Shown: positions 1 to 64,000 of the stretch, in pieces | Layout: each line of letters begins with the position of its first letter | Position numbering within the stretch: the first letter of the stretch is position 1 | NCBI GenBank assembly: GCA_045805745.1 | Contig: JBJMKP010000001.1 | Location: 86,054 to 150,053, forward strand | DNA from: Solirubrobacterales bacterium | GTDB lineage: Bacteria; Actinomycetota; Thermoleophilia; Solirubrobacterales; 70-9 | DNA: 64,000 nucleotides | Direction of reading: 5' to 3' | Notes under the pieces: generated by a model | The model's input: only the letters and a program-made list of their open reading frames with translations | Told to the model about the DNA's origin: nothing | The model's database searches: none | Translations under genes and position numbers: made by a program

Positions 1-430
1 CCCAGATCAGCTGCCCCTCGACCTTGTAGGTGGGGGTGTGGATGGGGACGCCGCGGCGGATCAGGCGGCGCATCTCGTAGCCCTCGCGCAGCAGCTCGAG
101 CGAGAAGGTGAGGACGGTCTCGACCTCGGTCGGGTTCGGCTGCAGCGCCAGCTCCCGCGGGTGGGGGATGTGGCCGACGAAGGGGTGGACGACGTAGTTG
201 GTGACGAAGGTCCGCGTCGGCGGCAGACTCTCGCCGATCTCCACCTGGGCGGAGTCCAGCCCGATCTCCTCCTCGGCCTCGCGCAGGGCGGTGGCCTGCA
301 GGTCGGCGTCGTCCTCGTCGCGGCGGCCGCCAGGGAAGGAGATCTCGCCGGCGTGGCGGCGCAGGTCGGCGCGGCGCTCGGTGAAGATCAGGCCGGGGTC
401 ATCGGGCCACCCGTACAGCGGCAGCAGCAC
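1..430 (-). CDS. NUDIX hydrolase, CoA-pyrophosphatase-like (partial, 3' end off window; start uncertain)
   Basis: My own minus-strand translation, absent from the track because the frame is open at the window edge, reads LLPLYGWPDDPGLIFTERRADLRRHAGEISFPGGRRDEDDADLQATALREAEEEIGLD. This contains a Nudix box of the form GGx5Ex7REAxEEIG. A candidate GTG start at 430 follows GAGG. The plus ORF 38..511 is its antisense shadow. Confidence 0.75.
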   Translation of the reverse strand, partial: MLLPLYGWPDDPGLIFTERRADLRRHAGEISFPGGRRDEDDADLQATALREAEEEIGLDSAQVEIGESLPPTRTFVTNYVVHPFVGHIPHPRELALQPNPTEVETVLTFSLELLREGYEMRRLIRRGVPIHTPTYKVEGQLIW

Positions 431-453
431 CGCAGCCTCGACGGCGCCGCCGA

Positions 454-1266
454 TCAGATGATCACCGCGACGGTGCCGCCGTCCACCGACCAGGCGGCGC
501 CGGCCACGTAGGAGGCGCGCTCGCTGCAGAGGAAGACGATCGTCGCGGCGATCTCCTCGGGCTGGGCGAGGCGGCCGATCGGGCGCTTGGATCCGGCTTC
601 GGCGAGGGCCTCTTTGCGGTCGGCGGCGCCGGTCATCTCGACCGACTGGTCGAGCAGGCCGCCCGGCTCCATCCACATCTCGGCTTCGACCGGGCCGGGG
701 GCGACGGCGTTGACGAGGACGCCCGTCTTTGCGTAGCGGTCGGCGAAGAGGCGTGAGAGCGAGAGCTCGGCGGCCTTGGCGACGGAGTACTCGGCCATTG
801 CCGCCGAGGGGCGCTTGCCGGCGGTGGAGCAGACGTTGACCACCCGACCCCAGCCGCGCTCCGCCATCGGCGGAATCGCCGCCCGCATCGCCCGCAGCGG
901 CGCCATCACGTTCAGCTCGTACTGGGCGCGCCAGTCCTCATCGGGAACGTCGTCGAGGTCGCGCCAGGCGGCGGCGCCGGCGTTGTTGACGAGCACGTCG
1001 AGGCCGCCGAAGCGCTCCGTCGCCGCGGCCAGCATCCGCTCGCCGGCGTCGTCGCCGGTCACGTCGAGGGAGAGGTAGGCCGCCGCGCCACCGGCCACCT
1101 CAGCCGCCCGCACCGCTTCCTCGGTCACAGCCGCCAGCCGCTCCTCGCCGCGGGCGACCAGCACCACGTTCGCCCCCTCGGCGCAGAGCTGCAGCGCGGT
1201 CGCCTTGCCGATCCCGGCGCTGGCTCCGGTGACGACGCAGGCGCGACCAGCCAGCCCGAGGTCCAT
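454..1266 (-). CDS. short-chain dehydrogenase/reductase (SDR)
   Basis: TGASAGIGKA Rossmann motif, NNAG, and YSVAKAA catalytic Y-x3-K. I chose the internal ATG at 1266 (MDLGLAGRACVVTG) because the upstream extension is R-rich and overlaps the OsmC gene. TGATG overlap with the upstream gene. Confidence 0.9.
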   Translation of the reverse strand: MDLGLAGRACVVTGASAGIGKATALQLCAEGANVVLVARGEERLAAVTEEAVRAAEVAGGAAAYLSLDVTGDDAGERMLAAATERFGGLDVLVNNAGAAAWRDLDDVPDEDWRAQYELNVMAPLRAMRAAIPPMAERGWGRVVNVCSTAGKRPSAAMAEYSVAKAAELSLSRLFADRYAKTGVLVNAVAPGPVEAEMWMEPGGLLDQSVEMTGAADRKEALAEAGSKRPIGRLAQPEEIAATIVFLCSERASYVAGAAWSVDGGTVAVII

Positions 1267-1661
1267 CAAGCCTCCAGCCGCTCGACGACGGCGACGTGCG
1301 CCTCGCCGGCCAGCACCTTGTGGACCGGACACTTGGCCGCGATCACCAGTAGGCGCCGACGCTGCTCGTCGTCCAGCTCGGCGGGCAGCTTCACCCCGAC
1401 CTCGAAGCGGGTCGGCACCGGCCCCTCGTAGCCGACGTCGACGTCGACCTCAAGCGCGCCGAGGTCCCAGCCTTTGCGGTCGGCGTACATCTCGATCGTG
1501 ATCGCGGTGCAGCCGGCGAGGCTGGCGCCGAGCAGCTCGGTGGGGCGGGGGCCGGTGTCGGTGCCGCCGCGGTCGAGCGGCTCGTCGACCCGCAGGTCGT
1601 GCCTGCCGTCGAGCTCGACGTCGTGCGCATAGCCCTCGGTCCGGCGGGCGACGATCCGCAC
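1266..1661 (-). CDS. OsmC family peroxiredoxin-like protein
   Basis: 131 aa with GTDTGPRPTELLGASLAGCTAI and AAKCPVHKVL, the two OsmC cysteine motifs. Confidence 0.85.
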   Translation of the reverse strand: MRIVARRTEGYAHDVELDGRHDLRVDEPLDRGGTDTGPRPTELLGASLAGCTAITIEMYADRKGWDLGALEVDVDVGYEGPVPTRFEVGVKLPAELDDEQRRRLLVIAAKCPVHKVLAGEAHVAVVERLEA

Positions 1662-1663
1662 GC

Positions 1664-2230
1664 TCAGCCCTTGCCGCGGCCCTCGAACAGGGCGGGGTCG
1701 TCGACGTCGGCGAAGCGGGCCATCGCGTAGATCGCGTCGGAGGCGCGGTTGACGAAGTGGATCACCGTCTCGCGCTCGATCTCGCCTTCTTCCTTCAGTT
1801 CGGAGATACGGCGCTCGGCCCGGCGGATGACGGTGCGCGCTACGTCGAGCTGGGCGGAGAGCTGATTGCCGCCGGGGATGACGAACTTCGGCGGCAGCTC
1901 GACCCGGGCCATGTAGCGGTCGATCAGCTCCTCGAGCTCCGCGACCATCGCCTCGGTGGTGCGGCTGACGCCGTCTTCAAGCCGCCCGGCGGCCTCCGGT
2001 GCGGTCGCCAGCTCGGCCCCGGCGACGAAGACGTCGTCCTGCATGCGGAGGATGTCGGCGGCAAGCTCGGCCTGCCCGGGTCCGCAGAGGGCGCGGGCGA
2101 CGCCGAGCTGCGAGCAGGCCTCGTCCAGGGTCCCGTAGGCGTCGGTGCGGCCGTGGTGCTTCGGAATGCGCCCGCCGTACCAGAGGGAGGTGGTCCCGTC
2201 GTCTCCCTTCTTGGTGTAGATCTTGACCAT
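1664..2230 (-). CDS. ATP:cob(I)alamin adenosyltransferase, PduO type
   Basis: N-terminus MVKIYTKKGDDGTTSL and FVIPGG are typical PduO-type signatures. Lies 2 nt from its neighbours on both sides. Confidence 0.9.
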   Translation of the reverse strand: MVKIYTKKGDDGTTSLWYGGRIPKHHGRTDAYGTLDEACSQLGVARALCGPGQAELAADILRMQDDVFVAGAELATAPEAAGRLEDGVSRTTEAMVAELEELIDRYMARVELPPKFVIPGGNQLSAQLDVARTVIRRAERRISELKEEGEIERETVIHFVNRASDAIYAMARFADVDDPALFEGRGKG

Positions 2231-2232
2231 GG

Positions 2233-3528
2233 TCAGTTAGCCACCTGGCGCACCGGGTTGAAGGCGAAGCCGGTCATCACCTTGGGGAAGAAGAAGGTCG
2301 ACTTGGGCGGCATCACCGCGTCGGTGTTGCAGATCTCCTTGACCTGCTCGACCGGGACGCCGCGCTGGATGAAGGCGACGTCGTAATCGCCCTCGTCGAC
2401 CATCGCCAGGGCGGCGTCGACGCTCTTGGCGTATTCGAGCCCGTTGCGCTCGTCGATGTCGTGGTCGCTCATCCCGGCCAGGCCCTTGAGGACGAGGGTC
2501 TCGAGGATCGCCGAGTCGAGCCGGCGATAGGCCTCGGGCATGCCCTCGAGGCGGCGATCGACCTCGCCCAGGTCTTTAAGCCGCAGCCGGAAGGCCCGCT
2601 TGTGGAACGAGTCGTAGAGGCCGAAAACACCGACGCCCTCCTCGCCGCCGGGGTCGATCTCCTCGCGGTCGACCTCGGTCGCCTCGAACAGCTCGCGCAG
2701 GCCGTTGCCGAGGCGCTGCTGGCGCTCGGGGTCATCGGCGAAGCCGGAAAGCAGACGGTGGGTGGGGAAGACGGTGAGGCCGGGGTCGTCGAGCCCGGTC
2801 AGCGACATCAGGGTGTAGTTATGCGGGCCCTCGCCGCCGACCTCGTCGCGGAAGGCGCGGGCGGTCTCGTAGCGGTGGTGGCCGTCGGCGATCAGCAGCT
2901 GGGCGTTCGCCAGGCACTCGCTCACGGCGGCGTGCACCGCCGGGTCCTCGATCTTCCAGAGCCGGTTGACGGTGCCGTCCTCGTCGCGGGCTTCCCCCCA
3001 GGGCTCGTCGGGCAGCCCGGGCGCGACCAGCGGCCAGGCGTCCTCGGTCGAGAGCGAGAAGATCGGCGAGAGGTTGTAGCCCGTGGCGCGGGTCAGCTCC
3101 AGCCGGTCGAGCAGGGGGCCGGGATGGGTGCGCTCGTGGGGTCGGACGGTGCCGCTCTCGTAGTCCTCGACCCGCACCCGGGCGAGGATCCCGTTGCGGC
3201 TGTAGTGGTTGCCGTCGGGGGCGACGTAGTCCTGGGTCAGAGCCCAGAGCGAGGGCTCGTCGTCCTGGACCAGCGCCCCGCCGTCTTTCCAGCTCTCGAT
3301 CCGCGCCGCCGCCTCGGCGTAGGGGTCGCCGGTCGGGTCGCTGTCGGGGTCGGCGGGATCGAATGGTTTCGGCAGATCGATCGCGACCGCGTTGTAGGGA
3401 GAGCGCTCCAGCAGCGCCCGCCGCTGCGGCGCGTCGATCACGTCATAAGGGGGCGCGGCCACCGCATCCAGCGAGCCGACCTTCCCGAGGTCGTAGTGCA
3501 GCGCCTTGAAAGGGAGCACCTCAGCCAT
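2233..3528 (-). CDS. DUF1015 domain-containing protein
   Basis: MAEVLPFKALHY, PPYDVI and IADGHHRYETA match the DUF1015 family pattern. Confidence 0.8.
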   Translation of the reverse strand: MAEVLPFKALHYDLGKVGSLDAVAAPPYDVIDAPQRRALLERSPYNAVAIDLPKPFDPADPDSDPTGDPYAEAAARIESWKDGGALVQDDEPSLWALTQDYVAPDGNHYSRNGILARVRVEDYESGTVRPHERTHPGPLLDRLELTRATGYNLSPIFSLSTEDAWPLVAPGLPDEPWGEARDEDGTVNRLWKIEDPAVHAAVSECLANAQLLIADGHHRYETARAFRDEVGGEGPHNYTLMSLTGLDDPGLTVFPTHRLLSGFADDPERQQRLGNGLRELFEATEVDREEIDPGGEEGVGVFGLYDSFHKRAFRLRLKDLGEVDRRLEGMPEAYRRLDSAILETLVLKGLAGMSDHDIDERNGLEYAKSVDAALAMVDEGDYDVAFIQRGVPVEQVKEICNTDAVMPPKSTFFFPKVMTGFAFNPVRQVAN

Positions 3529-3556
3529 CGCCCCAGAACCTACACTTGCCTACAGT

Positions 3557-3630
3557 CGGGGCGTGGCGCAGCCTGGTAGCGCGCCGCCTTTGGGTGGCGG
3601 AGGTCCCCGGTTCGAATCCGGGCGCCCCGA
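3557..3630 (+). tRNA. tRNA-Pro (UGG)
   Basis: Hand-folded cloverleaf: acceptor CGGGGCG/CGCCCCG, D arm GCGC..GCGC, anticodon stem CCGCC/GGCGG with loop TTTGGGT, T arm CCCGG-TTCGAAT-CCGGG. No encoded CCA. Confidence 0.93.
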
Positions 3631-3724
3631 TTTATCGCTTGACCCGCTCTGAGGCTGCGGGCGAGGATGAACTTCACCGGCGGTGGGTAGTGGAGTCGGC
3701 AGACATCACGGGAAGGAGTTGTCG

Positions 3725-4105
3725 ATGGAGAGTTGGGATCTGAAGACGGTGGAGGTGGAGCCGCGTCAGCCGCGGATTCTTGCCTCCGGGGACGACGCGC
3801 GTTCGATCGTCTTAAACCTCCCAGAGGGGGAGGAGATGCAGGAGCACGAGGTGCACGAGCGGGCGCGGCTGATCGTGATCGACGGCGTCGTCGACATCAC
3901 CACCGAAGGCCACGCCGATGTCAGCGGCGCCGGTGCGGGACACCTCTTCGAGTTCGATCCCGGCGAGCGGCGGACGATCGTCGCCCGCTCCGACGCGCGC
4001 CTTCTCTACGTTCTCTCACCCTGGCCCGGCGACGGCCACCCCGGCGCGATGACGCTGGAAGAGAAGGCCCAGGCACGGGAGAAGGCCGCCGAGCACGCTG
4101 GGTAG
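3725..4105 (+). CDS. cupin domain protein
   Basis: ATG preceded by GGAAGGAG. Small beta-barrel-type sequence (EHEVHERARLIVIDGVVDI...GERRTIVA). Confidence 0.65.
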   Translation: MESWDLKTVEVEPRQPRILASGDDARSIVLNLPEGEEMQEHEVHERARLIVIDGVVDITTEGHADVSGAGAGHLFEFDPGERRTIVARSDARLLYVLSPWPGDGHPGAMTLEEKAQAREKAAEHAG

Positions 4106-4109
4106 CGAG

Positions 4110-4502
4110 CTACCAGACGACCAGCGAGCGCGAACCGTCGTGTCGCGTGATGGCTTCGTCTTTGGTCACCAGCTTCACTCCCTGCTCGATCGCAGTCGCG
4201 TAGATGAGCCTGTCCGTGGGATCGCGAGGAAATGAGTCCGGCAGGGCAGCCGCACTGTCGGCGATCGCGGGAGTTATCCCGACGGTCCGTAACTGCGCGC
4301 TCAGCTTCTCCAGCCAGGCCCGAATCGGGACGTTGATGGCGATGCGCTGTCGTTCCGCTAGCCAGGCGAGCTCGTACCAGGAGATAGCCGCGACGAGCAG
4401 CTCGTCGGCTCCGTCGAGCACACGCTGGGCTGGCCTGCTGATTCGATCCGGTTCTGCCGACCACCAGTGGACTGCATGGGTGTCCAGCAGGACGGCGTTC
4501 AT
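4110..4502 (-). CDS. vapC: PIN-domain toxin VapC
   Basis: MNAVLLDTHAVHWW...VTKDEAI, with acidic PIN residues. TAATG overlap with the upstream antitoxin gene. Confidence 0.85.
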   Translation of the reverse strand: MNAVLLDTHAVHWWSAEPDRISRPAQRVLDGADELLVAAISWYELAWLAERQRIAINVPIRAWLEKLSAQLRTVGITPAIADSAAALPDSFPRDPTDRLIYATAIEQGVKLVTKDEAITRHDGSRSLVVW

Positions 4503-4729
4503 TAGGAGAGATCCCACATCTCTTCGGTAGAGAGGAGGCCCTGCTCGTCGACCGCCGTCCTCGCGCGTCCCTCGAACAAGCCCTTCAAAGAACGAGATCC
4601 GGACGGGGGAACGAGGCGAGCGACCGGACGCCCGTGGCGGGTGATCTCGATTTCCTCGCCGGCCGCGGCCTCGTCCAGGAGGCGCAGGAAGCCGGCCTTG
4701 GCAGCAGTGGCGGTCAAGGATTTAGGCAT
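4502..4729 (-). CDS. Phd/YefM-type antitoxin (VapB-like)
   Basis: MPKSLTATAAKAGFLRLLDEAAAGEEIEITRHGRPVARLVP is a typical Phd/YefM N-terminus. The internal ATG at 4729 abuts a perfect palindrome. Confidence 0.8.
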   Translation of the reverse strand: MPKSLTATAAKAGFLRLLDEAAAGEEIEITRHGRPVARLVPPSGSRSLKGLFEGRARTAVDEQGLLSTEEMWDLS

Positions 4730-4749
4730 ATGACCATAATAATGGTCAT
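4730..4749. promoter_or_regulatory. perfect palindrome ATGACCAT-AATA-ATGGTCAT abutting the antitoxin start (putative TA operator with leaderless promoter)
   Basis: 8-4-8 inverted repeat directly upstream of the minus-strand ATG. On the minus strand it contains TATTAT 6 nt before the A of the ATG. No SD is present. Confidence 0.6.
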
Positions 4750-4848
4750 TCGGACGAATGAGCGGATGGAGGCCTGCTGTCACCTCCCTCCAAGGGCCGG
4801 AGCGAATCAAGTTCTCCTCCCTTCTGGCCGAAGAATGAGGAAATACCG

Positions 4849-5136
4849 ATGGACGAGCTATTTGGAGATCAGGCGGAGCAGCCAGGCGAGGGACGTGATC
4901 GTCGCCGGGTCGAGCGGGCGGTGTTCGAAACCGACCGTCAGCTGATCGAAGGCGATCTGACCTTGCCTCCCGCCGGCTATCAGAGCCGTTTCTCGGACTC
5001 CCTCAACCGCGGCGAGTTCGAATTTGTGCCGCTGACCAACGTCCAGGTCACCACGCTCTCTGACGGCAAGGTCGCGAAGGTGCCCTTCCTCGTCCTCTCC
5101 AAGCGCCAGATCCGGATCGCCTACCCGGTCGAGTAG
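4849..5136 (+). CDS. small conserved hypothetical protein
   Basis: GAGGAA SD 6 nt upstream, good GC3 bias, 95 aa. Confidence 0.6.
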   Translation: MDELFGDQAEQPGEGRDRRRVERAVFETDRQLIEGDLTLPPAGYQSRFSDSLNRGEFEFVPLTNVQVTTLSDGKVAKVPFLVLSKRQIRIAYPVE

Positions 5137-5146
5137 TGAGCGCCGG

Positions 5147-5419
5147 TTAGTTGCGCCGCGCCTGTCCCCGGTTCGCCCACGACCCGAGGTCGATGACGAA
5201 GGCGGGGATGACGATGAACCACTCGAAGCCGTGGACTCCGTTAGTGCCGACTCCCCACATCGCCGCGTAGGCGAGCGTCGTCCAGGGCAGGAGGAAGAAG
5301 CCGAGGAAGGGGAGGAACCAGCTGTCGAATGCGTCGCTGAGCAGGTCGGAGAAGAGGAAGATCCCGAACAGCGCCAGCCGCGGCGAGATGAAGGCGAGCA
5401 GGACGACGAGACAGGCCAT
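5147..5419 (-). CDS. small integral membrane protein
   Basis: 90 aa with three hydrophobic helices, rich in F/L/W. Confidence 0.6.
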
Positions 5420-5522
5420 GCGCCCACGCTACTCCCTGGACCGGCTGCACATCACCCAGTTCACCGGCTCGTTATCTCGAGGGCGTAACGTTTCTCGGAA
5501 GCCAAGACAAGGACAGGTTCGG

Positions 5523-6197
5523 ATGAACAGACTCGGAAAGCTGATAACGATGATGCACCCGGAGAAGACCAAGCTGGTCGCCCCGGACGAGGCGCTGCCT
5601 GGCCGCAGCGAACGCCCCTTCGACGTCCCCAAGACCCACGCGGTGCTCGGCACCCCGCTGGAGCCGCCGTTCCCTGAGGGGATCGAGGTCGCCTACTTCG
5701 CCCTCGGCTGCTTCTGGGGCGCGGAGCGGCTGTTCTGGGAACTGGACGGCGTCTACGCCACGGCGGTCGGCTACCAGAACGGGACCACCCCGAACCCGAC
5801 CTACGAGGAGGTCTGCTCGGCAAAGACCGGCCACGCCGAGGCGGTCCTGGTCGCCTTCGACCCGAAGCTCGTCTCCTGCGCCGACCTGCTGAAGGTGTTC
5901 TTCGAGGAGCACGACCCGACCCAGGGCATGCGCCAGGGGAACGACGTCGGCACCCAGTACCGATCCGGGATCTACTTCACCAACGACGCCCAGAAGGCGA
6001 CCGCGGAGATGGCGCGCGACGCCTACGACAAGGCGCTGCGGGCGGCCGGCAAGGAGCCGGTGACGACCGAGATCGAGCCCGCTGGGCCCTTCTACTACGC
6101 CGAGGATTACCACCAGCAGTACCTGCACAAGGTGCCGAACGGCTACTGCGGGCTGAAAGGCACCGGCGTGGCCTGCAGCATCCCCGCCGCCGCGTAG
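5523..6197 (+). CDS. msrA: peptide-methionine (S)-S-oxide reductase
   Basis: [13 protein letters not shown] active-site motif, [21 protein letters not shown]. Start trimmed to MNRLGK at 5523. Confidence 0.93.
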
Positions 6198-6246
6198 GTG
6201 GGCGCGGCGGTGCCCGCCGGGCGCGCCGAATAGCATCCCGGCCTTC

Positions 6247-8463
6247 GTGGCACCCTCCTTCGGCTCCTACATCGCCGGCTGCGCTGCCCTGATCGGGATC
6301 GTCGCGGCGCTCGGCCTCGGCGGCTACTGGCTGCGGCGCTGGATCGTGCCGGAATTCACCGGCGCCCTGGCGCGGCTCGCCGACGCCACCCTGGCGGTCG
6401 CGATGCTGGTCGTCTGCCTCGAGTTCCTCGGCTCGCTCAGCGCGCTGTACTTCGGCTGGATCGTCGTCCTCTGCATCGGCGTCGGCCTCGGCGCCGCCTG
6501 GCTGGGGCGCTCGAAAGCGGGCGGTGGGCGCGAAGTGGCGGCGCCACGGGTGGAGAACATTGCGCTGCTGATCGCGCTCGGGGTCGCCTCCTGGACTGTC
6601 GCCGAGTGGACCTTCCCGACCCAGTCGAGCCTCGACTTCGGGATGTTCGGCGGTGACACCACCTGGTACCACATGCCCTTCTCGGCGTTCATCGCCCAGG
6701 AACACTCGACGGTGCCGCTGCACTTCACCGACCCGCTGCGGCTGGCGGCCTGGTTCTACCCGGCCAGCGCCGAGCTGGTCAACGCCTCGACGATCGTGCT
6801 CTTCAAGAGCGACTGGGCGGTGCCGCTGATCAACATCATCTGGCTGCCGATTGGTCTGCTCGCCGCTTGGTGCATCGGTCGCCCCTACAAGGTCGGGCCG
6901 GCGACGATGGTCGCCGCGGCGATCGTTCTCGACTCCGGGGTGATGATCGAAACCCAGCCCGGCGAGGCGCGCAACGACATCATGGGGCTCGCCTTCCTGC
7001 TCGCCTTCGCGGCCTTCCTAATCAACGGCCACCAGCGCCGGGCGCCCGCCGCCGGCGCGGTTCAGGACGCTCCCGAGCGCGACGCGCCGCTGCTCGACAA
7101 GGGGCCGCTGATCATGGCCGGGATCGCCGCCGGCCTCGCCGGCTCGGTGAAGACCACCTTCCTCGTCCCGGTCGTCGCGATCACGATCGGCGTCATTGTC
7201 TTCAGCGGCCGCGGGCGGCGCTGGACCACCACCTGGGTGATGGGACTGTCGATGCTCGTCGTCGGCGGTTACTGGTATCTGCGGGCGGCGGTCAAGACCG
7301 GCGGAAACCCGATCCCGATCACTAAATTCGGCCCGCTCAACCTGCCCAAGCCCGACCAGATGCCAATCGACCCGCGGCCCCGCTTCGCCGTCATCGACTA
7401 CATCACCCAACCGACCATCTACCGGCGCTGGTTCTTCCCCGAGCTGGAGAACGCCCTGGGGCCGTTGTGGCCTCTGATTCTGATCATGGCCGTGTCGGCC
7501 GCCTGCTACATCGCCTTCCGCTCGCGCAACAAGATCCTCCGGGTGATCGCCGTCGCCTCGCTGCTGACCGCGGTCGTCTACCTCTTCACGCCGCTGACCG
7601 CGGCCGGGCAGGAGGGCTCGCCGACCGGCTTCTTCACCAACACCCGCTACCTGATGCCGGGGCTGGTTCTGGCGATGGCGCTGCTGCCGCTGGCGAGGCC
7701 AATTCGCGCCCCCGACCGGCGTGCCTGGCAGACGCTGCTCTTCCTCACCGGGGTCTTCGCGATCACCGTGCTGACCACGCCGCGCTGGTTCACCAGCTAC
7801 ATCGCCGGCACGATCTTCCTCACCCTCTGCCTGGTCTGGGCGCCGGCCTTCCTCTCGATGGCGCGCTCGCGCGCCCAGGTCAGCCGCGCGGCGGTGGCGG
7901 CGGGGGCCGCGGTGCTGATCCTGCTGGCGGTCGTCCTCGGGCGGGCCCAGCAGGTCCAGTACGCCGAACAGCACTACGTCAACCCGGACCCGTTCCTCGG
8001 CGAAGGAGGCCCGAAGGAAGCCTACGTCTACACCCAGAAGCTGCACGATCAGAGGATCGGGATCATCGGCTCCAGCCAGATCATCTTCGGCCAGTACGGG
8101 TTCTACGGCAACGACGCCAGCAACCACGTCGAATACATCGGCGTCCACGGGCCGCACGGCTCCAACCGTCTGCCGACCAGCTGCGCCCAGCTGCGCAGCC
8201 TGATCAACCAGGGCGACTACGACTACCTGGTGATGAGCCAGTACACGCAGGACACCGGCCCCTACAACGCCGGCATCCCCAACCCGTACCAGTTTCCCGT
8301 CTACGCCTGGGTGAAGGGCGACCCGGCGGTGAAGCTGGTCGTCAAAGACTTCAAAGCCTCGCCCCAGCCCGACTACGTGTTCAAGGTGACCGGCAAGCTC
8401 GACCCCTCGGCCTGCAAGCTCGAAAAGCGGCCCGAGGTCCCGGGCGAAGAACCGATCGAATAG
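6247..8463 (+). CDS. large polytopic membrane protein with C-terminal soluble domain (possibly GT-C-like; function unknown)
   Basis: 738 aa with at least 12 hydrophobic segments followed by a roughly 170-aa hydrophilic tail. GTG start. Confidence 0.7.
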   Translation: MAPSFGSYIAGCAALIGIVAALGLGGYWLRRWIVPEFTGALARLADATLAVAMLVVCLEFLGSLSALYFGWIVVLCIGVGLGAAWLGRSKAGGGREVAAPRVENIALLIALGVASWTVAEWTFPTQSSLDFGMFGGDTTWYHMPFSAFIAQEHSTVPLHFTDPLRLAAWFYPASAELVNASTIVLFKSDWAVPLINIIWLPIGLLAAWCIGRPYKVGPATMVAAAIVLDSGVMIETQPGEARNDIMGLAFLLAFAAFLINGHQRRAPAAGAVQDAPERDAPLLDKGPLIMAGIAAGLAGSVKTTFLVPVVAITIGVIVFSGRGRRWTTTWVMGLSMLVVGGYWYLRAAVKTGGNPIPITKFGPLNLPKPDQMPIDPRPRFAVIDYITQPTIYRRWFFPELENALGPLWPLILIMAVSAACYIAFRSRNKILRVIAVASLLTAVVYLFTPLTAAGQEGSPTGFFTNTRYLMPGLVLAMALLPLARPIRAPDRRAWQTLLFLTGVFAITVLTTPRWFTSYIAGTIFLTLCLVWAPAFLSMARSRAQVSRAAVAAGAAVLILLAVVLGRAQQVQYAEQHYVNPDPFLGEGGPKEAYVYTQKLHDQRIGIIGSSQIIFGQYGFYGNDASNHVEYIGVHGPHGSNRLPTSCAQLRSLINQGDYDYLVMSQYTQDTGPYNAGIPNPYQFPVYAWVKGDPAVKLVVKDFKASPQPDYVFKVTGKLDPSACKLEKRPEVPGEEPIE

Positions 8464-9267
8464 CTACGCCGCCGCGAGCGCGTGCTCGCGGATCAGCTCG
8501 GCAGAGCGCTGCGGCTGCTCCCACCAGAACATGTGGCCGACGTCGGTGAGCGTCTCGAAGCGGGCGCCGGGCATCAGCGAGGCGATCAGCTCGCCGTTGG
8601 GGTAGGGAAGGACGCCGTCCTCGGTGCCGTGGACGATCAACGCCGGCGTGGCGATCTCATCCAGCCGGCCGCTGGTGTCGTGGCCGAAGATCGCCTGCAC
8701 CTGCAGTTCGATCGTCGCTTTCGCCGCCGGCACCCGGGTCGCCATCTCGTGGAAGGCCTCGAAGGTCGACTCGTCGGCGCGGAAGGAGGGGGAGAGGTTG
8801 ACTTCGTAGCCGGCCCGGATCGCCTGCTCCCGGTCGCCTGAAGAGAGGCCGGCGAGCAGCTTTTGCGCGTTCTCCTGCGGCATCAGCTGCGAGCCGGGCC
8901 CGCCGCAGTAGGTGCAGCCAAGCGTTAGCGAGCGCAACCGCTCGGGGTGGGCCAGCGCCAGCTCCTGGGCGATCATCCCGCCCATCGAGATCCCGGCCAC
9001 GTGTGCGCTCTCCCAGCCGAGCGCCTTGAGCAGGCCGGCGGTGTCCGCAGCCATCTCGGCGATCGTGAACGGACCGTCGACCGGCCCCGAGAGGCCGATC
9101 CCCCGGTTGTCGAAGGCGACCACGTCGAAGCTCTCCTCCAGGGTGCCTTTGAACGGCTTGCCCCAGGAGACATGCGTCCCACTCATCCCCTGGATCAGCA
9201 GCAACGGCTCACCGGACCCGGCGCGCTCGAAGTGAAACTCCCGTCCTGAAACATCGATCGTCGGCAT
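8464..9267 (-). CDS. alpha/beta hydrolase
   Basis: Nucleophile elbow GISMGG, HG-type N-terminal region (LLLIQGMSG), C-terminal GHMFWWE. Confidence 0.88.
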   Translation of the reverse strand: MPTIDVSGREFHFERAGSGEPLLLIQGMSGTHVSWGKPFKGTLEESFDVVAFDNRGIGLSGPVDGPFTIAEMAADTAGLLKALGWESAHVAGISMGGMIAQELALAHPERLRSLTLGCTYCGGPGSQLMPQENAQKLLAGLSSGDREQAIRAGYEVNLSPSFRADESTFEAFHEMATRVPAAKATIELQVQAIFGHDTSGRLDEIATPALIVHGTEDGVLPYPNGELIASLMPGARFETLTDVGHMFWWEQPQRSAELIREHALAAA

Positions 9268-9320
9268 CGCCGGATCCTAGGCGAGCCGCCCCTCCAACGC
9301 CTAACCTTCGACCCCCCCAA

Positions 9321-9395
9321 GCCCCCGTAGCTCAGCCCGGATAGAGCATCGGATTTCTAATCCGACGGTCGCTGGTTCGAATCCAGCCGGGGGCA
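9321..9395 (+). tRNA. tRNA-Arg (UCU)
   Basis: Acceptor GCCCCCG/CGGGGGC, anticodon stem TCGGA/TCCGA with loop TTTCTAA, T arm GCTGG-TTCGAAT-CCAGC. Confidence 0.93.
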
Positions 9396-9402
9396 CTGAG
9401 CG

Positions 9403-9720
9403 CTAACGCCCCGACCAGATGACTATTCCGCAGTGAAGATCTGGGTTTCGCCGAATTACGCGCCATGGCCTGTCAGCTGAGACGCAGGGCCACGCCATGA
9501 TGAGCTGCGCATCGCCCGACTTGAGGTAGACCATGAGTTTGATGCGCCTCCCCGTCTTCTGGGCGGCGCTGCATTCATAGGCCGCTTCATCGAGGTCGCG
9601 GTCTAATTTCTTGCATTCAGGTTCGGTGAGCCACTTGGCGTGATCGGTTATCGCGACCTCGACGTCGTTCGCCGTCTCTCCGCATGAGGCCAGGACCAAA
9701 CCTGATGCAAGCAGCAGCAT
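9403..9720 (-). CDS. putative small lipoprotein
   Basis: MLLLASGLVLASCGE lipobox-like signal. Lower GC than flanks. Lies 8 nt from tRNA-Arg. Start uncertain. Confidence 0.45.
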   Translation of the reverse strand: MLLLASGLVLASCGETANDVEVAITDHAKWLTEPECKKLDRDLDEAAYECSAAQKTGRRIKLMVYLKSGDAQLIMAWPCVSADRPWRVIRRNPDLHCGIVIWSGR

Positions 9721-9906
9721 CAGAAGGGCGCCGAGGTGTCGCGCTGAGCCGGTCAGGAGGGCAAGTAATTGGCGAAAGGGAAGGGGCGTGCTGCGGTTAT
9801 GAGACCAGACCGTAAAGCGAGATCGGGTCTCCGGGCACGAAATGCGCCTGGCGGGCTCGAACCTGCCGGGTTCAAGTAATGAGCCGCATCTGCCGAAAGG
9901 GGGTCG

Positions 9907-11559
9907 GTGGGAGACAACCTGTCCAGTGCGGTGCGATTGCGGCGACGGGGCCTTGCCCTGCTGCTCGCTGCTGCCGCGGCGCTGAGCCTGGCGGCCTGCG
10001 GCTCGGGGTCGAGCGGGAAAGAAGGGGGCGTGCTGCGGGCGACGTTTGCCTCGTTCCCTGACTACCTCGACCCGGCGCTCTCGCACTCGCCGGAAGGGTG
10101 GTCGGCGATCTATGACACCTACGTGCCGTTGCTGACCTATAACCACGCGGCCGGCAAGGCTGGCAGCGAAGTGATTCCCGGTCTCGCCCGCTCACTGCCG
10201 AAGATCAGCGCCGACGAGAAGACCTACAGCTTTCAGCTGCGCGACGGGCTGCGTTACTCCGACGGGACGCCAGTCAAGGCCTCCGACTTCAAGCACGCTG
10301 TCGAACGGGTCTTCCTGCTCAACTCCAGCGGCTCGCCCTTCTTCACCGACATCGCCGGTGCCCAAGCGTTCGCCAAGAGCAAGCAGGGCGGGATCTCCGG
10401 GATCGCCACCGACGACAAGACCGGCGAGATCACCATCCACCTGGTGAAGCCGCGCGGCACCTTCGAGCAAGAGCTGGCGCTGCCGTTCACCGCACCGCTG
10501 CCGGCGGACACCGCCGCCGAAGATCTCTCCGGGGACCCGCCGCCCGCGACCGGGCCGTACGAGATCACCTCCTCCAAGCCAGGCCGCGGCTGGTCGTACG
10601 CGCGCAACCCCTACTGGGCGAAGGCGAACGGCAAGGCGATGCCGCAGTTGCCCGGCGGCCACGTCGACAAGATCGAGGTGACGGTGCTGCGTAACCCGGC
10701 TACCCAGGTCGCCGACGTCGAATCGGGTCGCTTCGAGTGGATGCAGAACGCGCCCCCGCCCGACCTCTACGCCTCGGTCAAGGACCAGTACGAAGGCACC
10801 CAGTTCCGGGTCGAGCCGACCGAGAGCACCTACTTCTTCTGGATGAACACCACCGAGGCGCCCTTCGACGACGTCAAGGTTCGCCAGGCGGTCAACTACG
10901 CCGTCAACCCCGAGGCGCTGGAACGAATCTACGCCGGACAGCTGGTCGGCACCCAGCAGATCCTGCCGCCGGGGATGCCGGGATACGAGAAATACGAGCT
11001 CTACCCCTATGACGTCGAAAGGGCGAAGAAGATGATCGACGAAGCCGACCCGGCCGACCGCGAGATCACCGTCTGGACCGACGACGAAGACACCCAGGAA
11101 GAAGCCGGCGCCTACTACGCCGAGGTGCTGAAAGAAATCGGCTTCGACGCCAAGCTGCAGGTGATCAACGCCGACAACTACTTCACGGTCATCGGCAACG
11201 CCTCGACCCAGGACCTCGACACCGGCTGGGCGAGCTGGTTCCAGGACTACCCGCACCCCAACGACTTCTTCCAGCCGATGCTCTCCGAAGAAAGCATCTT
11301 CCCGACCAACACCTCGAACCTGGCGCGGATCGCGGTACCGCGATTGAGCAAGAAGATCGACGAGCTGGCCGAAAAGCCGCTCGACTCCCAGGTCGAAAGC
11401 GAATACGCAGCGCTCGACAAGGAATTCATGGAACTGGCGCCGTGGGCTCCTTACGGGACCAGCACCTACCCGACCTTCGTCTCCTCGGCGATCGACCTCG
11501 ACAAGGTGATCTACAACCCGACCTTCAACCAGGACCTGACCAGCTTCCAGTTCAAGTAG
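9907..11559 (+). CDS. ABC transporter substrate-binding protein, family 5 (peptide/nickel type)
   Basis: Lipoprotein signal LSLAACGSGS and family-5 SBP-like sequence throughout. Confidence 0.85.
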   Translation: MGDNLSSAVRLRRRGLALLLAAAAALSLAACGSGSSGKEGGVLRATFASFPDYLDPALSHSPEGWSAIYDTYVPLLTYNHAAGKAGSEVIPGLARSLPKISADEKTYSFQLRDGLRYSDGTPVKASDFKHAVERVFLLNSSGSPFFTDIAGAQAFAKSKQGGISGIATDDKTGEITIHLVKPRGTFEQELALPFTAPLPADTAAEDLSGDPPPATGPYEITSSKPGRGWSYARNPYWAKANGKAMPQLPGGHVDKIEVTVLRNPATQVADVESGRFEWMQNAPPPDLYASVKDQYEGTQFRVEPTESTYFFWMNTTEAPFDDVKVRQAVNYAVNPEALERIYAGQLVGTQQILPPGMPGYEKYELYPYDVERAKKMIDEADPADREITVWTDDEDTQEEAGAYYAEVLKEIGFDAKLQVINADNYFTVIGNASTQDLDTGWASWFQDYPHPNDFFQPMLSEESIFPTNTSNLARIAVPRLSKKIDELAEKPLDSQVESEYAALDKEFMELAPWAPYGTSTYPTFVSSAIDLDKVIYNPTFNQDLTSFQFK

Positions 11560-11568
11560 GTCGCCGGC

Positions 11569-14001
11569 TCAGCGCGCTTTGTGGTGGCGCGGCTTCGGCT
11601 TCTTTACGCAGCGCCACTTACCACGCACCTTCTTCAGCTTCTGGATCTTGCGGCAGTGCGGTTTCCTCACCACCGGCTTGGATGCCGGGGGAGGGGTCGT
11701 GGCGAGTGGCGGTTGCGCCGCGAGCGGAGTGCTCGGAGGCTGGTCGCCGCCGCCTTCGTCCGGCGGTTTGGCTTCTTCGCCCGGTTCGACCATCGCGGCG
11801 TCGATGGAGCCGGTCGTCTGACCGGCGGTGACGCTGACCAGGGTGCCGGCACCAAGACTGCTGGCGCCTTTCCAAAACTGGGTCGCGAATTCTTCGATCG
11901 TCTCTCCGCCTTCGAGATAGACGACCGAAGAGAATTCGACCCGGTAGCTGCCGGTCGGCAGGATCGGAATCAGGTAGGTGCCGTCGGGGTGCGGTTCGGC
12001 GCAATTGGTTGGTTCGCCGCCGCCGCTGGGGAAGGCGCAGACGAAGGCGTCGGAAAGCGGGGCGCCGCTGGAGGCGATGGTTACCCGGCCGGCGATTCCG
12101 CCCGCGGCCTGCAGGTTGGCGTCGATTTCTTCCACTATGTCGCCCGACACCGCGAGCTCTTCCGCTTCGGCTTCGGTCGCCCGGCCATTCCACCATTGCG
12201 GCAGCCAGCCGGCGCTTCCTTCGCTCGGCCCCGCCCGGAAGTTGACCTCGTACATCCCGTCGGAAAGCCCCTGAAGCGTGTAGTCGCCGTGCTTGTCGGC
12301 GTTGATGCAGCGTTGTTCCCCGCCGTCGCTCGGGACGGCGCAGACAAAGGCGAATGGAATCGGGACGCCGCCCGTGCCGGTGACCGAACCGCTGATCCGG
12401 CTGCCGGTAGCGAGTGCTGCGTCGATTTCTTCGAACACGGTTCCCGCGGTGACGTCGAGCTGCTGGGCGTCACCCCGACTCGCCTGATCCGAGTACCACT
12501 GGGTGACGAAGTTGGGATCCGATGGTTCGGCGCCGGGGCCGAAGGGGGTGCCGGGGCGGAAGCGGATTGCGTAAGAGCCGAGATCGAGGCCGCGGAATTC
12601 GTATTCGCCGGACGCCGCCGTGAAGACGCAGCGGCCTTCTTCCTGGTGGCCCCGGAAGGCGCAGACTTCGATCGACTGGATCGGTGAGTCGTCGGCGGCG
12701 GTGGTGACCGTGCCGCGTACCGTTCCGCCCTCCGAGAGGGCCCCATTGACGTTCGTGGCGGCGCCGCCGGAGATGACCGCGATGGGGGTCCCGGCTTCGT
12801 CGATCGGCTGGTCGTTCCAGCGCTCGGAGGCGAAGCCCTGCTCAGCAGCGGAGAACGTTACTTCGTAGCTTCCGCTCGGCAGGGAGCCGATCACATAGGA
12901 GCCGTCGCCCGCCGTCTGCGCGCAGCGGCCGCCGCCTTCGATCACTTCGCTGCCCGTTTCAAAGGCGCAGGCGCGGGCGTTCTGGATCGGCGTCGCGCCA
13001 TCTTCCTCGGTGATCTGGCCTTTGATCTGGCCGCCGAAATGCAGGGTCGCGTCGATCCCGGTGACGGGGGACGGCGCATTCACCTGAACCGCCTCGGCGA
13101 GCTGTCGGCTGGGCTGGTCGCGGTAGTACTGGCGCAGGAAGTTTCCGGAGAGGGGGCCGGGGAAGAATCCGATCCGGTAGCGGCCGCTGGCGAGGCGGTG
13201 GATCACGTAGGTGCCATCGCTTCCGGTGAACCCGCATTCGCCGAAGTTGGGTCGTGCCTTTGCGACTTCAGCACAGACGCTGACCCCGGCGATCGGTTCG
13301 CCACCTTCGTTGGTGACGACACCGGCGATCTGCGCGCCTTTCGTCAGCCCCGCATCGACTTCAGCCGTCACGGCCCCCGCCGTCACCGTCACCGGCGTCG
13401 CCTCGCCTTCGGTCGGGCTGTCGTCGTAGTACTCGTGCAGGTAGTCCCGGGTGGCAGGTTCGAATCCGGCCGAGAATTCGACCGTGTACGAGCCAGGCGG
13501 CAGCCCGCCGAGCCGGTAGCTGCCCCCGGAGTCGGTTGAGGCGCAGTAGGAGAAGACGAAGCCCCCGCCTTTCCTCGCGCAGGCGGAGACGTTGGCGATA
13601 CCGGCTTTGGTAACGGCATCCATAGCCGTGCCTTCCAGCTGGCCCGCGGGCGGCAGTTCGCCATCCACGCCTTCGGTTAGGTGGCCGCTGATAGGGAGGA
13701 CGTCCGCTTCCGCTTCGGTCGATGCGTCTTCGAACCAGCGGTCGACGTAGTCATCGCCACCCTCGAACTTGACCCGGTATTTGCCGGCCTGCGGTAGTTC
13801 GATTTCGTATTCGCCGCTGCCGTCGGTGGCGGCGCAGGCCTGGCTGGCCGTGGACTGCTCGCGGGCGCAGACTTTGATTCCCGACAGCGCCCCGCCGCCG
13901 ACCGCGGTGACAACGCCGCTGACCCCGCCCGCCGCCTGCGCGGACGCCGGCACGAGCAGTAGGGCGAACACCGTGGCCAGCAGCCACGCCTTGATCTTCA
14001 A
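11569..14001 (-). CDS. secreted protein with 7 tandem carboxypeptidase-regulatory-like (Cna-B/SdrD-like) repeats and a basic C-terminal tail
   Basis: Signal peptide VPASAQA. Seven repeats of about 100 aa, each with VCA...C...DG.Y.I..L..G.Y.V.F. Pro-rich linker, then KPHCRKIQKLKKVRGKWRCVKKPKPRHHKAR. Confidence 0.8.
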   Translation of the reverse strand: MKIKAWLLATVFALLLVPASAQAAGGVSGVVTAVGGGALSGIKVCAREQSTASQACAATDGSGEYEIELPQAGKYRVKFEGGDDYVDRWFEDASTEAEADVLPISGHLTEGVDGELPPAGQLEGTAMDAVTKAGIANVSACARKGGGFVFSYCASTDSGGSYRLGGLPPGSYTVEFSAGFEPATRDYLHEYYDDSPTEGEATPVTVTAGAVTAEVDAGLTKGAQIAGVVTNEGGEPIAGVSVCAEVAKARPNFGECGFTGSDGTYVIHRLASGRYRIGFFPGPLSGNFLRQYYRDQPSRQLAEAVQVNAPSPVTGIDATLHFGGQIKGQITEEDGATPIQNARACAFETGSEVIEGGGRCAQTAGDGSYVIGSLPSGSYEVTFSAAEQGFASERWNDQPIDEAGTPIAVISGGAATNVNGALSEGGTVRGTVTTAADDSPIQSIEVCAFRGHQEEGRCVFTAASGEYEFRGLDLGSYAIRFRPGTPFGPGAEPSDPNFVTQWYSDQASRGDAQQLDVTAGTVFEEIDAALATGSRISGSVTGTGGVPIPFAFVCAVPSDGGEQRCINADKHGDYTLQGLSDGMYEVNFRAGPSEGSAGWLPQWWNGRATEAEAEELAVSGDIVEEIDANLQAAGGIAGRVTIASSGAPLSDAFVCAFPSGGGEPTNCAEPHPDGTYLIPILPTGSYRVEFSSVVYLEGGETIEEFATQFWKGASSLGAGTLVSVTAGQTTGSIDAAMVEPGEEAKPPDEGGGDQPPSTPLAAQPPLATTPPPASKPVVRKPHCRKIQKLKKVRGKWRCVKKPKPRHHKAR

Positions 14002-14104
14002 CGGGTCCCTTTCAGGTAGGCGAACGGGCGAAATCGAGGCTGGACGATAGAGACTGAGAACCCGACCGGCATCGAATCCGACCGCTCCGGGAAAATAGGC
14101 AGCC

Positions 14105-14512
14105 GTGCCACAACTTGTCGAAGAGGGATGCGGCGGATTCGAGCTGACGCTGCCGGCCGAGCCCGCCTCGGTTCCGGCGCTGCGCCACCGCGCCTCTCAG
14201 TTCGCCGCCGCGCAGGGGGCAGGGCAGCTCGTCGTCGAGGACGTCGCCCTGGCGGTCTCCGAGGCGGTCACCAACGCGGTCAAGTACGCCGGCGCCGCGG
14301 AGGGCGAGGGCGTGGTCGAGCTCTCCAGCAGAGGGCGGGAGGGATGGTTCGAGGTGGTCGTCCGCGACCGCGGCGAGGCGTTCGGCAAAGGCTCGCCGGA
14401 CGGGCTAGGGCTGGGGCTGGCGATCATCGCCCGCCTCTGCTCAGACCTGAAGATCGTCCAGGAAGGCGACGGGACCGAGGTGCGGATGCGCTTCCCGCTG
14501 CCCGCGGGGTAG
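14105..14512 (+). CDS. HATPase_c anti-sigma-factor-type serine kinase (RsbW/SpoIIAB-like)
   Basis: LAVSEAVTNAVKYA N-box and GLGLGLAII G-box. 135 aa, GTG start. Confidence 0.75.
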   Translation: MPQLVEEGCGGFELTLPAEPASVPALRHRASQFAAAQGAGQLVVEDVALAVSEAVTNAVKYAGAAEGEGVVELSSRGREGWFEVVVRDRGEAFGKGSPDGLGLGLAIIARLCSDLKIVQEGDGTEVRMRFPLPAG

Positions 14513-14514
14513 AG

Positions 14515-15102
14515 CTAGCGGCGCTTGCGAGCCGGCATCTTGAAGCAGCCCTGCGAACTGGAGACATTGGCCCCCGTCTCGCCAGACTCGATCATCCTCG
14601 CCGCGCTGCGAGCCTCGATCTCGAGGATCTCGAGCCGCGCCCTTTCGTGGGCCTCCATCGCTTCTTTGAGCCCCTCCTCGTCCAGAACCAGGGGGGTACG
14701 GGTTAGATGGAAGTTCTCGTCAGAGCCGATGATCCCGGCGCGCGCTGAAGCGACGAAGTCGTCGAGGATCTTCTGCATGAATTCGCAGACCAGGTCCTCG
14801 GCAATGATCGGATCGAGCTCCTCCCACTCCTCGGTGTCGATCAGATGCCGTTCGGTCGCACTGTAGAAGTGCTCGAGGGCGCCACGCACCGGCCGGGTGC
14901 TGACCAGCTCGGCGCATTCGAACTCGACCAGCTGTTTCGTGTGGTAGCTGACGTTCGATAGCTCCTCGTCGAGCTCGCGGGCCATTTCGGCCGGGCTGGC
15001 GGTGCGCTCGACCAGCATCCGCAGGATCGAGGCCCGCAGGGGATGGCTCATCGCTTTGATCCGGTTTTCGGTTGCTTTGCGGCGCTGAGTCTTGGTGGAC
15101 AT
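14515..15102 (-). CDS. ArsR-family winged-helix transcriptional regulator with extended C-terminal domain
   Basis: IKAMSHPLRASILRML...SPAEMARELDEELSNVSYHTKQL HTH. Confidence 0.8.
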   Translation of the reverse strand: MSTKTQRRKATENRIKAMSHPLRASILRMLVERTASPAEMARELDEELSNVSYHTKQLVEFECAELVSTRPVRGALEHFYSATERHLIDTEEWEELDPIIAEDLVCEFMQKILDDFVASARAGIIGSDENFHLTRTPLVLDEEGLKEAMEAHERARLEILEIEARSAARMIESGETGANVSSSQGCFKMPARKRR

Positions 15103-15175
15103 CCCTCTCCCTTATTGCGAGCTGATTACTGGCGAGGACTTGATCGTAACTGCTGAATGGACATTGTGTTCATTT

Positions 15176-15187
15176 TTCTCCGGAGAA
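15176..15187. promoter_or_regulatory. perfect 12-nt palindrome TTCTCCGGAGAA in the AT-richer intergenic region upstream of the ArsR-like gene
   Basis: Self-complementary 12-mer about 75 nt upstream of the minus-strand start at 15102. Confidence 0.35.
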
Positions 15188-15278
15188 TGCTGAAATGTGT
15201 CCCAATGGTGGAACGATCCTCACCAATAATGCAGTCTCCAGCGCACAAGCACTGAGCCGGGGGAGGAGGTGAACCGGA

Positions 15279-15335
15279 ATGGATCTCCGCACCGAGCGCG
15301 TGATGCCCCTCGAGTCGATCGGGAAGGGCGCCTAG
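15279..15335 (+). CDS. 18-codon ORF (MDLRTERVMPLESIGKGA) with strong SD, followed by an intrinsic terminator
   Basis: GGGGGAGGAGGTG SD ends 7 nt before the ATG. Terminator lies 12 nt after the stop. Too short to verify as coding. Confidence 0.3.
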   Translation: MDLRTERVMPLESIGKGA

Positions 15336-15347
15336 CCACCACACTGC

Positions 15348-15381
15348 GGCCGGTCCTCTTTTGAGGGCCGGCCTTTTTCTT
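15348..15381 (+). terminator. rho-independent terminator (bidirectional position)
   Basis: GGCCGGTCCTC-TTTT-GAGGGCCGGCC, an 11-bp stem with one G-U pair, followed by TTTTTCTT. Lies 4 nt from the stop of the minus-strand NlpC/P60 gene. Confidence 0.75.
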
Positions 15382-15384
15382 GCT

Positions 15385-16098
15385 CTAGAGGCCGGGCGGG
15401 TGGCGGGCGACGAAGCCGGCGGTGGAGGCGGTGGCGAGGTGCCAGCGCGGGCCGGTTCCCTGTTCGTCGCCGACCGTGTCGAAGCGCAGGCCGGCGATCT
15501 CGACGAAGGTGTGGCCGGCGTTGGCGTAGACGGTGATCCACTTGCCGGGACCGGGCGCGCCCCATCCCATCAGTGAGCTGGAGTCGAGCGGGCGGGGGAT
15601 CAGGCCGCCGCCGAAGAGGGCGTAGCTGACAGCGCCCGAGCAGTCGTAGGAGTTGCTGTAGAAGGAGGCGTGGCCGCCGCCCCAGACGTAGGGGCGGCCG
15701 ACGATCGTGTTGGCGGCGTCGATCGCTCCCTGCACGGGTTCCGGTGCCGCGGGCGGCGCCAGGGCCACGCCGGTCAGCAGGATCGCGGTCGAGCTCGGGT
15801 CGCCGCCGCGCCGGTGGGCGAAGATCTCGCCGCGACCGAGCCCCGACTTATGCGGGACGTGGGTACCGTTGCTGCCGGCCGAGGCAGGCGGCAGCTTCGA
15901 GGGGTCGGCGGCGATTTCGGCTGCGGTCGGCTGCGCGGGTTCGGGCTGGGCGGGCTCCGGCGCCGGAGGGCGCGCGGCGACCTGGCGCTGGGCTTCGACC
16001 ATCGCCAGGCCCTCGCCGACGGCGTTGACCGCATGGTCGCCGCCGCCCGTCGCGGCAAGCGCCACGACCACCTGCAGAAGTGCTGCCGTGTGCATCAT
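15385..16098 (-). CDS. NlpC/P60 (C40) family peptidoglycan endopeptidase-like protein
   Basis: GRPYVWGGGH...YDCSGAVSYAL catalytic Cys motif, signal-like N-terminus, Pro-rich linker. Confidence 0.85.
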   Translation of the reverse strand: MMHTAALLQVVVALAATGGGDHAVNAVGEGLAMVEAQRQVAARPPAPEPAQPEPAQPTAAEIAADPSKLPPASAGSNGTHVPHKSGLGRGEIFAHRRGGDPSSTAILLTGVALAPPAAPEPVQGAIDAANTIVGRPYVWGGGHASFYSNSYDCSGAVSYALFGGGLIPRPLDSSSLMGWGAPGPGKWITVYANAGHTFVEIAGLRFDTVGDEQGTGPRWHLATASTAGFVARHPPGL

Positions 16099-16108
16099 CG
16101 CGTTGCAA

Positions 16109-16137
16109 GACTAGGAGAAGTGAAACTTCTCCTAGTC
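16109..16137. promoter_or_regulatory. perfect 12-bp inverted repeat GACTAGGAGAAG-TGAAA-CTTCTCCTAGTC
   Basis: Located 10 nt upstream of the NlpC/P60 ATG. It covers the SD-like AGGAG and the GTG of the plus-strand small ORF. Confidence 0.6.
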
Positions 16138-16272
16138 CCGGTGGCGATCGTCGCCTTCGTGTTTTTCCTTCTGATCCTCGGCGCGATCGGGCTCGCGATC
16201 TCCTTCGCGGTCCTCTACGTGATCGGCGGGGCCTGGCGTTTGGTCTCCGGCGGTCGCGCCCGCGAGCGCTGA
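16120..16272 (+). CDS. possible 50-aa membrane peptide
   Basis: VKLLLVPVAIVAFVFFLLILGAIGLAISFAVLYVIGGAWRLVSGGRARER gives two hydrophobic helices. SD-to-start spacing is only 2 nt, so weak. Confidence 0.35.
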   Translation: MKLLLVPVAIVAFVFFLLILGAIGLAISFAVLYVIGGAWRLVSGGRARER

Positions 16273-16360
16273 TTTCCGGGCTAACAGCCGTTTGCGTCTC
16301 CTCCGAACGGGAAAACTTTCCTAAGGGGAGAAAGGGAACTGAAAGCCGAGGAGAGGTGCG

Positions 16361-17392
16361 ATGGCACAGCAGACCAAACGCAAAGAAGGCAGCAAAGGCG
16401 GCAGGGGTAAAAACAAAAGCCCGACGCCGAACAAGGGGGACCAGGGTTCCGGCAAAAGCAGGCCGGAAGGGCTGTACGAGGACTACACGCTGCTCGACCC
16501 CGGGGAAATCAGCGATACCGACGAGCCCGACGTCATCGTCGACATCCCGACGGTCAAAGTCGACGAGATCCACTTCGAGCTCGACGATCTCGAGGCGCGG
16601 ATCTCGCTGCACGCCGAGGTGCTCGACCTGGTGAAACTGAGCGTCGGCGTCCACGCCGAGCTGGGCAAGGTCAAGCTCGACATCAAAGGCGTCGAGGCGC
16701 AGGCGCTGCTGCGGGCGCGGCTCGATCACGTGACCGCGATCATCGACCGGGTGCTGACGACCCTCGATCGCAACCCCGAGGTGCTGAAGGGGATCGCGCG
16801 GACGTTGGAACCGGTCGGCAAAGGCGCCGGAAAAGCGGTCGGCGAAGTCGGCGAAGGCGCGAACAAAGCGGTGGGCCAGATCGGGGAAGGCGCGGGCAGC
16901 GCCGTCGAGGATGTCGGCGAAGGTGCCGAGGGTGCGGTCGAAGACGTCGGCGGGGGCGCCGGCAAAGCCGTCGGTCAGGTCGGCGAAGGAGCCGGCCAGG
17001 CGGTCGGCGGCTTGGGCGAAGGAGCCGGGCAGGCGCTTGGCGGCCTCGGCGGGCTCGCCCAGGTGGGGGCCGGCTCGGGCTCGGGTGGCAATGGCGGCAA
17101 CGGTGGCGAAGGAGGCTCCGGGGGCGGCTTCGCCAAACAGATCGCCAAGCTCGTCGCCAAGGAAATCGGCGCGGCCGCGACCGACGAGGCCAAAGAGCTC
17201 GGTCTCGCCGCAACCCACAAAGCGCTGGAGATGGGCGAGCGACGGCGTCAGAGGCGGGCGGAGAAGCACAACGCCACCAAAGCGGCGCTGCGCAAGGCCG
17301 AGGAGCAGGGGGTCGACATCGACGGCATCGAAGGCACCGGCGCCGAAGGCCGAGTCACCGTCCACGACGTCGAGAAGGCAGCCGCGGGATGA
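16361..17392 (+). CDS. chimeric protein: basic N-terminus, unknown central domain, 7 x 11-residue G/A/V repeats, C-terminal E3-binding (PSBD)-like domain
   Basis: GAGGAGAGG SD. C-terminus ATKAALRKAEEQGVDIDGIEGTGAEGRVTVHDVEKAA resembles the peripheral-subunit-binding domain. Confidence 0.8.
   Translation: MAQQTKRKEGSKGGRGKNKSPTPNKGDQGSGKSRPEGLYEDYTLLDPGEISDTDEPDVIVDIPTVKVDEIHFELDDLEARISLHAEVLDLVKLSVGVHAELGKVKLDIKGVEAQALLRARLDHVTAIIDRVLTTLDRNPEVLKGIARTLEPVGKGAGKAVGEVGEGANKAVGQIGEGAGSAVEDVGEGAEGAVEDVGGGAGKAVGQVGEGAGQAVGGLGEGAGQALGGLGGLAQVGAGSGSGGNGGNGGEGGSGGGFAKQIAKLVAKEIGAAATDEAKELGLAATHKALEMGERRRQRRAEKHNATKAALRKAEEQGVDIDGIEGTGAEGRVTVHDVEKAAAG
16817..17047 (+). repeat. 7 tandem 33-bp coding repeats (GEGAGKAVGxV 11-mers)
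   Basis: Units ggcgaaggNgcNggNNNNgcggtcgNNNNNNtc read in series by eye. Confidence 0.85.
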
Positions 17393-17643
17393 GCGGCCGC
17401 CGTCCCGACCTCGACTTCTTCACCTCGGTAAAGGCGAAGGAGGTGAAGTTCGGCAAGGTGCCGGAGAAGCGGAAGGTCACCTACTACGGCGAGCCGGACC
17501 ACGAAACCGAAGCCGAGGTCGAGCGGGAAAACATCCCCGAGGAGCCCGAGGCTGGCGTCACCTACCGCGACGTCAAGGTCGACTGGTCGGTGGCGCAGCG
17601 GATTGTCCACCCAGTCGAGGCCGAGGACGGGGAGGACGACTGA
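17389..17643 (+). CDS. hypothetical acidic 84-aa protein, translationally coupled to the upstream gene
   Basis: ATGA start/stop overlap at 17389..17392. Good GC3. Confidence 0.65.
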   Translation: MSGRRPDLDFFTSVKAKEVKFGKVPEKRKVTYYGEPDHETEAEVERENIPEEPEAGVTYRDVKVDWSVAQRIVHPVEAEDGEDD

Positions 17644-17716
17644 AAAAGGTGGTGGCGGCTGCGACCGCGCGTCCCGTGCGCGCAGTCGCAGCCAGGTCTA
17701 TCAGGGACCGCCTGGT

Positions 17717-18274
17717 TCAGCGGCGCTGAGTGAGTCCCTGCAGGACGACCTCGATCGGGGAGCGGTGCTTCCCGTTCCTACCCGACGCGGCGGTCTCGAG
17801 ACCGCCTGCGATCTCGCTCACCTGGGCGCTCAAATTCCCCACTCCCTTGGCCGCCTTGGCTACGTCCTTGGAGTCCACCTTGATCTTCGGCCGGCGCGCC
17901 ACCACCTTGCCAAGGCCGCTTTTGCGCCCTTTTTTCGTAGCGGCGAGGGCCATTCCGCCGGCGGCACCGGCAAGCGCCGCCCCGCCGGCGACCAGCGGCA
18001 CTTTCGCTTTGCTCGCGGCTTTGCCGACGGTCTTGCCCGCGCTCTTGGCTTTGTCGCCGGCTCCCTCGACCGCGTGTTTTACGGCATCGACGTTCGAGTG
18101 TTTGCTCGATGAGCCGTTCGAGCGGGATTTGCCGCTCGCGCCGTTGCTCGAGCTGCGCGCTTTGCTGGCAGCCGATTTCGGTTTGGCTTTCGATGCTTTC
18201 GGTTTCGACGATTTCGACGCCGATTTCGGTTTCGACGTAGATCGTTTTTTCGGTTTGCTTTTCGTCGTGGCCAT
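17717..18274 (-). CDS. lysine/serine-rich basic protein (histone H1/Hc1-like low-complexity N-terminus)
   Basis: GAGGAGAGAGGAA SD. MATTKSKPKKRSTSKPKSASKSSKPKASKAKPKSAASKA, followed by an Ala/Gly hydrophobic stretch. Confidence 0.7.
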   Translation of the reverse strand: MATTKSKPKKRSTSKPKSASKSSKPKASKAKPKSAASKARSSSNGASGKSRSNGSSSKHSNVDAVKHAVEGAGDKAKSAGKTVGKAASKAKVPLVAGGAALAGAAGGMALAATKKGRKSGLGKVVARRPKIKVDSKDVAKAAKGVGNLSAQVSEIAGGLETAASGRNGKHRSPIEVVLQGLTQRR

Positions 18275-18357
18275 CGTTCCTCTCTCCTCGGAGCTTGTTC
18301 CCTTATGGATCCGCGACTGGTCTCAATGGATCGGGTACCCGATCCATTGCAGGGAAA

Positions 18358-19401
18358 TCAGCATGGACGGATAGCTGCAGCGCTCTTCACGACCTCGAAG
18401 GTGCTACCGGGGATCCGCTTCAGCTGGTTGAGGTTCTCGTCGTCCCAGCGGCGATCGCTGCTGCCCGAGAAGAACCAGTTGGAGCCGTTGTCGGCGACGA
18501 TCAGCCCGTAGCGCTTCATCGCTTCGGCGATGGCTCGGGCTGGGCCGGTGAAGTTGCCGAGGCCGTAGCTCGCTTTGAGCCGCAGGCGCAGGCCCATCGG
18601 CGGTGCGGCCGGGTTGGCGGTGTCGCCGGCGCAGTGGGAGGCGGGGTGAACCCAGGCGTTCCGGGTGCTCTCGAAGGTGACCCGGATCGCGTGTTCGATG
18701 TGCCCCGAGGCCGCCTCGTCGTAGCGGACCAGGCCGGGAAAGATCGGCAGCCCGGCGGCGTCGGCCGAGGTCCAGCCCTCGGGGCGGCGGGCGGCGGAGC
18801 GCAAGTCCCATTCGGTCCCGGAGTCGGCGTTCCAGTGGGGGCGGGGCTTGGCGACGGCGAAGGCGCGGTAGAGCTCGTAGAGCTTGCAGGCCGAGCGGTC
18901 GACGACCAGCACGTGGCGGTCGCCGTCGCTGCCGTTGCCGCCCTCGACCGGGGCGCGGGCGGGAACCGGGAACGGCCCCGGGTCGCTCTCGTCGTCATAG
19001 GCGGTGTAGTGGATCGGCAGCTTGGGCTGGCCGGCGCCGACCACCGAGTAGGGGAAGCCGTAGGCGCGCGGCGAGCCGAAGTCCGGGTGGAGGGCGTCGC
19101 CGCCGTGGGCATTGATGTAGGCGATGTAGGCACCCGAGCGCGGGTCGCGCGGAGCCTTGGAGATGTCCTGGTTCCAAGCAGCCTCGGTGGCGAGGGATGG
19201 AGCGCGAGGCGAGAGCCCGGGCGGCGGGTCGGGGAAGACTTGGCAGGGAGAGAGAGCGGGGTACGGGCCGACGGCGGAGGCGGAGGGAGCGAGGGTCCAG
19301 ACGAGGATCGCCAGCAACAGCACAAGCCCGCCGGCACACCATCGTTTCCAGAGTTTTCCCCGCCCCAGCGAGGAAAAGGGTGGAAACGATGCTTCCTTCA
19401 T
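18358..19401 (-). CDS. secreted conserved hypothetical protein
   Basis: Signal/TM segment LVLLLAILVWTLAPSASA. Start trimmed to MKEASF at 19401. Confidence 0.7.
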   Translation of the reverse strand: MKEASFPPFSSLGRGKLWKRWCAGGLVLLLAILVWTLAPSASAVGPYPALSPCQVFPDPPPGLSPRAPSLATEAAWNQDISKAPRDPRSGAYIAYINAHGGDALHPDFGSPRAYGFPYSVVGAGQPKLPIHYTAYDDESDPGPFPVPARAPVEGGNGSDGDRHVLVVDRSACKLYELYRAFAVAKPRPHWNADSGTEWDLRSAARRPEGWTSADAAGLPIFPGLVRYDEAASGHIEHAIRVTFESTRNAWVHPASHCAGDTANPAAPPMGLRLRLKASYGLGNFTGPARAIAEAMKRYGLIVADNGSNWFFSGSSDRRWDDENLNQLKRIPGSTFEVVKSAAAIRPC

Positions 19402-19426
19402 GGCCGTGAGGCTAGCCTGACGCCCG

Positions 19427-20143
19427 ATGACCATGGACGAGCGTCCGACTTTGCTGGCGATTCAGCACGTGCCCTGGGAGGGTCCGCACCGGATCCTCGA
19501 CGCCTGCCGCGACCTGCAGGTGCGAACCGTCAAACCGCTGGCCGGCCAGCCGCTGCCGGCGCATGAGGAGGTGGCTGGCGCCGTGGTCATGGGCGGGCCG
19601 ATGAACGTCGACGAGGTGGAGCGCTTTCCGGCGCTGGCCGCAGAGCGCGAGTGGCTGGCCGAGGCGGTGGATCGCGGGATGCCGGTGCTCGGCATCTGCC
19701 TCGGAGCGCAGCTGCTGGCGCGGGCGCTGGGTTCGGAGGTGCGCCCCGGGCCGGCCCCGGAGATCGGCTTCGCCCCGGTCGAGATCGCCGACCCCGACGA
19801 CCCGGTTCTCGGCGGCCTCGCTCCCGGCGCCGAGGTTCTGCACTGGCATGGCGACTTCTTCGACCTGCCCGAGGGCGCCACCCACCTCGCCTCCTCGGAG
19901 CGCACCGCCTGCCAGGCCTTTCGCGCCGGCAACGCCTGGGGCGTCCTCTTCCATCCCGAGGCCGACTTCGCTCTGGTCGAGGCCTGGCTCGAGGTGCCGG
20001 CGATGATTGCGGAGGCGGTGGCGGCCCTGGGTGAGGCGGGGGAGCACGAGCTGCCCGAGCGCGCCGCCGCGCTGGAGGCCGACCTGGTCGAGCGCACTGC
20101 GCCGGGTTTCGCCGCCTTCGCTGAAATCGTCGCCGGCGGGTAG
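19427..20143 (+). CDS. class I glutamine amidotransferase-like protein
   Basis: GICLGAQLLARALG nucleophile-elbow Cys and HWHGD. Confidence 0.85.
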   Translation: MTMDERPTLLAIQHVPWEGPHRILDACRDLQVRTVKPLAGQPLPAHEEVAGAVVMGGPMNVDEVERFPALAAEREWLAEAVDRGMPVLGICLGAQLLARALGSEVRPGPAPEIGFAPVEIADPDDPVLGGLAPGAEVLHWHGDFFDLPEGATHLASSERTACQAFRAGNAWGVLFHPEADFALVEAWLEVPAMIAEAVAALGEAGEHELPERAAALEADLVERTAPGFAAFAEIVAGG

Positions 20144-20153
20144 AGGGAGCGCG

Positions 20154-21104
20154 ATGGAGGTCTGCCTGATGATCGAGGGCCAGGAGGACGTGACGTGGGA
20201 CGACTGGCGGGCGCTCGCCGGCGCCTGCGAAGAGCATGGGGTGGGGACGATGTTCCGCTCCGACCACTACCTCTCGGTTGACGACCGCCGCGAGCGCGGC
20301 TCGCTTGACGCCTGGGGGACGATCTGCGCCCTCGGCGCCGTCACCGAGACGCTGCGGCTGGGGACGATGGTCTCGCCGGCGACCTTCCGCCATCCCTCGG
20401 TGCTGGCGAAGCTGGCGGTTACCGCCGACCACGTCTCCGGCGGCCGGGTCGAACTCGGGATCGGCGCCGGCTGGTGGGAGCGCGAGCACGAGCTGTACGG
20501 GTTCGACCTGCCGCCGGTCGGCCCGCGGATGGAGGCCCTGGAGGAGCAGATGCAGATCGTCCGTGGCCACTTCGGCGAGGGCCCGTTCGGCTTCTCCGGC
20601 GAGCACTACTCGGTGCGCGAGCTCGACGCGCGGCCGAAGCCGGCGCAGCGGCCGCTGCCGCTGATCCTCGGCGCCAAAGGCGGACCGCGCAGCCTGCGCT
20701 TCGGCGCTCGCTACGCCGACGAGTACAACACGGTGATGTCGACCGCGGAGGAGATCGCCGACCTGCGGCAGCGGCTCGACGAGGCCTGCGAAAAGGAGGG
20801 ACGGGACCCGGCGACCCTGCCGCTATCGATGATGACCGGCTGGCTGGTCGGCGCCGACCGGGCCGAACTGCTCGAACGCGCCGGGCGCCTCAGCGATTGG
20901 AAAGGTGGCGACGGCGACGGCGAGGCGTTCATCGCCGGCCTGCGCGAGAGCACCATCCTCGGCACCGCCGCGGAGGCGATCGAGCAGCTGCGCGAGCTGA
21001 AGGCGGCGGGGCTGAAGCGGATCATGGGTCAGCACCTGCTGCACCGCGACCTCGACGCGGTGGCGCTGGTGGGGCGGGAGATCGGCCCGGCGCTTGCCGG
21101 CTAA
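20154..21104 (+). CDS. LLM-class (luciferase-like) F420-dependent oxidoreductase
   Basis: MFRSDHY, LGTMVSPATFRHP and ELGIGAGWWEREH are typical of the LLM family. Start trimmed to MEVCLM after AGAGGGAG. Confidence 0.88.
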   Translation: MEVCLMIEGQEDVTWDDWRALAGACEEHGVGTMFRSDHYLSVDDRRERGSLDAWGTICALGAVTETLRLGTMVSPATFRHPSVLAKLAVTADHVSGGRVELGIGAGWWEREHELYGFDLPPVGPRMEALEEQMQIVRGHFGEGPFGFSGEHYSVRELDARPKPAQRPLPLILGAKGGPRSLRFGARYADEYNTVMSTAEEIADLRQRLDEACEKEGRDPATLPLSMMTGWLVGADRAELLERAGRLSDWKGGDGDGEAFIAGLRESTILGTAAEAIEQLRELKAAGLKRIMGQHLLHRDLDAVALVGREIGPALAG

Positions 21105-21106
21105 GC

Positions 21107-21153
21107 GCGAGTCTGCGAAAGCCGGTCTATATCGCCGGTTTTCGCAGACTCGC
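21107..21153. terminator. 19-bp-stem hairpin between convergent genes (bidirectional terminator)
   Basis: GCGAGTCTGCGAAAGCCGG-TCTATATCG-CCGGTTTTCGCAGACTCGC with one G-U pair. Confidence 0.75.
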
Positions 21154-21824
21154 TAACCGGGCTCCGCGGTGCCGTAGATCGCCAGCAGCCAGATGTCGAT
21201 CAGGACGTCGAGGACCCGGTCGCTGTCGAGCGAGGGTTGCTCCTCGAGCAGGGTCGCGTACTGGGCCCGCTCGTTCATCTGCACCAGGGCGATCGCCATC
21301 TCGCGGGCCGGCTGGCCGGCGGGGGCGGTGCCGCGGGAGCGCTCGAACTCGATCACCGCGGTGACGTCGTCGACCCAGCCCTCCATCACCTGCGCCCAGA
21401 GGTCGCGGGCTTCCTGGTTGGTGGCGCGCAGGTCCGATCCGGCCCGGACCACGCCGGGGCGGGAGCGGAAGGCGGCGTAGAGGTTCTCCAGGGCTTTGCG
21501 CAGTCCCGCCTGCGGTCCGCTCGCGGCAAGGGTGGCGAAGATCTCTTCGCGGCCCTCGCCGGCGTCGGCGACGAGGCGGTCGATGATCGAAAGCACCACC
21601 GCGGCCTTCGAGGGGAAGTAGAAGTAGAAGGTGGGGCGGGAGATGCCGGCTCCCTTGGCCAGGTCGTCGACCGAGATCTCGCTCAGCGGGCGCTCTTCCA
21701 GCAGCCGCTCCGCCGTCTCCAGGATCGCCCGCTCGCGGTCGTCGCCGCTGGCGCGGGTGGCGCGACGACCGCGAGCCTTGGGCTCGGCGGGGGACGGGGT
21801 CTTGGCCTCGGGGATGGCGGACAT
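21153..21824 (-). CDS. TetR family transcriptional regulator (EthR-like context)
   Basis: ISVDDLAKGAGISRPTFYFYFPSK HTH. Start trimmed to MSAIPEAK. Confidence 0.9.
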   Translation of the reverse strand: MSAIPEAKTPSPAEPKARGRRATRASGDDRERAILETAERLLEERPLSEISVDDLAKGAGISRPTFYFYFPSKAAVVLSIIDRLVADAGEGREEIFATLAASGPQAGLRKALENLYAAFRSRPGVVRAGSDLRATNQEARDLWAQVMEGWVDDVTAVIEFERSRGTAPAGQPAREMAIALVQMNERAQYATLLEEQPSLDSDRVLDVLIDIWLLAIYGTAEPG

Positions 21825-21833
21825 GTGCCTCAC

Positions 21834-21894
21834 GATACAGAGTGTCGAGAGTTTCGACAAACTGTTGACCAACTCGACACGGTGTTGATACAGT
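21834..21894. promoter_or_regulatory. divergent promoter/operator region of the TetR-SDR operon
   Basis: GATACAG-A-GTGTCGAG ... CTCGACAC-GGTGTT-GATACAG, plus the inner inverted repeat TGTCGA-GAGTT-TCGACA. TTGACC (21865) and TACAGT (21889) are spaced 18 nt, which puts the transcript start at about the GTG at 21902 (leaderless). Confidence 0.5.
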
Positions 21895-21901
21895 TCCCGC
21901 C

Positions 21902-22720
21902 GTGAGCGAGACGAAGCGCGTGATCATCACCGGTGCCGCCAGCGGCATCGGCGCGGGAACCGCCCAGGCGCTGCGCAAGCGCGGGGCGCAGGTCGTCGGC
22001 CTTGACCTCAACCCCGGCGAGGACACGATCGCCTGCGACGTCACCGACCAGAAGTCGGTCGACCGGGCGATGACCGAAGCCGTCGAGCGGCTCGGCGGCG
22101 GCCTCGACGCCCTGGTCAACTGTGCTGGCATCGGCCTGCCGCAGAGCGCCGTCCAGCCCCCCGGCCCCGACGCGCTGCGCGTCCTCGACGTCAACCTGCT
22201 CGGCACCTGGCGGGCGACCGCCGCCGCCCTGCCGTCGCTGCGCGAGTCCCGCGGCCGCGTCGTCAACGTCTCCTCCGGCCTCGCCCACCTCGCCGTCCCC
22301 TTCGCCACTGCCTATGGCGCCAGCAAGCGCGGCGTCGTCGGCTACTCCGAGCAGCTGCGCTCCGAGGTCGGCGACGAAATCACAGTCACGACCGTCTATC
22401 CCGGCTACATCCGCACCCCGATCCACGACGCCAGCCAGAGCGCCGGCGCCAGCCTGGAGGGGATGGTGCCGCCGGAGCCGATCGGCGCCGCGGTCGGCAC
22501 CATCGTCCGCGCCATCTACGGCCGGCCGGCCCGCGACCTGGCGACCACCCGCCGCGGCGCGGTGACCTACCGCATCCTCGGCCTGGTTCCCAAAGGCCTG
22601 GTCGAGCGCGGCATCCGGCGTCAGATGCGCGCCGGAGCCAAGCGCGGCGCCTTCAAAGAGACCTCGATGACGAGTGACCTGCTCACTCGTCTTAACCGCC
22701 AGTCAGGAGACCCCTCATGA
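21902..22720 (+). CDS. short-chain dehydrogenase/reductase
   Basis: ITGAASGIGAG and YGASKRGV. GTG start. Confidence 0.9.
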   Translation: MSETKRVIITGAASGIGAGTAQALRKRGAQVVGLDLNPGEDTIACDVTDQKSVDRAMTEAVERLGGGLDALVNCAGIGLPQSAVQPPGPDALRVLDVNLLGTWRATAAALPSLRESRGRVVNVSSGLAHLAVPFATAYGASKRGVVGYSEQLRSEVGDEITVTTVYPGYIRTPIHDASQSAGASLEGMVPPEPIGAAVGTIVRAIYGRPARDLATTRRGAVTYRILGLVPKGLVERGIRRQMRAGAKRGAFKETSMTSDLLTRLNRQSGDPS

Positions 22721-24225
22721 CCAACGAGCGAGAGCACGTCAACGTCCTGATCATCGGCGCCGGCCTCTCCGGCATCGGTGCCGGCGTCCACCTGCAGCAG
22801 AACTGCCCCGGCAAGAGCTACGCGATCCTCGAGTCCCGCGAGGCGATCGGCGGCACCTGGGACCTCTTCCGCTACCCGGGGATCCGCTCCGACTCCGACA
22901 TGTACACGCTCGGCTACTCGTTCAAGCCCTGGAACGACCAGGACTCGATCGCCGCCGGCGAGAAGATCCGCGACTACATCCGCGAGACCGCTCGCGAACA
23001 CGGGGTCGAGGACCGGATCCGCTTCGGCCACAAGGTGATCTCTGCCGAGTGGTCGAGCGACGAGGCGCTGTGGACGGTGCGGGTCGAGCACGGGGGAGAG
23101 ACCGTCGAGCTGACCTGCGACTTCTTCTACGGCTGCACCGGCTACTACCGCTACGACGAGGGCTACACGCCCGAGTTCGAGGGCCGCGAGCGCTTCGGCG
23201 GGCAGATCGTCCACCCCCAGCACTGGCCCGAGGACCTCGACTATCGCGGCAAGCGCGTGGTCGTGATCGGCAGCGGCGCGACCGCGGTGACGCTGATCCC
23301 GGCGATGGCGCCGGAGACCGAGCACATCACGATGCTGCAGCGCTCGCCGGGCTACGTCGTCACCCTGCCCGCCCAGGACCCGATCGCCAAGGTGCTGCGG
23401 CGCTTCCTGCCGGACAAGCTCCGCTACGGGATCGTCCGCTGGAAGAACGTGCTGACCCAGATGGCCTTCTTTCAGCTCTCGCGCCGGGCGCCGGGCTTCA
23501 CCCGCAAGCTGATCCGGCGCGGGGTGGAGCGTCAGCTGCCGGAGGGCTTCGACATCGACGGCAACTTCGAACCGACCTACAACCCCTGGGACGAGCGCGT
23601 CTGCCTGGTCCCCGGCGGCGACCTCTTCAAAGCGCTGCGCTCGGGCAAGGCAGACGTGGTCACCGACCGGATCGAGACCTTCACCGAGAAGGGGCTGAAG
23701 CTGACCTCGGGGCGCGAGCTGGAGGCCGACATCATCGTCACCGCGACCGGGCTCAACCTGCTGGTCTTCGGCGGGATCGAGGTCTCGGTCGACGGCGAGC
23801 GCAAGCAGTTCAAGGACCTGGTCGGCTACAAGGGCGCGATGTTCGGCGGGGTGCCGAACCTGGCGATCGCGCTCGGCTACACCAATGCCTCCTTCACCCT
23901 CAAGTGCGACCTCGTATCCCAGTACATGTGCCGGCTGCTCAACCACATGGACGCCAATGGCTACCGCGTGGCGACGCCGCGCGATCCCGGCCCGGCCGTC
24001 GCCCGCGAGCCCTTCATCGGGCTCAAATCCGGCTATGTCCTCCGCGCCCTCGATCAGCTGCCGATGCAGGCCGAGGTGGCGCCCTGGCGCCTGCACCAGA
24101 ACTACGCGCGGGACATCCGCCTCTTCAACCACGGCCCGCTCGACGAGCAGATGGACTTCTCCCGGGGGCCGGTTGCCGGTCCCGCCGGGGACGAGCGAAG
24201 CGACGGCGTCGCGGCCGTCGCCTAG
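22717..24225 (+). CDS. FAD-dependent Baeyer-Villiger-type monooxygenase (EthA-like)
   Basis: IIGAGLSGIG, BVMO fingerprint FGGQIVHPQHWP, second Rossmann motif VIGSGATAV. ATGA overlap with the SDR gene. Confidence 0.9.
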   Translation: MTNEREHVNVLIIGAGLSGIGAGVHLQQNCPGKSYAILESREAIGGTWDLFRYPGIRSDSDMYTLGYSFKPWNDQDSIAAGEKIRDYIRETAREHGVEDRIRFGHKVISAEWSSDEALWTVRVEHGGETVELTCDFFYGCTGYYRYDEGYTPEFEGRERFGGQIVHPQHWPEDLDYRGKRVVVIGSGATAVTLIPAMAPETEHITMLQRSPGYVVTLPAQDPIAKVLRRFLPDKLRYGIVRWKNVLTQMAFFQLSRRAPGFTRKLIRRGVERQLPEGFDIDGNFEPTYNPWDERVCLVPGGDLFKALRSGKADVVTDRIETFTEKGLKLTSGRELEADIIVTATGLNLLVFGGIEVSVDGERKQFKDLVGYKGAMFGGVPNLAIALGYTNASFTLKCDLVSQYMCRLLNHMDANGYRVATPRDPGPAVAREPFIGLKSGYVLRALDQLPMQAEVAPWRLHQNYARDIRLFNHGPLDEQMDFSRGPVAGPAGDERSDGVAAVA

Positions 24226-24235
24226 GGGTCTGGGC

Positions 24236-25609
24236 ATGGGAGTCGCCGAGGCCCCGACGCTGGCGAGCGGCCCGCTCGATCCCGAGGTCGCCGCCACGCT
24301 GCCGGCGCCGCCCCTGGTGCAGATGGGGGGCATCCCCCAGCTGCTGCGCTTCAATCAGCGGCAGATCGAGTTCGTCTTCGGCGCCAAGCGGCGGCTGGGC
24401 GACGTCTTCGCGATGCGCACGGACGAGCCGACGCCGCTGGTGATCACCAGCCTGCCCGAGGACGTGCGCTCGCTCTTCACCGCCAAGCCCGAGCAGGCGC
24501 CGTCGCTGGCGGCCGAGTCGCCGCTGCGGCCGATCGTCGGGCCGGACTCGGTGCTGACCTCGCTCGGCGAGCGTCACATGCGCCAGCGCAAACTGCTGCT
24601 GCCGCCGTTCCACGGTGAGGCGATCGAGCACTACACGGCGGCGATCGCCGAGGCGGCCGAGCGGGAGATCGACAGCTGGCCGCTGGGCGAGCCGTTCGCC
24701 CTGGCGCCGCGGATGCAGGCGATCACCCTCGACGTGATCATGGCCGGGATCTTCGGCATCGACGGCCAGCCGGCGCCGCGCAGCAGCGAGGGACGGCTGC
24801 GCTCGATCATCAAGAACCTGGTCAATCTCTCGACCAAGCCGGTCGCCCAGGTGGCGGAGCTGATGAACGTGCGGCGCGAGGAGCCGGTCGGGATCACCCG
24901 TCTCGGCCGGGCGCTGATGGACCGGCGGATGGATGCGGTGATCGAGAATCGGCGCGGCGAGGACCTGGGCGAGCGCCACGACATCCTCAGTCTGCTGCTG
25001 CAGGCGCGCGGGGAGGAGGGCGAGCCGCTGACCGACGCCGAAATCCGCGACGAGCTGATCACCCTGGTGCTGGCCGGTCACGAGACGACCGCCAACTCGC
25101 TGGCCTGGGCGTGGGAGCGGCTGGTCCGCACCTCGGACGCGCACGAGCGCCTGGTCGAGTCGGTCCGGGCGGGCGAGGGGGCCGAGGCGATCGAGATGAC
25201 GATCACCGAGACGATGCGCTCCCGCCCGGTGGTGCCGATCGTCGGCCGGCGGGTGAAGCTGCCCTGGCGCGTGGGCGAGTACGCGGTGCCAGCCGAGACG
25301 CCGGTCCTGGTCAGCATCCTCCTGCTGCACCACCGCGAGGATCTCTACCCCGAGCCCTTCGAGTTCCGGCCCGAGCGCTGGCAGGACCGCAAGCCGGGCA
25401 CCTACGAGTGGCTGCCCTTCGGCGGCGGCATCCGCCGCTGTCTCGGCGCGGCCCTGGCGATGGCCGAGCAGCGCGTCGTCCTCGAGGCGATGGCCCGCCG
25501 CCTCGACCTCGAAGCCGCCGACCCCGAGCCCGAGCGAGCTCTGCACCGCAATGTGACGATGATTCCGAGGCACGGGGCGCGGGTCGTGATCAGGTCCCGC
25601 CATGCCTGA
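24236..25609 (+). CDS. cytochrome P450
   Basis: AGHETTA I-helix, ETMRSRP ExxR, FGGGIRRCLGA heme-binding loop. Start trimmed to MGVAEAP. Confidence 0.92.
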   Translation: MGVAEAPTLASGPLDPEVAATLPAPPLVQMGGIPQLLRFNQRQIEFVFGAKRRLGDVFAMRTDEPTPLVITSLPEDVRSLFTAKPEQAPSLAAESPLRPIVGPDSVLTSLGERHMRQRKLLLPPFHGEAIEHYTAAIAEAAEREIDSWPLGEPFALAPRMQAITLDVIMAGIFGIDGQPAPRSSEGRLRSIIKNLVNLSTKPVAQVAELMNVRREEPVGITRLGRALMDRRMDAVIENRRGEDLGERHDILSLLLQARGEEGEPLTDAEIRDELITLVLAGHETTANSLAWAWERLVRTSDAHERLVESVRAGEGAEAIEMTITETMRSRPVVPIVGRRVKLPWRVGEYAVPAETPVLVSILLLHHREDLYPEPFEFRPERWQDRKPGTYEWLPFGGGIRRCLGAALAMAEQRVVLEAMARRLDLEAADPEPERALHRNVTMIPRHGARVVIRSRHA

Positions 25610-26006
25610 AGCCATGGACGCCGCGGCTGCCCCCGAGCCCCCGAACGAGCAGGGCTTCGCCGACCTCATGGAGCGGCTTGGCGAGGGTCCGGTGACGATG
25701 CTGAACCTGCTGGCGTTCAAGCCCGACGGCGGGCGGGAGCGCTATCTCGAATATGGCGTCGCGGTGGCGCCTCTGCTCGAGAAGGCGGGCGGCCGCCTCG
25801 TCTTCCAGGGGCCGGCCTCACCGGCCCTCCTCGGCGACCACTCCTGGGATCTGGTCCTCCTGGTCGAATACCCGACCCGCCAAGCCTTCCTGGAGATGAT
25901 CCAGTCGCCCGAGTACCAGGCCATCGCCCACCTGCGCACCGAGGCCCTGACCAAGGGCGAGCTGCACCCCCTGGACCAGCCGGACCCAAACGCCGGCACC
26001 CTCTGA
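25602..26006 (+). CDS. DUF1330 domain protein
   Basis: VTMLNLLAFKP...LVLLVEYPTRQAFLEM...Y pattern. 8-nt overlap with the P450 gene. Confidence 0.75.
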   Translation: MPEAMDAAAAPEPPNEQGFADLMERLGEGPVTMLNLLAFKPDGGRERYLEYGVAVAPLLEKAGGRLVFQGPASPALLGDHSWDLVLLVEYPTRQAFLEMIQSPEYQAIAHLRTEALTKGELHPLDQPDPNAGTL

Positions 26007-26055
26007 GCGCCACGCCGCCAGCCACCGCCCCGGCAAGCTAAATTGCCTCCAGCGC

Positions 26056-26129
26056 GGTGGCAGTAGCTCAGTTGGTAGAGCTCCGGCTTGTGGTGCCGGC
26101 GGTCGCGGGTTCGAATCCCGTCTGCCACC
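26056..26129 (+). tRNA. tRNA-His (GUG) with encoded G-1
   Basis: G-1 followed by GTGGCAG/CTGCCAC acceptor, anticodon stem CCGGC/GCCGG with loop TTGTGGT, T arm GCGGG-TTCGAAT-CCCGT, discriminator C. Confidence 0.93.
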
Positions 26130-26150
26130 TTTTCTGGGATGGTCCTCTGC

Positions 26151-26702
26151 CTAGGCGTCCAGTTGCTCTCGCGCGTCAGCAATGAGGAAGTCCACCTCTT
26201 GGACGGCTTCGGTGGCCACTTCAACTGAAACATGCGGCTTGAGTTTGTTCAGTGCTTCAGCGCGAGCCTGAACAGACGCGTCCTCACCCTGTTGACGAGT
26301 GACCCAGAGTGCAGTCGCAAGGCGCTCGAGTTCGAGGACTCGACAGTTGGCAATTTGGCCCACGATCCAATCAAGGCGCGGTCCATACTTCCTCATGGTC
26401 CGCTCGAAGCGCTCCTCTAGCTCCTCGCCGCGAGGCATGGTTGCCAACCGCGGCCCATACGGCGGTGGCTGTGCCTCTCGGGTTAGTAGTCGATCGGACT
26501 GCATTGAACCCAGCTCGTCTCGCAGTTCAAAGCTGAACGGCCCGTGCTTGTAAAGGATGAAACTGAAGTCAAGAGGCACCTCTAGGAGCTCTCGAACTAG
26601 ATAGGTGGCCTTCTGGAGATGGGTCTCTCCCGCCCAAGACCCTTGCTCACGGAGTCGGCGGGTCAGGCTGATCAGGACGGCCTCTTGGGCAAGCCTGTTC
26701 AC
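26151..26702 (-). CDS. small protein with Panacea/SocA (DUF4065)-like motif pattern, coupled to the HD gene
   Basis: GETHLQKATYLV...FILYKHGPFSFELRDEL resembles the LQKLLY...W.yGPv..el pattern. GTGA overlap with the upstream HD gene. Confidence 0.7.
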   Translation of the reverse strand: MNRLAQEAVLISLTRRLREQGSWAGETHLQKATYLVRELLEVPLDFSFILYKHGPFSFELRDELGSMQSDRLLTREAQPPPYGPRLATMPRGEELEERFERTMRKYGPRLDWIVGQIANCRVLELERLATALWVTRQQGEDASVQARAEALNKLKPHVSVEVATEAVQEVDFLIADAREQLDA

Positions 26703-28093
26703 GCTCCCACCCCTTCCTCGTCAGTCTCCATGTCCTCCTCGGCGGCCTGAGCTTCGTAGGCGCTCTCGATGATCTTCTCGCGTTCGGTGTCGATCCATTG
26801 CTCGATCTCCTCGCGCTGTTCTGCTGGTGCGAAAACGTATTCGTCGCGGGAGACGGGAAGATTGGCAAGCACCGAGGACAGCGAAATCGCAGGGACGCTG
26901 CTGCCATCGCGATCAAGGACAGGGAAATCAGCATCGCCCCGCTTAGGGCTGCCTCCATACCGAATGTTTCGCTCTCCAAATGCCTCTTCGGCAGCGCGAT
27001 AAATCGCATTGACCTCGAAGGAGCTGTCTTCGGGTCGGCGCTGGTAGACCACTCGGAAATGATCCCGCTCCAGGATTCTCCGAGCTGAATCGTGTCCCGG
27101 GGCACCTCGGTCTTTGGCTGCACTTCGCATTGCGCTCGTGACCTCTGCATCGGTCAACGCAAGGTGGCCACTGACTTCGATCGGAAATTGACCACCCTCT
27201 AGCCACGCCCCTAAGAAATCCTTCAAATGAAGGTCATAGATGAGGCGGGTGGGATGGAAATAGACCTGACTGAACATAAAGTAGCGGGCGAGCCAAAGAC
27301 CCTCGGCGGACTCGATGCCTCCTCGCTCAATACCTAGCTGGGGCTCCCGCTTCGCTTCGTTTTGCTCACCGCCAGCCTCGGTCGTGGCCGCAGGGAGGAT
27401 GCGAAGGGTTTGAATCAAGCGATGGTGGTCGAAGCGACCGTATGCCACGCCGGTATGGACGCTGTCGCGCAGGAGATAGTCGATCCGATCGGCGCCAAAG
27501 GAGTCCCCAACAAGCATCTCGGCGAGGATGGCCTCCCAAGGCGAAAAGGTCAGGTCACCCCCCAATTTCTCGAGCTTCCGTGGTCCGAGGGCGATCTTGG
27601 CTATGTCCTCAGGGTCAGGCTTATGCGGCATCAAACGCCAAAGCGCTCGCATCTCCTCGGAGCGCAGGATCTCGTAGGTCATCCGCTCGTGGTCATAGCC
27701 CGCGGGCAAGAGCTCATCCTCCGCCGCATGCGAGAAGGGAAGGTGACCCAAGTCATGACAGAGAGCTGCCAGACGAAGAAGCGAGCGCGATACCTGGTCC
27801 TCAAGGCTGTTCTTCTGAGGCAGGACATCTCTGACCTCGTCGGTCACCTTGTCGAGTCGGGTTACGGTGTCGTAGATGCGGCCGACCAGCTCCATTACGC
27901 CCAGTGAGTGCTCGAAGCGGCGGTGGGAGGCACCGGGGTAGACGAGATAGGAGAGGGCGAGCTGATGAATATTTCGCAGCCGTTGAAATGGCTGCGAATC
28001 GATCACCTTCTTCTCGGAGGGATCGAAGGCGATGAAGTTATGGACTGCGTCTCGGATCTCGGGATGCTTTTTAGACACCGGGGCGCAATCCAA
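26699..28093 (-). CDS. SAMHD1-like HD-domain (d)NTP triphosphohydrolase family protein (COG1078 type)
   Basis: FQRLRNIHQL, HRRFEHSLGV, LCHDLGHLPFSH and GADRIDYLLRDS. TTG start at 28093 after AGGAGA; the alternative is GTG at 28078. The track's longer start at 28201 is unlikely. Confidence 0.85.
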   Translation of the reverse strand: MDCAPVSKKHPEIRDAVHNFIAFDPSEKKVIDSQPFQRLRNIHQLALSYLVYPGASHRRFEHSLGVMELVGRIYDTVTRLDKVTDEVRDVLPQKNSLEDQVSRSLLRLAALCHDLGHLPFSHAAEDELLPAGYDHERMTYEILRSEEMRALWRLMPHKPDPEDIAKIALGPRKLEKLGGDLTFSPWEAILAEMLVGDSFGADRIDYLLRDSVHTGVAYGRFDHHRLIQTLRILPAATTEAGGEQNEAKREPQLGIERGGIESAEGLWLARYFMFSQVYFHPTRLIYDLHLKDFLGAWLEGGQFPIEVSGHLALTDAEVTSAMRSAAKDRGAPGHDSARRILERDHFRVVYQRRPEDSSFEVNAIYRAAEEAFGERNIRYGGSPKRGDADFPVLDRDGSSVPAISLSSVLANLPVSRDEYVFAPAEQREEIEQWIDTEREKIIESAYEAQAAEEDMETDEEGVGA

Positions 28094-28268
28094 GCATCTC
28101 CTGCGGTCTGAGACATTTGCGGCACTTCTCAGGTTTCTGTGGATCCCGCCCACTAAAACTGGACTTTGCCGTCGAATACGAACATACGTTCCCATCCTCA
28201 AAGAATGACGGGCGCATCGGACGGGAAAAGCTTCTCAAGACATCCGGTGAGACCGTCATTGTTGCTGC

Positions 28269-29522
28269 TTGGTGATGTCACCTGATCAAGCTAGTCCCAT
28301 GGAGAGCCTGCCGTCTCCCCATCCTTCGCCTGGAAATGGGCAGTTTCTTCCTCGGCTGGGCTACGGCCAGCAGGGCTTGGTTGGCGTACTTGAGGCTCGG
28401 GGGATTCGGACCACCGTGGCGCCGCTCTACTTTTTGCGGGATAACCCCGAGCTCACGCTGATTCCGAACGGGCGAAAGATGGGGACCGTGCTCGATCCCT
28501 ATACCCAGCTCAGGCAGGTGGCGTGGGCTGAGCGCCCAAGCGCCTTTCGGGCTCTTAGCTTCGGAAACGACCCCGAACCTTACGAGCCCGATTCGGCCCG
28601 ACTATCTGACGAGGAGATCTTGCACCTCGCGGTTGATCCCATTAACGAGGCCAGAGGTCGCGGTGGGACTCTTCTTCTTACGACCTCCCATCGGGCTGGC
28701 GGAGTGGGAACCCGTGGACGCGATGTGGAGCTGCTGCTGGCTGAGCTCGGCCTCACTCACTTCGAGGCTGAGGGAATGCGCGAGCCGCCGCCCTTTGCGG
28801 CTGTCGACGTTGCGCGCGAGATCTACGTTGCTCTGGCGGTGCACGTGCGCGATCTCGCTTCTCCGAGTGCTCGTAGCGCCCTTGCTGAGGCCTATCTTGC
28901 CCTTGAGTCCCAAGGCCTCTGGGTCAAGATCGAGGGCTTTCACGAGCGATCCTCGCCCGAACAGATTCGAAATGGCGCCTCCTTCCTGAGTGCTTTGCGG
29001 GAGGGAGGAAAGTCGGTCGTATCTTGTGGATCAGGGCAGCTACACCTTGGCTTACTTGCTGATGATTTCTCGGTGAGTATCGGCCTCGCTGAGAATGAGC
29101 GCTTCCGCGTGCCGGCTCCCTGGCGTAGGACCAACCAGGAAGGCAAAGCCCGCGGGCGCACCCGGATGGCTTATCACCCGAAGTTTCATCGGTCGTTTCG
29201 GGTTGGAAGCGACGATGCCAGAAGAGCTTTCACCGCCGCTCCATGTGAGTGTGAACTTCACGTCGCCTCGACTCCGCCGGACGGGCAGAATGTCGCCCAG
29301 CATGCGGCCATCCTGCGGGCTGAACAAGCCCGCGAGGCCCTGGAAGGAGAAAAAGGTGATCGACGGGAGTGGGTGCTGGCCTCCTCCACGATGGCCTCTT
29401 GGGCGGCCGCGGATGCCGAGTTACCGACTGAGAGGTTTTCGGCGACCGCTAGCTATGAAGCTCTCTTTGCTGGGCTGGATGCAGGCGATGGTCTCGCTGC
29501 TAGCGAGCAAGCCGACTTCTAG
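28269..29522 (+). CDS. orphan 417-aa protein (possible TIM-barrel; CxCxxH...H motif)
   Basis: Long ORF with coding-like composition in the islet. TTG-GTG-ATG start cluster at 28269..28277. No family recognised. Confidence 0.65.
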   Translation: MVMSPDQASPMESLPSPHPSPGNGQFLPRLGYGQQGLVGVLEARGIRTTVAPLYFLRDNPELTLIPNGRKMGTVLDPYTQLRQVAWAERPSAFRALSFGNDPEPYEPDSARLSDEEILHLAVDPINEARGRGGTLLLTTSHRAGGVGTRGRDVELLLAELGLTHFEAEGMREPPPFAAVDVAREIYVALAVHVRDLASPSARSALAEAYLALESQGLWVKIEGFHERSSPEQIRNGASFLSALREGGKSVVSCGSGQLHLGLLADDFSVSIGLAENERFRVPAPWRRTNQEGKARGRTRMAYHPKFHRSFRVGSDDARRAFTAAPCECELHVASTPPDGQNVAQHAAILRAEQAREALEGEKGDRREWVLASSTMASWAAADAELPTERFSATASYEALFAGLDAGDGLAASEQADF

Positions 29523-30070
29523 TTCTCGAGCAGCAGCCGTTCGAGTACCCACTCGCTCATGGTTTGGCCGGCACCAACGGCTGCGACCTCCCAGGCGATG
29601 GCTTGCTCTAGCGGCACTTGATCGATCAACTCCTCAACATTAGAGGCGCCACATCTCGGGACGAGACGGACCGGAATAGCGACGCTGCGCGGAGCTTGCA
29701 ACACCTTGCGGTGCGCGTGACGTCCCACCGTGATCGATCGGAGATAGCGGGCGCTCGCCTCTGGTAGCGCAGTGCCCACGGATACCCAGGGGTGACTTAG
29801 TTCGCGAAGTTGTGGCAGGCGCGTTTTGAGTTGCCCCGCCTCCAGAGCAAGGGATGCCGCGACATCGACGGCAAGGCCCACGCTCGCAGCCCGTTTTGCC
29901 AAGGCCTGAGCAGTGGGAGCCGAGAGCGGCAATGCCTCATGTAGCTCGCCAGGTCGCCGCGGCGTTTCGGCATCCAACAAATCCTCGGGAGCGGGCAGAG
30001 GTGGAAGGGGATCGCTACGCAGAAGCCGTAACGCTCGGGCTGGATCGCGAGGCTTTATGGCTGCTGCCAT
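29519..30070 (-). CDS. orphan 183-aa protein
   Basis: ATG at 30070 (MAAAIKPRD). Minus-strand TATACT lies 7 nt upstream, so apparently leaderless. The stop overlaps the stop of the convergent gene (CTAG). Confidence 0.55.
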   Translation of the reverse strand: MAAAIKPRDPARALRLLRSDPLPPLPAPEDLLDAETPRRPGELHEALPLSAPTAQALAKRAASVGLAVDVAASLALEAGQLKTRLPQLRELSHPWVSVGTALPEASARYLRSITVGRHAHRKVLQAPRSVAIPVRLVPRCGASNVEELIDQVPLEQAIAWEVAAVGAGQTMSEWVLERLLLEN

Positions 30071-30099
30071 TCTAATAAGTATACCAGTATATTTATACA
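30071..30099. promoter_or_regulatory. 29-nt AT-rich divergent switch region with back-to-back -10-like boxes
   Basis: TCTAATAAGTATACCAGTATATTTATACA. TATATT lies 6 nt before the plus ATG, and TATACT (minus strand) lies 7 nt before the minus ATG. Confidence 0.55.
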
Positions 30100-30357
30100 A
30101 TGGCACGTAAGCCTTTGACGGATGAGCAGCGAGCGGAGGGTGCCCGGATTTCGGCCCATCTGCGGGAGACGCGGAGGTCGCTCGGGAGAGAGCAGGTCGA
30201 GATCGCGCGAGGTGCCGGCGTTTCGGTGGACGAGTTACGTGCGATCGAGGGACGACGGGTAGCAACGCCCTCCTTTGTCGTAATCGCCCGCCTGGCAAGG
30301 GAGCTGGAATTGGGGCTTGACCCCTTTGCTCGTGAGGTGCTTCGGTCGGATGACTAG
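30100..30357 (+). CDS. XRE/Cro-family helix-turn-helix protein
   Basis: RETRRSLGREQVEIARGAGVSVDELRAIEGRRVATPSFVVIARLAREL. Confidence 0.8.
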   Translation: MARKPLTDEQRAEGARISAHLRETRRSLGREQVEIARGAGVSVDELRAIEGRRVATPSFVVIARLARELELGLDPFAREVLRSDD

Positions 30358-30426
30358 CTAGGTCGGCGCTCAGCCGGGTTTCACTGAAGCTGCTCGATTT
30401 GAGCCTCCGCGGATTACGCTGACGCG

Positions 30427-31566
30427 GTGCGCTTTCGCCCACAGCTGGACATAGGTGCCGAGGCTCCGGCGGCTGGCTGGGGATGGGTAGCGACGGTGGG
30501 GGTCGTCGGGACGGCGACGTTGGCCGTCTATCCGCTGAAGTCGGTGGCGCCGGTGGTGTCTTTGGGGGTCGTCTACATCCCTGGGGTGCTGCTGGTCTCG
30601 AGCTTGTGGGCTTGGCGGCTTGGGCTGGTGGCGGCGGTGGCGAGCGCCTTGGCCTTCAACTGGTTCCACCTGCCGCCGACGGGGGAGTTCGGGATCGCTG
30701 CCGACAAGGATGCGGTGGCCTTGGTGGTGTTTGTGATCGTCGCTCTCGCTAGCAGCTCGCTGGCCGAGGTCGCTCGGGCTCGGGCCGGGGAGGCGGAGCG
30801 GCGGCGGGAGGAGACCGAGCAGGTGCTGGCTCGCTTGCAGGAGCTGGCGGAGGAGCGGGACCGGATGGAAGGGGAGGCGATCGAGGCGGGCGCCCTGCGG
30901 CGCAGCGACGAGCTGAAGACGGCGCTGCTGCGCTCGGTCTCGCATGACCTGCGGACGCCGCTGACCTCGATCATCGCCGCGGGGACGGCGCTCGACTCTC
31001 CCACGCTGACCGAGGAGGAGCGCCATCAGCTGAGCGAGGCGGTGGTCGCCGAAGGGGGGAGGCTCTCGCGCCTGGTCGAGAACCTGCTCGACGTCTCGCG
31101 GCTGGAGTCCGGCTTGGCGGAACCGCGGCTGGAGCCGGTTGACCTGGCCGGTGTTCTGGGGGCGGCTCGGGAGTCCCTCGGCGAGGACGCCGCTGCGGTC
31201 AGGCTCGGGATCGACGCCGAGATCTCCGCCCTCACCGCCGACCCGGTCCAGCTCGAGCGTGCCTTCGCCAACCTTCTCGCCAACGCGGTCCGCCACGGCG
31301 GCGGGCAGCCGGTCCTGGTCCGCGCCCGCGAGGTCGGCGGCCGCCTCGTCGTCCGCATCGTCGACCGCGGCCCTGGGGTCCCGGAGCCGGAGCGGAAGCG
31401 GATCTTCGAACCCTTCTACCGCCGCGACGACGGCGGCGGCTCCGGCCTCGGCCTCTCGATCGCGCGCGGCTTCATCGAGGCCAGCGGCGGCGAGATCGCG
31501 GTCGAGAGCGTGCCCGGCCAGGGCAGCACCTTCGTCGTCTCCTTCCCGCTCGGGGGGGAGCGGTGA
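30427..31566 (+). CDS. KdpD-family sensor histidine kinase lacking the N-terminal KdpD/Usp sensor domains (DUF4118-HisKA-HATPase)
   Basis: DUF4118-like TM block (FNWFHLPP), H-box SVSHDLRTPLTSI, N-box NLLANAVRHG, G-box GSGLGLSIARG. In-frame stop at 30400. Confidence 0.88.
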   Translation: MRFRPQLDIGAEAPAAGWGWVATVGVVGTATLAVYPLKSVAPVVSLGVVYIPGVLLVSSLWAWRLGLVAAVASALAFNWFHLPPTGEFGIAADKDAVALVVFVIVALASSSLAEVARARAGEAERRREETEQVLARLQELAEERDRMEGEAIEAGALRRSDELKTALLRSVSHDLRTPLTSIIAAGTALDSPTLTEEERHQLSEAVVAEGGRLSRLVENLLDVSRLESGLAEPRLEPVDLAGVLGAARESLGEDAAAVRLGIDAEISALTADPVQLERAFANLLANAVRHGGGQPVLVRAREVGGRLVVRIVDRGPGVPEPERKRIFEPFYRRDDGGGSGLGLSIARGFIEASGGEIAVESVPGQGSTFVVSFPLGGER

Positions 31567-32243
31567 ACGACCAGCCCCGGATCCTCGTCTGCGACGACGA
31601 GCCGCAGATCGTCCGTGCCCTGCGGGTGATCCTCCGCGACGCCGGCTTCGAGGCGGTGCCCGCCGCCAGCGGCGAGGAGGCGCTCGACCTGGTGGCGGTG
31701 CGCCCACCCGAGGCGGCAGTCGTCGACCTGATGCTGCCCGACCTCGACGGGGTGGAGGTGACGCGGCGGATCCGGGAGTGGAGCGAGATGCCGATCATCG
31801 TCCTCTCGGCGATCGGCGACGAGGACAAGAAGGTCGAGGCGCTGGTTGCCGGCGCCGACGACTACGTGACCAAGCCGTTCGGGCCACGCGAGCTGGTGGC
31901 GCGGCTGGAAGCGGCCCTGCGCCGGGCGCGGCCGGAGACGGAGGAGCCGGCGATCGAGGTCGAGGGCCTGGAGATCGACCTCGCCGCCCGCCTGGTGCGC
32001 CGCGACGGCGAGGAGGTCCACCTGACGCCGACCGAGTTTGAGCTGCTCCGCGTCCTCGTCCGCAACCGCGGCCGGCTGATGACCCACCGGGCGCTGCTGG
32101 TCGAGGTCTGGGGGGTCGAGTACGAAGACGACCTGCAGGTGCTCCGCGCCCACATCGCCAACCTGCGCCGCAAGATCGAGCCGCCGGACGGCCCGCGCTT
32201 CATCCGGACGGACCCCGGAGTCGGCTACCGCTTCGCCGCCTGA
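31563..32243 (+). CDS. kdpE: OmpR-family response regulator, KdpE-like
   Basis: Closely parallels E. coli KdpE from memory: REWS.MPIIVLSA..DEDKKVEAL.AGADDYVTKPFG, EEVHLTPTEF, GVGYRF. GTGA overlap with the kinase gene. Confidence 0.85.
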   Translation: MNDQPRILVCDDEPQIVRALRVILRDAGFEAVPAASGEEALDLVAVRPPEAAVVDLMLPDLDGVEVTRRIREWSEMPIIVLSAIGDEDKKVEALVAGADDYVTKPFGPRELVARLEAALRRARPETEEPAIEVEGLEIDLAARLVRRDGEEVHLTPTEFELLRVLVRNRGRLMTHRALLVEVWGVEYEDDLQVLRAHIANLRRKIEPPDGPRFIRTDPGVGYRFAA

Positions 32244-32325
32244 GCTGGGGCGCCTTCACGAAATCTGTATACCCAGGCGCCCCCTCTTCATGCGGGCTTG
32301 ACGGGGGCGGGCGCATGATCGTCAG

Positions 32326-34296
32326 GTGTCCGTCTCCACCGTCAAAGAGCGACCTGGCCTTGGCGGCCTGCTGAGCCCGCGCCCGGCGCGACAGCGCACC
32401 CCCGGCCGCACCAGGGCGCAGGCCGCGCTCGCGCTGGGCGCCGCAGGCGTCGTCTTCGGCGACATCGGCACCAGTCCCCTTTATGCGGTGCAGACGGTCT
32501 TCAACCCCGCCGATCCGCACCCGGTGGCGGAGACCCGCGCCAGCGTCTACGGCGTCATCTCGCTGATCTTCTGGGCGGTGACGATTGTCGTCACGCTCAA
32601 GTACGTGCTGCTGGTGATGCGGGCCGACAACGAGGGGGAGGGCGGGATCATGGCCCTGATCACCCTGATCCAGCGCGATGGGCTGCCGGGTGGGCGCCGG
32701 ACCAAGGTCGTCCTCGCGGCACTCGGCGTCTTCGGCGCCTCGCTGTTCTTCGGCGACAGCATGATCACCCCGGCGATCTCGGTCCTCTCCGCGGTCGAAG
32801 GGCTGAAGGTGGTCGAGCCCTCGCTGGCGAGCCTGGTCGTGCCGCTGACGGCGGCGATCGTCGTCGTCCTCTTCGCCTCCCAGCGCTATGGGACGGCCGC
32901 GGTCGGCCGTCTGTTCGGCCCGGTGATGGTCATCTGGTTCCTCATCCTCGCCGCCTGCGGGCTGTCGGGAGTCGCCACCCACCCGGAAATCCTCGCCGCG
33001 CTCTCGCCCGCCTACGCCCTCGGGTTTCTGGTCGGCAACTTCGGCACCGCGTTCTTCGCCCTCGCCGCCGTGGTGCTGGTGATAACCGGGTCCGAGGCCG
33101 TCTACGCCGACATGGGGCACTTCGGCCGGCTGCCGATCGCCGCCGCCTGGCTGCTGCTGGTCTTCCCGGCGCTGATCCTCAACTACATGGGACAGGGGGC
33201 GGTCCTCCTCGACCAGGGCGCCAATGCCAGCGGCACCTTCTTCCTGCTGGTCCCGGAATGGGGCCGGGTGCCGATGGTCTTCTTCGCGACCGTCGCCACG
33301 GTGATCGCCTCCCAGGCGGTGATCACCGGCGCCTACTCGGTCGCCCACCAGGCGGTGCAGCTCGGCTACCTGCCGCGCCTGCGGGTCGTCTACACCTCGG
33401 CGAAGACGATGGGGCAGATCTACGTGCCCTGGATCAACTGGCTGCTGATGACGGCGGTCCTGGCGCTGGTCTTCGCCTTTCGCACCTCCGGGGCGCTCGC
33501 CTTCGCCTACGGGATGGCGGTGACCGGGACGATCACGATCACCACCCTGCTCTTCTTCTATCTCGTCCGTCACCAATGGGGGAAGCCGCTGTGGATGGTG
33601 ATCGCCGGCGCGTCCGCGTTCCTTGCCGTCGACCTGCTCTTCCTCGCCGCGAACCTGACCAAGCTCGCTCACGGCGCCTGGTTCCCGCTGCTGGTCGGGG
33701 TGATGCTCTTCGCGCTGCTGACCACCTGGCGGCGGGGGCGGCAGCTGGTCTCGGCGCGGCGCGAGCGCCAGGAAGGCTGCCTGCGGACCTTCGTCGAGGA
33801 GCTCCACCGGCGGCGGCCGCCGCTGCGGCGCACCCCCGGTACCGCCGTCTTTCTCAACCGCAACAAGGCGACGACGCCGCTGGCTCTGCGCGCCAACGTC
33901 GAGCACAACCAGATCCTCCATGAGCAGGTCGTGATCCTCTCGATCGAGACCTGGCCGGTTCCCGGCGTCGCGGGGGACGAGCGCTTCTCGGTCGACGACC
34001 TCGGCTACGGCGACGACGGCATCAGCCACATCAGCGCCCGCTTCGGCTACATGGAGCAGCCCGACGTTCCGGCCGCGATCCGCCAGGCAGCCGGGGTTCT
34101 GGCGCTCCCGATCGATGTCGACGAGGCCTCCTACTTCCTCTCGACGATCGAGTTGCGCGCCGGCGATGCCCCGGGGATGACCCGCTGGCGCAAGCGCCTC
34201 TTCCTCGCCAGCTCCCACGTCAGCGCCGACGCCGCCGACTACTTCGCCCTGCCGCGCGAACGCACGGTGATCATGGGGTCCGTGGTCGAAGTCTGA
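32326..34296 (+). CDS. kup: KUP/HAK/KT potassium uptake transporter
   Basis: GVVFGDIGTSPLY signature, 12-TM body and cytosolic C-terminal domain. Confidence 0.92.
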   Translation: MSVSTVKERPGLGGLLSPRPARQRTPGRTRAQAALALGAAGVVFGDIGTSPLYAVQTVFNPADPHPVAETRASVYGVISLIFWAVTIVVTLKYVLLVMRADNEGEGGIMALITLIQRDGLPGGRRTKVVLAALGVFGASLFFGDSMITPAISVLSAVEGLKVVEPSLASLVVPLTAAIVVVLFASQRYGTAAVGRLFGPVMVIWFLILAACGLSGVATHPEILAALSPAYALGFLVGNFGTAFFALAAVVLVITGSEAVYADMGHFGRLPIAAAWLLLVFPALILNYMGQGAVLLDQGANASGTFFLLVPEWGRVPMVFFATVATVIASQAVITGAYSVAHQAVQLGYLPRLRVVYTSAKTMGQIYVPWINWLLMTAVLALVFAFRTSGALAFAYGMAVTGTITITTLLFFYLVRHQWGKPLWMVIAGASAFLAVDLLFLAANLTKLAHGAWFPLLVGVMLFALLTTWRRGRQLVSARRERQEGCLRTFVEELHRRRPPLRRTPGTAVFLNRNKATTPLALRANVEHNQILHEQVVILSIETWPVPGVAGDERFSVDDLGYGDDGISHISARFGYMEQPDVPAAIRQAAGVLALPIDVDEASYFLSTIELRAGDAPGMTRWRKRLFLASSHVSADAADYFALPRERTVIMGSVVEV

Positions 34297-34366
34297 GACG
34301 GGACCCGGCCGGTTACGGCGGGCGGACGATCAAACGAAAAGGAATTCCTACCTTAAGGTTTCGTGC

Positions 34367-35488
34367 ATGAAAGCCATTCCTCGCGCCAGCCACCCACGCT
34401 GGTCCCTCGCGCTCCTCGTCCTCGGCACGATCCTCGCCTTCGCGGCGATCTTCTCGATCTGGGTCAATCGCCAGGCGCTCAACACGGACAACTGGGTCGA
34501 CACCAGCACCCGGCTGATCCAGAACGAAGAGGTGCGGAGCCGGCTCGCCGATTACCTGGCGAACGAACTGACCGCCAACGCCGACATCGAAGGCGGTCTG
34601 AAGGAAGCGCTGCCGCCGAAACTGGCGCCGCTGGCCACCGCCGCGGCGGGCGGCCTCGAGCAGCTGGCGCCGCAGGCGGCCGAACGGCTCTTCGCGACCC
34701 CGCGCTTCGAGGCGCTGTGGGAAGCGGCCAACCGCAAAGCGCACGAAGAGCTACTGCAGGTGCTGAACGGCGGCGGCGGCGCGGTCTCGACCGGGAACGG
34801 GGAAGTGAAGCTGCAGCTCGCCGCCGTCCTCGCCCAGATCGGCAAAGGCTCAGGGGTCGGCGAAGCGCTCGCCAAGAAACTGCCGCCCGAAGCCGGCGAA
34901 ATCACGATCCTCAAGTCGGACGAACTGTCGCTGGCCCAGGACGTCGCCAACCTCCTGCGCAAACTGCCAATCGCGCTGACGCTCGCCGCGCTGCTCTGCT
35001 TCGCGCTCGCCGTCTTCCTCTCGCCGCGCCGGCGCGAGACGCTGCGCTCGGTCGGCTTCGCCTTCGCCGGCGCCGGCCTGCTCTCGCTCGCCCTGCGCGG
35101 CTTCGCCGGCACCTACGTGGTCAGCGGCCTGAGCAAAACGACGGCCGCCGAACCGGCGGTCGAAGCGGTCTGGAGCATCGGCACCTCGGAGCTGGTCACG
35201 ATCGCGACCTCGGCGATCGTCTTCGGCCTGCTCGTTGCGCTCGCCGCCATCCTCGCCGGCCCGACCCGGGCCGCGGTGTGGCTCCGCGGCAACATCGCGC
35301 CCTACGCAGAGCGCAGCCCTGCCGGCCTGTGGGGCGCGGCGCTGCTGATCTTCCTGGCGCTGGTCGCCTGGGCGCCGGTGACGGCCTTCCACAAACCGCT
35401 CGGCTTCCTCGTCTTCGCGCTGCTCTTCGTAGCCGGGACCGAGCTGTTCCGGCGCCAGTTGCTGGAGGAGGGCGGCGGGCGCACCTGA
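34367..35488 (+). CDS. hypothetical membrane protein
   Basis: N-terminal TM helix, helical soluble region, then 4-5 C-terminal TM helices. Confidence 0.65.
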   Translation: MKAIPRASHPRWSLALLVLGTILAFAAIFSIWVNRQALNTDNWVDTSTRLIQNEEVRSRLADYLANELTANADIEGGLKEALPPKLAPLATAAAGGLEQLAPQAAERLFATPRFEALWEAANRKAHEELLQVLNGGGGAVSTGNGEVKLQLAAVLAQIGKGSGVGEALAKKLPPEAGEITILKSDELSLAQDVANLLRKLPIALTLAALLCFALAVFLSPRRRETLRSVGFAFAGAGLLSLALRGFAGTYVVSGLSKTTAAEPAVEAVWSIGTSELVTIATSAIVFGLLVALAAILAGPTRAAVWLRGNIAPYAERSPAGLWGAALLIFLALVAWAPVTAFHKPLGFLVFALLFVAGTELFRRQLLEEGGGRT

Positions 35489-35595
35489 CCGGCGGCGAGG
35501 CTCAGCTTTCCGGTTGTCAGCCGTATGCGTCAGGTCTAGGTTGTCGCTGAGGCGGAAACGTGGAGGCCGTGGCCGCGCGATCGAACGGAGGCGAG

Positions 35596-36126
35596 ATGAC
35601 CGGTGTCGATGTGAGCGATCAGGGCACGGGCGGCGAGGTGCCGGTGCGGGTCGGCGAGATGAAGCTGGAGAGCGTGGTGTTGCCGGTCGCGGACGTCGAC
35701 CGGGCGAAGGAGTTCTACGAACGGCTCGGCTGGCGGCTCGATGCCGACTTTGGCCTCGGCGACGATTTCCGGCTCGTGCAGATGACGCCTCCGGGCTCCG
35801 GCTGCTCGATCCATTTCGGCCAGAACCTGACCACGACAGCCCCCGGCTGCATCGGCGACATCCACCTGGTCGTCGCCGACATCGACGCCGCGCGCGAGGA
35901 CCTGGCCGGGCGCGGAGTCGAGGTGAGCGAGGTCTACCACTGCACCGACGGCTTCGCCTGTCGCTACCGGGACATCGGCAGCCTGCTGCCGGGGACCGGC
36001 CTCGACGCCCGTGACAGCGGTCGCGACCCCGAAGGACGCAGCTATTCCTCGTTCGCTTCCTTCGCCGACCCGGACGGCAACGGCTGGGTGCTGCAAGAGA
36101 TCACGGCCCGGGCACCGGGCCGATGA
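35596..36126 (+). CDS. VOC/glyoxalase family protein
   Basis: LESVVLPVADVDRAKEFYERLGW...DPDGNGWVLQE. ATG after GGAGG; start could instead be 35560 or 35659. Confidence 0.8.
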   Translation: MTGVDVSDQGTGGEVPVRVGEMKLESVVLPVADVDRAKEFYERLGWRLDADFGLGDDFRLVQMTPPGSGCSIHFGQNLTTTAPGCIGDIHLVVADIDAAREDLAGRGVEVSEVYHCTDGFACRYRDIGSLLPGTGLDARDSGRDPEGRSYSSFASFADPDGNGWVLQEITARAPGR

Positions 36127-36144
36127 GGACGAAAGGAGCTGACG

Positions 36145-36327
36145 ATGGAGGTCGAAAGACTGACCACCCTGCTGCGCGAGGCCGAGGACCATCACGGCGA
36201 ATATGAGCCGACGGCCCCGAAGCATCACTGGTCGACCTGGTACGCCGGCTACATCGTCGCGCGCGAGCAGGGGAACGAACCTGAGGAGTCTGTCCGACTC
36301 GCCACCACGCACACCGAGGGAGGCTGA
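36145..36327 (+). CDS. small conserved hypothetical protein (60 aa)
   Basis: GAAAGGAG SD 6 nt upstream. HHWSTWYAGYIV motif. Confidence 0.65.
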   Translation: MEVERLTTLLREAEDHHGEYEPTAPKHHWSTWYAGYIVAREQGNEPEESVRLATTHTEGG

Positions 36328-36372
36328 TGATCGGCGACCCGTTCCCTGCAGACCGGGTGTAGCGTGGCCGGG

Positions 36373-37371
36373 ATGGAGACGGTCCTGGTCAGCGGTGGGT
36401 CGGGGTACCTTGGCGGGCGCTGCGTGGTCGAGCTGCTGCGGCGCGGTTACACGGTGCGGACGACCGTGCGCGACCTCGCCAAGGAGAAAGGCGTGCGGGC
36501 GCGGGTCGCTTCCGAAGTCGATCCCGGCGACCGGCTGACGGTACTTGCCGCTGACCTGCAGTCCGACGACGGATGGGAGCAGGCGGTCGCGGGTTGCGAG
36601 TACGTCCTTCACGTCGCCTCGCCGTTTCCAGCCGCCCAGCCGAAGGACCCCGACGAGTTGATCGTGCCGGCGCGGGAGGGGACGCTGCGGGTTTTGCGGG
36701 CTGCCCTCGATGCCGGCGTCCGCCGCGTCGTCGTCACCTCCTCGGTCGCCGCGGTCCGCGGCAGTGCCGACTCCGCCGCGGCGCCGTTGACCGAGGCGGA
36801 CTGGTCTGACCCCGACGACCCGAAGCTGAGCCCTTACGCCCGCTCGAAGACGATCGCCGAGCGGGCGGCCTGGGACTTGGTGCGGGAGCGTGGGGAGGAG
36901 GAGAGGCTGGCGGTGGTCAACCCCGGCGCGATCCTCGGCCCGGTCCTCGACGGCGAGAGCTCGACCTCCCTGGCGCTGGTCGAGCGTCTGCTGAAAGGGA
37001 TGCCGGGGACGCCGCGGATCGGCTTCAGCGTTGTCGACGTCCGCGACGTCGCCGACCTCCACATCCTGGCGATGACCGCTGCCGAGGCAGGCGGCGAGCG
37101 CTACCTCGCGATCGCCCGCTTCCAATGGATGGCCGACGTCGCCGCGGTCCTGCGCGAGCAGCTCGGGCCGGCAGCGGCGAAGGTGCCGAAGCGCTCGATC
37201 CCGAACTTCGTGGTCCGGGGGATGGCGCTCTTCGATCCAGCCGCCCGCTCGGTCGTCGGCCAGCTCGGCCACCGGGTCGAAGTCTCCAACGCGAAGGCGC
37301 GGGCCCTGGGTTGGGAGCCGCGCCCGGTCGAGGAGACGATCGCCGACTGCGGCAGGAGCCTGGCCGGATGA
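36373..37371 (+). CDS. NAD-dependent epimerase/dehydratase family (aldehyde-reductase-like) protein
   Basis: VSGGSGYLGG Rossmann motif and YARSK catalytic motif. Confidence 0.88.
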   Translation: METVLVSGGSGYLGGRCVVELLRRGYTVRTTVRDLAKEKGVRARVASEVDPGDRLTVLAADLQSDDGWEQAVAGCEYVLHVASPFPAAQPKDPDELIVPAREGTLRVLRAALDAGVRRVVVTSSVAAVRGSADSAAAPLTEADWSDPDDPKLSPYARSKTIAERAAWDLVRERGEEERLAVVNPGAILGPVLDGESSTSLALVERLLKGMPGTPRIGFSVVDVRDVADLHILAMTAAEAGGERYLAIARFQWMADVAAVLREQLGPAAAKVPKRSIPNFVVRGMALFDPAARSVVGQLGHRVEVSNAKARALGWEPRPVEETIADCGRSLAG

Positions 37372-38474
37372 AGATGCGCGCCGCCGTGCTGGAGGGCTTC
37401 GGCGAGCCGCTCGCGGTACAGGAGGTCGAGCTGGCCGAGCCGCGGGCCGGGGAGGTGCTGGTCCGGCTGCACGCCTGCGGCGTCTGCCACACCGATCTCT
37501 ACACCGCCTCGGGCGCCGACCCGTCCGGCTATGCGCCGACCGTGCTGGGCCACGAGGGCGCCGGGGTCGTCGAGGCGGTCGGGCCGGACGTCGGCGCACT
37601 GGCACCGGGCGACCACGTCGTCACCCTCTTCTCGCCCCAGTGCCGCGAGTGCGTCCACTGCCTCGACCCGCGCACCAACCTCTGCCTGGCGATCCGCGAG
37701 GAGCAGAACAAGGGCCACCTGCCCGACGGCACCACGCGGATCTCCCGCGACGGAGAGGAGATCCGCAGCTTCATGGGCTGCTCGACCTTCGCCGAGTACA
37801 CGGTGATGCCGGAAATCGCGCTGGCGAAGGTCAGCCCGGAGGCTCCCTTCGAGCACGCCTGCCTTTTCGCCTGCGGGCTCTCGACCGGGCTCGGCGCCGC
37901 GATCAACACCGCCGCCGTGCAGCCCGGCAGCACCTGCGCCGTCTTCGGCGCCGGCATGGTTGGGCTCGGCGCCATCGCCGGCTGCCGCCTGCAGGGAGCC
38001 GAGCGGATCATCTGCGTCGACCTCTCGCCCGAGCGGCTGGAGCTGGCCCGCGGGCAGGGCGCGACCGACCTGCTCGAGGGTGGGGAGGGGACGGTCGAGC
38101 GGATCCTCGAGATGACCGGCGGCTTCGGCGCCGACTACACCTTCGAGGCGACCGGCAACGTCGCGGTGATGCGCCAGGCCGTCGAAGCGGCGCGCATGGG
38201 GTGGGGGCTCTGCACCGTCGCCGGGGTCGCCGGCCGGGGAGAGACCCTCGACGTCGTCCCCCGCCTGCTGATCACCGGCCGCTGCATCGCTGGCTCCTCC
38301 TTCGGCGGCGTCAAGGGCCGCGATCAGGTCCCGGTCCTGATCGACCGCTACCTGGCCGGGGAGATCGACCTCGACCCCTTCGTCTCCCACCGGATCGGCC
38401 TCGACGAGGTCAACCGTGGCTTCGAGCTGATGGAGGCTCAGGACGGGATCCGCAGCGTGATCGAGTTTTCCTAG
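37368..38474 (+). CDS. zinc-dependent alcohol dehydrogenase, class III / mycothiol-dependent formaldehyde dehydrogenase-like
   Basis: CGVCHTD, GHEGAGVVEAVG, CRECVHC structural zinc site, GAGMVGLG. ATGA overlap with the upstream gene. Confidence 0.9.
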   Translation: MKMRAAVLEGFGEPLAVQEVELAEPRAGEVLVRLHACGVCHTDLYTASGADPSGYAPTVLGHEGAGVVEAVGPDVGALAPGDHVVTLFSPQCRECVHCLDPRTNLCLAIREEQNKGHLPDGTTRISRDGEEIRSFMGCSTFAEYTVMPEIALAKVSPEAPFEHACLFACGLSTGLGAAINTAAVQPGSTCAVFGAGMVGLGAIAGCRLQGAERIICVDLSPERLELARGQGATDLLEGGEGTVERILEMTGGFGADYTFEATGNVAVMRQAVEAARMGWGLCTVAGVAGRGETLDVVPRLLITGRCIAGSSFGGVKGRDQVPVLIDRYLAGEIDLDPFVSHRIGLDEVNRGFELMEAQDGIRSVIEFS

Positions 38475-38511
38475 GGCTTGATCTCTCCGGGCAGCGCGCT
38501 AGATTCCGCCC

Positions 38512-40047
38512 GTGCGCTTCCGGGGTTCACTTCCACTGCTTCTGATCGTCGGCTTGACGCTGCTGCTGGCGCCCGCGGCCTCGGCTCAGAATGAAATCGC
38601 CTACGAGTGCGATCTCGACGTCTGCCTGCTCGACCCGGCCAACCCCGGCGCGGTCACCAACCTCAGCGATAACGGCGAAGCGAGCTACGACGAAAAGCCG
38701 ATTTGGGCGCCGGACGGGACCAAGGTCGCCTTCGTCAGCGACTTCACCGCGACCGGGCACGGGGAGCGGAACGTTTTCGTGATGTCAACGACGGCCACGG
38801 GCGAGGACATCAATCTTGCCACCCAGATCACCCACTACAGCTCCGGCAACAAGAGGATCGATGATCTGGCCTGGTCGCCCGACGGCAGTCGCATCGCCTA
38901 CACGCGCGGCACCAATTCCGGCGACGACAGTGTCTGGGTCGTCAATGCCGACGGGACGACGACCTTCCCGCTGGAGATCGGGGGGACCGGCGCCAAGCGA
39001 CATCCGACCTGGTCCCCGGACAGTTCGAAGATTGCCTATGCGGTGGTCAAAAACGCGCCGGAACAGATCTACGTCACTTCTTCCGGTGGCGGCATTGCCC
39101 CGCCGCTGGCAAACGGCGTCGGCCACGAACCGGTCTGGCAGCCCAATGGCTCGAAGATCGCCTTCGACGCCTACCACTCCGGTGGCTTCGGCTACATCGA
39201 CCTCCACATCGTCAACGCCGACGGCAGCGGATCGCCGCTGATCGTCACGCCCAGCCCCCACACGGAGTGGACGTTCAGCGCCTGGTCTCCTGACGGCGGG
39301 CGGATCGCCTACCGCTCGACGGCCGCCAGCGGCGCGACGGTCTACCGGGTGATGAACGCCGACGGCAGCGGCGATCACCCGCTGGCGAGCCCCGGAGAAG
39401 GCGATGTCCGCTACGCCTCCTGGTCGTCCGACGGCTCGCGGGTGGTCTACGAAGGCGCCCTGCTCGGCGACATCAATGCGCGCAACCTCTACATCGCCAA
39501 CACCGACGGCTCCGGCGGCGCCCAGCCGCTGACCAGCAACGGCAAAAGCAGGTCGCCCTCGTGGCGGGTGGTCAGCTCGACCCCGCAGGCACCGCCACCC
39601 CATCCCGGCGTCGAGAAGCCGAAGGTCGTTTGGATCACGAAACGGATCTTCGTCGGCGGCGGCCGGCCGACCTACGTTGCCAGCTACTTCTGCGGCGCGC
39701 CGAGCTGCTCGGTCTCCACCGAGGGAAAGATGAAGGGTGCTCTGGCCGCCGGACTGAGATTCCGACCCCTGGCGGCTGCGCTCGCCAAACCCAAGCACGG
39801 CAAGAAGAAACCGCCGAAGTGGTTGGTGGTTGGGCGCAGCAAGACGACCATTCCGGGTGGGCAGACTCGCAAGATCGGCATCCGCATCAACAAAACCGGG
39901 CTCGGGATCCTCAAGAAGCACGGCAAGGCGAAGATGAAAGTGACGCTCAAGTCGACGCTCGAGGGCGAACCCGGGGTGATCACCGAATCGCACACGGTGA
40001 CTCTCGTGCTCAAAAAGAAGCCGAATAAGAAGCGAAAAAAACATTAA
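38512..40047 (+). CDS. secreted TolB-like (PD40/WD40-like) beta-propeller protein with lysine-rich C-terminal module
   Basis: Signal peptide LAPAASAQ. At least 6 repeats of W(S/A)PDG(S/T)(K/R)IA(F/Y). Basic C-terminus ending in KKKPNKKRKKH. Confidence 0.85.
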   Translation: MRFRGSLPLLLIVGLTLLLAPAASAQNEIAYECDLDVCLLDPANPGAVTNLSDNGEASYDEKPIWAPDGTKVAFVSDFTATGHGERNVFVMSTTATGEDINLATQITHYSSGNKRIDDLAWSPDGSRIAYTRGTNSGDDSVWVVNADGTTTFPLEIGGTGAKRHPTWSPDSSKIAYAVVKNAPEQIYVTSSGGGIAPPLANGVGHEPVWQPNGSKIAFDAYHSGGFGYIDLHIVNADGSGSPLIVTPSPHTEWTFSAWSPDGGRIAYRSTAASGATVYRVMNADGSGDHPLASPGEGDVRYASWSSDGSRVVYEGALLGDINARNLYIANTDGSGGAQPLTSNGKSRSPSWRVVSSTPQAPPPHPGVEKPKVVWITKRIFVGGGRPTYVASYFCGAPSCSVSTEGKMKGALAAGLRFRPLAAALAKPKHGKKKPPKWLVVGRSKTTIPGGQTRKIGIRINKTGLGILKKHGKAKMKVTLKSTLEGEPGVITESHTVTLVLKKKPNKKRKKH

Positions 40048-40154
40048 GGGCGATTCGGGAAGCACCGGACGTTTGAAAAGTCTGTGTTGCGTGGTACAAG
40101 TACCCAATCTTAGGTAGAGGCGGAGAGAACGAGGGCCGGCGAGGCCGCTGTGGG

Positions 40155-42419
40155 GTGCTGTCGTGGTTGGCGCTGGGTTGCGGTCTGCTCGCCTCGCTCC
40201 TTGCCCCCGGGCTTGTCGCGGCCGCCCCGTCGTTCGACGCCCACGGGAGCGTCGAACAGGTCTACGCGACCGGCCTTCCGGCGGGCGCGCAGGTGTCTCT
40301 CTACGAGAGCGAAGGGCACGAAGTGGCGAGCCGGAACGCGAACGAACTCGGCGGGACGCTCTTCCGCAACGTCGCTCCGGGCTCCGGCTACAGCGTCGGC
40401 CTGACCGCGAACGGGCCGGAATCGGGTCCGCTGCAGGTCCTGACGACTCAGTCGGCCCCGCCCAGCACCGCCCTCTACGGCCAGTCGATCCCCTCCAGCG
40501 GCTACGGGTACCTGACCACCCGCGACGGGACCAAGCTGGCGATCGACGTCCACCCGCCGCAGGACGTGACGCACGTCCTGCCGGGGGTCGAACTGCCGCC
40601 GCTGCCGAGCGGCCCGACGCCGACCCTGATCGAGTACTCCGGCTACGGGTACGCCAATCCGGCCGGGCCGGAGAGCGGGATCTCGATCCTCGCCAACCTG
40701 ATGGGATTCACGGTGGTCGACGTCAACATGCGCGGCACCGGCTGCTCGGGTGGCGCCTACGACTTCTTCGAGCCGCTGCAGAGCCTCGACGGCTACGACG
40801 TGGTCGAGACGATCTCCAACCAGCCTTGGGTCCTGCACCACGAAGTCGGGATGATGGGGATCTCCTACGGCGGCATCAGCCAGCTCTTCACCGCCGCCAC
40901 CCGGCCGCCGCACCTGGCCGCGATCTCACCGCTCTCGGTGATCGATAACACCCAGACGACGCTGTATCCGGGCGGCATCCTCAACACCGGCTTCGCGCTC
41001 GAATGGGCCAAAGAGCGGGTCCACGACGCCGAAGCCGCCTCCGCGACCAGCGGCCAGGCATGGGCGAACAAACGGATCGAAGAAGGCGACCAGACCTGCG
41101 CCGCCGACCAGGCCCTGCATCCCGAGGCGGTCGACCTGCTGAAAAAGGTCGAAGAAAACGACCACTACAAACCCGAGGTCGCCGACCCGCTCTCGCCGAT
41201 CACCTTCGTCGACAAGATCGACGTGCCGACCTTCATGGCCTGCCAGTGGACCGACGAGCAGACCGGCGGCCACTGCCCGACCCTCGTCCGGCACTTCACC
41301 GGGACGAAAAAGAAGTGGTTCACCTTCACCAATGGCACCCACGTCGACTCGCTCGACCCGGCGACCTTCAACCGCTGGTTCGACTTCCTCCAGCTCTATG
41401 TCGCGAAGCGGCCTCCGATCCTTGCCTCGGCGGCGGTCAAAGCCGCGGCGCCGCTCGTCTACCAGGAAGCGATGGGGATACCCGGGGTGACGCTGCCGCT
41501 CGATCCGATCCAGCTGCAGCCGACCTATGGGCTGGCGCTGGCCGCCTTCGAAAACCAGAAGCAGGTCCGGGTCCTCTTCGACAGCGGCGCCGGCGGTCTC
41601 TCCCCGGGCCGTCCCTACCCCGGCTTCGAGAAGTCCTTCGACTCGCTGCCCGTTCCCGGCACCCAGGCCAAGGCCTGGTACCTCTCGCCGGGGGGCAGCT
41701 TGAGCAGTGCACCGCCCGCCGCCGCCCAGGCCGACGAATTCACTTGGGACGCAGGCGCGCTGCCGCGGACCGACTTCAGCGGCGATACCGCCGCCGGTGA
41801 AGGCGGCCTCTGGACCGCCCTGCCCGAATACCACTGGGCGCAGAGCCCGGCGGGGAGCGCCGTCTCCTACCTCACCGCTCCGCTCAGCGCCAGCACCGCG
41901 GTGATCGGCGCCGGGGCCGTGAACCTCTGGGTCCGCTCCTCGACCCCCGACGTCGACCTGCAGGCGACGATCAGTGAGGTGCGGCCCGACGGCAAGGAGA
42001 CCTTCGTCCAGAACGGTTGGGTGCGGGGCAGCGAGCGCAAGCTCGACGCCGAAAAGAGCACCGCGCTGGAGCCGGTCCTGAGCCTGAGGGAAGCCGACGA
42101 ATCGCCGCTGCCTTCCGACCAGTTCGTGCCGGTGACGATCCCGCTCTACTACGAGGGCCACGCCTACCGCGCCGGCTCGCGGATACGGGTGACGATCGCC
42201 GCCCCGAACGGCACCCAGCCGATCTGGGCCTTCGACCACACCAAGCCCGAAGGCACCGCCCAGGTTGCGATCGCCTATGGCGCCGGCACTCCATCCAACC
42301 TCCTGCTTCCGGTCGTGCCCGGGGTCAGCGTGCCGACCGGCTTGCCGCCCTGCCCCGGACTGCGGGGAGAGCCGTGCCGCGCCTACGAAGCCGTCGCGAA
42401 CCAGCCGGCAGCGCCCTGA
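40155..42419 (+). CDS. CocE/NonD family hydrolase (X-Pro dipeptidyl-peptidase S15-like), secreted
   Basis: Signal peptide, VNMRGTGCSGG and GISYGG nucleophile motif. Confidence 0.85.
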   Translation: MLSWLALGCGLLASLLAPGLVAAAPSFDAHGSVEQVYATGLPAGAQVSLYESEGHEVASRNANELGGTLFRNVAPGSGYSVGLTANGPESGPLQVLTTQSAPPSTALYGQSIPSSGYGYLTTRDGTKLAIDVHPPQDVTHVLPGVELPPLPSGPTPTLIEYSGYGYANPAGPESGISILANLMGFTVVDVNMRGTGCSGGAYDFFEPLQSLDGYDVVETISNQPWVLHHEVGMMGISYGGISQLFTAATRPPHLAAISPLSVIDNTQTTLYPGGILNTGFALEWAKERVHDAEAASATSGQAWANKRIEEGDQTCAADQALHPEAVDLLKKVEENDHYKPEVADPLSPITFVDKIDVPTFMACQWTDEQTGGHCPTLVRHFTGTKKKWFTFTNGTHVDSLDPATFNRWFDFLQLYVAKRPPILASAAVKAAAPLVYQEAMGIPGVTLPLDPIQLQPTYGLALAAFENQKQVRVLFDSGAGGLSPGRPYPGFEKSFDSLPVPGTQAKAWYLSPGGSLSSAPPAAAQADEFTWDAGALPRTDFSGDTAAGEGGLWTALPEYHWAQSPAGSAVSYLTAPLSASTAVIGAGAVNLWVRSSTPDVDLQATISEVRPDGKETFVQNGWVRGSERKLDAEKSTALEPVLSLREADESPLPSDQFVPVTIPLYYEGHAYRAGSRIRVTIAAPNGTQPIWAFDHTKPEGTAQVAIAYGAGTPSNLLLPVVPGVSVPTGLPPCPGLRGEPCRAYEAVANQPAAP

Positions 42420-43062
42420 TCGACTCAGACGCAATTCGCAGGGGGACCTGCAGGCGCGAGCGGAGCTCGACCACCCGCTGATCCTCGTCGTAGCGCCCCT
42501 CGTCGCCACCGACCAGGACCACCTCGGTCGCCGGGAAGCTCCGCAGGGTGTCTTCGACCGCCTGCACCAGGTCCTCGTCGCCGCTGCGCGTCGTTGCGGC
42601 GATACCTGCGGAGGCCAGAGCGGCGCGGCTAAGCGCGAGGGTTTGCTCCGCACGCTCGCGGGCGGGCCCGAGGTCTGAGGTCCAGCGGTCGAGGCGCGAG
42701 GTGGCGCAGGGAACGAGCAGGAGGACGTCGGGCGCGAAGACGTCCGCCGGGCCGGTCCGGGTCGCCGCGACCGCGGCCTGGATCTCGACGGGAGACTCCA
42801 GCGGCCGCTCCAGCACCAGCAGCACGTGACGGCAGAGGTCCGCCGCGACCGGGGGCACGATCGGACCCAGCGGTGGCTTGCGAGCGGCGAGCACCAGAAT
42901 CGAGGCCGCGGCGGCGGCTCCAATTGCCATCCCGAGGCCGGGTCCGCCGAGGTAGAAGCCGGCGACGATCGAGGTCGAGATCGCAGCGACGATCAGCGGC
43001 AGCTTCCAGGCCGCCAGCGTCGGCTTTCCCGATCCCTCCTCAACGACACCCACATGATTCAT
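42325..43062 (-). CDS. membrane-anchored hypothetical protein (USP-like C-terminal half?)
   Basis: AAGGGAG SD 6 nt before the ATG at 43062. Two N-terminal TM helices. The 3' end overlaps the convergent gene by 95 nt. Confidence 0.55.
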   Translation of the reverse strand: MNHVGVVEEGSGKPTLAAWKLPLIVAAISTSIVAGFYLGGPGLGMAIGAAAAASILVLAARKPPLGPIVPPVAADLCRHVLLVLERPLESPVEIQAAVAATRTGPADVFAPDVLLLVPCATSRLDRWTSDLGPARERAEQTLALSRAALASAGIAATTRSGDEDLVQAVEDTLRSFPATEVVLVGGDEGRYDEDQRVVELRSRLQVPLRIASESIRALPAGSRRLRRRGTALPAVRGRAASRSAR

Positions 43063-43172
43063 GCCTTGCTCCCTTCCCGCGCTCACCGTAGCGATCCTCT
43101 GGGCGGGCATCAAGACCTCCGTGCGTTGCGGGTGAGGAGCCATCGGTCGCCGGCCAACTAGGATCGGGCTCC

Positions 43173-43649
43173 ATGCTTCCCGACCCCGCCGCCCTGCCGT
43201 TCGTCGACGAGCACGGCGTTGAGATCGCGGCGCCGCCCGAGGTTGTCTGGGAGTCGGTCCGCCGGGTCGCCGAAGGATCGTTCTCCTCGCCGGCCACCTC
43301 GCGCGTCGCCGGCCTGCTCGGCTGCGAGCCGGCCGCGGCATCGGGACCGCGGCCGCTGGCGGAGGGCTCGACCATCCCCGGCTTCGCCGTCGCCCGCGCC
43401 GAGCCGGACTCGGAGCTGGCGCTGGTCGGCCGCCACCGCTACTCCGAATACGCGCTCGTCTTCCACCTCGAAGCCAGCGGCGGGGGGACCCGGCTGCGGG
43501 CCGAGACCCGGGCCCTGTTTCCCGGCGTCTCCGGTCGCATCTATCGCACTGCTGTGATCGGCACCCGCGGCCACGTGCTGGTGACGCGGCGGCTGCTGGG
43601 CGCCGTCAAGCGGCGAGCCGAGAAATCGTTCCGAGCCGCCGCTATCTAG
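43173..43649 (+). CDS. SRPBCC (polyketide cyclase/dehydrase-like) family protein
   Basis: IAAPPEVVWESVRRV N-terminus and size are typical of SRPBCC. Confidence 0.7.
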   Translation: MLPDPAALPFVDEHGVEIAAPPEVVWESVRRVAEGSFSSPATSRVAGLLGCEPAAASGPRPLAEGSTIPGFAVARAEPDSELALVGRHRYSEYALVFHLEASGGGTRLRAETRALFPGVSGRIYRTAVIGTRGHVLVTRRLLGAVKRRAEKSFRAAAI

Positions 43650-43900
43650 GAATCGCGGAGCTCGTCGAGGCTCTTGACCTCGAGGTCGAACGGTTCGTCG
43701 GCGGCGCGGCGGCGGCGGTAGGGGGAGACGGTGACGCGATGGGTTTCGCCGCAGGGGCAGGGGACCTCGATCGGGCTGGTGTCGGAGGAGGGGTCGGTGT
43801 CGACTTTCAGCCGGCGGAGGGTGCCGGTGGTTTTGCAGCCGAAGGAGATGACCCAGCCGTAGTCCTCGGGTTCCTTGCGTTTGCCTCGGCGTTGGTGCAT
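43646..43900 (-). CDS. small Cys-containing (zinc-ribbon-like) basic protein
   Basis: AAGGA SD 7 nt upstream of the ATG at 43900. FGCKTTG...CPCGETH. High GC3. Confidence 0.6.
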   Translation of the reverse strand: MHQRRGKRKEPEDYGWVISFGCKTTGTLRRLKVDTDPSSDTSPIEVPCPCGETHRVTVSPYRRRRAADEPFDLEVKSLDELRDS

Positions 43901-43982
43901 TCGCACATCCTTTCGTTTTCGCCGGCGGACGGGCATCCGGGGGTTGGTAAGGGAATCCGATCCGCGGCCCGAATAGAGAGGA

Positions 43983-45260
43983 ATGAGAACTCACCTGGCG
44001 CTCGGCGCCTTCCGCGGGCGCCTGGCGCCGGCGCTGATCGTCCTGTCCCTTCTGGCCTTCGCCGCTCCGGCGAGCGCGGCGGCTAAGTCGGCGCCCTCCG
44101 TCCTCACCTTCAAGGTCATGGGAGTGGGGGCCGCGGGCAACCCGGCGGTCGGCATCGTCCCCTTCGAAGACGCGATCTACCGCAGCTGCGGGGAAGCGCC
44201 GCAGCCGCAGGGCCCGCGGGCACCGAGCTGCCAGATGGTCGGCGGCGTCGGCTACACCTACGGGATCGGAAAGCTCGAGGTGACGGTCGGCCAGTACGTG
44301 AAGTTCCTCAACACCGCCGACCCGTTCGGTCGAAACACCCACGACCTCTACAGCGAAAACGAGAGCGGGGCCGCCTGGCCGCGCTTCGGCCAGATCGACT
44401 TCTCGGCCGGCGCCCGCCGCGGTCGCCATTACTCCGCCGCGGCGCCGGAGTGGATCGACAAGCCCTACGGCTTCGCCAACTTCCTGCGCTCGGCGCGCTT
44501 CGCCAACTCTCTCTCCAACGGCAAGCTGCTTTCCAAGCACAGCGGCAGCGAAGGCCCCTACCCCTTCACCACTTACAAGGTGCGGCTCTCCCCCCAAACC
44601 GAGCGTGGGATGTACGACATGCGGAAGCCGAAGACGACCCGCACGAAGAAGACGGGCTTCGTCATCCCCAGCCAGGACGAGTGGATCAAGGCCGCCTACT
44701 ACGACCCGGCGGGCGGCGGCACCTACTCCTACTGGCAGTACCCGACCAACCCCGGTGCCTTCGGCCAGAAGGGGGTCGGCCTGCCCAACCAGGCGACCCT
44801 CGACCCGCAGACCGGCGACGTCACCAACGCCTCCTCGCAGCCGCTGGCGATCTTCCACACGCCGGAAACGCCGGCGCCGACCTGGTGCCCCTCCAATCAG
44901 ACGACCGCCGACTGTGAAGGCGTCAACCCGCTCGGCCTGCCGGCGGAAAAATACGGTCAGCTCTTCGCCGGCAGCCTCGGCACGGTCGGGCAGGCGGGAA
45001 CCCGCTCGCCCTGGGGCACCCTCGACCAGGGCGGCAACGCGGTCGAGTGGACCGACACGATCACCGCGCCGCCGTTCGGGACCAAAGGCAAGCGGGTCTG
45101 GCGGCGGCTGCACGGCGGCATCGCCAACGCGCCCGTCTACCAGCTGTGGCTCTCGGCGGTCGGGCTGCAGCCGCAGAACAACACCTTCTTCACCGCGACC
45201 TACCCGTGGCTGGGGATCAGGATCGGCGTGGTCGGCGACCCGATGCCGGGCGGGCGCTGA
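43983..45260 (+). CDS. secreted FGE-sulfatase/SUMF1-like domain protein
   Basis: Signal peptide AAPASAAA. GGNAVEWTD resembles the GNVWEWT motif of the FGE/SUMF1 family. Divergent overall. Confidence 0.65.
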   Translation: MRTHLALGAFRGRLAPALIVLSLLAFAAPASAAAKSAPSVLTFKVMGVGAAGNPAVGIVPFEDAIYRSCGEAPQPQGPRAPSCQMVGGVGYTYGIGKLEVTVGQYVKFLNTADPFGRNTHDLYSENESGAAWPRFGQIDFSAGARRGRHYSAAAPEWIDKPYGFANFLRSARFANSLSNGKLLSKHSGSEGPYPFTTYKVRLSPQTERGMYDMRKPKTTRTKKTGFVIPSQDEWIKAAYYDPAGGGTYSYWQYPTNPGAFGQKGVGLPNQATLDPQTGDVTNASSQPLAIFHTPETPAPTWCPSNQTTADCEGVNPLGLPAEKYGQLFAGSLGTVGQAGTRSPWGTLDQGGNAVEWTDTITAPPFGTKGKRVWRRLHGGIANAPVYQLWLSAVGLQPQNNTFFTATYPWLGIRIGVVGDPMPGGR

Positions 45261-45315
45261 GCCCGGACCGGCCCGGGCGGTCGTGATCGTCCGCCGGGCG
45301 GCATAGGTTGGCGTC

Positions 45316-46716
45316 GTGAACCGGGGGAGAAGGGCATTCGCGCTGGCAGCCGTACTCGTGGCTGCTCTCGCGTTCTGCTCCGGCGCTCTTGCGGCGACGG
45401 CCAAGTCCAAGCCGAAGCCCGGGACGCTGACCCAGCTGTCCGGCAAGCGCGGCTGCCTGGCCGACCGCTCGGCGAAAGCCGGCGGCTGTGCGGTGGCGCG
45501 AGCGCTGAACGGTCCCGGGCCCTTCATGGGATCGCGGGCGATCGCGGTCAGCCCCGACGGCAAGCAGGTCTACGTCGCCTCCTCCGGGAGCGACGCGATC
45601 GCGATCTTCACCCGCAACCGCAAGTCCGGCTTCCTCGCGCAGGCGAAGAAGACCGAAGGCTGCATCGCCGCCAAAGGCGCTGCCGGCTGCGCGACGGCGA
45701 TCGGGCTCGACGAACCGAACTCGGTCTCGATCAGCCCCGACGGCCGCAACCTCTACGCCACCTCGCGGGCGGGCAACTCGATTACCTCGTACGTCCGCAA
45801 CCGGAAGACCGGCTCGCTGCGCCAGTTGCCGCCGCCGCTCGCCGGCTGCATCTCCGGGGCGCCGATCCCCGGCTGCGTCGCGGGGCTGGGCCTGCTCGCT
45901 CCCGACGTGGTCGTGGTCAGCCCCGACGGCAGAAACGTCTACGTCGGCTCCTTCTTCGGCAACTCGGTTGCCGCCTTCGCCCGCAATCCTGAAACCGGAG
46001 CGCTGACCCAGCTCGCCGGCAGCGCCGGCTGCATCGCCGAGGCAACCGCGGGCTGCGCCACCGGCATCGCCCTGAACTCGGTCGAGGGGCTGGCGATCAG
46101 CGGCGACGGCGCCACGGTCTACGCCGCCACCGCGCTCTCCAACGCGGTAGTGACCCTGTCCCGCAATCCCAGCACCGGGGCGCTCGCCCAGCCAACCGAC
46201 GGCAGCGGCTGCATCGTCGACAGCGCCCTGACCGGCTGCACCCTGGGGCGCGAGCTGGGCGGCGCCAACGCGATCGCGGTCAGCCCCGACGACGACGGCG
46301 TCTACGTCACCTCGCTGTTCGCCAACAGCGTCACCTCATTCAACCGCACCGCCTCGACCGGCGCCCTCGCCCAGAAGGAAGGGACGGGCGGCTGCCTGAT
46401 CTACCTGCGGTCGGCCGGCTGCTCCTTCGGTCGGGCGCTGATCGCGTCCGAGGGCCTGGCGCTCTCGTCCGACGGGCGGAACGCCTACGTTGCCGCCTTC
46501 AAGACCGGGGCGATCGCCGTCCTCAACCGCGGCCAGGCCGGCGCGGTGGCGCAGAAGCCGGGAGCCGCCGGCTGTCTGGCAACCGCGGTGCCCGACTGCA
46601 CGCCGGCGCGGGCGCTGAAGGGCGTCAGCTCGATCGCCCTCAGCCCCGACGGCCGCTATCTCTACTCGACCGCGTTCGAAAGCGACGCGGTCGACGTCTT
46701 CAGGAGGAACCGATGA
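45316..46716 (+). CDS. secreted 7-bladed beta-propeller (lactonase-like) with one Cys pair per blade
   Basis: Seven units of about 58 aa, each with GC-x6-10-(G/D)C ... SPDG.xxY(V/A) ... F.RN..TG.L.Q. GTG start. Confidence 0.8.
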   Translation: MNRGRRAFALAAVLVAALAFCSGALAATAKSKPKPGTLTQLSGKRGCLADRSAKAGGCAVARALNGPGPFMGSRAIAVSPDGKQVYVASSGSDAIAIFTRNRKSGFLAQAKKTEGCIAAKGAAGCATAIGLDEPNSVSISPDGRNLYATSRAGNSITSYVRNRKTGSLRQLPPPLAGCISGAPIPGCVAGLGLLAPDVVVVSPDGRNVYVGSFFGNSVAAFARNPETGALTQLAGSAGCIAEATAGCATGIALNSVEGLAISGDGATVYAATALSNAVVTLSRNPSTGALAQPTDGSGCIVDSALTGCTLGRELGGANAIAVSPDDDGVYVTSLFANSVTSFNRTASTGALAQKEGTGGCLIYLRSAGCSFGRALIASEGLALSSDGRNAYVAAFKTGAIAVLNRGQAGAVAQKPGAAGCLATAVPDCTPARALKGVSSIALSPDGRYLYSTAFESDAVDVFRRNR

Positions 46717-48344
46717 GCGAATCCGACGAGCGCCGCGACGACGAGCAGCGCGACGGGCTGACCCGCAAACAGCTGCTTGGGACCGGCGCCAGCGCAGCCG
46801 CGGCCGCGCTTCTGGCCCAGGGCAGCGGCGTCGAGCGGGCGCTCGGGGCGGGCAAAGGCGGGCGCCGCGACGTCGCCGGGATGAACGTCGTCCTCATCCT
46901 CACCGACCAGGAGCGGGCGATCCAGCACTTCCCGCCCAACTGGCTGCGCCAGAACCTTCCGGGGATGCGGCGGCTGCGCCAGCATGGGGTCAGCTTCGAA
47001 CGCGCCTTCACCAACGCCTGCATGTGCTCTCCCGCCCGCTCGACCCTGATGAGCGGGTTCTTCCCCGCCCAACACGGGGTCAAGTACACGCTGGAGGAAG
47101 ACATGCCGTTCCCGGAATACCCGCACCAGGTGGAACTGCCGCGGCCGCCGGCGATGCCGAACCTGGCCACGGTGATGCGGGCGGCGGGCTACAACGTCGT
47201 CTACAAGGGCAAGTGGCACTGCTCGAAGCCGGCGGAAAAAGAAAACGCCAAGCCCTCCGACCTCGAGCGCTATGGCTGGACCCGCTGGAACCCGCCCGAC
47301 GCCGGCGCCAACCAGAGCGTCCCCGAGGCGGGCGGTGGCTTCATCGACAACGACGGCCGCTTCATGGAATCGACCGGCTCGCCGGAGGCCGGCGACGAGG
47401 GTGTGCTCCAGTACCTCAGCTCGGCAGCGGCCAAACAGCAGCCCTTCTTCCTGGTGATCTCGCTGGTCAACCCGCACGACGTCCTCTTCTATCCGAGCAA
47501 GACCTTTGAAGAAGCCGGCTACGACAACTCGTGGATCCAGGGCCAGATCGGCGTTCCGGAGACCAACGAAGAAGACCTCTCGACCAAGCCCACCGTGCAG
47601 GAACAGTTCCTGCGGATCTTCAACCTCACCGGCAAGCCGAAGGCCGAAAAGGAAAAGCGCGCCTACCTCAACTATTACGGCAACCTGATGCGCTCCTCCG
47701 ACAACTACATCGTCGAGGTGCTGAACAAACTCGAAGAGACCGGGCTCTACGACGACACCCTGATCGTCCGCACCGCCGACCATGGCGAGATGGGCCTGAC
47801 CCACGGCGGCATGCGCCAGAAGAACTTCAACTTCTACGAGGAGGCGACGCGGGTGCCGCTCGTCTACTCCAACCCGAAGCTCTTTCCGAAACCGCAGTCG
47901 ACCGACGCGCTGGTCTCCCACGTCGACTTCCTGCCCACCCTGGCGAGCCTGGCGAAGGCGCCGAAATCGGCCCGCGCCAATTGGCAGGGGAAGGACTATT
48001 CGAAGCTGGTCCTGCAGCCGAAGACCGCGAAGCCGGTCCAGGACTACGTCGTCTTCACCTACGACGACTTCCAGTCGGGCCAGGCGAGCCCGCCGTATCC
48101 GAAACCGCCGAACCACATCGTCTCGATCCGGGAAGGCCGCTGGAAGCTGGCGCGCTACTACGACGTCGCGAAGAAAAACCCGAAGCCGCCGCAGTGGGAG
48201 ATGTACGACCTGAAGACCGACCCGCTGGAGCAGAAGAACCTCGCCTTCGAAGGCTACGAACGCTCGCCCCGCGAGGAGGCCCAGTTCCAGCGGCTCAAGC
48301 GCCGGCTGGCGCGGGTCGAAAAGACGCGCCTGCAGGGCCGCTGA
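46713..48344 (+). CDS. sulfatase (formylglycine-dependent) with Tat-like signal
   Basis: CSPARSTLMSG matches the C-x-P-x-R sulfatase signature. N-terminal LTRKQLLGTGASAAAAALL. ATGA overlap with the upstream gene. Confidence 0.9.
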   Translation: MSESDERRDDEQRDGLTRKQLLGTGASAAAAALLAQGSGVERALGAGKGGRRDVAGMNVVLILTDQERAIQHFPPNWLRQNLPGMRRLRQHGVSFERAFTNACMCSPARSTLMSGFFPAQHGVKYTLEEDMPFPEYPHQVELPRPPAMPNLATVMRAAGYNVVYKGKWHCSKPAEKENAKPSDLERYGWTRWNPPDAGANQSVPEAGGGFIDNDGRFMESTGSPEAGDEGVLQYLSSAAAKQQPFFLVISLVNPHDVLFYPSKTFEEAGYDNSWIQGQIGVPETNEEDLSTKPTVQEQFLRIFNLTGKPKAEKEKRAYLNYYGNLMRSSDNYIVEVLNKLEETGLYDDTLIVRTADHGEMGLTHGGMRQKNFNFYEEATRVPLVYSNPKLFPKPQSTDALVSHVDFLPTLASLAKAPKSARANWQGKDYSKLVLQPKTAKPVQDYVVFTYDDFQSGQASPPYPKPPNHIVSIREGRWKLARYYDVAKKNPKPPQWEMYDLKTDPLEQKNLAFEGYERSPREEAQFQRLKRRLARVEKTRLQGR

Positions 48345-48384
48345 AGTCCCGTTTCTCCACGGTTCGCTTGCTATCTCCTTCTAA

Positions 48385-48406
48385 TTGATCAGAATCGACT
48401 GATCAA
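48385..48406. promoter_or_regulatory. perfect inverted repeat TTGATCAG-AATCGA-CTGATCAA upstream of the SGNH hydrolase gene
   Basis: 8-6-8 palindrome in a locally AT-richer intergenic region. Confidence 0.45.
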
Positions 48407-48471
48407 CTGCCGCTCCGGGCGCCGGATAAGGGCCGGCGAGGGTGGGGGCGGGCGGTCGAAGTTCTGGAGGA

Positions 48472-49278
48472 ATGAAGATGAAGTGGAGGCGCATTTCCGC
48501 AGTTCTCTGCGTGCTGGCTCTGTTTGCGGTGTTCACGGCGACCGCCTCGGCGGTCAAGTACGTCGCCCTCGGCGACTCGTACTCGTCCGGGACCGGGACC
48601 AGGACGTTCTACGAACCGACCTGCCAGCGGTCGGTCTACGCGTACCCGTACCTGCTGCACAACGCTCATCCGGAATGGACCTTCGTCAACGCCAGCTGCT
48701 CGGGGGCGAAGACTGGTGACGTGCTCAACACCCAGGTGAACAGCGTCACCTCGGACACCAACTGGGTCACCTACACGATCGGCGGCAACGACGCCGGCTT
48801 CTCCAGCGTGATCACCGAATGCGCGCTGCCGTCGTGGGCGTCCAACTGCGAAGGGGCGATCAACACCGCGCAGTCCTACATAACCAACACCCTGCCGGGC
48901 CGCCTCGACCTCGTCAACAACGCGATCAAGTCGCGGGCGCCGAGCGCCAAAGTCATCGTGCTCGACTATCCGCGGCTGTTCAACGGCACCGACTGCAATG
49001 CGCTGACCTTCTTCAGCGGCAGTGAGATAACGCGGTTGAACCAGACCGCCGACATGCTGAAGAACGTGGAGAGCGCCGCGGCGACGCGGGCGGGGGCGAA
49101 CTTCGTCTTCCGCGACGTGATCCCGCCGTTCATCGGCCACGCCGTCTGTGACGGCGGCGGAGGTTCCTCCACTGAGTGGATCAACGGCCTCTCCAACCCG
49201 ACCGGCGAAAGCTACCACCCGAAGGTGACCGGTCATGCGAACGGTTACTACCCGGTGGTGAAAGGAGTTACGGGCTGA
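48472..49278 (+). CDS. secreted SGNH/GDSL hydrolase (lipase/esterase)
   Basis: Signal peptide, YVALGDSYSSG block I, GGNDAGF block III. Start is 48472 or 48478. Confidence 0.88.
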   Translation: MKMKWRRISAVLCVLALFAVFTATASAVKYVALGDSYSSGTGTRTFYEPTCQRSVYAYPYLLHNAHPEWTFVNASCSGAKTGDVLNTQVNSVTSDTNWVTYTIGGNDAGFSSVITECALPSWASNCEGAINTAQSYITNTLPGRLDLVNNAIKSRAPSAKVIVLDYPRLFNGTDCNALTFFSGSEITRLNQTADMLKNVESAAATRAGANFVFRDVIPPFIGHAVCDGGGGSSTEWINGLSNPTGESYHPKVTGHANGYYPVVKGVTG

Positions 49279-49333
49279 GATTTCGGAGCCGGGTGAGCGG
49301 TCGCGACTGCCCGCGCGTTCGCCCGGCTCGAAT

Positions 49334-50887
49334 ATGCTGCTGCCACCGGTCATGGGGAGAGGTCACGTTGAGAGGAAGCTCGTTCGTCCGAGTGCTGCAC
49401 TTGCACTCGGGATTGCCCTGCTGCTGATTCTTCCAGCGGCGGCCTTCGCCGTCCTCGGCGACTTCACCGAACCGTCGTCTTCGCCCGAGCCAGTCGGGAA
49501 AACCAGCGAGTCGGTCGTCGCCGGCGACTTCAACGAGGACGGTCATGCCGACCTGGTTGTCTCCAATAAGGACAGCAATGACCTGACGGTGCTGCTCAAC
49601 GACGGCCACGGGGACTTCACTCCAGTGGCCAGCTCGCCGACGGTGACCGGCCCCTGGCAGGTGGTTGCAGCCAAACTCAACGCCGACGCCCACCTCGACC
49701 TCGCGGTTGCCAGCCAGACTGCGCCCGCCGACGGCGTAGTCGCGATCCTGCTCGGCGACGGCACTGGCAACTTCACCCCTGCCCCGACCTCCCCCGTGCC
49801 GATCGGCGCGGTGACCCGCAATCTCGCGGCCGCCGACCTCGACGGTGACGGGGACCAGGATCTTGCGGTGGCGAAATTGTTCCCTGCTGCGGTCGCGATC
49901 CTCCTCAACGCCGGCAGTGCCAACTTCACTCAGCCGGGAACCTCGCCCGAGGACGCCGGCGGCAACGCGACCAATGTCACCTCGGTCGTGACCGGCGATT
50001 TCAACGAAGACCACGCGACTGACATCGCCGCCGGTAGCGAATTCAGCAACGAGATCAGGATCTATCTCAATGACGGCGACGAAGACGGCGACTTTACGGG
50101 TACCTCCCCGATATCCGGCATCGATGGAACTGCGATGACGTCCGGCCTCTTCGATGCCGACGGAGCAATCGACCTGGCGATTGGTGAAGGCGGGTCGAAA
50201 AAAGCCGCAATCCTGCTCGGTAATGGCAGCGGCGGGTTCGCGGCCGCGCCGACCTCGCCCGAGGAACTACCGGGCGAAGTTAGGTGGCTCGTCAGCGCAG
50301 ACTTCAATAACGACAGCAAACCGGATCTAGCTGCCACCGGTGGTGGCTCCCCGGGCTTCGCAGGGGTCCTCCTCGGCAACGGAGCTGGCGACTTCACCGG
50401 CCCGACGTCCTCGCCGGAGGTCGTGGGATCGTTCCCGACCTCGATTGCCGCCGCGCCGCTCAACGGCGACGCCAGCGTCGATCTCGCCGTGGCGAATACC
50501 TTCGGCGAAAAAGCAAATGTCCTCCTCAATGACTTCGTGCCGGAGAGCGAGCCCCCCGCCGAAAAGGAATCCCAGCCTTCGTCACCTTTGGTGACTCCGC
50601 CGGCATCAACTCTTCCGGCGCCCAACACCAAGCTCGGTGTCCATCCCGGCCCCCGGGTGACGACCAAGCTGAAGAAGCTGAAGGTGAAGTTCGGCTTCGC
50701 CTCCGACGTCGCCGGCGCCACCTTCGAGTGCAAGCTCGACAAGGGCTCCTTCAAGCCCTGCAAGTCGCCCGCCACCTTCCAGGTCAAGCCCGGCAAGCAC
50801 ACCTTCAAGGTTCGCGCCGTCGCTTCCGGCGGTGCCGACGCCTCGCCGGTGACGTACAAGTTCAAGGTCGTCAAACAGAAGGGCTGA
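49334..50887 (+). CDS. secreted FG-GAP/VCBS repeat protein with lysine-rich C-terminal module
   Basis: Repeated GDFN.DG..DL.V pattern about 7 times. The C-terminal roughly 90 aa are K-rich beta-strand-like. Start uncertain (49334 or 49352). Confidence 0.82.
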   Translation: MLLPPVMGRGHVERKLVRPSAALALGIALLLILPAAAFAVLGDFTEPSSSPEPVGKTSESVVAGDFNEDGHADLVVSNKDSNDLTVLLNDGHGDFTPVASSPTVTGPWQVVAAKLNADAHLDLAVASQTAPADGVVAILLGDGTGNFTPAPTSPVPIGAVTRNLAAADLDGDGDQDLAVAKLFPAAVAILLNAGSANFTQPGTSPEDAGGNATNVTSVVTGDFNEDHATDIAAGSEFSNEIRIYLNDGDEDGDFTGTSPISGIDGTAMTSGLFDADGAIDLAIGEGGSKKAAILLGNGSGGFAAAPTSPEELPGEVRWLVSADFNNDSKPDLAATGGGSPGFAGVLLGNGAGDFTGPTSSPEVVGSFPTSIAAAPLNGDASVDLAVANTFGEKANVLLNDFVPESEPPAEKESQPSSPLVTPPASTLPAPNTKLGVHPGPRVTTKLKKLKVKFGFASDVAGATFECKLDKGSFKPCKSPATFQVKPGKHTFKVRAVASGGADASPVTYKFKVVKQKG

Positions 50888-50924
50888 AGCGGGCGGTTCC
50901 CGTTCGCCGGATAATCGGCGGGCG

Positions 50925-51650
50925 ATGATCGAAGCCGTCACCTTCGACTTCTGGAACACGATCGCCCAGGTGCCGACCGGGGCGATGAGCGAAGCGCGGC
51001 AGCGGGCGGTGGCGCGGGCCTGCGAGTCGAACGACGTGGCTGTGGAGGCGCAGCTGCTGGTGGCAGGTCTGGAGGAGGTCGGGCTGCACTGGGAGCGGTC
51101 GTGGGCCGCCGGCCGGCACCTGCCGCCGCGTGAGGCGGCCGAGACTCTGGTCCGCGCGCTCGGGGTCGAGGGTGCCGCGCGGGAGATGGTCGCCGAGGCC
51201 TTCCTTGGCGCCGGGCGGGAAGTCGATCTGGAGCTGGCGCCGGAGATCGGCGCCTGCCTGGAGGCGCTCGCCGACCGTGGGCTGCGGCTGGGAATCGTCT
51301 GCGACGTTGGCTTCAGCGGCGGTGCGCTGCTGCGCGAGCTGCTCGCGGAGGAGGGGCTGCTAGGCCACTTCTCCGGCTGGGCCTTCTCCGACGAGGTCGG
51401 CCACTACAAGCCCTCGCCGCGGATCTTCGAAGCGGCGCTCGACGCTCTAGGCGCCGAGCCGGCCGCCGCGCTTCACGTCGGCGACCTGCGCCGCACCGAC
51501 GTCGCCGGCGCCGCCGCGCTGGGGATGCGAACCGTCCGCTACAAAGGGATGAACGACGAGGGCGAGGCAGACCCCGGCCCGGAAGCCGAACACGTCCTCG
51601 ACTCCCATCTGGAGCTGATCGATGTCATTGCCGATCTCGATCGAAACTGA
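50925..51650 (+). CDS. HAD-superfamily hydrolase
   Basis: VTFDFWNT motif I variant, KPSPRIF and VGD..RTDV motifs. Confidence 0.8.
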   Translation: MIEAVTFDFWNTIAQVPTGAMSEARQRAVARACESNDVAVEAQLLVAGLEEVGLHWERSWAAGRHLPPREAAETLVRALGVEGAAREMVAEAFLGAGREVDLELAPEIGACLEALADRGLRLGIVCDVGFSGGALLRELLAEEGLLGHFSGWAFSDEVGHYKPSPRIFEAALDALGAEPAAALHVGDLRRTDVAGAAALGMRTVRYKGMNDEGEADPGPEAEHVLDSHLELIDVIADLDRN

Positions 51651-52125
51651 ACGCCTGCTGCTGCGGCCGGTGGGGCCGGACGACCTCGAGCAGCTGGTCA
51701 GGCTGCACGAGGACCCCGCGGTGGCTCGATTTGTCGGGACCCCGAGTCGCGAGTGGTTGTCGGAACGGATCGGCTGGAGCCAGGAGGAATGGTCCAAGCG
51801 CGGACACGGGCTGCTGGCCATCCTCGACCGGCGCAGTGGGGCGTTCCTCGGTCGCACCGGCCTCAAATACTGGCCGCAGTTCGAGGAGACCGAGCTCGGC
51901 TGGGTGCTGCAACCCGAGGCTCGCGGCCGCGGCATCGCCACCGAGGCCGCCGGCGCGGCGCTGCACCAGGGGTTTTCCGAACACGACCTTCCCTATGTCA
52001 CGGCGATGATCCGGCCCGACAACGCCCGCTCGATCGGCGTGGCCGAGCGGCTGGGCTTCCAGGCGGTTCGCGAGGACGAGCTGCTCGGGGTCGGGGTGAC
52101 GGTGTACTCGGTCAGGCCGGGCTGA
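51622..52125 (+). CDS. GNAT family N-acetyltransferase (RimJ/RimL-like)
   Basis: IETERLLLRP N-terminus and RGRGIATEAA acetyl-CoA-binding motif. Confidence 0.85.
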   Translation: MSLPISIETERLLLRPVGPDDLEQLVRLHEDPAVARFVGTPSREWLSERIGWSQEEWSKRGHGLLAILDRRSGAFLGRTGLKYWPQFEETELGWVLQPEARGRGIATEAAGAALHQGFSEHDLPYVTAMIRPDNARSIGVAERLGFQAVREDELLGVGVTVYSVRPG

Positions 52126-52885
52126 GGACGTAGGCGGCCATCCCCGGCGGGGCGCCCTTGGCGCTGAAGCGGCGCTTCTTCGCCCTCGCGGCGCCAGGGT
52201 CGAGCCTGTCCAGGGTGTGGTCGGAGACGAGGATCTCGCCGGGCTTGGCCGCGTCGGCGAGCCGGGCGGCGATGTTGACGTCGACGCCGAAGTAGTCGCC
52301 GCCGAGCTTGCGCGGCCGGCCGAGGTGGATGCCGGTGCGCAGGCGGGGGCGGTAGCCGTCGACCTCGATCGGGGCGACGCGCTCGTTGGCGGCGAAGGCG
52401 GCCTCGACGGCGCGGGGGGCGTCCCAGAAGGCCGCCATCAGCCCGTCGCCGAGACGCTTCACCACCTCGCCCTGGCGCTCGAGCACCGGCGGCTCGATCG
52501 CGTCGCCGACCTCGCGCAGGAGCCGCACGGCGGCTCGGTCGCCGGCCTCCAGGGCCCAGCTGGAGAAGCCGACCAGGTCGGTGAAGAGGATCGCCACGTC
52601 CACCTTGCCGCGACCGCGGTCCTGGGACTCGGCCAGCCGCTGCCAGGCCTGCAGGGCGGTCAGGCCGAGCTCGCCGAGGAAGCCGGGCCGGTCGCCTCGC
52701 AACGCGACCAGCTGCCTCGCGGCGAGGTCGGAGGGACGGCCGCGGGCGGTGGAGAGGTGGTCGATGAGCTCGTCGTCGCCCATCGTCCGCTCCCGCGTTT
52801 GCCGGGCGAAGCCGACGAGTCTGGCGTTGCGGTTGAAACGCTGCGCGGCAGCCGCCCACCGCCGGCTCGGTCTCTCGTCGCTCAT
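52112..52885 (-). CDS. class III adenylate/guanylate cyclase domain protein
   Basis: VAILFTDLVGFS, KRLGDGLMAAF, GVDVNIAARL. Confidence 0.88.
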   Translation of the reverse strand: MSDERPSRRWAAAAQRFNRNARLVGFARQTRERTMGDDELIDHLSTARGRPSDLAARQLVALRGDRPGFLGELGLTALQAWQRLAESQDRGRGKVDVAILFTDLVGFSSWALEAGDRAAVRLLREVGDAIEPPVLERQGEVVKRLGDGLMAAFWDAPRAVEAAFAANERVAPIEVDGYRPRLRTGIHLGRPRKLGGDYFGVDVNIAARLADAAKPGEILVSDHTLDRLDPGAARAKKRRFSAKGAPPGMAAYVLSPA

Positions 52886-52907
52886 CGCGGGGGAGACTGG
52901 CAGAAGC

Positions 52908-53198
52908 TCAGCGACTCTTCAGCAGGCGGCCGACCGCCGCCATCATCTCGTCGGTCTTTTCGGCCCGCGCCTCCGGCGTCTCGGCGCCGACCACGCAGTG
53001 GCGGGTGTGTTCGTCGAGCAGCTCCAGGGCGACCTTGTCGATCGCAGCCTGGGCGGCGGAGATCTGGGTGAGGATGTCGATGCAGTAGCGCTCCTCGTCG
53101 ACCATCCGCTCGATGCCGCCGATCTGGCCGGCGATCCGGCGCAGGCGGTTCTTGACCTTCTCTTTGTTGTCAATGTAGCCAGGGGTTTGATTTTCCAT
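52908..53198 (-). CDS. csoR: CsoR/RcnR family metal-sensing repressor
   Basis: LRRIAGQIGGIERMVDEERYCIDILTQI...HTRHC, the C-H-C ligand pattern. Adjacent to copA and to a CsoR-type operator. Confidence 0.88.
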   Translation of the reverse strand: MENQTPGYIDNKEKVKNRLRRIAGQIGGIERMVDEERYCIDILTQISAAQAAIDKVALELLDEHTRHCVVGAETPEARAEKTDEMMAAVGRLLKSR

Positions 53199-53207
53199 CT
53201 TGCTAGG

Positions 53208-53224
53208 ATACCCCTATGGGGTAT
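53208..53224. promoter_or_regulatory. CsoR-type operator ATACCCC-TAT-GGGGTAT
   Basis: Perfect 17-nt palindrome with G/C tracts in the 17-nt csoR-copA gap. It overlaps the first copA ATG at 53216. Confidence 0.7.
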
Positions 53225-55486
53225 GTAGATCAAGCCGAGACCGACGGGCGAATCGAATTGCCAATCGAGGGGATGACCTGCTCGTCCTGCGCCGGCCGGG
53301 TGGAGAAGCGGCTCAACGCGCTCGAGGGCGTCGAGGCGACGGTCAACTTTGCGACCGAGCGGGCCACGGTCAGCTTCGACCCAGGCCGAGTCGCGCTCGA
53401 GGATCTGGCCGGCGCGGTCGCGGACGTCGGCTACTCGGCGGCGCTGCCAGCCGTGGATGGAGAAGAGGGGGAGGCGCCGGAAGCCGACTCGACCGAGGAC
53501 CTGCGCCGCCGCCTGATCTTCTCCGCTGCCCTCTCGCTGCCGGTCCTGGCGATGGCGATGATCGAGCCGCTCCAGTTCCGCAACTGGCAGTGGCTCTCGC
53601 TGCTGCTGGCGACCCCGGTCGTGCTCTGGGCCGGCTGGCCTTTCCACCAGGCCGCCTGGCAGAACCTCAAGCACGGCGCGACGACGATGGACACGCTGAT
53701 CTCACTCGGCACCCTTGCCGCGCTTGGCTGGTCGCTCTACGCGCTCTTCTTCGGCGACGCCGGGATGCCGGGGATGAAGATGCCCTTCCAGCTCGTCTCC
53801 GAGCGGGGAGCCGGCGGCGACGAGATCTATCTCGAGGTGGCCGCGGTGGTCACCACCTTCATTCTCGCCGGGCGCTACTTCGAGGAACGGGCCAAGCGGC
53901 GCGCCGGGGCGGCACTGGCGGCGCTGCTCGACCTCGGCGCCAAGGACGTCGCCCTGCTCGACGCCGACGGCAGCGAGCGGCGGGTCCCGGTCGAGGAGCT
54001 CGCGGTCGGCGACCGTTTCCTCGTGCGGCCGGGCGAGAAGGTCGCGACCGACGGCCTCGTCGAGAGCGGCGCCTCGGCGGTCGACCAGTCGCTGGTCACC
54101 GGTGAGTCCGTCCCGGTCGAGGTGGGGCCGGGGGACGAGGTGATCGGCGCGACCGTCAACGTCGGCGGGCGCCTCGTCGTCCGGGCGACCAAGATCGGCG
54201 AGGAAACCGCCCTGGCGCAGATCGCCCGTTTGGTCACCGAGGCGCAGTCGGGCAAGGCCCCCGTGCAGCGGCTGGCCGATCGGGTCAGCGCCGTCTTCGT
54301 CCCGGTCGTGATCGTCCTCGCGCTCGGCACCCTCGTCTTCTGGCTCGTCGACGGGGCGGGGGCGAGCTTTGCCTTCACCGCGGCGGTCGCGGTCCTGATC
54401 ATCGCCTGTCCCTGCGCCCTAGGACTGGCAACGCCGACGGCGCTGCTGGTCGGGACCGGCCGCGGCGCCCAGCTGGGACTGCTGATCAAGGGTCCGGAAG
54501 TGCTGGAGTCGACGCAGCGGATCGACACCGTGGTCCTCGACAAGACCGGCACGGTGACGAGCGGCGAGATGTCCGTGGTCGCGGTGCACGCGGCGCGGGG
54601 GACCGACGAGGCCGAGGTGCTGCGTCTGGCCGGCGCGGTCGAGGACGCCTCCGGGCACCCGATCGCAGCAGCGATCGCGGCGCGGGCAAAGGAAGAGTTC
54701 GAGCTGCTGCCGGCGGTCGATGACTTCGCCAGCGAGGCGGGGGTCGGGGTGCGAGGCAGCGTTGGCGGTCGTTCGGTCGTCGTCGGCCGCGCTGCCTCAA
54801 TGTCGACTTTGTTCGGAATAGCCGAACAAAAGCGACTCGCCCTCCCGCCGGCGCTGACCGCTGCGCGAGGCGAGGCCGAAGCGCTGGGCCAGACCGCGAT
54901 CGCGGTCGGCTGGGACGGCGAGGCGCGCGGCCTCGTGGTCGTCGCCGACACCGTCAAGCCCTCGAGTCGCGAGGCGATCGCCGAGCTGCGGGAGCTGGGC
55001 CTGCGCCCGGTGCTGCTGACCGGCGACAACGAGGCGACCGCCCGGGCGGTGGCGGCCGAGGTCGGGATCGACGAGGCAATTGCCGAGGTGATGCCGGACG
55101 AGAAGGCGGCAATGGTCGCGCGTCTGCAGTCCGAGGGTCGGACCGTGGCGATGGTCGGCGACGGAGTCAACGACGCCCCGGCGCTGGCCCAGGCCGACCT
55201 CGGCCTGGCGATCGGCACCGGTACCGACGTCGCGATCGAGGCCTCCGACATCACCCTGATCTCCGGCGACCCCCAGGCGATCGCCGACGCGATCCGCCTC
55301 TCCCGTCGCACCCTGGCGACGATCAAGGGCAACCTCTTCTGGGCCTTCGCCTACAACGTCGCCGCGATCCCCCTGGCGGCCGCCGGCTTCCTCAACCCGA
55401 TCGTGGCCGGCGCCGCTATGGCTCTCTCCAGCATCTTCGTGGTGACCAACTCGCTGAGGCTACGAGGGTTCACGCCTCGAGGCTGA
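53216..55486 (+). CDS. copA: copper-translocating P1B-type ATPase
   Basis: GMTCSSC metal-binding domain, CPC in TM6, [13 protein letters not shown]. Alternative in-frame TTG start at 53258. Confidence 0.93.
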
Positions 55487-55526
55487 GTTCAGACAATTAG
55501 ACGATTAAACGTCTAATCGTCTGAAC
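55487..55526. terminator. AT-rich 17-bp-stem hairpin between convergent copA and the propeller gene
   Basis: GTTCAGACAATTAGACG-ATTAA-ACGTCTAATCGTCTGAAC with one mismatch, plus nearby GACGATTAA / TAATCGTCT direct repeats. Confidence 0.6.
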
Positions 55527-55544
55527 GATTAATCGTCTAAGTCG

Positions 55545-57116
55545 CTAACGCTTGATCAGCTTCAGCGTCTTGCCCTTGGTCCGGGCCTTGCCGCCGGTGG
55601 GCGTGAACTTGACCTTGATCCGGATCTTGGCGCTTCCCTTGGCGTTGAGCTGCTTCTTCGTCTTCGGCTTCGGGCGGATGTTGAGGGTGACGACGCCGGC
55701 CTTTTTGGTGCTGCGCTTGGCCGCCTTCACCTTGCCGAAGAGGGAGATCTTGCCCGCGTAGGGGACCTTGACCTTGAGCTTCGCGGTGCCCTTGCTTTTG
55801 TTGCGGGTGAGTGACCCGAAGGTGAAGGTGTTCGGAGCTTTGACGGTGATCTGCTGCGTCGGATTCGCGCCGTTACAGAAGGCAGTGCGGCCGGTGAAGA
55901 CGAAGCCCGAGCAGCCCTCGTTGTCGACCAAGGACAGACCCACGGCGTAGGTGCCGGCTTTGGCGTATTTGTGAACCGTGGAGGGGCCGGCGTTGGGGGC
56001 GGTGACACCGTCGCCGTAGTTCCAGTTGAAGCTCGCAACGGTGCCGTCCGGATCGAGAACGTTTACCGCGTCGAAGCGCAGCGAGAGCGAGTTGCTCTTC
56101 GACGCAGTCGCCGTGAACGACCCGCTCGGCGACTGGTCAGGGACGATCGCGATCTGCCAGGGGCCGCCCGGTACCGGGATAGTGGTCGTCTGGTTGGTCG
56201 CGGTGTTGATCGCGGTGACGCTGTCCCCTGAATAGTTGGCGACGTAGACCGTCCTTCCATCGGGCGTCGAGGCAAGTTCGTAGGGCTCTTCGCCAGTAGG
56301 GATCGGTCCGACGACCGCCTGCCCGGTCTGGGTGTCGATCACCGAGACGGAGTTGGCGTCTTCGTTGCTGACATAGAGCCTGGTCGCGCTGGGGTTCAGT
56401 CCGAGGCCCCATGGTTCTTCGCCGACCGGAATCGTTCCCACCGTCTGCCTGGTCTGGGTGTTGATCACAGAGACCGAGTTGCCGCTGTAGTTGGCGACGT
56501 AGGCGATGGTGCCGCTGGGGGAGAAGATGACGTTGATCGGTCCTTTGCCAACAGGAATCGTCCCCAGCGTCTGTCCGGTCTGGGTGTCGATCACCGAGAC
56601 GGAGTTGTCTCCCTGGTTGGTGACGTAAGCCGTTTTCCCGTCGGGGGAGAAGGCGACGCCCCATGGGTCTTTACCGACGCCTACCGGGCCACCGACCACT
56701 TTGCCGGCCAGGAGGTCGACCACCACGAAGCGGTCCGAGTCCTGATCGGTGACGTAGGCGATGCTGCCGTTGGGGGAGATCGCGATCGTCGCCGGCTGGA
56801 TTCCGAGCGGGATCGTGCCGACCGCCTGGTTGCTCTGCGTATTGATCGCCGTCAGGTCTTCGCTGATTTCGCCCGCCACATAAAGGGTCTGGCCGTTCGG
56901 GGTGACGGCCATGCTGTACGGGCCGTTGCCGGCCGGGATCGGATTGCCGACGACCTGGTTCGTGGCAGTGTCGATCACCGAGACGGAGTCGGTGTCGTAG
57001 TTGCCCGTGTAGACGTACCGCGCCAGGGCCTGCGGCGCAAACAACGCCAGGCTCAGGACCGCGAGGGCGGCGATCAGGGGAACACGGGCGCGGAGGGAAC
57101 GACTCTCGGTCGGCAT
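55545..57116 (-). CDS. secreted YVTN-family beta-propeller repeat protein with PKD-like domain and lysine-rich C-terminal module
   Basis: Signal peptide. About 8 repeats of xAYV(T/A)Nxx(D/G)NSVSVIDTxTxQxxGTIPVGxxP. NWNYGDG PKD-like segment. K-rich tail. Start taken at the internal MPTESRS (57116), not the track's 57992. Confidence 0.85.
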   Translation of the reverse strand: MPTESRSLRARVPLIAALAVLSLALFAPQALARYVYTGNYDTDSVSVIDTATNQVVGNPIPAGNGPYSMAVTPNGQTLYVAGEISEDLTAINTQSNQAVGTIPLGIQPATIAISPNGSIAYVTDQDSDRFVVVDLLAGKVVGGPVGVGKDPWGVAFSPDGKTAYVTNQGDNSVSVIDTQTGQTLGTIPVGKGPINVIFSPSGTIAYVANYSGNSVSVINTQTRQTVGTIPVGEEPWGLGLNPSATRLYVSNEDANSVSVIDTQTGQAVVGPIPTGEEPYELASTPDGRTVYVANYSGDSVTAINTATNQTTTIPVPGGPWQIAIVPDQSPSGSFTATASKSNSLSLRFDAVNVLDPDGTVASFNWNYGDGVTAPNAGPSTVHKYAKAGTYAVGLSLVDNEGCSGFVFTGRTAFCNGANPTQQITVKAPNTFTFGSLTRNKSKGTAKLKVKVPYAGKISLFGKVKAAKRSTKKAGVVTLNIRPKPKTKKQLNAKGSAKIRIKVKFTPTGGKARTKGKTLKLIKR

Positions 57117-57163
57117 GAGCGCGAGTCTAGTTCCCGGCTGAGGCGGGAAAACGATCGCAGGCA

Positions 57164-57967
57164 TCAGAGCCTGGGCCCGACGGTGAGCAGGTACTCCATC
57201 TCGAAGCGGGCGTCGTCCTCGCTGCCCTGGTTCCACTCGGCGCAGAACTCGCTCAGAATGCGGTCGAACTCCTCGGCGCGGCCCTCTTTCTCGGCGTTGG
57301 CGCGGGCGGCGATCGTCGGGCCGTAGCGCTGCTTGAAGTGCTCGCCGTAGTCGTCGGGACGGGCAAAGGCGGTGACCTCGAGGACGCCTTTCTCGATCGA
57401 CTCCAGCTCGACCCGCTCGCCGAGCAAGCCGCGGAGGTGGTCCTCGCCACCCCAGAGCGGCGGCGGCTGCGCGCCTTCGGGTGGGGGCGGCATGAACTGG
57501 CCCATGGCGCGGAAGAGGGCGCCGATCATCCCCTCGGGCGTCCAGCTGAGGAGGCCGATCTTGCCGCCGGCTCGGCAGACCCGAATCAGCTCGTCGGCGG
57601 CTTTCTGGTGGAAGGGGGCGAACATCACCCCGATCGAGGAGATGACGACGTCGAAGCTCGCGTCCTCGAAGGGAAGGTCGTGGGCGTCGGCCTCGACCCA
57701 CTCGAGCTCGACCCCCTCGGCCTCGGCGCGAGCCCGGCCGGCCTTGAAAAGCTCGGGGGTGAGGTCGCTGGCAACCACGTCGGCGCCCGTCTTGGCGGCG
57801 ACGATCGCCGCGTTGCCGGTGCCGGCGGCGACGTCGAGGACGCGCTGGCCGGGGCCGATTCCGCAGGCCTCGACGAGGCGTGGGCCGAGCGGCAGGAGGA
57901 AGGTCTCGACCATCGAGGGGTAGTCGCCGGAAGCCCACATCGCCCGATGTTTCTGCCGCAGGTCCAC
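57164..57967 (-). CDS. class I SAM-dependent methyltransferase
   Basis: VLDVAAGTGN motif I and FDVVISS. Confidence 0.88.
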   Translation of the reverse strand: MDLRQKHRAMWASGDYPSMVETFLLPLGPRLVEACGIGPGQRVLDVAAGTGNAAIVAAKTGADVVASDLTPELFKAGRARAEAEGVELEWVEADAHDLPFEDASFDVVISSIGVMFAPFHQKAADELIRVCRAGGKIGLLSWTPEGMIGALFRAMGQFMPPPPEGAQPPPLWGGEDHLRGLLGERVELESIEKGVLEVTAFARPDDYGEHFKQRYGPTIAARANAEKEGRAEEFDRILSEFCAEWNQGSEDDARFEMEYLLTVGPRL

Positions 57968-58035
57968 TATGTCTCCTTCGTTTGCTTGACATCCCTTTCT
58001 ACGTCTTCGTGGGGGACCGGGTCAAGCGGCGCTGT

Positions 58036-60189
58036 TCAGGACCCGCTCTCCGTCGCCACCTGCGGCGCCTCACGCTCGACCTCGATGCGGGGGAGGATCC
58101 GCTCCAGCCAGTCCGGGATCCACCAGTTGCGCGGGCCGAGCAGCTGCATTACCGCCGGCACCAGGACCATCCGCACCAGGGTGGCGTCGAGGAAGATCGC
58201 CGCCGCCAGCCCGATCCCGAAGAGCTTGAGGAAGACTTCGGGGGAGGCGACGAAGGCGAGGAAGACGACGACCATAATCGCCGCCGCCGCGGTGATCACC
58301 CGGGCGGTCTTGGCGAGGCCGTCGGCGACCGCCCGGCGGGTGTCTTCGTCCTTCAGGTACTCCTCGCGGATCCGCGAGATCAAGAAGACCTCGTAGTCCA
58401 TCGATAAGCCGAAGAGGATCGCGAACATCATCACCGGCATGAACGGCGCTATCGGCACTTCGTGGTCGATCCCGATCAGTTCGCCGACTGCGCCGCCCTG
58501 GGCGACGAGGGTCATCACCCCGTAGGCGGCGCTCACCGAGAGCAGGTTCATCACCGCTGCCTTGAGCGAGATGAAGGGGGAGTGGAAGGCAACCAGTAGC
58601 AGCAGGAACGAGAGCCCGACGACGCCGGCGATGAACCACGGCATGCGGCCGGTGATGAAGGAGCTCTGGTCCTCGAGCGCGGCGTTGACTCCGCCGACCA
58701 GGACGTTGATGCCCGAGTCGCCGACCGCGGCCGGGATCACCGTTCCGCGCAGCCGGTCGACCAGTTCCGAGGTCGCCTCGTCCTGGGGCGAGGTGGTGGG
58801 GATGACGGTGACGATCGCCGCGGTGTCGTCGGAGTTGAAGCGCGCGGCCGGGACGTAGGCAACACCCTCCTCTTCCCGCAGGGCCGAGACGAGGCCGGCA
58901 ACGGCCGCCTTCCCTCCCGAGTCGGGCAGTTCGACGGCGACCACCAGCGGCCCGTTGGCGCCAGGCCCGAAGCCCTCGCTGATCAGGTCGTAGGCCTGGC
59001 GGGTCATCGTGTCCGGCTGGTCGTTGCCGGCGTCGGGGAAGCCGAGGCGCATGCCGAGCGCCGGGGCGGCGAGCGCCAGCAGGATCGCGGTGGCGACGAT
59101 CGCCGCGGTCCAGGGGCGTCGCTGCACGGCGTGGCTCCAGCGGGCGGCGGGCGATTCGCCGTCTTCCTTGGCGTCGAGGCTGCGGCCTAGAAGCGGGATC
59201 CGCAGGCGGTCGACGTTCGGCCCGAGGTAGGAGAGCAGCGCTGGCAGCAGGGTGATCGAGGCCAGCATCACGACCAGCACCGCGAGCGCGGCCGAGATCG
59301 CTACCCCGTACATGTACGGCAGCCCGGTGAGGAAGAGGCCGAGGATCGCGACGACGACGGTGCAGCCGGCGATGATCACGCTGCGCCCTGCGGTGGTGAC
59401 CGCCTCGACCACCGCGTCGTGGCGGTCCTTGCCGTCCTTCATCGCCGAGCGGAAGCGGGTCAGGACCAGCAGCGCGTAGTCGATGCCGACGCCGATCCCG
59501 ATCAGCCCCGAGACCGCCGTGGTCCAGTTGGGGACGTCGATCACGTTTGCCAGTAGGACGATCAGCCCGCCGGAGGAGATGCCGAGGCCGACGAGGGCGA
59601 TCGCCAGCGGCAGCCCGGCGGCGACCAGCGAGCCGAAGGCGATCAGCAGCACGATCGCCGCGCCGAGGAAGCCGAGGCCCTCCGGGCTGCTCGATTCCTG
59701 GGCGGTGTAGATCGCTTCGCCGCCGAGCTTGATCTCGAGGCCGCCGGCGCTGTTCGATTCGGCCGCGTCGATCAGTTCTTCGCCCTGCTCCTTCTTCACC
59801 TGCCAGCCGGGCACGGTCAGAGGCAGGGTGGTGGTGGCGATCGTGCCGTCGTCGGAGACCCGGATCGCGTTGCGCGATTCGATGTCCTCGATCCCTTCGG
59901 TCTGCTTAAAGAAGGCGTTCATCCGGCGCTGCGAAGCCGGGCTCTTCACCCCGGCGGGGTCTTTCCAGACGACGTAGATTTCTTGGCCCGAATAGCCCCC
60001 GAACTCGCGTTCGGTCAGATCGCTCGCCGCCTTCGAATCCGAGCCCGGGGTGTTGTAGTCGGCTTCGTACTCTCCGGCGAAAGCGGAGCCGAGGCCGATC
60101 ACGACGACGGTCGCGACGATCCAGGCGAGGACCATGCGGCCACGGCGGCGGTAGGCGATATCGGCGAGGCGGGCGAGATGACGGGTCAT
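58036..60189 (-). CDS. MMPL family (RND superfamily) transporter
   Basis: 717 aa with two 6-TM bundles. GIGVGIDYALLVLTRF and GLSMDYEVFLISRIRE motifs. Confidence 0.9.
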   Translation of the reverse strand: MTRHLARLADIAYRRRGRMVLAWIVATVVVIGLGSAFAGEYEADYNTPGSDSKAASDLTEREFGGYSGQEIYVVWKDPAGVKSPASQRRMNAFFKQTEGIEDIESRNAIRVSDDGTIATTTLPLTVPGWQVKKEQGEELIDAAESNSAGGLEIKLGGEAIYTAQESSSPEGLGFLGAAIVLLIAFGSLVAAGLPLAIALVGLGISSGGLIVLLANVIDVPNWTTAVSGLIGIGVGIDYALLVLTRFRSAMKDGKDRHDAVVEAVTTAGRSVIIAGCTVVVAILGLFLTGLPYMYGVAISAALAVLVVMLASITLLPALLSYLGPNVDRLRIPLLGRSLDAKEDGESPAARWSHAVQRRPWTAAIVATAILLALAAPALGMRLGFPDAGNDQPDTMTRQAYDLISEGFGPGANGPLVVAVELPDSGGKAAVAGLVSALREEEGVAYVPAARFNSDDTAAIVTVIPTTSPQDEATSELVDRLRGTVIPAAVGDSGINVLVGGVNAALEDQSSFITGRMPWFIAGVVGLSFLLLLVAFHSPFISLKAAVMNLLSVSAAYGVMTLVAQGGAVGELIGIDHEVPIAPFMPVMMFAILFGLSMDYEVFLISRIREEYLKDEDTRRAVADGLAKTARVITAAAAIMVVVFLAFVASPEVFLKLFGIGLAAAIFLDATLVRMVLVPAVMQLLGPRNWWIPDWLERILPRIEVEREAPQVATESGS

Positions 60190-60297
60190 GCGGAGCTACC
60201 TCCGTGTGAAAGATCTTTACGACTGGTTTACAGCTGGAAAGGTTCCAGAGAGAAACTATTCATATCAAAAAGTAATCTGGGTAAGCTTCCTGGCGCA

Positions 60298-60792
60298 ATG
60301 ACCGAGAATCGCATCAACGGCGACCGGGCGCCCTCGACGCTCGCCTTCCTCCTCTCCCAGGTGGGCATCCACGCCTCACGGCAGTTCGCCGAACGGATCG
60401 ACGCGGCCGGCATCAACCCGCCGCTCTTCCGCATCCTCAACCTGGTCGACGCTGCCGAAGGCCGCTCGCAGCAGGCGATCGGCCAGGCGATCGAGGTTCC
60501 CGCCAGCCGCATGGTCGCCCTGGTCGACGAGCTGGAGCAGCGCGGGCTGGTCGAGCGCCGTCCCGATCCCGACGACCGGCGGGTCCGCGCCCTCTACCTG
60601 ACTCCCGAGGGCAAGCACACCCTGGCGCGCGGGCGCAAGATCGCCAAGCAGCACGAGGACGAGCTGACCCGCGGCCTGGCCGCCGCCGACCGCAAGCGGC
60701 TGCTCGACCTGCTGCAGAAGATGGTCGATGCCCAGGCGATCGGTCGCGGGGTGCATCCCGGCCTGAGCGGGGCGGGCGGCGCCGCCAAGTAG
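60298..60792 (+). CDS. MarR family transcriptional regulator
   Basis: QQAIGQAIEVPASRMVALVDELEQRGLVERRPDPDDRRVRALYLTPEG winged helix. Divergent from the MMPL gene. Confidence 0.88.
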   Translation: MTENRINGDRAPSTLAFLLSQVGIHASRQFAERIDAAGINPPLFRILNLVDAAEGRSQQAIGQAIEVPASRMVALVDELEQRGLVERRPDPDDRRVRALYLTPEGKHTLARGRKIAKQHEDELTRGLAAADRKRLLDLLQKMVDAQAIGRGVHPGLSGAGGAAK

Positions 60793-60863
60793 GCGCCGCA
60801 ACCGCGCTTGCAGGGCGCCTTGGCGCCCGGCGCGAGCCTTTTCACCCGCCTACGGTTTACGGG

Positions 60864-60892
60864 AAGCCGGCGCCTATGCCGGCTTTTCTCTT
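60864..60892 (+). terminator. hairpin AAGCCGGC-GCCTAT-GCCGGCTT followed by a T-rich tract
   Basis: 8-bp stem followed by TTCTCTTCTCTC, downstream of the MarR gene. Confidence 0.5.
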
Positions 60893-60897
60893 CTCTC

Positions 60898-62109
60898 ATG
60901 CCCAATCCGACCGCAAAACCGCGCCGGCGCCGGCTTTCGCTGCTCTCGGCGACGGCGCTTGCCCTGCTGCTCGCCTGCCTGGTGGCGGTCGCGAGCGCCC
61001 CTGCCAAGAGCAACTCGGACAAGCTGGAAGCGGTCGAAGGCAAGATCGGCGCGGTTGAAGAACGGAAGGGCGTCCTCACCTCCGACATCGAAGCGATGGG
61101 CGACGAAATCTCCGCTCTGGAAGGGCAGGTTTCGGCGCTGCGCAACCAGGAGGCCGCGGCCGAAGCCGAGCTGGCGAGCAAGCAGGCCGAACTCGACCGG
61201 GCCGAAGCCGAACTGCGCGAAGCGCTGGACCGGCTCGAGAGCCTGCGCGGGAGGCTCAAGCGAGCGCTGGTCAACCTCCGCGAGCGGTTGGTCGCGATCT
61301 ACACCCACGGCTCGCCCGACATCACCACGGTCATCCTCAGCTCGCAGGACTACGGCGACATGGTCGCCCGCACCGAGTACCTCGACGCGATCAACGAAAG
61401 CGACCAGAAGCTGGCCGAGCGGGTGCGGAGCCTGCGCGACGAAGCCAAGAAGCTGGTCCGGGTGCGGAAGACCTCGAAGCTGACGATCGAAAAGGCGCGC
61501 GACCAGATCGCCGCCAAGGAGCAGCGACTGGCCGCGACCCGCTCGACCCTGGAGTCGCGCCAAGGCGCACTTGTCGCGGCGCGGGGCAAGCGCCGCAAGG
61601 CGCTGAACGGCATCCAGGGCAAGCTCGACCAGCACGAGGAAGTCGCCGCCGACCTGCGCGCCGCGATCGCTGAGGAAATCGCCGAAGCGACGGGCGGCAT
61701 GCCGCTGCCCGCCGGTCCGCTGCCCTCGGCCAGCGCCGCCGGCTTCATCTGGCCGGTCGAAGGCACCGTCACCTCGCCCTTCGGCTACCGCTGGGGGCGG
61801 ATGCACGAGGGGATCGACATCTCCGTGCCGGAAGGGACGCCGATCCGCGCCGCGGCCGACGGGACCGTGATCCTGATGCAGTCCGAGGCCGAAAGCGGCG
61901 GCTACGGCAACTACACCTGCGTCGACCACGGCGGTGGGCTCTCAACCTGTTACGCCCATCAGTCGAGTTTCGCGACCTCGGTCGGCGCCTCCGTCAGCCA
62001 GGGCGACGTGATCGGCCTCAGCGGCAACACCGGCAACAGCACCGGCCCCCATCTCCACTTCGAGGTGCGGGTCAACGGCGTCCCGACCGACCCCCTCGGC
62101 TACCTCTAG
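60898..62109 (+). CDS. M23 family metallopeptidase with N-terminal coiled coil (EnvC-like)
   Basis: HEGIDI, GNTGNSTGPHLHFEV and a long heptad-rich region. Start trimmed to MPNPTAK. Confidence 0.88.
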   Translation: MPNPTAKPRRRRLSLLSATALALLLACLVAVASAPAKSNSDKLEAVEGKIGAVEERKGVLTSDIEAMGDEISALEGQVSALRNQEAAAEAELASKQAELDRAEAELREALDRLESLRGRLKRALVNLRERLVAIYTHGSPDITTVILSSQDYGDMVARTEYLDAINESDQKLAERVRSLRDEAKKLVRVRKTSKLTIEKARDQIAAKEQRLAATRSTLESRQGALVAARGKRRKALNGIQGKLDQHEEVAADLRAAIAEEIAEATGGMPLPAGPLPSASAAGFIWPVEGTVTSPFGYRWGRMHEGIDISVPEGTPIRAAADGTVILMQSEAESGGYGNYTCVDHGGGLSTCYAHQSSFATSVGASVSQGDVIGLSGNTGNSTGPHLHFEVRVNGVPTDPLGYL

Positions 62110-62119
62110 ACCTCTACGC

Positions 62120-62974
62120 TTGACGGCGGCGCAGCTGATCCTCTATGCGATTCCCGCCTTCGTGCTGCTGCTCGTAGTCGAGCTGCTCTCGTTCAAGTAC
62201 GCGCGCGACGAGGACCTGGTCGGCTACGAGGCGCGCGACACCCGCACCAGCCTGACGCTGGGCGGCGGCAACGTCCTCATCAACGCGGTCTGGAAGCTGG
62301 TCGTGGTCTTCGTCTACGTCGGCCTGTACGAGCTGACGCCGCTGCGGATGCCGGCCGACATGTGGTGGACCTACGTCCTTCTCTTCTTCGCCGACGACCT
62401 CGCCTACTACTGGTTCCACCGCATCCACCACGAGATGCGGCTCTTCTGGGCCAGCCACGTCGTCCACCACTCCTCCGAGCACTACAACCTCTCGACCGCG
62501 CTGCGCCAAACCTGGACGCCGATGACCGCGCTGCCCTTCTGGGCGCCGCTGGCGCTCCTCGGATTCGCTCCCTGGATGATCCTCACCCAGCAGGCGATTA
62601 GCCTCATCTACCAGTTCTGGATCCACACCGAGCGGGTGAAGAAGATGCCGGCCTGGTTCGAGTTCTTCTTCAACACGCCCTCGCACCACCGCGTCCACCA
62701 CGGCTCCAACGAGGTCTACCTCGACCGCAACTACGGCGGCATCCTGATCGTCTGGGACCGGATCTTCGGCACCTTCCAGGGCGAGACCGAGCGAGTCCGC
62801 TACGGGCTGACGCAGAACATACGCAGCTTCCGGCCGACCCACGTCGCCTTCCACGAGTTCATCGCCATCGCCCACGACGTGCGCCACGCCAAGAGCTGGC
62901 ACGAGCGCTGCGGCTACCTCTTCCGCGGCCCCGGCTGGTCGCCGGACGGGAGCGAGGGCGGCACCCGCGGCTAG
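62120..62974 (+). CDS. fatty acid hydroxylase / sterol desaturase family membrane protein
   Basis: Histidine boxes HRIHH, HVVHHSSEH and HHRVHHG. TTG start. Confidence 0.85.
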   Translation: MTAAQLILYAIPAFVLLLVVELLSFKYARDEDLVGYEARDTRTSLTLGGGNVLINAVWKLVVVFVYVGLYELTPLRMPADMWWTYVLLFFADDLAYYWFHRIHHEMRLFWASHVVHHSSEHYNLSTALRQTWTPMTALPFWAPLALLGFAPWMILTQQAISLIYQFWIHTERVKKMPAWFEFFFNTPSHHRVHHGSNEVYLDRNYGGILIVWDRIFGTFQGETERVRYGLTQNIRSFRPTHVAFHEFIAIAHDVRHAKSWHERCGYLFRGPGWSPDGSEGGTRG

Positions 62975-63600
62975 GGCTGCAGGCGCTGGTGGCTCCAGCC
63001 GCCCTGGTCCTTTGTGTAGAGCAGGCGACGGTGGAGGCGGGTTGGGCTGCCGTGCCAGAACTCGATCAGGTCGGGATCAAGGCGGTAGCCGCCCCAGTTC
63101 CGCGGGCGGCGCAGCTTTGCGCCGTTGAGCTCGTCGGCCTTGCTTCGCAGGGCGTCCGGGTCGGCGAGTGCCGCTCCCTGGTCCGAGGCCACAGTCGTCG
63201 CCCGTCCCGCCGCAGGCCGCTCGGCGAATAGCGCGTCGGACTCCTCCTCGCTCAGCCGCTCGACCGGCCCCTCGATCGTGATCTGCTGCAGCGTCTCGCG
63301 CCAGTAGAGGATCCCCGCGGCGCGGGGGTTGGCAGCCAGGTCGCGGCCCTTGCGACTTTCGTAGCTGCCGGAGAAGACGAGGGTGGGCGTCAGCTGCTTG
63401 ACGAGGAGGGTCCGCACCGACGGCCGTCCCTTGCCGTCGGCGGTTGCCAGGGCCAGCGCCCGCGGCTCCCGCACGCCCATCTCCTCGGCGCCCCGAAGCC
63501 AGGTCTCCAGCAGCGGCAGCGGATCGGCCGGGGGCGAATCGAACTCGGGCAGCTCAAGCGTCGCGTCGCCCGAGAGGGTTTCGACCGGCTCGTCGGGCAT
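62971..63600 (-). CDS. pdxH: pyridoxamine 5'-phosphate oxidase
   Basis: RTLLVK, IEGPVERLSEEESDALF, RPRNWGGYRL.P..IEFWHG...RLH.R. Confidence 0.9.
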   Translation of the reverse strand: MPDEPVETLSGDATLELPEFDSPPADPLPLLETWLRGAEEMGVREPRALALATADGKGRPSVRTLLVKQLTPTLVFSGSYESRKGRDLAANPRAAGILYWRETLQQITIEGPVERLSEEESDALFAERPAAGRATTVASDQGAALADPDALRSKADELNGAKLRRPRNWGGYRLDPDLIEFWHGSPTRLHRRLLYTKDQGGWSHQRLQP

Positions 63601-63626
63601 CTCTTCAATTTAAGCCGTGAGGCCCG

Positions 63627-64000
63627 TCAGGCGGCCGCTGCCGCCTCGGCCCCCACCAGCCGCCGGTAGAGCCGGCGGTAAGCGCGCGCGGTGCGCTGGA
63701 TCGAGAGTTCGCCTGCCCGCTGTTGGGCCCGCTCGGCCAGCTCGCCCCGCAGGTGGCGGTCGCCGATCAGCGTTTCCAGCACCTCGTGCAGGGCACGCTC
63801 GTCGTTGGGCTGGACGAAGATCGCCGCATCTGTCCAGAGCTCGCGCAGCGAGGGGATGTAGCTGAGCACCAGGGCGCAGCGCTCGCGGGCGGCGGCGAGG
63901 ATCCCAAGCCCGGAGGGCTCGTAGGCAGTCGGCGCGGCGAAGATCGAGGCGCTGCGTCGCAGCTCGGACAGGGCTGAGGGGCCGAGGGAGCCGGTGCTCT
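63627..64000 (-). CDS. glycosyltransferase family 1/4 (partial, 5' end off window)
   Basis: My translation upstream of the track's GTG stays open to the window edge: ...IFAAPTAYEPSGLGILAAARERCALVLSYIPSLRELW, a GT1 E-x7-E-type region. Confidence 0.75.
   Translation of the reverse strand, partial: STGSLGPSALSELRRSASIFAAPTAYEPSGLGILAAARERCALVLSYIPSLRELWTDAAIFVQPNDERALHEVLETLIGDRHLRGELAERAQQRAGELSIQRTARAYRRLYRRLVGAEAAAAA

Follow-up and report, generated by a model that had tools for sequence, protein, structure and literature searches.

A five-gene cassette found beside tRNA genes in uncultured soil Solirubrobacterales encodes a predicted HD dNTP triphosphohydrolase and a protein modeled with a tRNA-guanine-transglycosylase fold

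Results

A lower-GC islet next to tRNA-His

The window (the whole stretch of 64,000 nucleotides that was analyzed) contains an islet of five genes, here called A to E (Table 1). The 10 kb on either side had GC contents of 0.698 and 0.697, and sliding GC ranged from 0.555 to 0.635 over 26.1-30.4 kb compared to 0.67-0.75 in both flanks; GC3 was 0.62-0.67 for the five islet genes and 0.89-0.96 for five genes of the flanks. The islet starts 21 nt past tRNA-His, the stop codon of its first gene beginning at 26151, and the composition was back to normal at a kinase gene at 30427 whose DUF4118, HisKA, and HATPase_c domains represent the C-terminal half of a KdpD-type kinase. A preliminary description of this DNA had reported a sharp GC drop beside tRNA-His with recovery at a KdpD-like kinase, and five genes with no integrase among them; the sliding GC, the GC3 values, and the gene content agreed with it. 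Its statement that the five-gene set is unnamed was correct in that PADLOC has no system matching the set, but an HD-Panacea-like pair had been predicted before (Kurata et al. 2022). None of the islet genes reached the curated threshold of a defense model in PADLOC or NCBIfam.

Table 1. Features of the islet and its border (window coordinates).
Feature	Position	Strand	Basis
tRNA-His (GTG), left border of the islet, 3' end towards the cassette	26056-26130	+	ARAGORN; Rfam RF00005, 68 bits
Lower-GC islet	26131-30426		60.1% GC, flanks ~70%
Gene A, YwgA/DarG-C-terminal-like (Panacea-like) partner of the HD enzyme, 183 aa	26151-26702	-	DarG models
Gene B, SAMHD1/EF1143-type HD dNTP triphosphohydrolase (predicted), 498 aa	26699-28195	-	PF01966 + PF19276; PDB matches
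SOS-box-like palindrome CGAACATACGTTCC (CGAAC-N4-GTTC[G/C]), over B codons 2-6	28179-28192		Conserved motif
-10-like hexamer CATTCT, 6 nt upstream of the B ATG, leaderless transcript	28202-28207	-	Inferred promoter
Symmetric promoter/operator block ATGACGG...CGGAyG-N17-CATCCG...CCGTCAT between B and C	28204-28259		Inverted repeat I2; conserved columns of alignment A7
-10-like hexamer CATTGT, 9 nt upstream of the conserved GTG of C	28257-28262	+	Alignment A7; putative
Gene C, undescribed family, TGT-like TIM-barrel fold (model), ~416 aa	28272-29522	+	AF2, Foldseek
Gene D, undescribed family, convergent with C, 183 aa	29519-30070	-	28 homologs; AF2
Face-to-face overlapping promoters of E (+ CTGCCA-18-TATATT) and D (- GTGCCA-17-TATACT)	30064-30106		Sigma70-like sites
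24-bp palindromic operator (consensus GATAAnTATACCAGTATAnTTATC) over both -10 boxes, between D and E	30074-30097		Conservation
Gene E, XRE/Cro-type HTH regulator, 85 aa	30100-30357	+	HTH_31 8.6e-7

Genes B and A encode an HD enzyme and a small partner

The assignment of gene B as a SAMHD1-like HD phosphohydrolase was confirmed by its two Pfam domains and by PDB matches to 2hek (4.9e-44), 2o6i (EF1143, 4.3e-24), and SAMHD1 (~1e-20). The catalytic residues H57, H108-D109, and D197/D200/D205 are invariant, and the protein is predicted to be catalytically competent. Models of dGTPases gave partial matches of 20-34 bits, versus cut-offs of 150-400. The conserved leaderless ATG at 28195, 39 codons upstream of the first call, is probably the start of B; this codon is in frame in 19 of 23 loci and is accompanied by conserved W-L-D codons, and the conserved catalytic body extends from the GTG at 28078 (459 aa).

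The GTG of gene A (26702-26700) overlaps the TGA stop of B (26701-26699) as GTGA, as had been noticed earlier, and from this arrangement A is predicted to be translationally coupled to B. The proposal that A is Panacea/SocA-like was upheld by DarG models of PADLOC (7.4e-10, model positions 164-318 of 329) and NCBIfam (7e-9) but not by Pfam DUF4065, which A did not match; the C-terminal models of DarG are the sole source of the Panacea assignment. The protein contains the invariant motifs GETHLQKATYL and FILYKHGPFSFELRDEL, and its homologs are named YwgA by JGI, a name that implies no toxin-antitoxin role.

Genes C, D, and E

Genes C and D had been labeled orphans, a term that does not hold, for C has 67 close homologs and 190 cluster representatives, and D has 28 homologs. 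Searches with the C sequence returned nothing from Pfam, NCBIfam, PADLOC, or PDB, and similarity to the sequences of TGT or DpdA was undetectable. The AF2 model of C had a pLDDT of 90.6 and a pTM of 0.90, and the top 50 Foldseek matches in the PDB were all TGT (E 4e-7, TM 0.52/0.58), giving this confident model a tRNA-guanine-transglycosylase fold; in BFVD, the best named match was a viral queuine tRNA-ribosyltransferase. Using residue numbers of the 417-aa ORF counted from 28269 (the conserved GTG at 28272 is the likely start), a zinc site C326-x-C328-x-x-H331...H345 is invariant in the superfamily alignment, and R89, H141, R151, R183, and Y209 are near-invariant. Conservation in the superfamily does not extend to E275/E277, picked as a candidate catalytic site from strand order without alignment to TGT, and transglycosylase chemistry therefore stays a candidate only.

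As described earlier, gene D converges on gene C, their stop codons sharing CTAG (29519-29522), and no terminator is present between them. The D protein comprises a conserved disordered N-terminal peptide and two strand-helix-helix (RHH-like) units, and in its AF2 model (pLDDT 76) it looks like a tandem ribbon-helix-helix protein; the fold search gave no significant match, and 6 of the 28 family members matched NikA-like RHH proteins weakly. The accessions of C and E are consecutive in the source NCBI record, and thus D is missing from its annotated proteins. Gene E proved to be the Cro-like HTH protein that had been expected, with further matches to PADLOC HTH_VI (1.2e-5) and, weakly, to the NCBIfam RstR family (7.9e-5). 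A sister clade has a winged-helix-like gene in place of this XRE-type E.

Regulatory DNA

The preliminary description had overlooked the regulatory DNA, namely the SOS-box-like operator on the HD gene and the palindromic operator between D and E. In 29 of 30 loci the intergenic region of B and C contains exactly one copy of the SOS-like box. It fits the Streptomyces LexA consensus tCGAAC-N4-GNNCGa (PMC9380542), which may not be the consensus of the host itself, and its Val codon is always GTT, which points to a constraint at the DNA level. By its sequence the box looks like a LexA switch on B-A; it could be bound instead by D, which is also encoded in every locus. In the CATTCT hexamer of B, A2 and T6 are invariant (alignment A7).

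The only sigma70-like sites in the islet are the D and E promoters (2 found versus 0.6 expected), and since these lie 6-7 nt from the respective ATG, both transcripts would be leaderless. The 24-bp palindrome is near-invariant across 11 loci, with 0 occurrences expected by chance, and it co-varies with E, being present in 12 of 12 loci that have an XRE-type E and absent from every locus that does not. E is the probable ligand of this palindrome.

The cassette moves between genomic sites

Related loci were collected through protein relatives of C (13), from metagenomes (17), and through A (2), and the flanks of the cassette differ among them. Co-occurrence of the five genes extends beyond the source genome, with A, B, C, and D together in 20 of the 20 related loci whose flanks allow the test and in constant order in all loci. 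In no related locus are the four transcription units (A-B, C, D, and E) separated. The cassette was seen only in soil Solirubrobacterales, uncultured in every case; its distribution is patchy, a pattern scan found the family in 7 of 185,579 species representatives, and the viral contigs of IMG/VR did not contain the cassette.

Across loci, the cassette adjoins six different tRNAs, with the tRNA 3' end oriented towards it within 0.5 kb at the His, Met, Val, Asp, and Leu/Glu sites. In three loci, att-like direct repeats (25-48 bp) of the tRNA 3' end surround the unit with no integrase inside: in L001, a perfect 48-bp repeat of the 3' part of tRNA-Met encloses just the five genes; in L004, a 24/25 repeat of the tRNA-Asp 3' end encloses the cassette together with a PDC-S73-like gene pair; and in L008, a repeat of ~48 nt encloses it together with an MFS gene. 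No direct repeat was detectable around the window copy. Canonical tyrosine integrases adjoin the cassette in L003, L005, and L036. The islet is thus a horizontally moving five-gene cassette, and the earlier view of it as compositionally foreign and tRNA-adjacent stands. It is not ancestral at this locus: the same cassette occurs in unrelated contexts and is bounded by att-like repeats in three loci. The notion that these are housekeeping genes ancestral to the clade, with a lower GC by mere chance, draws on the close relative L019, whose islet occupies the same tRNA-His site and whose left flank is syntenic; however, the right flank of L019 is already different, and the differing flanks of all other loci, the three sets of att-like repeats, a GC3 ~30 points below that of the flanking genes, and the rarity of the family across the genome collection effectively refute it.

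The three repeat-bounded, integrase-less loci also raise the idea that C, D, and E are the integration-excision module of the element, in which C would be a new zinc-dependent DNA-processing enzyme, D a directionality or accessory factor of the NikA/TraY RHH type, and E a repressor. The gene grammar (enzyme, RHH protein, Cro-like repressor, and SOS control) resembles a mobile-element control region, D matches NikA-like and relaxosome proteins weakly, and the near-invariant residues of C would suit such an enzyme. We nevertheless consider this very improbable: recombinases are not known to adopt a TIM-barrel or TGT fold, the matches of D are not significant, the window copy lacks a detectable repeat, and three loci have canonical tyrosine integrases alongside, long tRNA-derived direct repeats being a hallmark of such enzymes acting in trans or of integrase loss.

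Discussion

The closest known pair to A-B is a predicted PanAT family, cluster T34, in which HD (YdhJ/COG1078) is the putative toxin (Kurata et al. 2022, PMC8832971, Dataset S1). Both have a SAMHD1-type HD gene followed by a small Panacea-type gene in toxin-antitoxin order with a 4-nt overlap, but the T34 members are predicted two-gene loci of Firmicutes with a partner matching Pfam DUF4065, whereas A misses DUF4065 and the A-B pair is bound up with three other genes and an SOS box. In Clover (CloA dGTPase plus CloB nucleotidyltransferase), experiments showed that an HD dNTPase is toxic alone and is restrained by its operon partner (PMC12265719), an immunity acting through the nucleotide pool, as proposed here for B-A. 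CloB, however, is an enzyme that produces the inhibitory nucleotide p3diT (PMC12265719), whereas features of a nucleotidyltransferase are absent from A, which more probably acts by direct protein binding; B falls within the SAMHD1/EF1143 branch and is not a demonstrated relative of CloA, and genes C, D, and E are absent from Clover. The stand-alone anti-phage dGTPase (Dgt; PADLOC 'dGTPase', NCBIfam NF041026) shares with B the HD triphosphohydrolase fold and the dNTP-depletion logic, yet only the HD core aligned (PADLOC 34 bits; NCBIfam 20.9 bits versus a cut-off of 400), and B is of a different subfamily with an HD_assoc_2 tail. With DarTG the likeness is limited to A, a homolog of the C-terminal half of DarG, to which DarT binds (E 7e-10 and 7e-9); the cassette has neither the DarT ADP-ribosyltransferase nor a macrodomain, A covering model positions 164-318.

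C is best compared with TGT and with DpdA of the Dpd 7-deazaguanine DNA modification system. Among all PDB chains, TGT provides the nearest fold to C, and the zinc sites lie at matching places towards the C-terminus (CxCxxC...H in TGT, CxCxxH...H in C). By contrast, there is no detectable sequence similarity, PF01702 is unmatched, the TM is only ~0.52-0.58, the catalytic Asp is not mappable in C, and the cassette has no DpdB, DpdC, or preQ0 genes. CIMEs are cis-mobilizable, integrase-less, att-flanked elements of streptococci; like these and tRNA-linked defense islands, L001, L004, and L008 have tRNA 3'-end repeats around a short recombinase-free cargo, whereas the window copy shows no repeat. 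CTX-phi RstR plus LexA exemplifies a LexA-controlled mobile-element switch. The cassette likewise combines a Cro/RstR-like HTH protein (E matches RstR weakly) with a host SOS box, but it has no phage genes, and its LexA binding is predicted from the motif alone.

In remote relatives, C, D, and the regulator are retained and the partner gene is exchanged, the triad lying beside a long HD protein in L014 and a PD-T7-5-like protein in L016, contexts that are typical of defense or mobile elements. The invariant core is therefore C-D-regulator, and HD(+A) is one of several partners. Other companions of the cassette in tRNA-integrated islets are PDC-S73-like nSTAND/Mrr genes.

From this context and by analogy, we infer a defense, abortive, or toxin-antitoxin function. 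One alternative is that B/A, C/D, or both are toxin-antitoxin-like pairs whose only effect is to stabilize the islet once it has segregated or been excised, the host gaining nothing. HD(YdhJ)-PanA pairs are listed as predicted toxin-antitoxin loci (Kurata et al. 2022, PMC8832971), genes of such pairs typically overlap as A and B do, D is built like a type II antitoxin (DNA-binding RHH plus a conserved disordered peptide), and the cassette is the sole content of att-bounded islets. Such selfishness seems unlikely to us given that C and D are convergent and not co-transcribed, which is atypical of type II pairs, and that an SOS box plus a separate Cro-like switch exceed the regulation needed for addiction; moreover, many toxin-antitoxin systems act in defense (PMC10440598), so it does not exclude a defense role.

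Cargo for DNA repair or damage tolerance is just as typically under SOS control, and a role in the DNA-damage response fits the SOS box about as well as defense does. The cassette would then be an SOS-induced accessory module following the logic of mobile imuAB-dnaE2 or umuDC cassettes, with the HD enzyme lowering or sanitizing the dNTP pool under replication stress, the TGT-fold enzyme removing or exchanging damaged bases, and D and E serving as regulators only. In keeping with this are the LexA-type box at the B promoter in nearly all loci, the discussion of YwfO-family relatives of B as housekeeping hydrolases of non-standard nucleotides (PMC4993169), the failure of every defense model to reach its curated threshold, and the lack of the cassette in viral contigs. 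Repair, however, requires neither a toxin-binding-type partner such as A nor a switch built from two regulators and convergent, overlapping genes; the travel in tRNA-integrated islets with PDC-S73-like nSTAND/Mrr genes and the PD-T7-5-like gene beside remote triads also speak against it, and a repair function of general use ought to occur in more than 7 of 185,579 species representatives. We hold this account to be rather improbable, if a serious competitor.

Our preferred reading, to which we assign a probability of roughly 45% with its mechanism included, is an integrase-less mobile element at tRNA genes that carries a fixed five-gene stress- or conflict-response cassette. The islet would be a small element left at, or mobilized into, tRNA genes. 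Without stress, a LexA-type repressor would occupy the SOS box that covers the opening codons of B in the leaderless B-A operon, and E, bound to the 24-bp palindrome, would hold down its own promoter and the overlapping one of D. LexA cleavage upon DNA damage, prophage induction, or phage replication would derepress B-A, and hydrolysis of dNTPs by B would then stall DNA replication of the invader or the cell. A, as a homolog of the DarG C-terminal domain that binds the toxin, may bind B and restrain or tune it, a relation like that of antitoxin to toxin or of CloB to CloA in Clover. C, as a zinc-bearing TGT-fold enzyme, might exchange or excise a base or nucleotide in DNA or RNA, opposed by D (tandem RHH-like with its disordered peptide) through binding and, as suggested by the overlapping stop codons without an intervening terminator, through convergent transcription. 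C-D-regulator would be the ancient core, and HD(+A) an effector recruited in this clade; by these analogies, the cassette is plausibly a new stress- or phage-response module.

A low-GC islet beside tRNA-His

The preliminary description had reported an abrupt fall in GC content starting just beyond the 3' end of tRNA-His, and this was borne out by all three measures applied. Sliding-window GC was 0.555-0.635 over ∼26.1-30.4 kb as compared to 0.67-0.75 on either side, the whole islet had 60.1% GC versus 69.8% and 69.7% in the 10 kb to its left and right, and GC3 values were 0.62-0.67 for the five islet genes (A to E) against 0.89-0.96 for five flanking genes. The gene overlaps described earlier proved exact, with GTGA joining the HD gene (B) to the small gene (A) and CTAG joining the two convergent genes (C and D); likewise, no integrase was present inside the islet. 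The window comes from a Solirubrobacterales MAG; its NCBI record lists C and E as consecutive proteins (MFL5871972.1 and MFL5871973.1) and has no D among those annotated. The kinase at the right border is KdpD-like, without the N-terminal KdpD/Usp sensor half. A tRNA-Gln called by ARAGORN elsewhere in the window is unusually long for this tRNA.

Features of the islet, its surroundings, and related loci
Sequence	Feature	Coordinates	Strand	Remarks
Window	tRNA-His(GTG)	26056-26130		left border; first islet gene ends 21 nt beyond
Window	islet	26131-30426		genes A to E
Window	A	26151-26702	-	183 aa
Window	B	26699-28195	-	HD protein
Window	C	28272-29522	+	∼416 aa from conserved GTG; residues numbered along the 417-aa ORF from 28269
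Window	D	29519-30070	-	183 aa
Window	E	30100-30357	+	85-aa XRE-type HTH regulator
Window	histidine kinase	30427-31566		right border; DUF4118+HisKA+HATPase_c; followed by OmpR-type regulator and Kup
Window	tRNA-Gln(CTG)	41793-41877	-	85 nt
Window	exact GAAC-N4-GTTC	60001		inside MMPL transporter gene
L003	integrase and neighbor	767-5786		beside cassette
L004	island	3131-10325		without integrase
L008	direct repeat	2736-2808 and 10511-10583		flanks MFS transporter gene and cassette
L014	partner of C-D			612-aa HD protein without A
L016, L017	partner of C-D			386-aa protein, weakly matching PD-T7-5 and PD-T7-1
L016	triad and neighbors	245-3609		C-D-wHTH; also in L017
L036	cassette and neighbors	8044-12546		beside integrase

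Conservation and mobility of the cassette

Related loci were gathered through protein look-ups, a genome scan, a metagenome scan, and two look-ups that started from A homologues. The clustered protein collection held 67 C homologues (43-100% identity), all of metagenome or MAG origin. A scan of 185,579 species genomes gave seven matches, all in MAGs assigned to Solirubrobacterales, Solirubrobacteraceae, Thermoleophilia, or unclassified Actinomycetes, and the metagenome scan yielded 17 loci with the cassette. Order and orientation (A<-B<- ->C <-D ->regulator) were identical in all recovered loci. Co-occurrence beyond this genome, the lack of which the preliminary description had named as telling against its proposal, was found, with A, B, C, and D together in 20 of 20 loci on sufficiently long contigs.

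The DNA neighboring the cassette varied between loci. In one of them, L019, the left flank, tRNA-His, and the islet are common with the window at 80-90% nucleotide identity; rightward of the islet the two sequences are entirely different, synteny being lost exactly at its right edge. Exact look-ups of two flanking proteins, meant to reveal an empty site, gave no match; L019 carries the islet at tRNA-His. These differing flanks, including that of L019, support acquisition and refute the alternative that the islet consists of ancestral housekeeping genes, which had been named as the outcome that would tell against a foreign origin and which we now regard as scarcely credible. An origin in viruses was also considered, and a search of IMG/VR turned up no C relative.

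A tRNA 3' end faces the cassette within ∼0.5 kb in the window and L019 (His), L001 (Met), L013 (Val), L004 (Asp), and L022 (Leu/Glu), and att-like direct repeats were found in three loci. In L001, a perfect 48-bp repeat (48/48) runs from the anticodon loop of tRNA-Met to 5 nt beyond its 3' end and encloses the five genes only, giving a 4.7-kb islet without an integrase. In L004, the 3' end of tRNA-Asp recurs as a 24/25 repeat, and the two copies enclose the cassette and two additional genes; these encode nSTAND3 and Mrr_cat proteins that match the PADLOC candidate PDC-S73 (7.8e-63 and 1.2e-45). In L008, a ∼48-nt repeat enclosing an MFS gene and the cassette resembles a tRNA T-arm (containing CGAACCCACGTTCG), and ARAGORN detected no intact tRNA in this locus. 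For the window copy, a repeat search and local alignment of tRNA-His to the right border did no better than shuffled controls. Canonical integrases adjoin the cassette in L003, L005, and L036. That C-D-E serve the element as a module for its own mobility is, in our estimation, highly improbable.

Further features accompany the cassette in individual loci. In L003, the cassette adjoins a 503-aa tyrosine integrase and a 1161-aa protein without a Pfam or PADLOC match, possibly further island cargo. An N6/N4 DNA methyltransferase and a Replic_Relax protein accompany the integrase of L036, which suggests carriage on a larger integrative or mobilizable element. Apparent frameshifts or early stops affect C in L005, L011, and L033/L034 and the 5' end or N-terminal extension of B in L004, L008, L029, and L030; either errors of long-read assembly or genuine decay may account for them.

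A putative HD dNTPase paired with a Panacea-like protein

B contains PF01966 (3.5e-11) and the C-terminal HD-associated region PF19276 (3.3e-8). It matched Aquifex 2hek at 4.9e-44 over residues 48-433 (∼390 residues), the Enterococcus dNTPase EF1143 (2o6i) at 4.3e-24, and SAMHD1 at ∼1e-20, and the metal-binding H...HD...D residues (H57, H108-D109, and D197/D200/D205) are invariant in 12 B homologues. Judged from its sequence, B is a putative SAMHD1/EF1143/YdhJ-type HD dNTP triphosphohydrolase and would hydrolyze dNTPs. It falls below the curated thresholds for the anti-phage dGTPase Dgt (NF041026, 20.9 bits versus 400; TIGR01353, 33.5 versus 152), and its matches to Dgt-type models span the HD core only.

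No Pfam domain, including DUF4065 (PF13274), was matched by any of 12 scanned members of the A family even at E≤10, and comparison of the A profile to the PDB gave only noise. Two libraries link A to DarG (7.4e-10 and 7e-9), only over the C-terminal half that binds the toxin and with scores of 35-37 bits, the cut-off being 250; the islet has no ART or macrodomain gene, both expected of a DarTG system. GETHLQKATYL and FILYKHGPFSFELRDEL are invariant motifs of A. An invariant YKHGPFSFEL may, judged by eye only, correspond to the conserved GPV-type signature motif of Panacea (DUF4065) antitoxins (PMC8832971). Several A homologues are named 'YwgA' by JGI.

A adjoins B in every locus that shows both ends, and the window copy has the GTGA overlap, a bicistronic pairing with a putative toxin as is typical of Panacea. 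Dataset S1 of Kurata et al. 2022 (PMC8832971) lists a predicted PanAT cluster, T34, on which no experiment was done; there, an 'HD domain-containing protein' (CDD type YdhJ) is the putative toxin, encoded in toxin-then-antitoxin order with a -4 overlap. The B-A arrangement is exactly that of T34, and with A-B this predicted kind of pair gains a new member. In the Clover system, the dGTPase CloA is toxic by itself, and CloB, encoded in the same operon, keeps it in check (PMC12265719). By analogy with CloA/CloB and with the role of the DarG C-terminal domain, A may restrain B. Pure addiction, a reading to which such a pair could also belong, appears improbable to us.

C is predicted to be a TGT-fold zinc protein

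The AlphaFold model of C (pLDDT 90.6, pTM 0.90) depicts a (beta/alpha)8 barrel with a C-terminal zinc subdomain, as expected for the TGT/DpdA fold. The 50 best PDB fold matches were all to Zymomonas tRNA-guanine transglycosylase (TGT), with E ∼4e-7, probability 1.0, TM 0.52/0.58, and ∼10% identity, and the best named viral match was a putative queuine tRNA-ribosyltransferase. Searching 1.84 billion representatives in full with HMMER identified 190 C clusters. Only C326, C328, H331, and H345 are kept without exception in 52 diverse members, and Q83, R89, H141, R151, R183, Y209, and G272 are nearly invariant. The invariant residues form a CxCxxH...H site where TGT has its zinc site, CxCxxC...H. 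No link to TGT was evident by sequence (no match to Pfam PF01702, nothing for the profile against the PDB, and 0.1% probability in hhalign against E. coli Tgt), so it is the fold that carries the assignment. As regards the catalytic aspartates (nucleophile and general acid) of TGT, D76 is in the majority consensus, and the candidate acidic residues E275/E277 are conserved in the close family only. Considering the fold match, the lack of a sequence link, and this restricted conservation, we take C to be a predicted new family with the TGT fold; its activity would be directed at nucleic-acid bases and opposed by D. Neither the islet nor the related loci contain DpdB (ParB-like), DpdC, or restriction genes, as would be expected of a Dpd system. 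The notion that a TGT-like C targets tRNA genes for TGT substrates was dropped; His and Asp account for 2 of ∼7 independent events (hand-estimated P ∼0.12).

D has 28 homologues, with conservation in at least 28 sequence clusters. Its model (pLDDT 76, moderate) comprises two strand-helix-helix units behind a conserved disordered N-terminal peptide. No fold match had E<0.3, with DndE and relaxosome signals among the weak ones, and 6 of the 28 members weakly match a NikA-like RHH family; these signals provide a hint of RHH and no more. E is an XRE-type HTH protein, and in a sister clade its slot is taken by a ∼115-aa protein with weak winged-helix signals.

Two conserved palindromes in the regulatory DNA

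A promoter scan of the whole islet gave only two sigma-70-like sites, which face each other across the 29-bp gap between D and E. Each -10 box is 6-7 nt from the ATG and each -35 lies inside the opposite gene, so D and E both appear leaderless. A palindrome of 24 bp, GATAAnTATACCAGTATAnTTATC, spans the two -10 boxes. It is nearly invariant in 11 loci, although the proteins of these loci share only 40-90% identity, and chance would be expected to produce none. It was present in 12 of 12 loci with an XRE-type E and in no locus without one, and E is the likely binder. No terminator-like site was found between C and D in the scan.

A single CGAAC-N4-GTTC[G/C] palindrome occurs between B and C in 29 of 30 loci, at the transcription/translation start of B. 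This sequence fits the experimentally defined Streptomyces LexA motif, tCGAAC-N4-GNNCGa (PMC9380542). The site reads as a candidate actinobacterial SOS box at a promoter, and the B-A operon would be subject to LexA-type repression. The box overlaps codons 2-6 of an upstream ATG (M-[G/R]-T-[Y/H/C]-V-R). This ATG is not dismissed as a spurious extension of B: 19 of 23 loci have it in the B reading frame, and conserved W-L-D codons precede the shorter start. Variation is confined to the four central bases, where it alters the encoded amino acid. The half-sites are the same in every case, and Val is encoded by GTT throughout even though the hosts are GC-rich; the invariant half-sites and GTT indicate that the constraint acts on the DNA.

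A conserved -10-like hexamer is located 6 nt upstream of the B ATG. A mirror-image block, ATGACGG...CGGAyG-N17-CATCCG...CCGTCAT, leads to a second such hexamer 9 nt before the conserved GTG of C, and by these positions all four transcription units appear leaderless. An exact GAAC-N4-GTTC occurs only once elsewhere in the window. Additional SOS-like boxes in L008 were discounted as its T-arm-like direct repeats.

Discussion

The islet is a discrete cassette of five genes that moves horizontally and carries two conserved operators. Overall it fits known kinds of nucleotide-depleting, toxin-antitoxin-like islands, and we favor its interpretation as an SOS-controlled conflict or abortive-response cassette, with a probability somewhat below one half (∼0.45). 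The candidate LexA site at the start of B would equally suit damage-response cargo induced by SOS, an explanation that we consider possible but less probable. The five-gene architecture, the SOS box, and the att-bounded miniature islets were not described in the libraries or papers searched, and no paper was found that joins SAMHD1-like HD genes to TGT-like genes or to LexA.

Neither the C nor the D family carries any annotation, and it is a genuine possibility that their pairing forms a new kind of core. Remote homologues of C, with E values of 1e-21 to 1e-69 against the profile, retain the convergent D and divergent small regulator and differ in their partner. In L015, neither an HD nor a PD-T7-5-like partner was within reach. 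Because the remote loci keep C-D-regulator and swap the partner, this triad is the conserved core, and HD plus A is the partner fixed in the Solirubrobacterales clade. In L016 and L017, the triad is directly downstream of the PD-T7-5-like gene (5.9e-9) and is followed by SEC-C/DUF5677 and DUF433 genes.

A more speculative proposal, which we hold to be rather unlikely, is that the convergent C-D pair and divergent regulator form the core of an undescribed conflict system. Base exchange or excision in DNA or tRNA by the TGT-fold zinc enzyme would be the effector or marking step, a tandem-RHH protein its antagonist, and the partners interchangeable. In this cassette the plug-in effector would be a SAMHD1-like dNTPase under SOS control, with a Panacea-like protein as its brake; in other loci it would be a long HD protein or a PD-T7-5-like one. 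If so, C would be the first case, the Dpd modification system apart, of a transglycosylase fold serving as an immune or toxin effector.

Should the logic deduced for the cassette be true, it would join dNTP-depletion immunity (SAMHD1, Dgt, and Clover), a hyper-promiscuous Panacea/DarG-type neutralizing domain, and host SOS signaling, which have so far been studied apart, and it would give a function to a TGT-fold zinc enzyme family of ∼190 sequence clusters and to its RHH-like partner family. If the repair-cargo reading is true instead, the cassette would be a new mobile SOS accessory module. Its compact size (4.3-4.7 kb) and clear operators offer constructs for testing the HD-PanA pairs predicted in 2022. 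The five-gene, att-bounded islets without an integrase show spread between tRNA sites in a poorly studied order of soil actinobacteria.

Follow-up and report, generated by a model that had tools for sequence, protein, structure and literature searches.

Organization of the HD-SM locus and its islet

The window, by which we mean the whole 64,000-nucleotide stretch of Solirubrobacterales DNA that was analyzed, contains on its minus strand a gene for an HD-domain protein (HD) and, directly downstream, a small partner gene for which we use the name SM. Three further genes, here called P3, P4, and P5, share a low-GC islet with this pair. The features of the locus are the following:

26056..26130, plus strand: tRNA-His(GTG), identified with ARAGORN; 20 nt separate its 3' end from the SM stop codon, and the low-GC islet has its left edge here
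26131..30400, no strand: islet of ~4.3 kb with ~60% GC in a genome of ~70% GC, taken from composition profiles, with five co-travelling genes
26151..26702, minus strand: SM, 183 aa, proposed neutralizer or regulator of the HD enzyme
26699..26702, minus strand: GTGA stop/start overlap read directly in the sequence, a putative translational coupling junction
26699..28078, minus strand: HD gene, triphosphohydrolase-like, of the SAMHD1/EF1143/Aq_1910 class (COG1078), proposed effector or "toxin"; probable start GTG 28078, 459 aa
28269..29522, plus strand: P3, 417 aa, divergent from the HD gene, with a predicted TIM-barrel fold like that of tRNA-guanine transglycosylase (TGT)
29519..30070, minus strand: P4, ~183 aa, convergent with P3 (4-nt 3' overlap); probable start ATG 30070 according to a start-codon scan
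30064..30106, no strand: promoter-like sites that face each other between P4 and P5, from a consensus scan only
30100..30357, plus strand: P5, 85-aa XRE/HTH_31 regulator, divergent from P4 (Pfam HTH_31, 8.6e-7)

The preliminary description of this DNA had noted that SM starts with a GTG overlapping the HD stop codon, and this holds: on the minus strand the HD open reading frame ends with ...GGG GTG GGA GCG TGA at position 26699, the SM start codon is the GTG of GCGTGAAC at 26702, and the four nucleotides GTGA are common to both genes. The translational coupling that had been proposed on this basis is supported family-wide, as the junction shows an overlap or a gap of at most 5 nt in 70 of the 71 homologous loci (overlaps of 4 nt in 25 loci, 8 nt in 16, and 1 nt in 9), usually with a GGAGG-like motif upstream. 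This conservation, like the domain matches of HD and the size of the SM family given below, goes well outside what chance would produce. The HD start had to be revised. TTG 28093, the codon chosen previously, is in frame, but the homologues have N-termini of the type M-A/S-K-x-x-H-E-I/V-R-D-P (alignment A3), which favor GTG 28078 with its matching VSKKHPEIRD. As a 457-aa JGI gene call in locus L169 also fits, we placed the start at GTG 28078; the longest open reading frame, from TTG 28201, is probably too long.

At the tRNA-His gene the GC content drops from ~0.70-0.74 to ~0.57-0.62. No integrase gene was present in the islet, and no att-type duplication of the tRNA-His end was found. In relatives, a block of four to five of these genes occurs at other genomic positions, with other flanks and tRNAs. 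P5 was kept in six of the loci (L001, L002, L090, L169, L173, and L174). In the case of P4, conservation among 10 loci is confined to residues 161-300 of a 307-aa open reading frame, and the source gene calls are shorter in L169 (118 aa) than in L171 and L174 (188-191 aa); the protein had no family match in Pfam, PADLOC, NCBIfam, or PHROG. Between P4 and P5, the consensus scan found two promoter-like sites where 1.0 was expected, which is background level, as were the promoter and terminator scans of the islet. Both -10 elements end 6-8 nt ahead of the respective start codons, which weakly suggests that P4 and P5 may have leaderless transcripts.

P3 has a conserved, Zn-type CxCxxH...H site and belongs to a family of only 67 proteins. 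Its AlphaFold2 (AF2) model (pLDDT 90.9) matched TGT in Foldseek with an E value of ~1e-6 and TM scores of 0.5-0.56 at 11% identity, and searches against Pfam, PADLOC, NCBIfam, and PHROG, including the PADLOC DpdA models and Pfam TGT, gave no match. P3 adjoins HD in 12 of the loci to which HD or SM led, and a search started from P3 gave four loci, all with the same adjacency. P3 is an accessory specific to the lineage and always lies beside HD-SM. These features raise the possibility that HD-SM is, in this lineage, one half of a four- to five-gene system in which the TGT-fold P3, together with P4, modifies nucleic acid or exchanges its bases in the style of DpdA and 7-deazaguanine DNA modification, and HD supplies, removes, or polices the nucleotides concerned. 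HD-SM would in that case lack autonomy in this lineage. The confident fold prediction with its metal-type site, the small size of the family, the divergent position beside HD in all loci examined, and the joint travel of the whole block would fit such a system. More than 90% of the loci, however, carry HD-SM without P3 or P4, and the pair must therefore be self-sufficient elsewhere. As further points against it, P3 escapes the DpdA and TGT models, its structural match amounts to a TM score of ~0.5 at very low identity, and the islet contains no preQ0 or queuosine synthesis genes. We regard a base-modifying system of this kind as improbable.

Assignment of the HD protein and of SM

All motifs that the preliminary description had quoted for a complete COG1078/SAMHD1 set are present in the HD protein of the window (FQRLRNIHQL, HRRFEHSLGV, CHDLGHLPFSH, and GADRIDYLLRDS), and the metal-binding and catalytic ones proved to be invariant across 28 homologues. 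Pfam searches returned HD (3e-11) and HD_assoc_2 (3e-8), and whole-domain matches in the PDB were obtained for 2hek (3e-44), EF1143 (4e-24), and SAMHD1 chains (~1e-20). The closest solved relative, 2hek, was deposited as a "hypothetical protein". The metal ligands of the H...HD...D type correspond to H62 (RFEH), H113-D114 (CHDLGH), and D202 (GADRIDY); they are invariant in the 28 homologues and aligned with those of EF1143 and 2hek. In alignment A3, which comprises these 28 bacterial and archaeal sequences, RFEH, HDxGHxPFSH, and DRxDYLLRD do not vary, and the HDxGHxP(F/Y)SH cluster and the substrate-pocket motifs FQRLR..QL and DRxDYLxRD are present and invariant or nearly so.

In comparison with dGTPase profiles, the protein stayed under every curated NCBIfam dGTPase cut-off, for Dgt as well as for anti-phage dGTPases (TIGR01353, 33.7 bits with a cut-off of 152; NF041026, score of 21 with a cut-off of 400), and the PADLOC dGTPase model matched weakly and in part (34 bits, residues 25-128 only). 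Judged by its sequence, the HD protein is a SAMHD1/EF1143/Aq_1910-class (COG1078) HD enzyme with intact catalytic motifs. YwfO-like HD proteins have been treated as housekeeping enzymes (PMC4993169). Our literature search on YwgA and YwfO yielded no functional information.

SM had been described as Panacea-like on account of its motifs THLQKATYLV and ILYKHGPFSFELRDEL. The direct search did not bear this out: the 183-aa protein of the window had no match to PF13274 (DUF4065) at E ≤ 1 and no Pfam match at all, and PF13274 was likewise unmatched in eight further family members tested one by one. Among 135 SM family members, however, PF13274 was the only recurring Pfam family (seven weak matches, best E value 0.0025). 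Two members are named "Antitoxin SocA-like Panacea domain-containing protein" in UniProt, where clostridial members carry the Panacea name. A second line of evidence leads through DarG, the C-terminal domain of which has been stated to be homologous to DUF4065 (PMC13621843). In PADLOC, SM matched only DarG (7e-10, profile positions 164-318 of 329) and PDC-M19A (1e-5), and NCBIfam NF048014 was matched at 7e-9 (positions 169-322 of 338). The AF2 model of SM (pLDDT 95.6) had its best Foldseek matches in 7yk3_B/D, with TM scores of 0.67-0.70, a probability of 1.0, and an identity to DarG of ~18%. In PDB sequence searches, neither SM alone nor a 31-sequence profile found a match, and DarG was reached only with a 135-sequence SM profile and by the fold search; profile A2 reached 7yk3_B at an E value of 0.009, and hhalign gave 82%. 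Thus SM is clearly homologous to the DarT-binding domain at the C-terminus of DarG, here encoded as a separate protein, and its place in the Panacea superfamily is partly supported, by the UniProt names, the weak PF13274 matches, and the DarG link. It is not itself a DarG, because its 183 aa cover the C-terminal part only and because the upstream gene encodes the HD enzyme rather than DarT. An exact-sequence look-up of the window SM returned no record, and the BFVD viral fold library contained no convincing match (the sole Panacea match had rank 39, E 1.8, and TMt 0.55).

The SM family has more than 1,600 proteins (1,696 clusters at 50% identity) and contains the near-invariant polar motifs WxGETHxQK, YKHGPFSF, ELERLATA, and KPH. 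Such motifs would be no less expected in a subunit that binds a ligand or takes part in catalysis than in a simple inhibitor. No nucleotidyltransferase family was matched by SM in Pfam, PADLOC, NCBIfam, PHROG, or the fold search. In IMG, several members are labeled "uncharacterized protein YwgA". This COG name comes from a chromosomal gene of Bacillus and is the sole source of the putative link between Bacillus YwgA and the SM family.

The N-terminal half of the SM model is winged-helix-like, PadR and MarR regulators fill the Foldseek list after DarG, and many type II antitoxins double as repressors, so that SM could act mainly as a DNA-binding autoregulator of the operon instead of inhibiting HD directly. 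The PadR and MarR matches are weak, however (E > 0.1, TM ~0.2-0.35), and the only significant structural match of SM is the DarT-binding domain of DarG. Moreover, the islet already encodes a dedicated HTH_31 regulator, P5, and a pure regulator would need neither strict coupling to HD nor codivergence with it. We consider a mainly autoregulatory role of SM highly improbable.

Pairing, distribution, and genomic context

The pairing of HD and SM is obligate. Of 80 genome loci to which SM led, about 68 have a full HD gene directly upstream, and most of the others keep HD remnants. Conversely, HD led to 73 metagenome loci, all 73 with SM directly downstream, and no orphan HD gene was seen among these. 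The pairwise protein distances of HD and SM are correlated (r = 0.68; Mantel, 0/999). Adjacent, co-oriented, and overlapping, the two genes form a cassette that moves as a unit, as do type II toxin-antitoxin (TA) and PanAT-like pairs. HD genes decayed by nonsense mutation, frameshift, or truncation were found together with an intact SM in about 10 loci by one count, and decayed HD with intact SM in about 15 of 80 loci by another (metagenome-assembled genome [MAG] assemblies). Orphan SM genes had as neighbors a short pAgo, a BsoBI restriction-modification pair, PDC-M02B, and a DdmE-like gene. The partner hence occurs without the enzyme but not the enzyme without the partner, an asymmetry like that of toxin-antitoxin systems.

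Some apparent frameshifts in HD could be errors of the MAG assemblies. Recoding with pyrrolysine or selenocysteine was considered for the in-frame HD stops in L020, L052, and L077 and was rejected, because the codons differ (TAG, TGA, and TGA) and two of them replace a conserved Trp codon. The stops in L058, L071, L048, and L067 turned out to be alignment-edge artifacts or natural stops.

The distribution is patchy, with pattern matches in ~516 of 185,579 species genomes; the family extends over bacterial phyla and, among archaea, methanogens or ANME. Both proteins share 45-55% identity between archaea and bacteria, which is unusually high for a TA pair. The patchy spread together with the archaeal-bacterial identity of ~50% implies horizontal transfer. 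Viral contigs gave only eight family matches, which is neutral evidence, and the one distant match in a plasmid collection (24.7% identity) came from a plasmid of Methanomethylovorans, where the surrounding genes were uninformative.

HmaA (3e-196) and HmaB (6e-117) flank HD-SM on either side in about a dozen genome loci; homologues of HmaA were present in 18 and those of HmaB in 20 of 168 loci, and L047 is one of the Hma-embedded versions. Known and validated defense cassettes occupy the same position between HmaA and HmaB. To read such embedding as a clue to defense is the logic that Payne et al. (bioRxiv 10.1101/2024.01.29.577857) call "guilt by embedding". HD-SM shares this position with the Hma-embedded candidates (HEC/PDC), and none of HEC-01 to HEC-09 of that paper is an HD protein. 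The copy in the window is not part of an Hma locus. In L048 HD-SM is embedded together with DarT, and one relative lies among conjugation genes. By a raw count, about a quarter of 104 immediate neighbors are defense or mobile-element genes. Many neighbors are ordinary (MFS, FtsH, NrdD, UvrA), and most loci lie away from recognized defense genes. On the whole, the observations support a mobile and defense-like context of HD-SM and not one of housekeeping nucleotide metabolism; in the window, the low-GC islet at tRNA-His is part of this picture.

The context bears on a further explanation, according to which HD and SM form a heteromeric housekeeping enzyme, with HD as a YwfO/YdhJ-like sanitizer or balancer of dNTP or NTP pools and SM as an obligatory regulatory or specificity subunit, and have no TA or immune role. 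The high conservation of both proteins, the invariant polar motifs of SM, and the stoichiometric coupling would suit an enzyme complex. The same holds for the YwgA label with its chromosomal Bacillus origin, for the discussion of YwfO-like proteins as housekeeping enzymes, and for ribonucleotide reductase genes near some loci (NrdD as a neighbor; a small subunit in L169). A housekeeping enzyme is, however, hard to reconcile with an occurrence in so few species genomes and with an archaeal-bacterial identity of ~50%, with a low-GC islet at a tRNA gene that occupies differing sites in close relatives, or with embedding between Hma genes and neighbors such as restriction-modification, pAgo, and DarT genes. 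The repeated pseudogenization of HD with retention of SM also argues against it. We consider a purely housekeeping role unlikely, although less so than either of the two alternatives discussed above.

Comparison with known systems and proposed function

Contrary to the preliminary description, in which the combination was thought to be new, the pairing of HD with Panacea had already been catalogued by Kurata et al. (2022, PMC8832971, Dataset S1), who predicted a PanAT cluster pT33/T34 with an "HD domain-containing protein, CDD YdhJ" in toxin|antitoxin order and gaps of -4, 0, and -17 nt. The PanA proteins of T34 include WP_115792120.1, WP_027357562.1, WP_127352754.1, and WP_013433482.1. T34 has five entries only, all from thermophilic Clostridia, and is a predicted pair absent from the main-text discussion (PMC8832971). 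Its architecture and coupling match those of the window, with an HD/YdhJ (COG1078) protein followed by a domain-only Panacea antitoxin; the window copy differs in that it is actinobacterial, fails PF13274, and travels with three extra genes. T34 and the window pair presumably represent one family. PADLOC v2 contains no model for the pair, and the dGTPase survey PMC13519002 does not mention an HD-plus-SM pairing.

The whole of SM, in both sequence and fold, matches the DarG C-terminal domain (PDB 7YK3), which in DarTG inhibits the toxin by direct binding (Deep et al. 2023, cited in PMC13621843; PMC8832971). Unlike DarTG, HD-SM has neither the macrodomain (ADP-ribosyl glycohydrolase) nor DarT, and SM is paired with an HD hydrolase where DarTG has an ADP-ribosyltransferase. 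The window HD protein shares with SAMHD1, EF1143, and Aq_1910 (2HEK) the HD catalytic core and the N-terminal substrate-pocket motif FQRLR..QL; it differs from these enzymes and from anti-phage dGTPases by its HD_assoc_2 C-terminal region and by its protein partner, which those enzymes lack. Clover resembles HD-SM in having two genes, one of which encodes a SAMHD1-like dNTPase with a partner. It consists of the dNTPase CloA and the nucleotidyltransferase CloB, and the partner restrains the toxic dNTPase until infection (PMC12265719). The Clover partner, however, is a Pol-beta-type nucleotidyltransferase that makes the inhibitory p3diT, whereas SM is of the DarG-CTD/Panacea type and looks nonenzymatic, so that restraint in HD-SM would have to occur between proteins.

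We propose, with a probability of roughly 55%, that HD-SM is a two-gene, horizontally mobile, TA-like module and a probable candidate for anti-phage defense in which SM gates the HD dNTPase. The HD enzyme, with its catalytic motifs intact, would likely hydrolyze dNTPs and thereby starve DNA replication. SM would be made in a fixed ratio with HD through the stop/start overlap and would most likely bind the enzyme directly and keep it inactive. Release would follow on a trigger, for example phage infection or loss of SM. The sequences themselves show the fold and motif assignments, the two-way pairing, the conserved coupling, the mobility, the neighborhoods of defense type, and the asymmetry between enzyme and partner, and from these we infer the dNTP substrate, the toxicity of HD, the interaction with and inhibition by SM, and the anti-phage role. 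A more far-reaching version of this proposal, which we consider possible but rather doubtful, sees in HD-SM an autonomous, widely transferred immune module in which a SAMHD1-like dNTPase has SM as its gate or sensor. The polar motifs of SM would then be a trigger-binding site, and P3 and P4 would add, in Solirubrobacterales, a second arm acting by TGT-fold base exchange. If this reading of P3 is true, a previously undescribed TGT-fold base-exchange enzyme would have been recruited.

Depletion of nucleotides is an antiviral strategy both in animals, where it is carried out by SAMHD1, and in bacteria, where dGTPases, dCTP deaminases, and Clover are involved. As a means of anti-phage defense it is established (PMC13519002, PMC12265719). 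HD-SM offers a genetically simple case of how self-toxic nucleotide-depleting enzymes may be kept silent, and what was a five-row entry in a supplementary table is now a well-defined family. If the more far-reaching version of our proposal is correct, the HD protein would be the first nucleotide-depletion effector under the control of a protein antitoxin rather than of nucleotides. Direct gating by SM would add a protein-based mode of control to nucleotide-depletion immunity and would extend the antitoxin fold of Panacea and the DarG C-terminal domain to a metabolic hydrolase.

The HD-SM gene pair and its linkage

In the window, which has a GC content of ~70%, a gene for a SAMHD1/EF1143-class HD-domain protein (HD) is followed co-directionally by a gene for a small partner protein (SM).

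minus strand, ends at 26699, start probably GTG 28078: HD ORF (ORF reading and homologue N-termini)
26151-26702, minus strand: SM ORF, 183 aa, GTG start

The preliminary description had reported that the GTG start codon of SM shares the sequence GTGA with the HD stop codon, which we could read directly in the sequence, and all HD and SM motifs quoted there were found. Its TTG start codon for HD at 28093 is most likely to be replaced by GTG 28078, because HD homologues begin with MAKxxHEIRDP (alignment A3) and the HD protein of a relative has 457 aa in the JGI gene call; the gene pair itself is not affected by this correction. SM is identical to the hypothetical protein ACJ75T_00655 of a Solirubrobacterales MAG.

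HD matched the Pfam families HD and HD_assoc_2 and, among solved structures, Aquifex Aq_1910 (2hek, 3e-44), EF1143 (4e-24), and many SAMHD1 chains (~1e-20). The metal ligands and the motifs RFEH, HDxGHxPFSH, and DRxDYLLRD were invariant in 28 homologues from bacteria and archaea, and judged from these residues the enzyme looks catalytically competent. It lies outside the curated Dgt and anti-phage dGTPase families, with every NCBIfam score far under the cut-off and only a partial match to the PADLOC dGTPase model.

When genomes were scanned with an SM profile, 516 species genomes yielded relatives; among the best 80 are Solirubrobacterales, Planctomycetota, Deltaproteobacteria, Bacillota, Acidobacteriota, and Methanosarcinales/ANME archaea. 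Directly upstream of SM on the same strand, ~68 of the 80 carried a complete HD homologue (45-81% identity), and several more contained HD remnants. In the reverse scan of metagenomes with the HD alignment, SM was located directly downstream in all 73 loci with room after the HD gene. The two genes overlapped by 4, 8, or 1 nt in most loci and either overlapped or were no more than 5 nt apart in 70 of 71, and the pairwise divergences of the two proteins were correlated (r=0.68, 0 of 999 permutations). This two-way adjacency, the conserved stop/start junction, and the correlated divergence show that HD and SM are an obligate, co-evolving, translationally coupled unit.

The partner protein and the proposed function of the pair

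SM had been described as Panacea-like, i.e. as resembling the SocA-like antitoxin domain PF13274 (DUF4065). A Pfam search of the window SM gave no match at E≤1, and PF13274 was the sole recurrent Pfam family among 135 SM members, with seven weak matches. Two Pelotomaculum members are automatically named 'Antitoxin SocA-like Panacea domain-containing protein' in UniProt, but the current PF13274 model gave no score for them; a viral fold library yielded only a marginal Panacea match. SM did match the C-terminal half of DarG models (PADLOC, 7e-10; NCBIfam, 7e-9). Its AlphaFold model, calculated from 31 homologues, was very confident (pLDDT 95.6), and the only significant PDB fold matches, over the whole length with TM scores of 0.67-0.70, were to 7YK3 (chains B and D), in which the C-terminal domain of DarG is bound to DarT. 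The 135-member profile reached 7yk3_B with an E value of 0.009, and hhalign aligned the xQKxxY...GPxS core with this domain at 82% probability. A 2026 paper (PMC13621843) states homology between DUF4065 proteins and this DarG domain. We read SM as a DarG-CTD-like protein that stands alone and belongs to the wider Panacea superfamily; judged by the current Pfam model, it is not a PF13274 member.

SM also occurs without HD, adjoining a short pAgo plus ATPase (L034), a BsoBI restriction-modification pair (L026), PDC-M02B (L027), or a DdmE-like gene (L049), whereas HD without SM was not seen among the 73 metagenome loci. HD carried nonsense mutations in three loci, two of them in the same conserved Trp codon, and SM was intact in all three.

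L052 (Eubacteriales), 4976: TAG, replacing the conserved Trp codon of YW before the LCHD motif
L077 (ANME-2), 1353: TGA, same Trp codon as in L052
L020, 1082: TGA

HD frameshifts were found in four loci, and in several only the C-terminal end of HD was left; again SM was intact in every case. MAG assembly errors may be behind some of the frameshifts. Such an asymmetry would be expected if HD did harm in the absence of SM.

The best-supported reading of HD-SM is a toxin-antitoxin-like or defence module. A SAMHD1-class triphosphohydrolase with intact motifs would be produced in a fixed ratio with SM, which as a DarG-CTD/Panacea-type protein would bind and silence it; release of HD would then deplete dNTPs and halt DNA replication. 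What the data show directly comprises the family assignments of both proteins, the pairing and coupling of their genes, the asymmetry, and the genomic context; we infer the substrate, the toxicity, the binding by SM, and the trigger by analogy with DarG (PMC13621843, PMC8832971), PanA biology (PMC8832971), and dNTPase defence precedents (PMC12265719, PMC13519002). The main caveat to the toxin-antitoxin reading is the conservation of SM, which is unusually strong for an antitoxin-like protein. Among the 135 members from bacteria and archaea, W23, G25, E26, T27, H28, Q30, K31, Y51, G54, P55, S57, F58, Y82, G83, L125, E126, T130, A131, K155, P156, H157, and A163 were at least 90% conserved. This conservation, which extends to the polar motifs WxGETHxQK, YKHGPFSF, ELERLATA, and KPH, hints at a ligand-binding or catalytic site. 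It would also fit a heteromeric enzyme in which SM senses a ligand or is a catalytic subunit.

Genomic context and lineage-specific genes

HmaA (SNF2 helicase, 3e-196) and HmaB (DUF1156 methylase, 6e-117), components of the Hma defence system, bracket HD-SM and were its sole recurrent neighbours across the 80 genome loci; homologues occurred in 18 (HmaA) and 20 (HmaB) of 168 genome and metagenome loci. Hma-embedded cassettes are often defence systems (Payne et al., bioRxiv 10.1101/2024.01.29.577857); HEC-01 to HEC-09 of that study include no HD protein. In L048 (Methanosarcinales, 1275-11674), the HmaA/HmaB cargo consists of HD-SM, directly followed by DarT and then a 426-aa macrodomain protein, so that a stand-alone DarG-CTD-like gene lies right upstream of DarT. 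The C-terminal part of this macrodomain protein appears to be unlike the canonical DarG C-terminal domain.

Roughly one-quarter of 104 immediate neighbours were defence or mobile-element genes (Hma, other methylases, AAA_21, BsoBI, DarT, transposase, resolvase), the rest being miscellaneous housekeeping genes. A genome-wide housekeeping nucleotide-metabolism context, which the preliminary description had named as speaking against its reading, was not observed, since the neighbours of the surveyed loci showed no consistent link to nucleotide-metabolism operons. A gene for the RNR small subunit lies ~5 kb from HD-SM in L169 (13886-14857), and an NrdD gene immediately adjoins the pair at another locus (a member of alignment A5); this proximity may be a coincidence, yet it is relevant to a rival reading in terms of dNTP metabolism.

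In the window, HD-SM is part of a 4.3-kb islet of ~60% GC, whose left end is 1 nt from tRNA-His (26056-26130) and whose right end is near 30400; neither an att repeat nor an integrase was found. In relatives, the module adjoins tRNA Leu, Pro, Val, Phe, or Arg, with unrelated flanks, and in one of them (L173, see below) it is surrounded by conjugation genes. At the right edge (30427-32243) lies a 379-aa histidine-kinase ORF, which we take to be only the C-terminal part of KdpD (transmembrane, HisKA, and ATPase parts). The next genes presumably encode a KdpE-like response regulator and a transporter of the Kup type, and kdpFABC appears to be absent. The islet may have truncated kdpD. In the window and its closest relatives, HD-SM is accompanied by three further genes.

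28269-29522, plus strand: P3, 417 aa, divergent from HD; TGT-like fold
~29519-30070, minus strand: P4, ~183 aa, convergent with P3 (4-nt overlap) and divergent from P5
30100-30357, plus strand: P5, HTH_31 regulator

P3 gave no family match, and its own family comprises just 67 proteins. The top fold matches of its confident model (pLDDT 90.9) were tRNA-guanine transglycosylases (E ~1e-6, TM 0.5-0.56, 11% identity), and a CxCxxH...H site is conserved. P3 divergently adjoins HD-SM in every locus examined (the window, L001, L002, L004-L007, L014, L031, L089-L091, L160, and L171-L174). As all four independent look-ups started from P3 homologues showed HD as the divergent neighbour, P3 is dependent on HD-SM, and HD-SM is independent of P3. 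P3 may have been recruited to the module as a base-exchange enzyme for nucleic acids, of a type not described so far. P4 has no recognisable family. Between P4 and P5 (30064-30106), two face-to-face promoter-like sites, identified as consensus matches only, have -10 boxes that stop 6-8 nt short of the respective start codon, suggesting that both genes are transcribed without a leader.

Some loci had deviating architectures. In L012 (6001-8672), two SM copies, 54% and 55% identical to the window SM, flank one HD. In L172 (2110-4975), HD is split into calls of 156 and 339 aa, followed by SM (181 aa) and a 225-aa gene with a weak precomputed PF13274 (SocA_Panacea) match; recA and a SWI2/SNF2 type-I-restriction-like gene are nearby. 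In L173 (3271-11116), the neighbours of an HD-P3-HTH cassette are Replic_Relax, TraG/TrwB-like, and SLT genes, as if it were part of a conjugative element; HD is followed there by a gene call of only 95 aa, which may be a truncated SM.

Relation to catalogued pairs

The combination of an HD protein with a Panacea-like partner had been regarded as new. It is already present in Dataset S1 of Kurata et al. 2022 (PMC8832971) as cluster pT33/T34. In the genomes listed there (Ammonifex, Desulfofundulus, and three of Caldicellulosiruptor), an 'HD domain-containing protein' (CDD YdhJ) precedes a Panacea antitoxin, with the order T|A and gaps of -4/0/-17; the pair is marked untested, and the main text is silent on it. 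The window HD-SM and pT33/T34 are likely to be the same family. The PADLOC v2 models do not cover the pair, and our literature search found no paper that tests it. To this, our analysis adds how large and widespread the family is, its obligate linkage in both directions, the structural assignment of SM to the DarG-CTD, the asymmetry between orphan partner and orphan enzyme, the Hma embedding, and an actinobacterial variant of five genes, one of which encodes a TGT-fold protein. We find that the feature is real and that its initial reading was largely right: HD-SM is of a kind already catalogued yet uncharacterised, and is less a surprise than a solid candidate for experiments.
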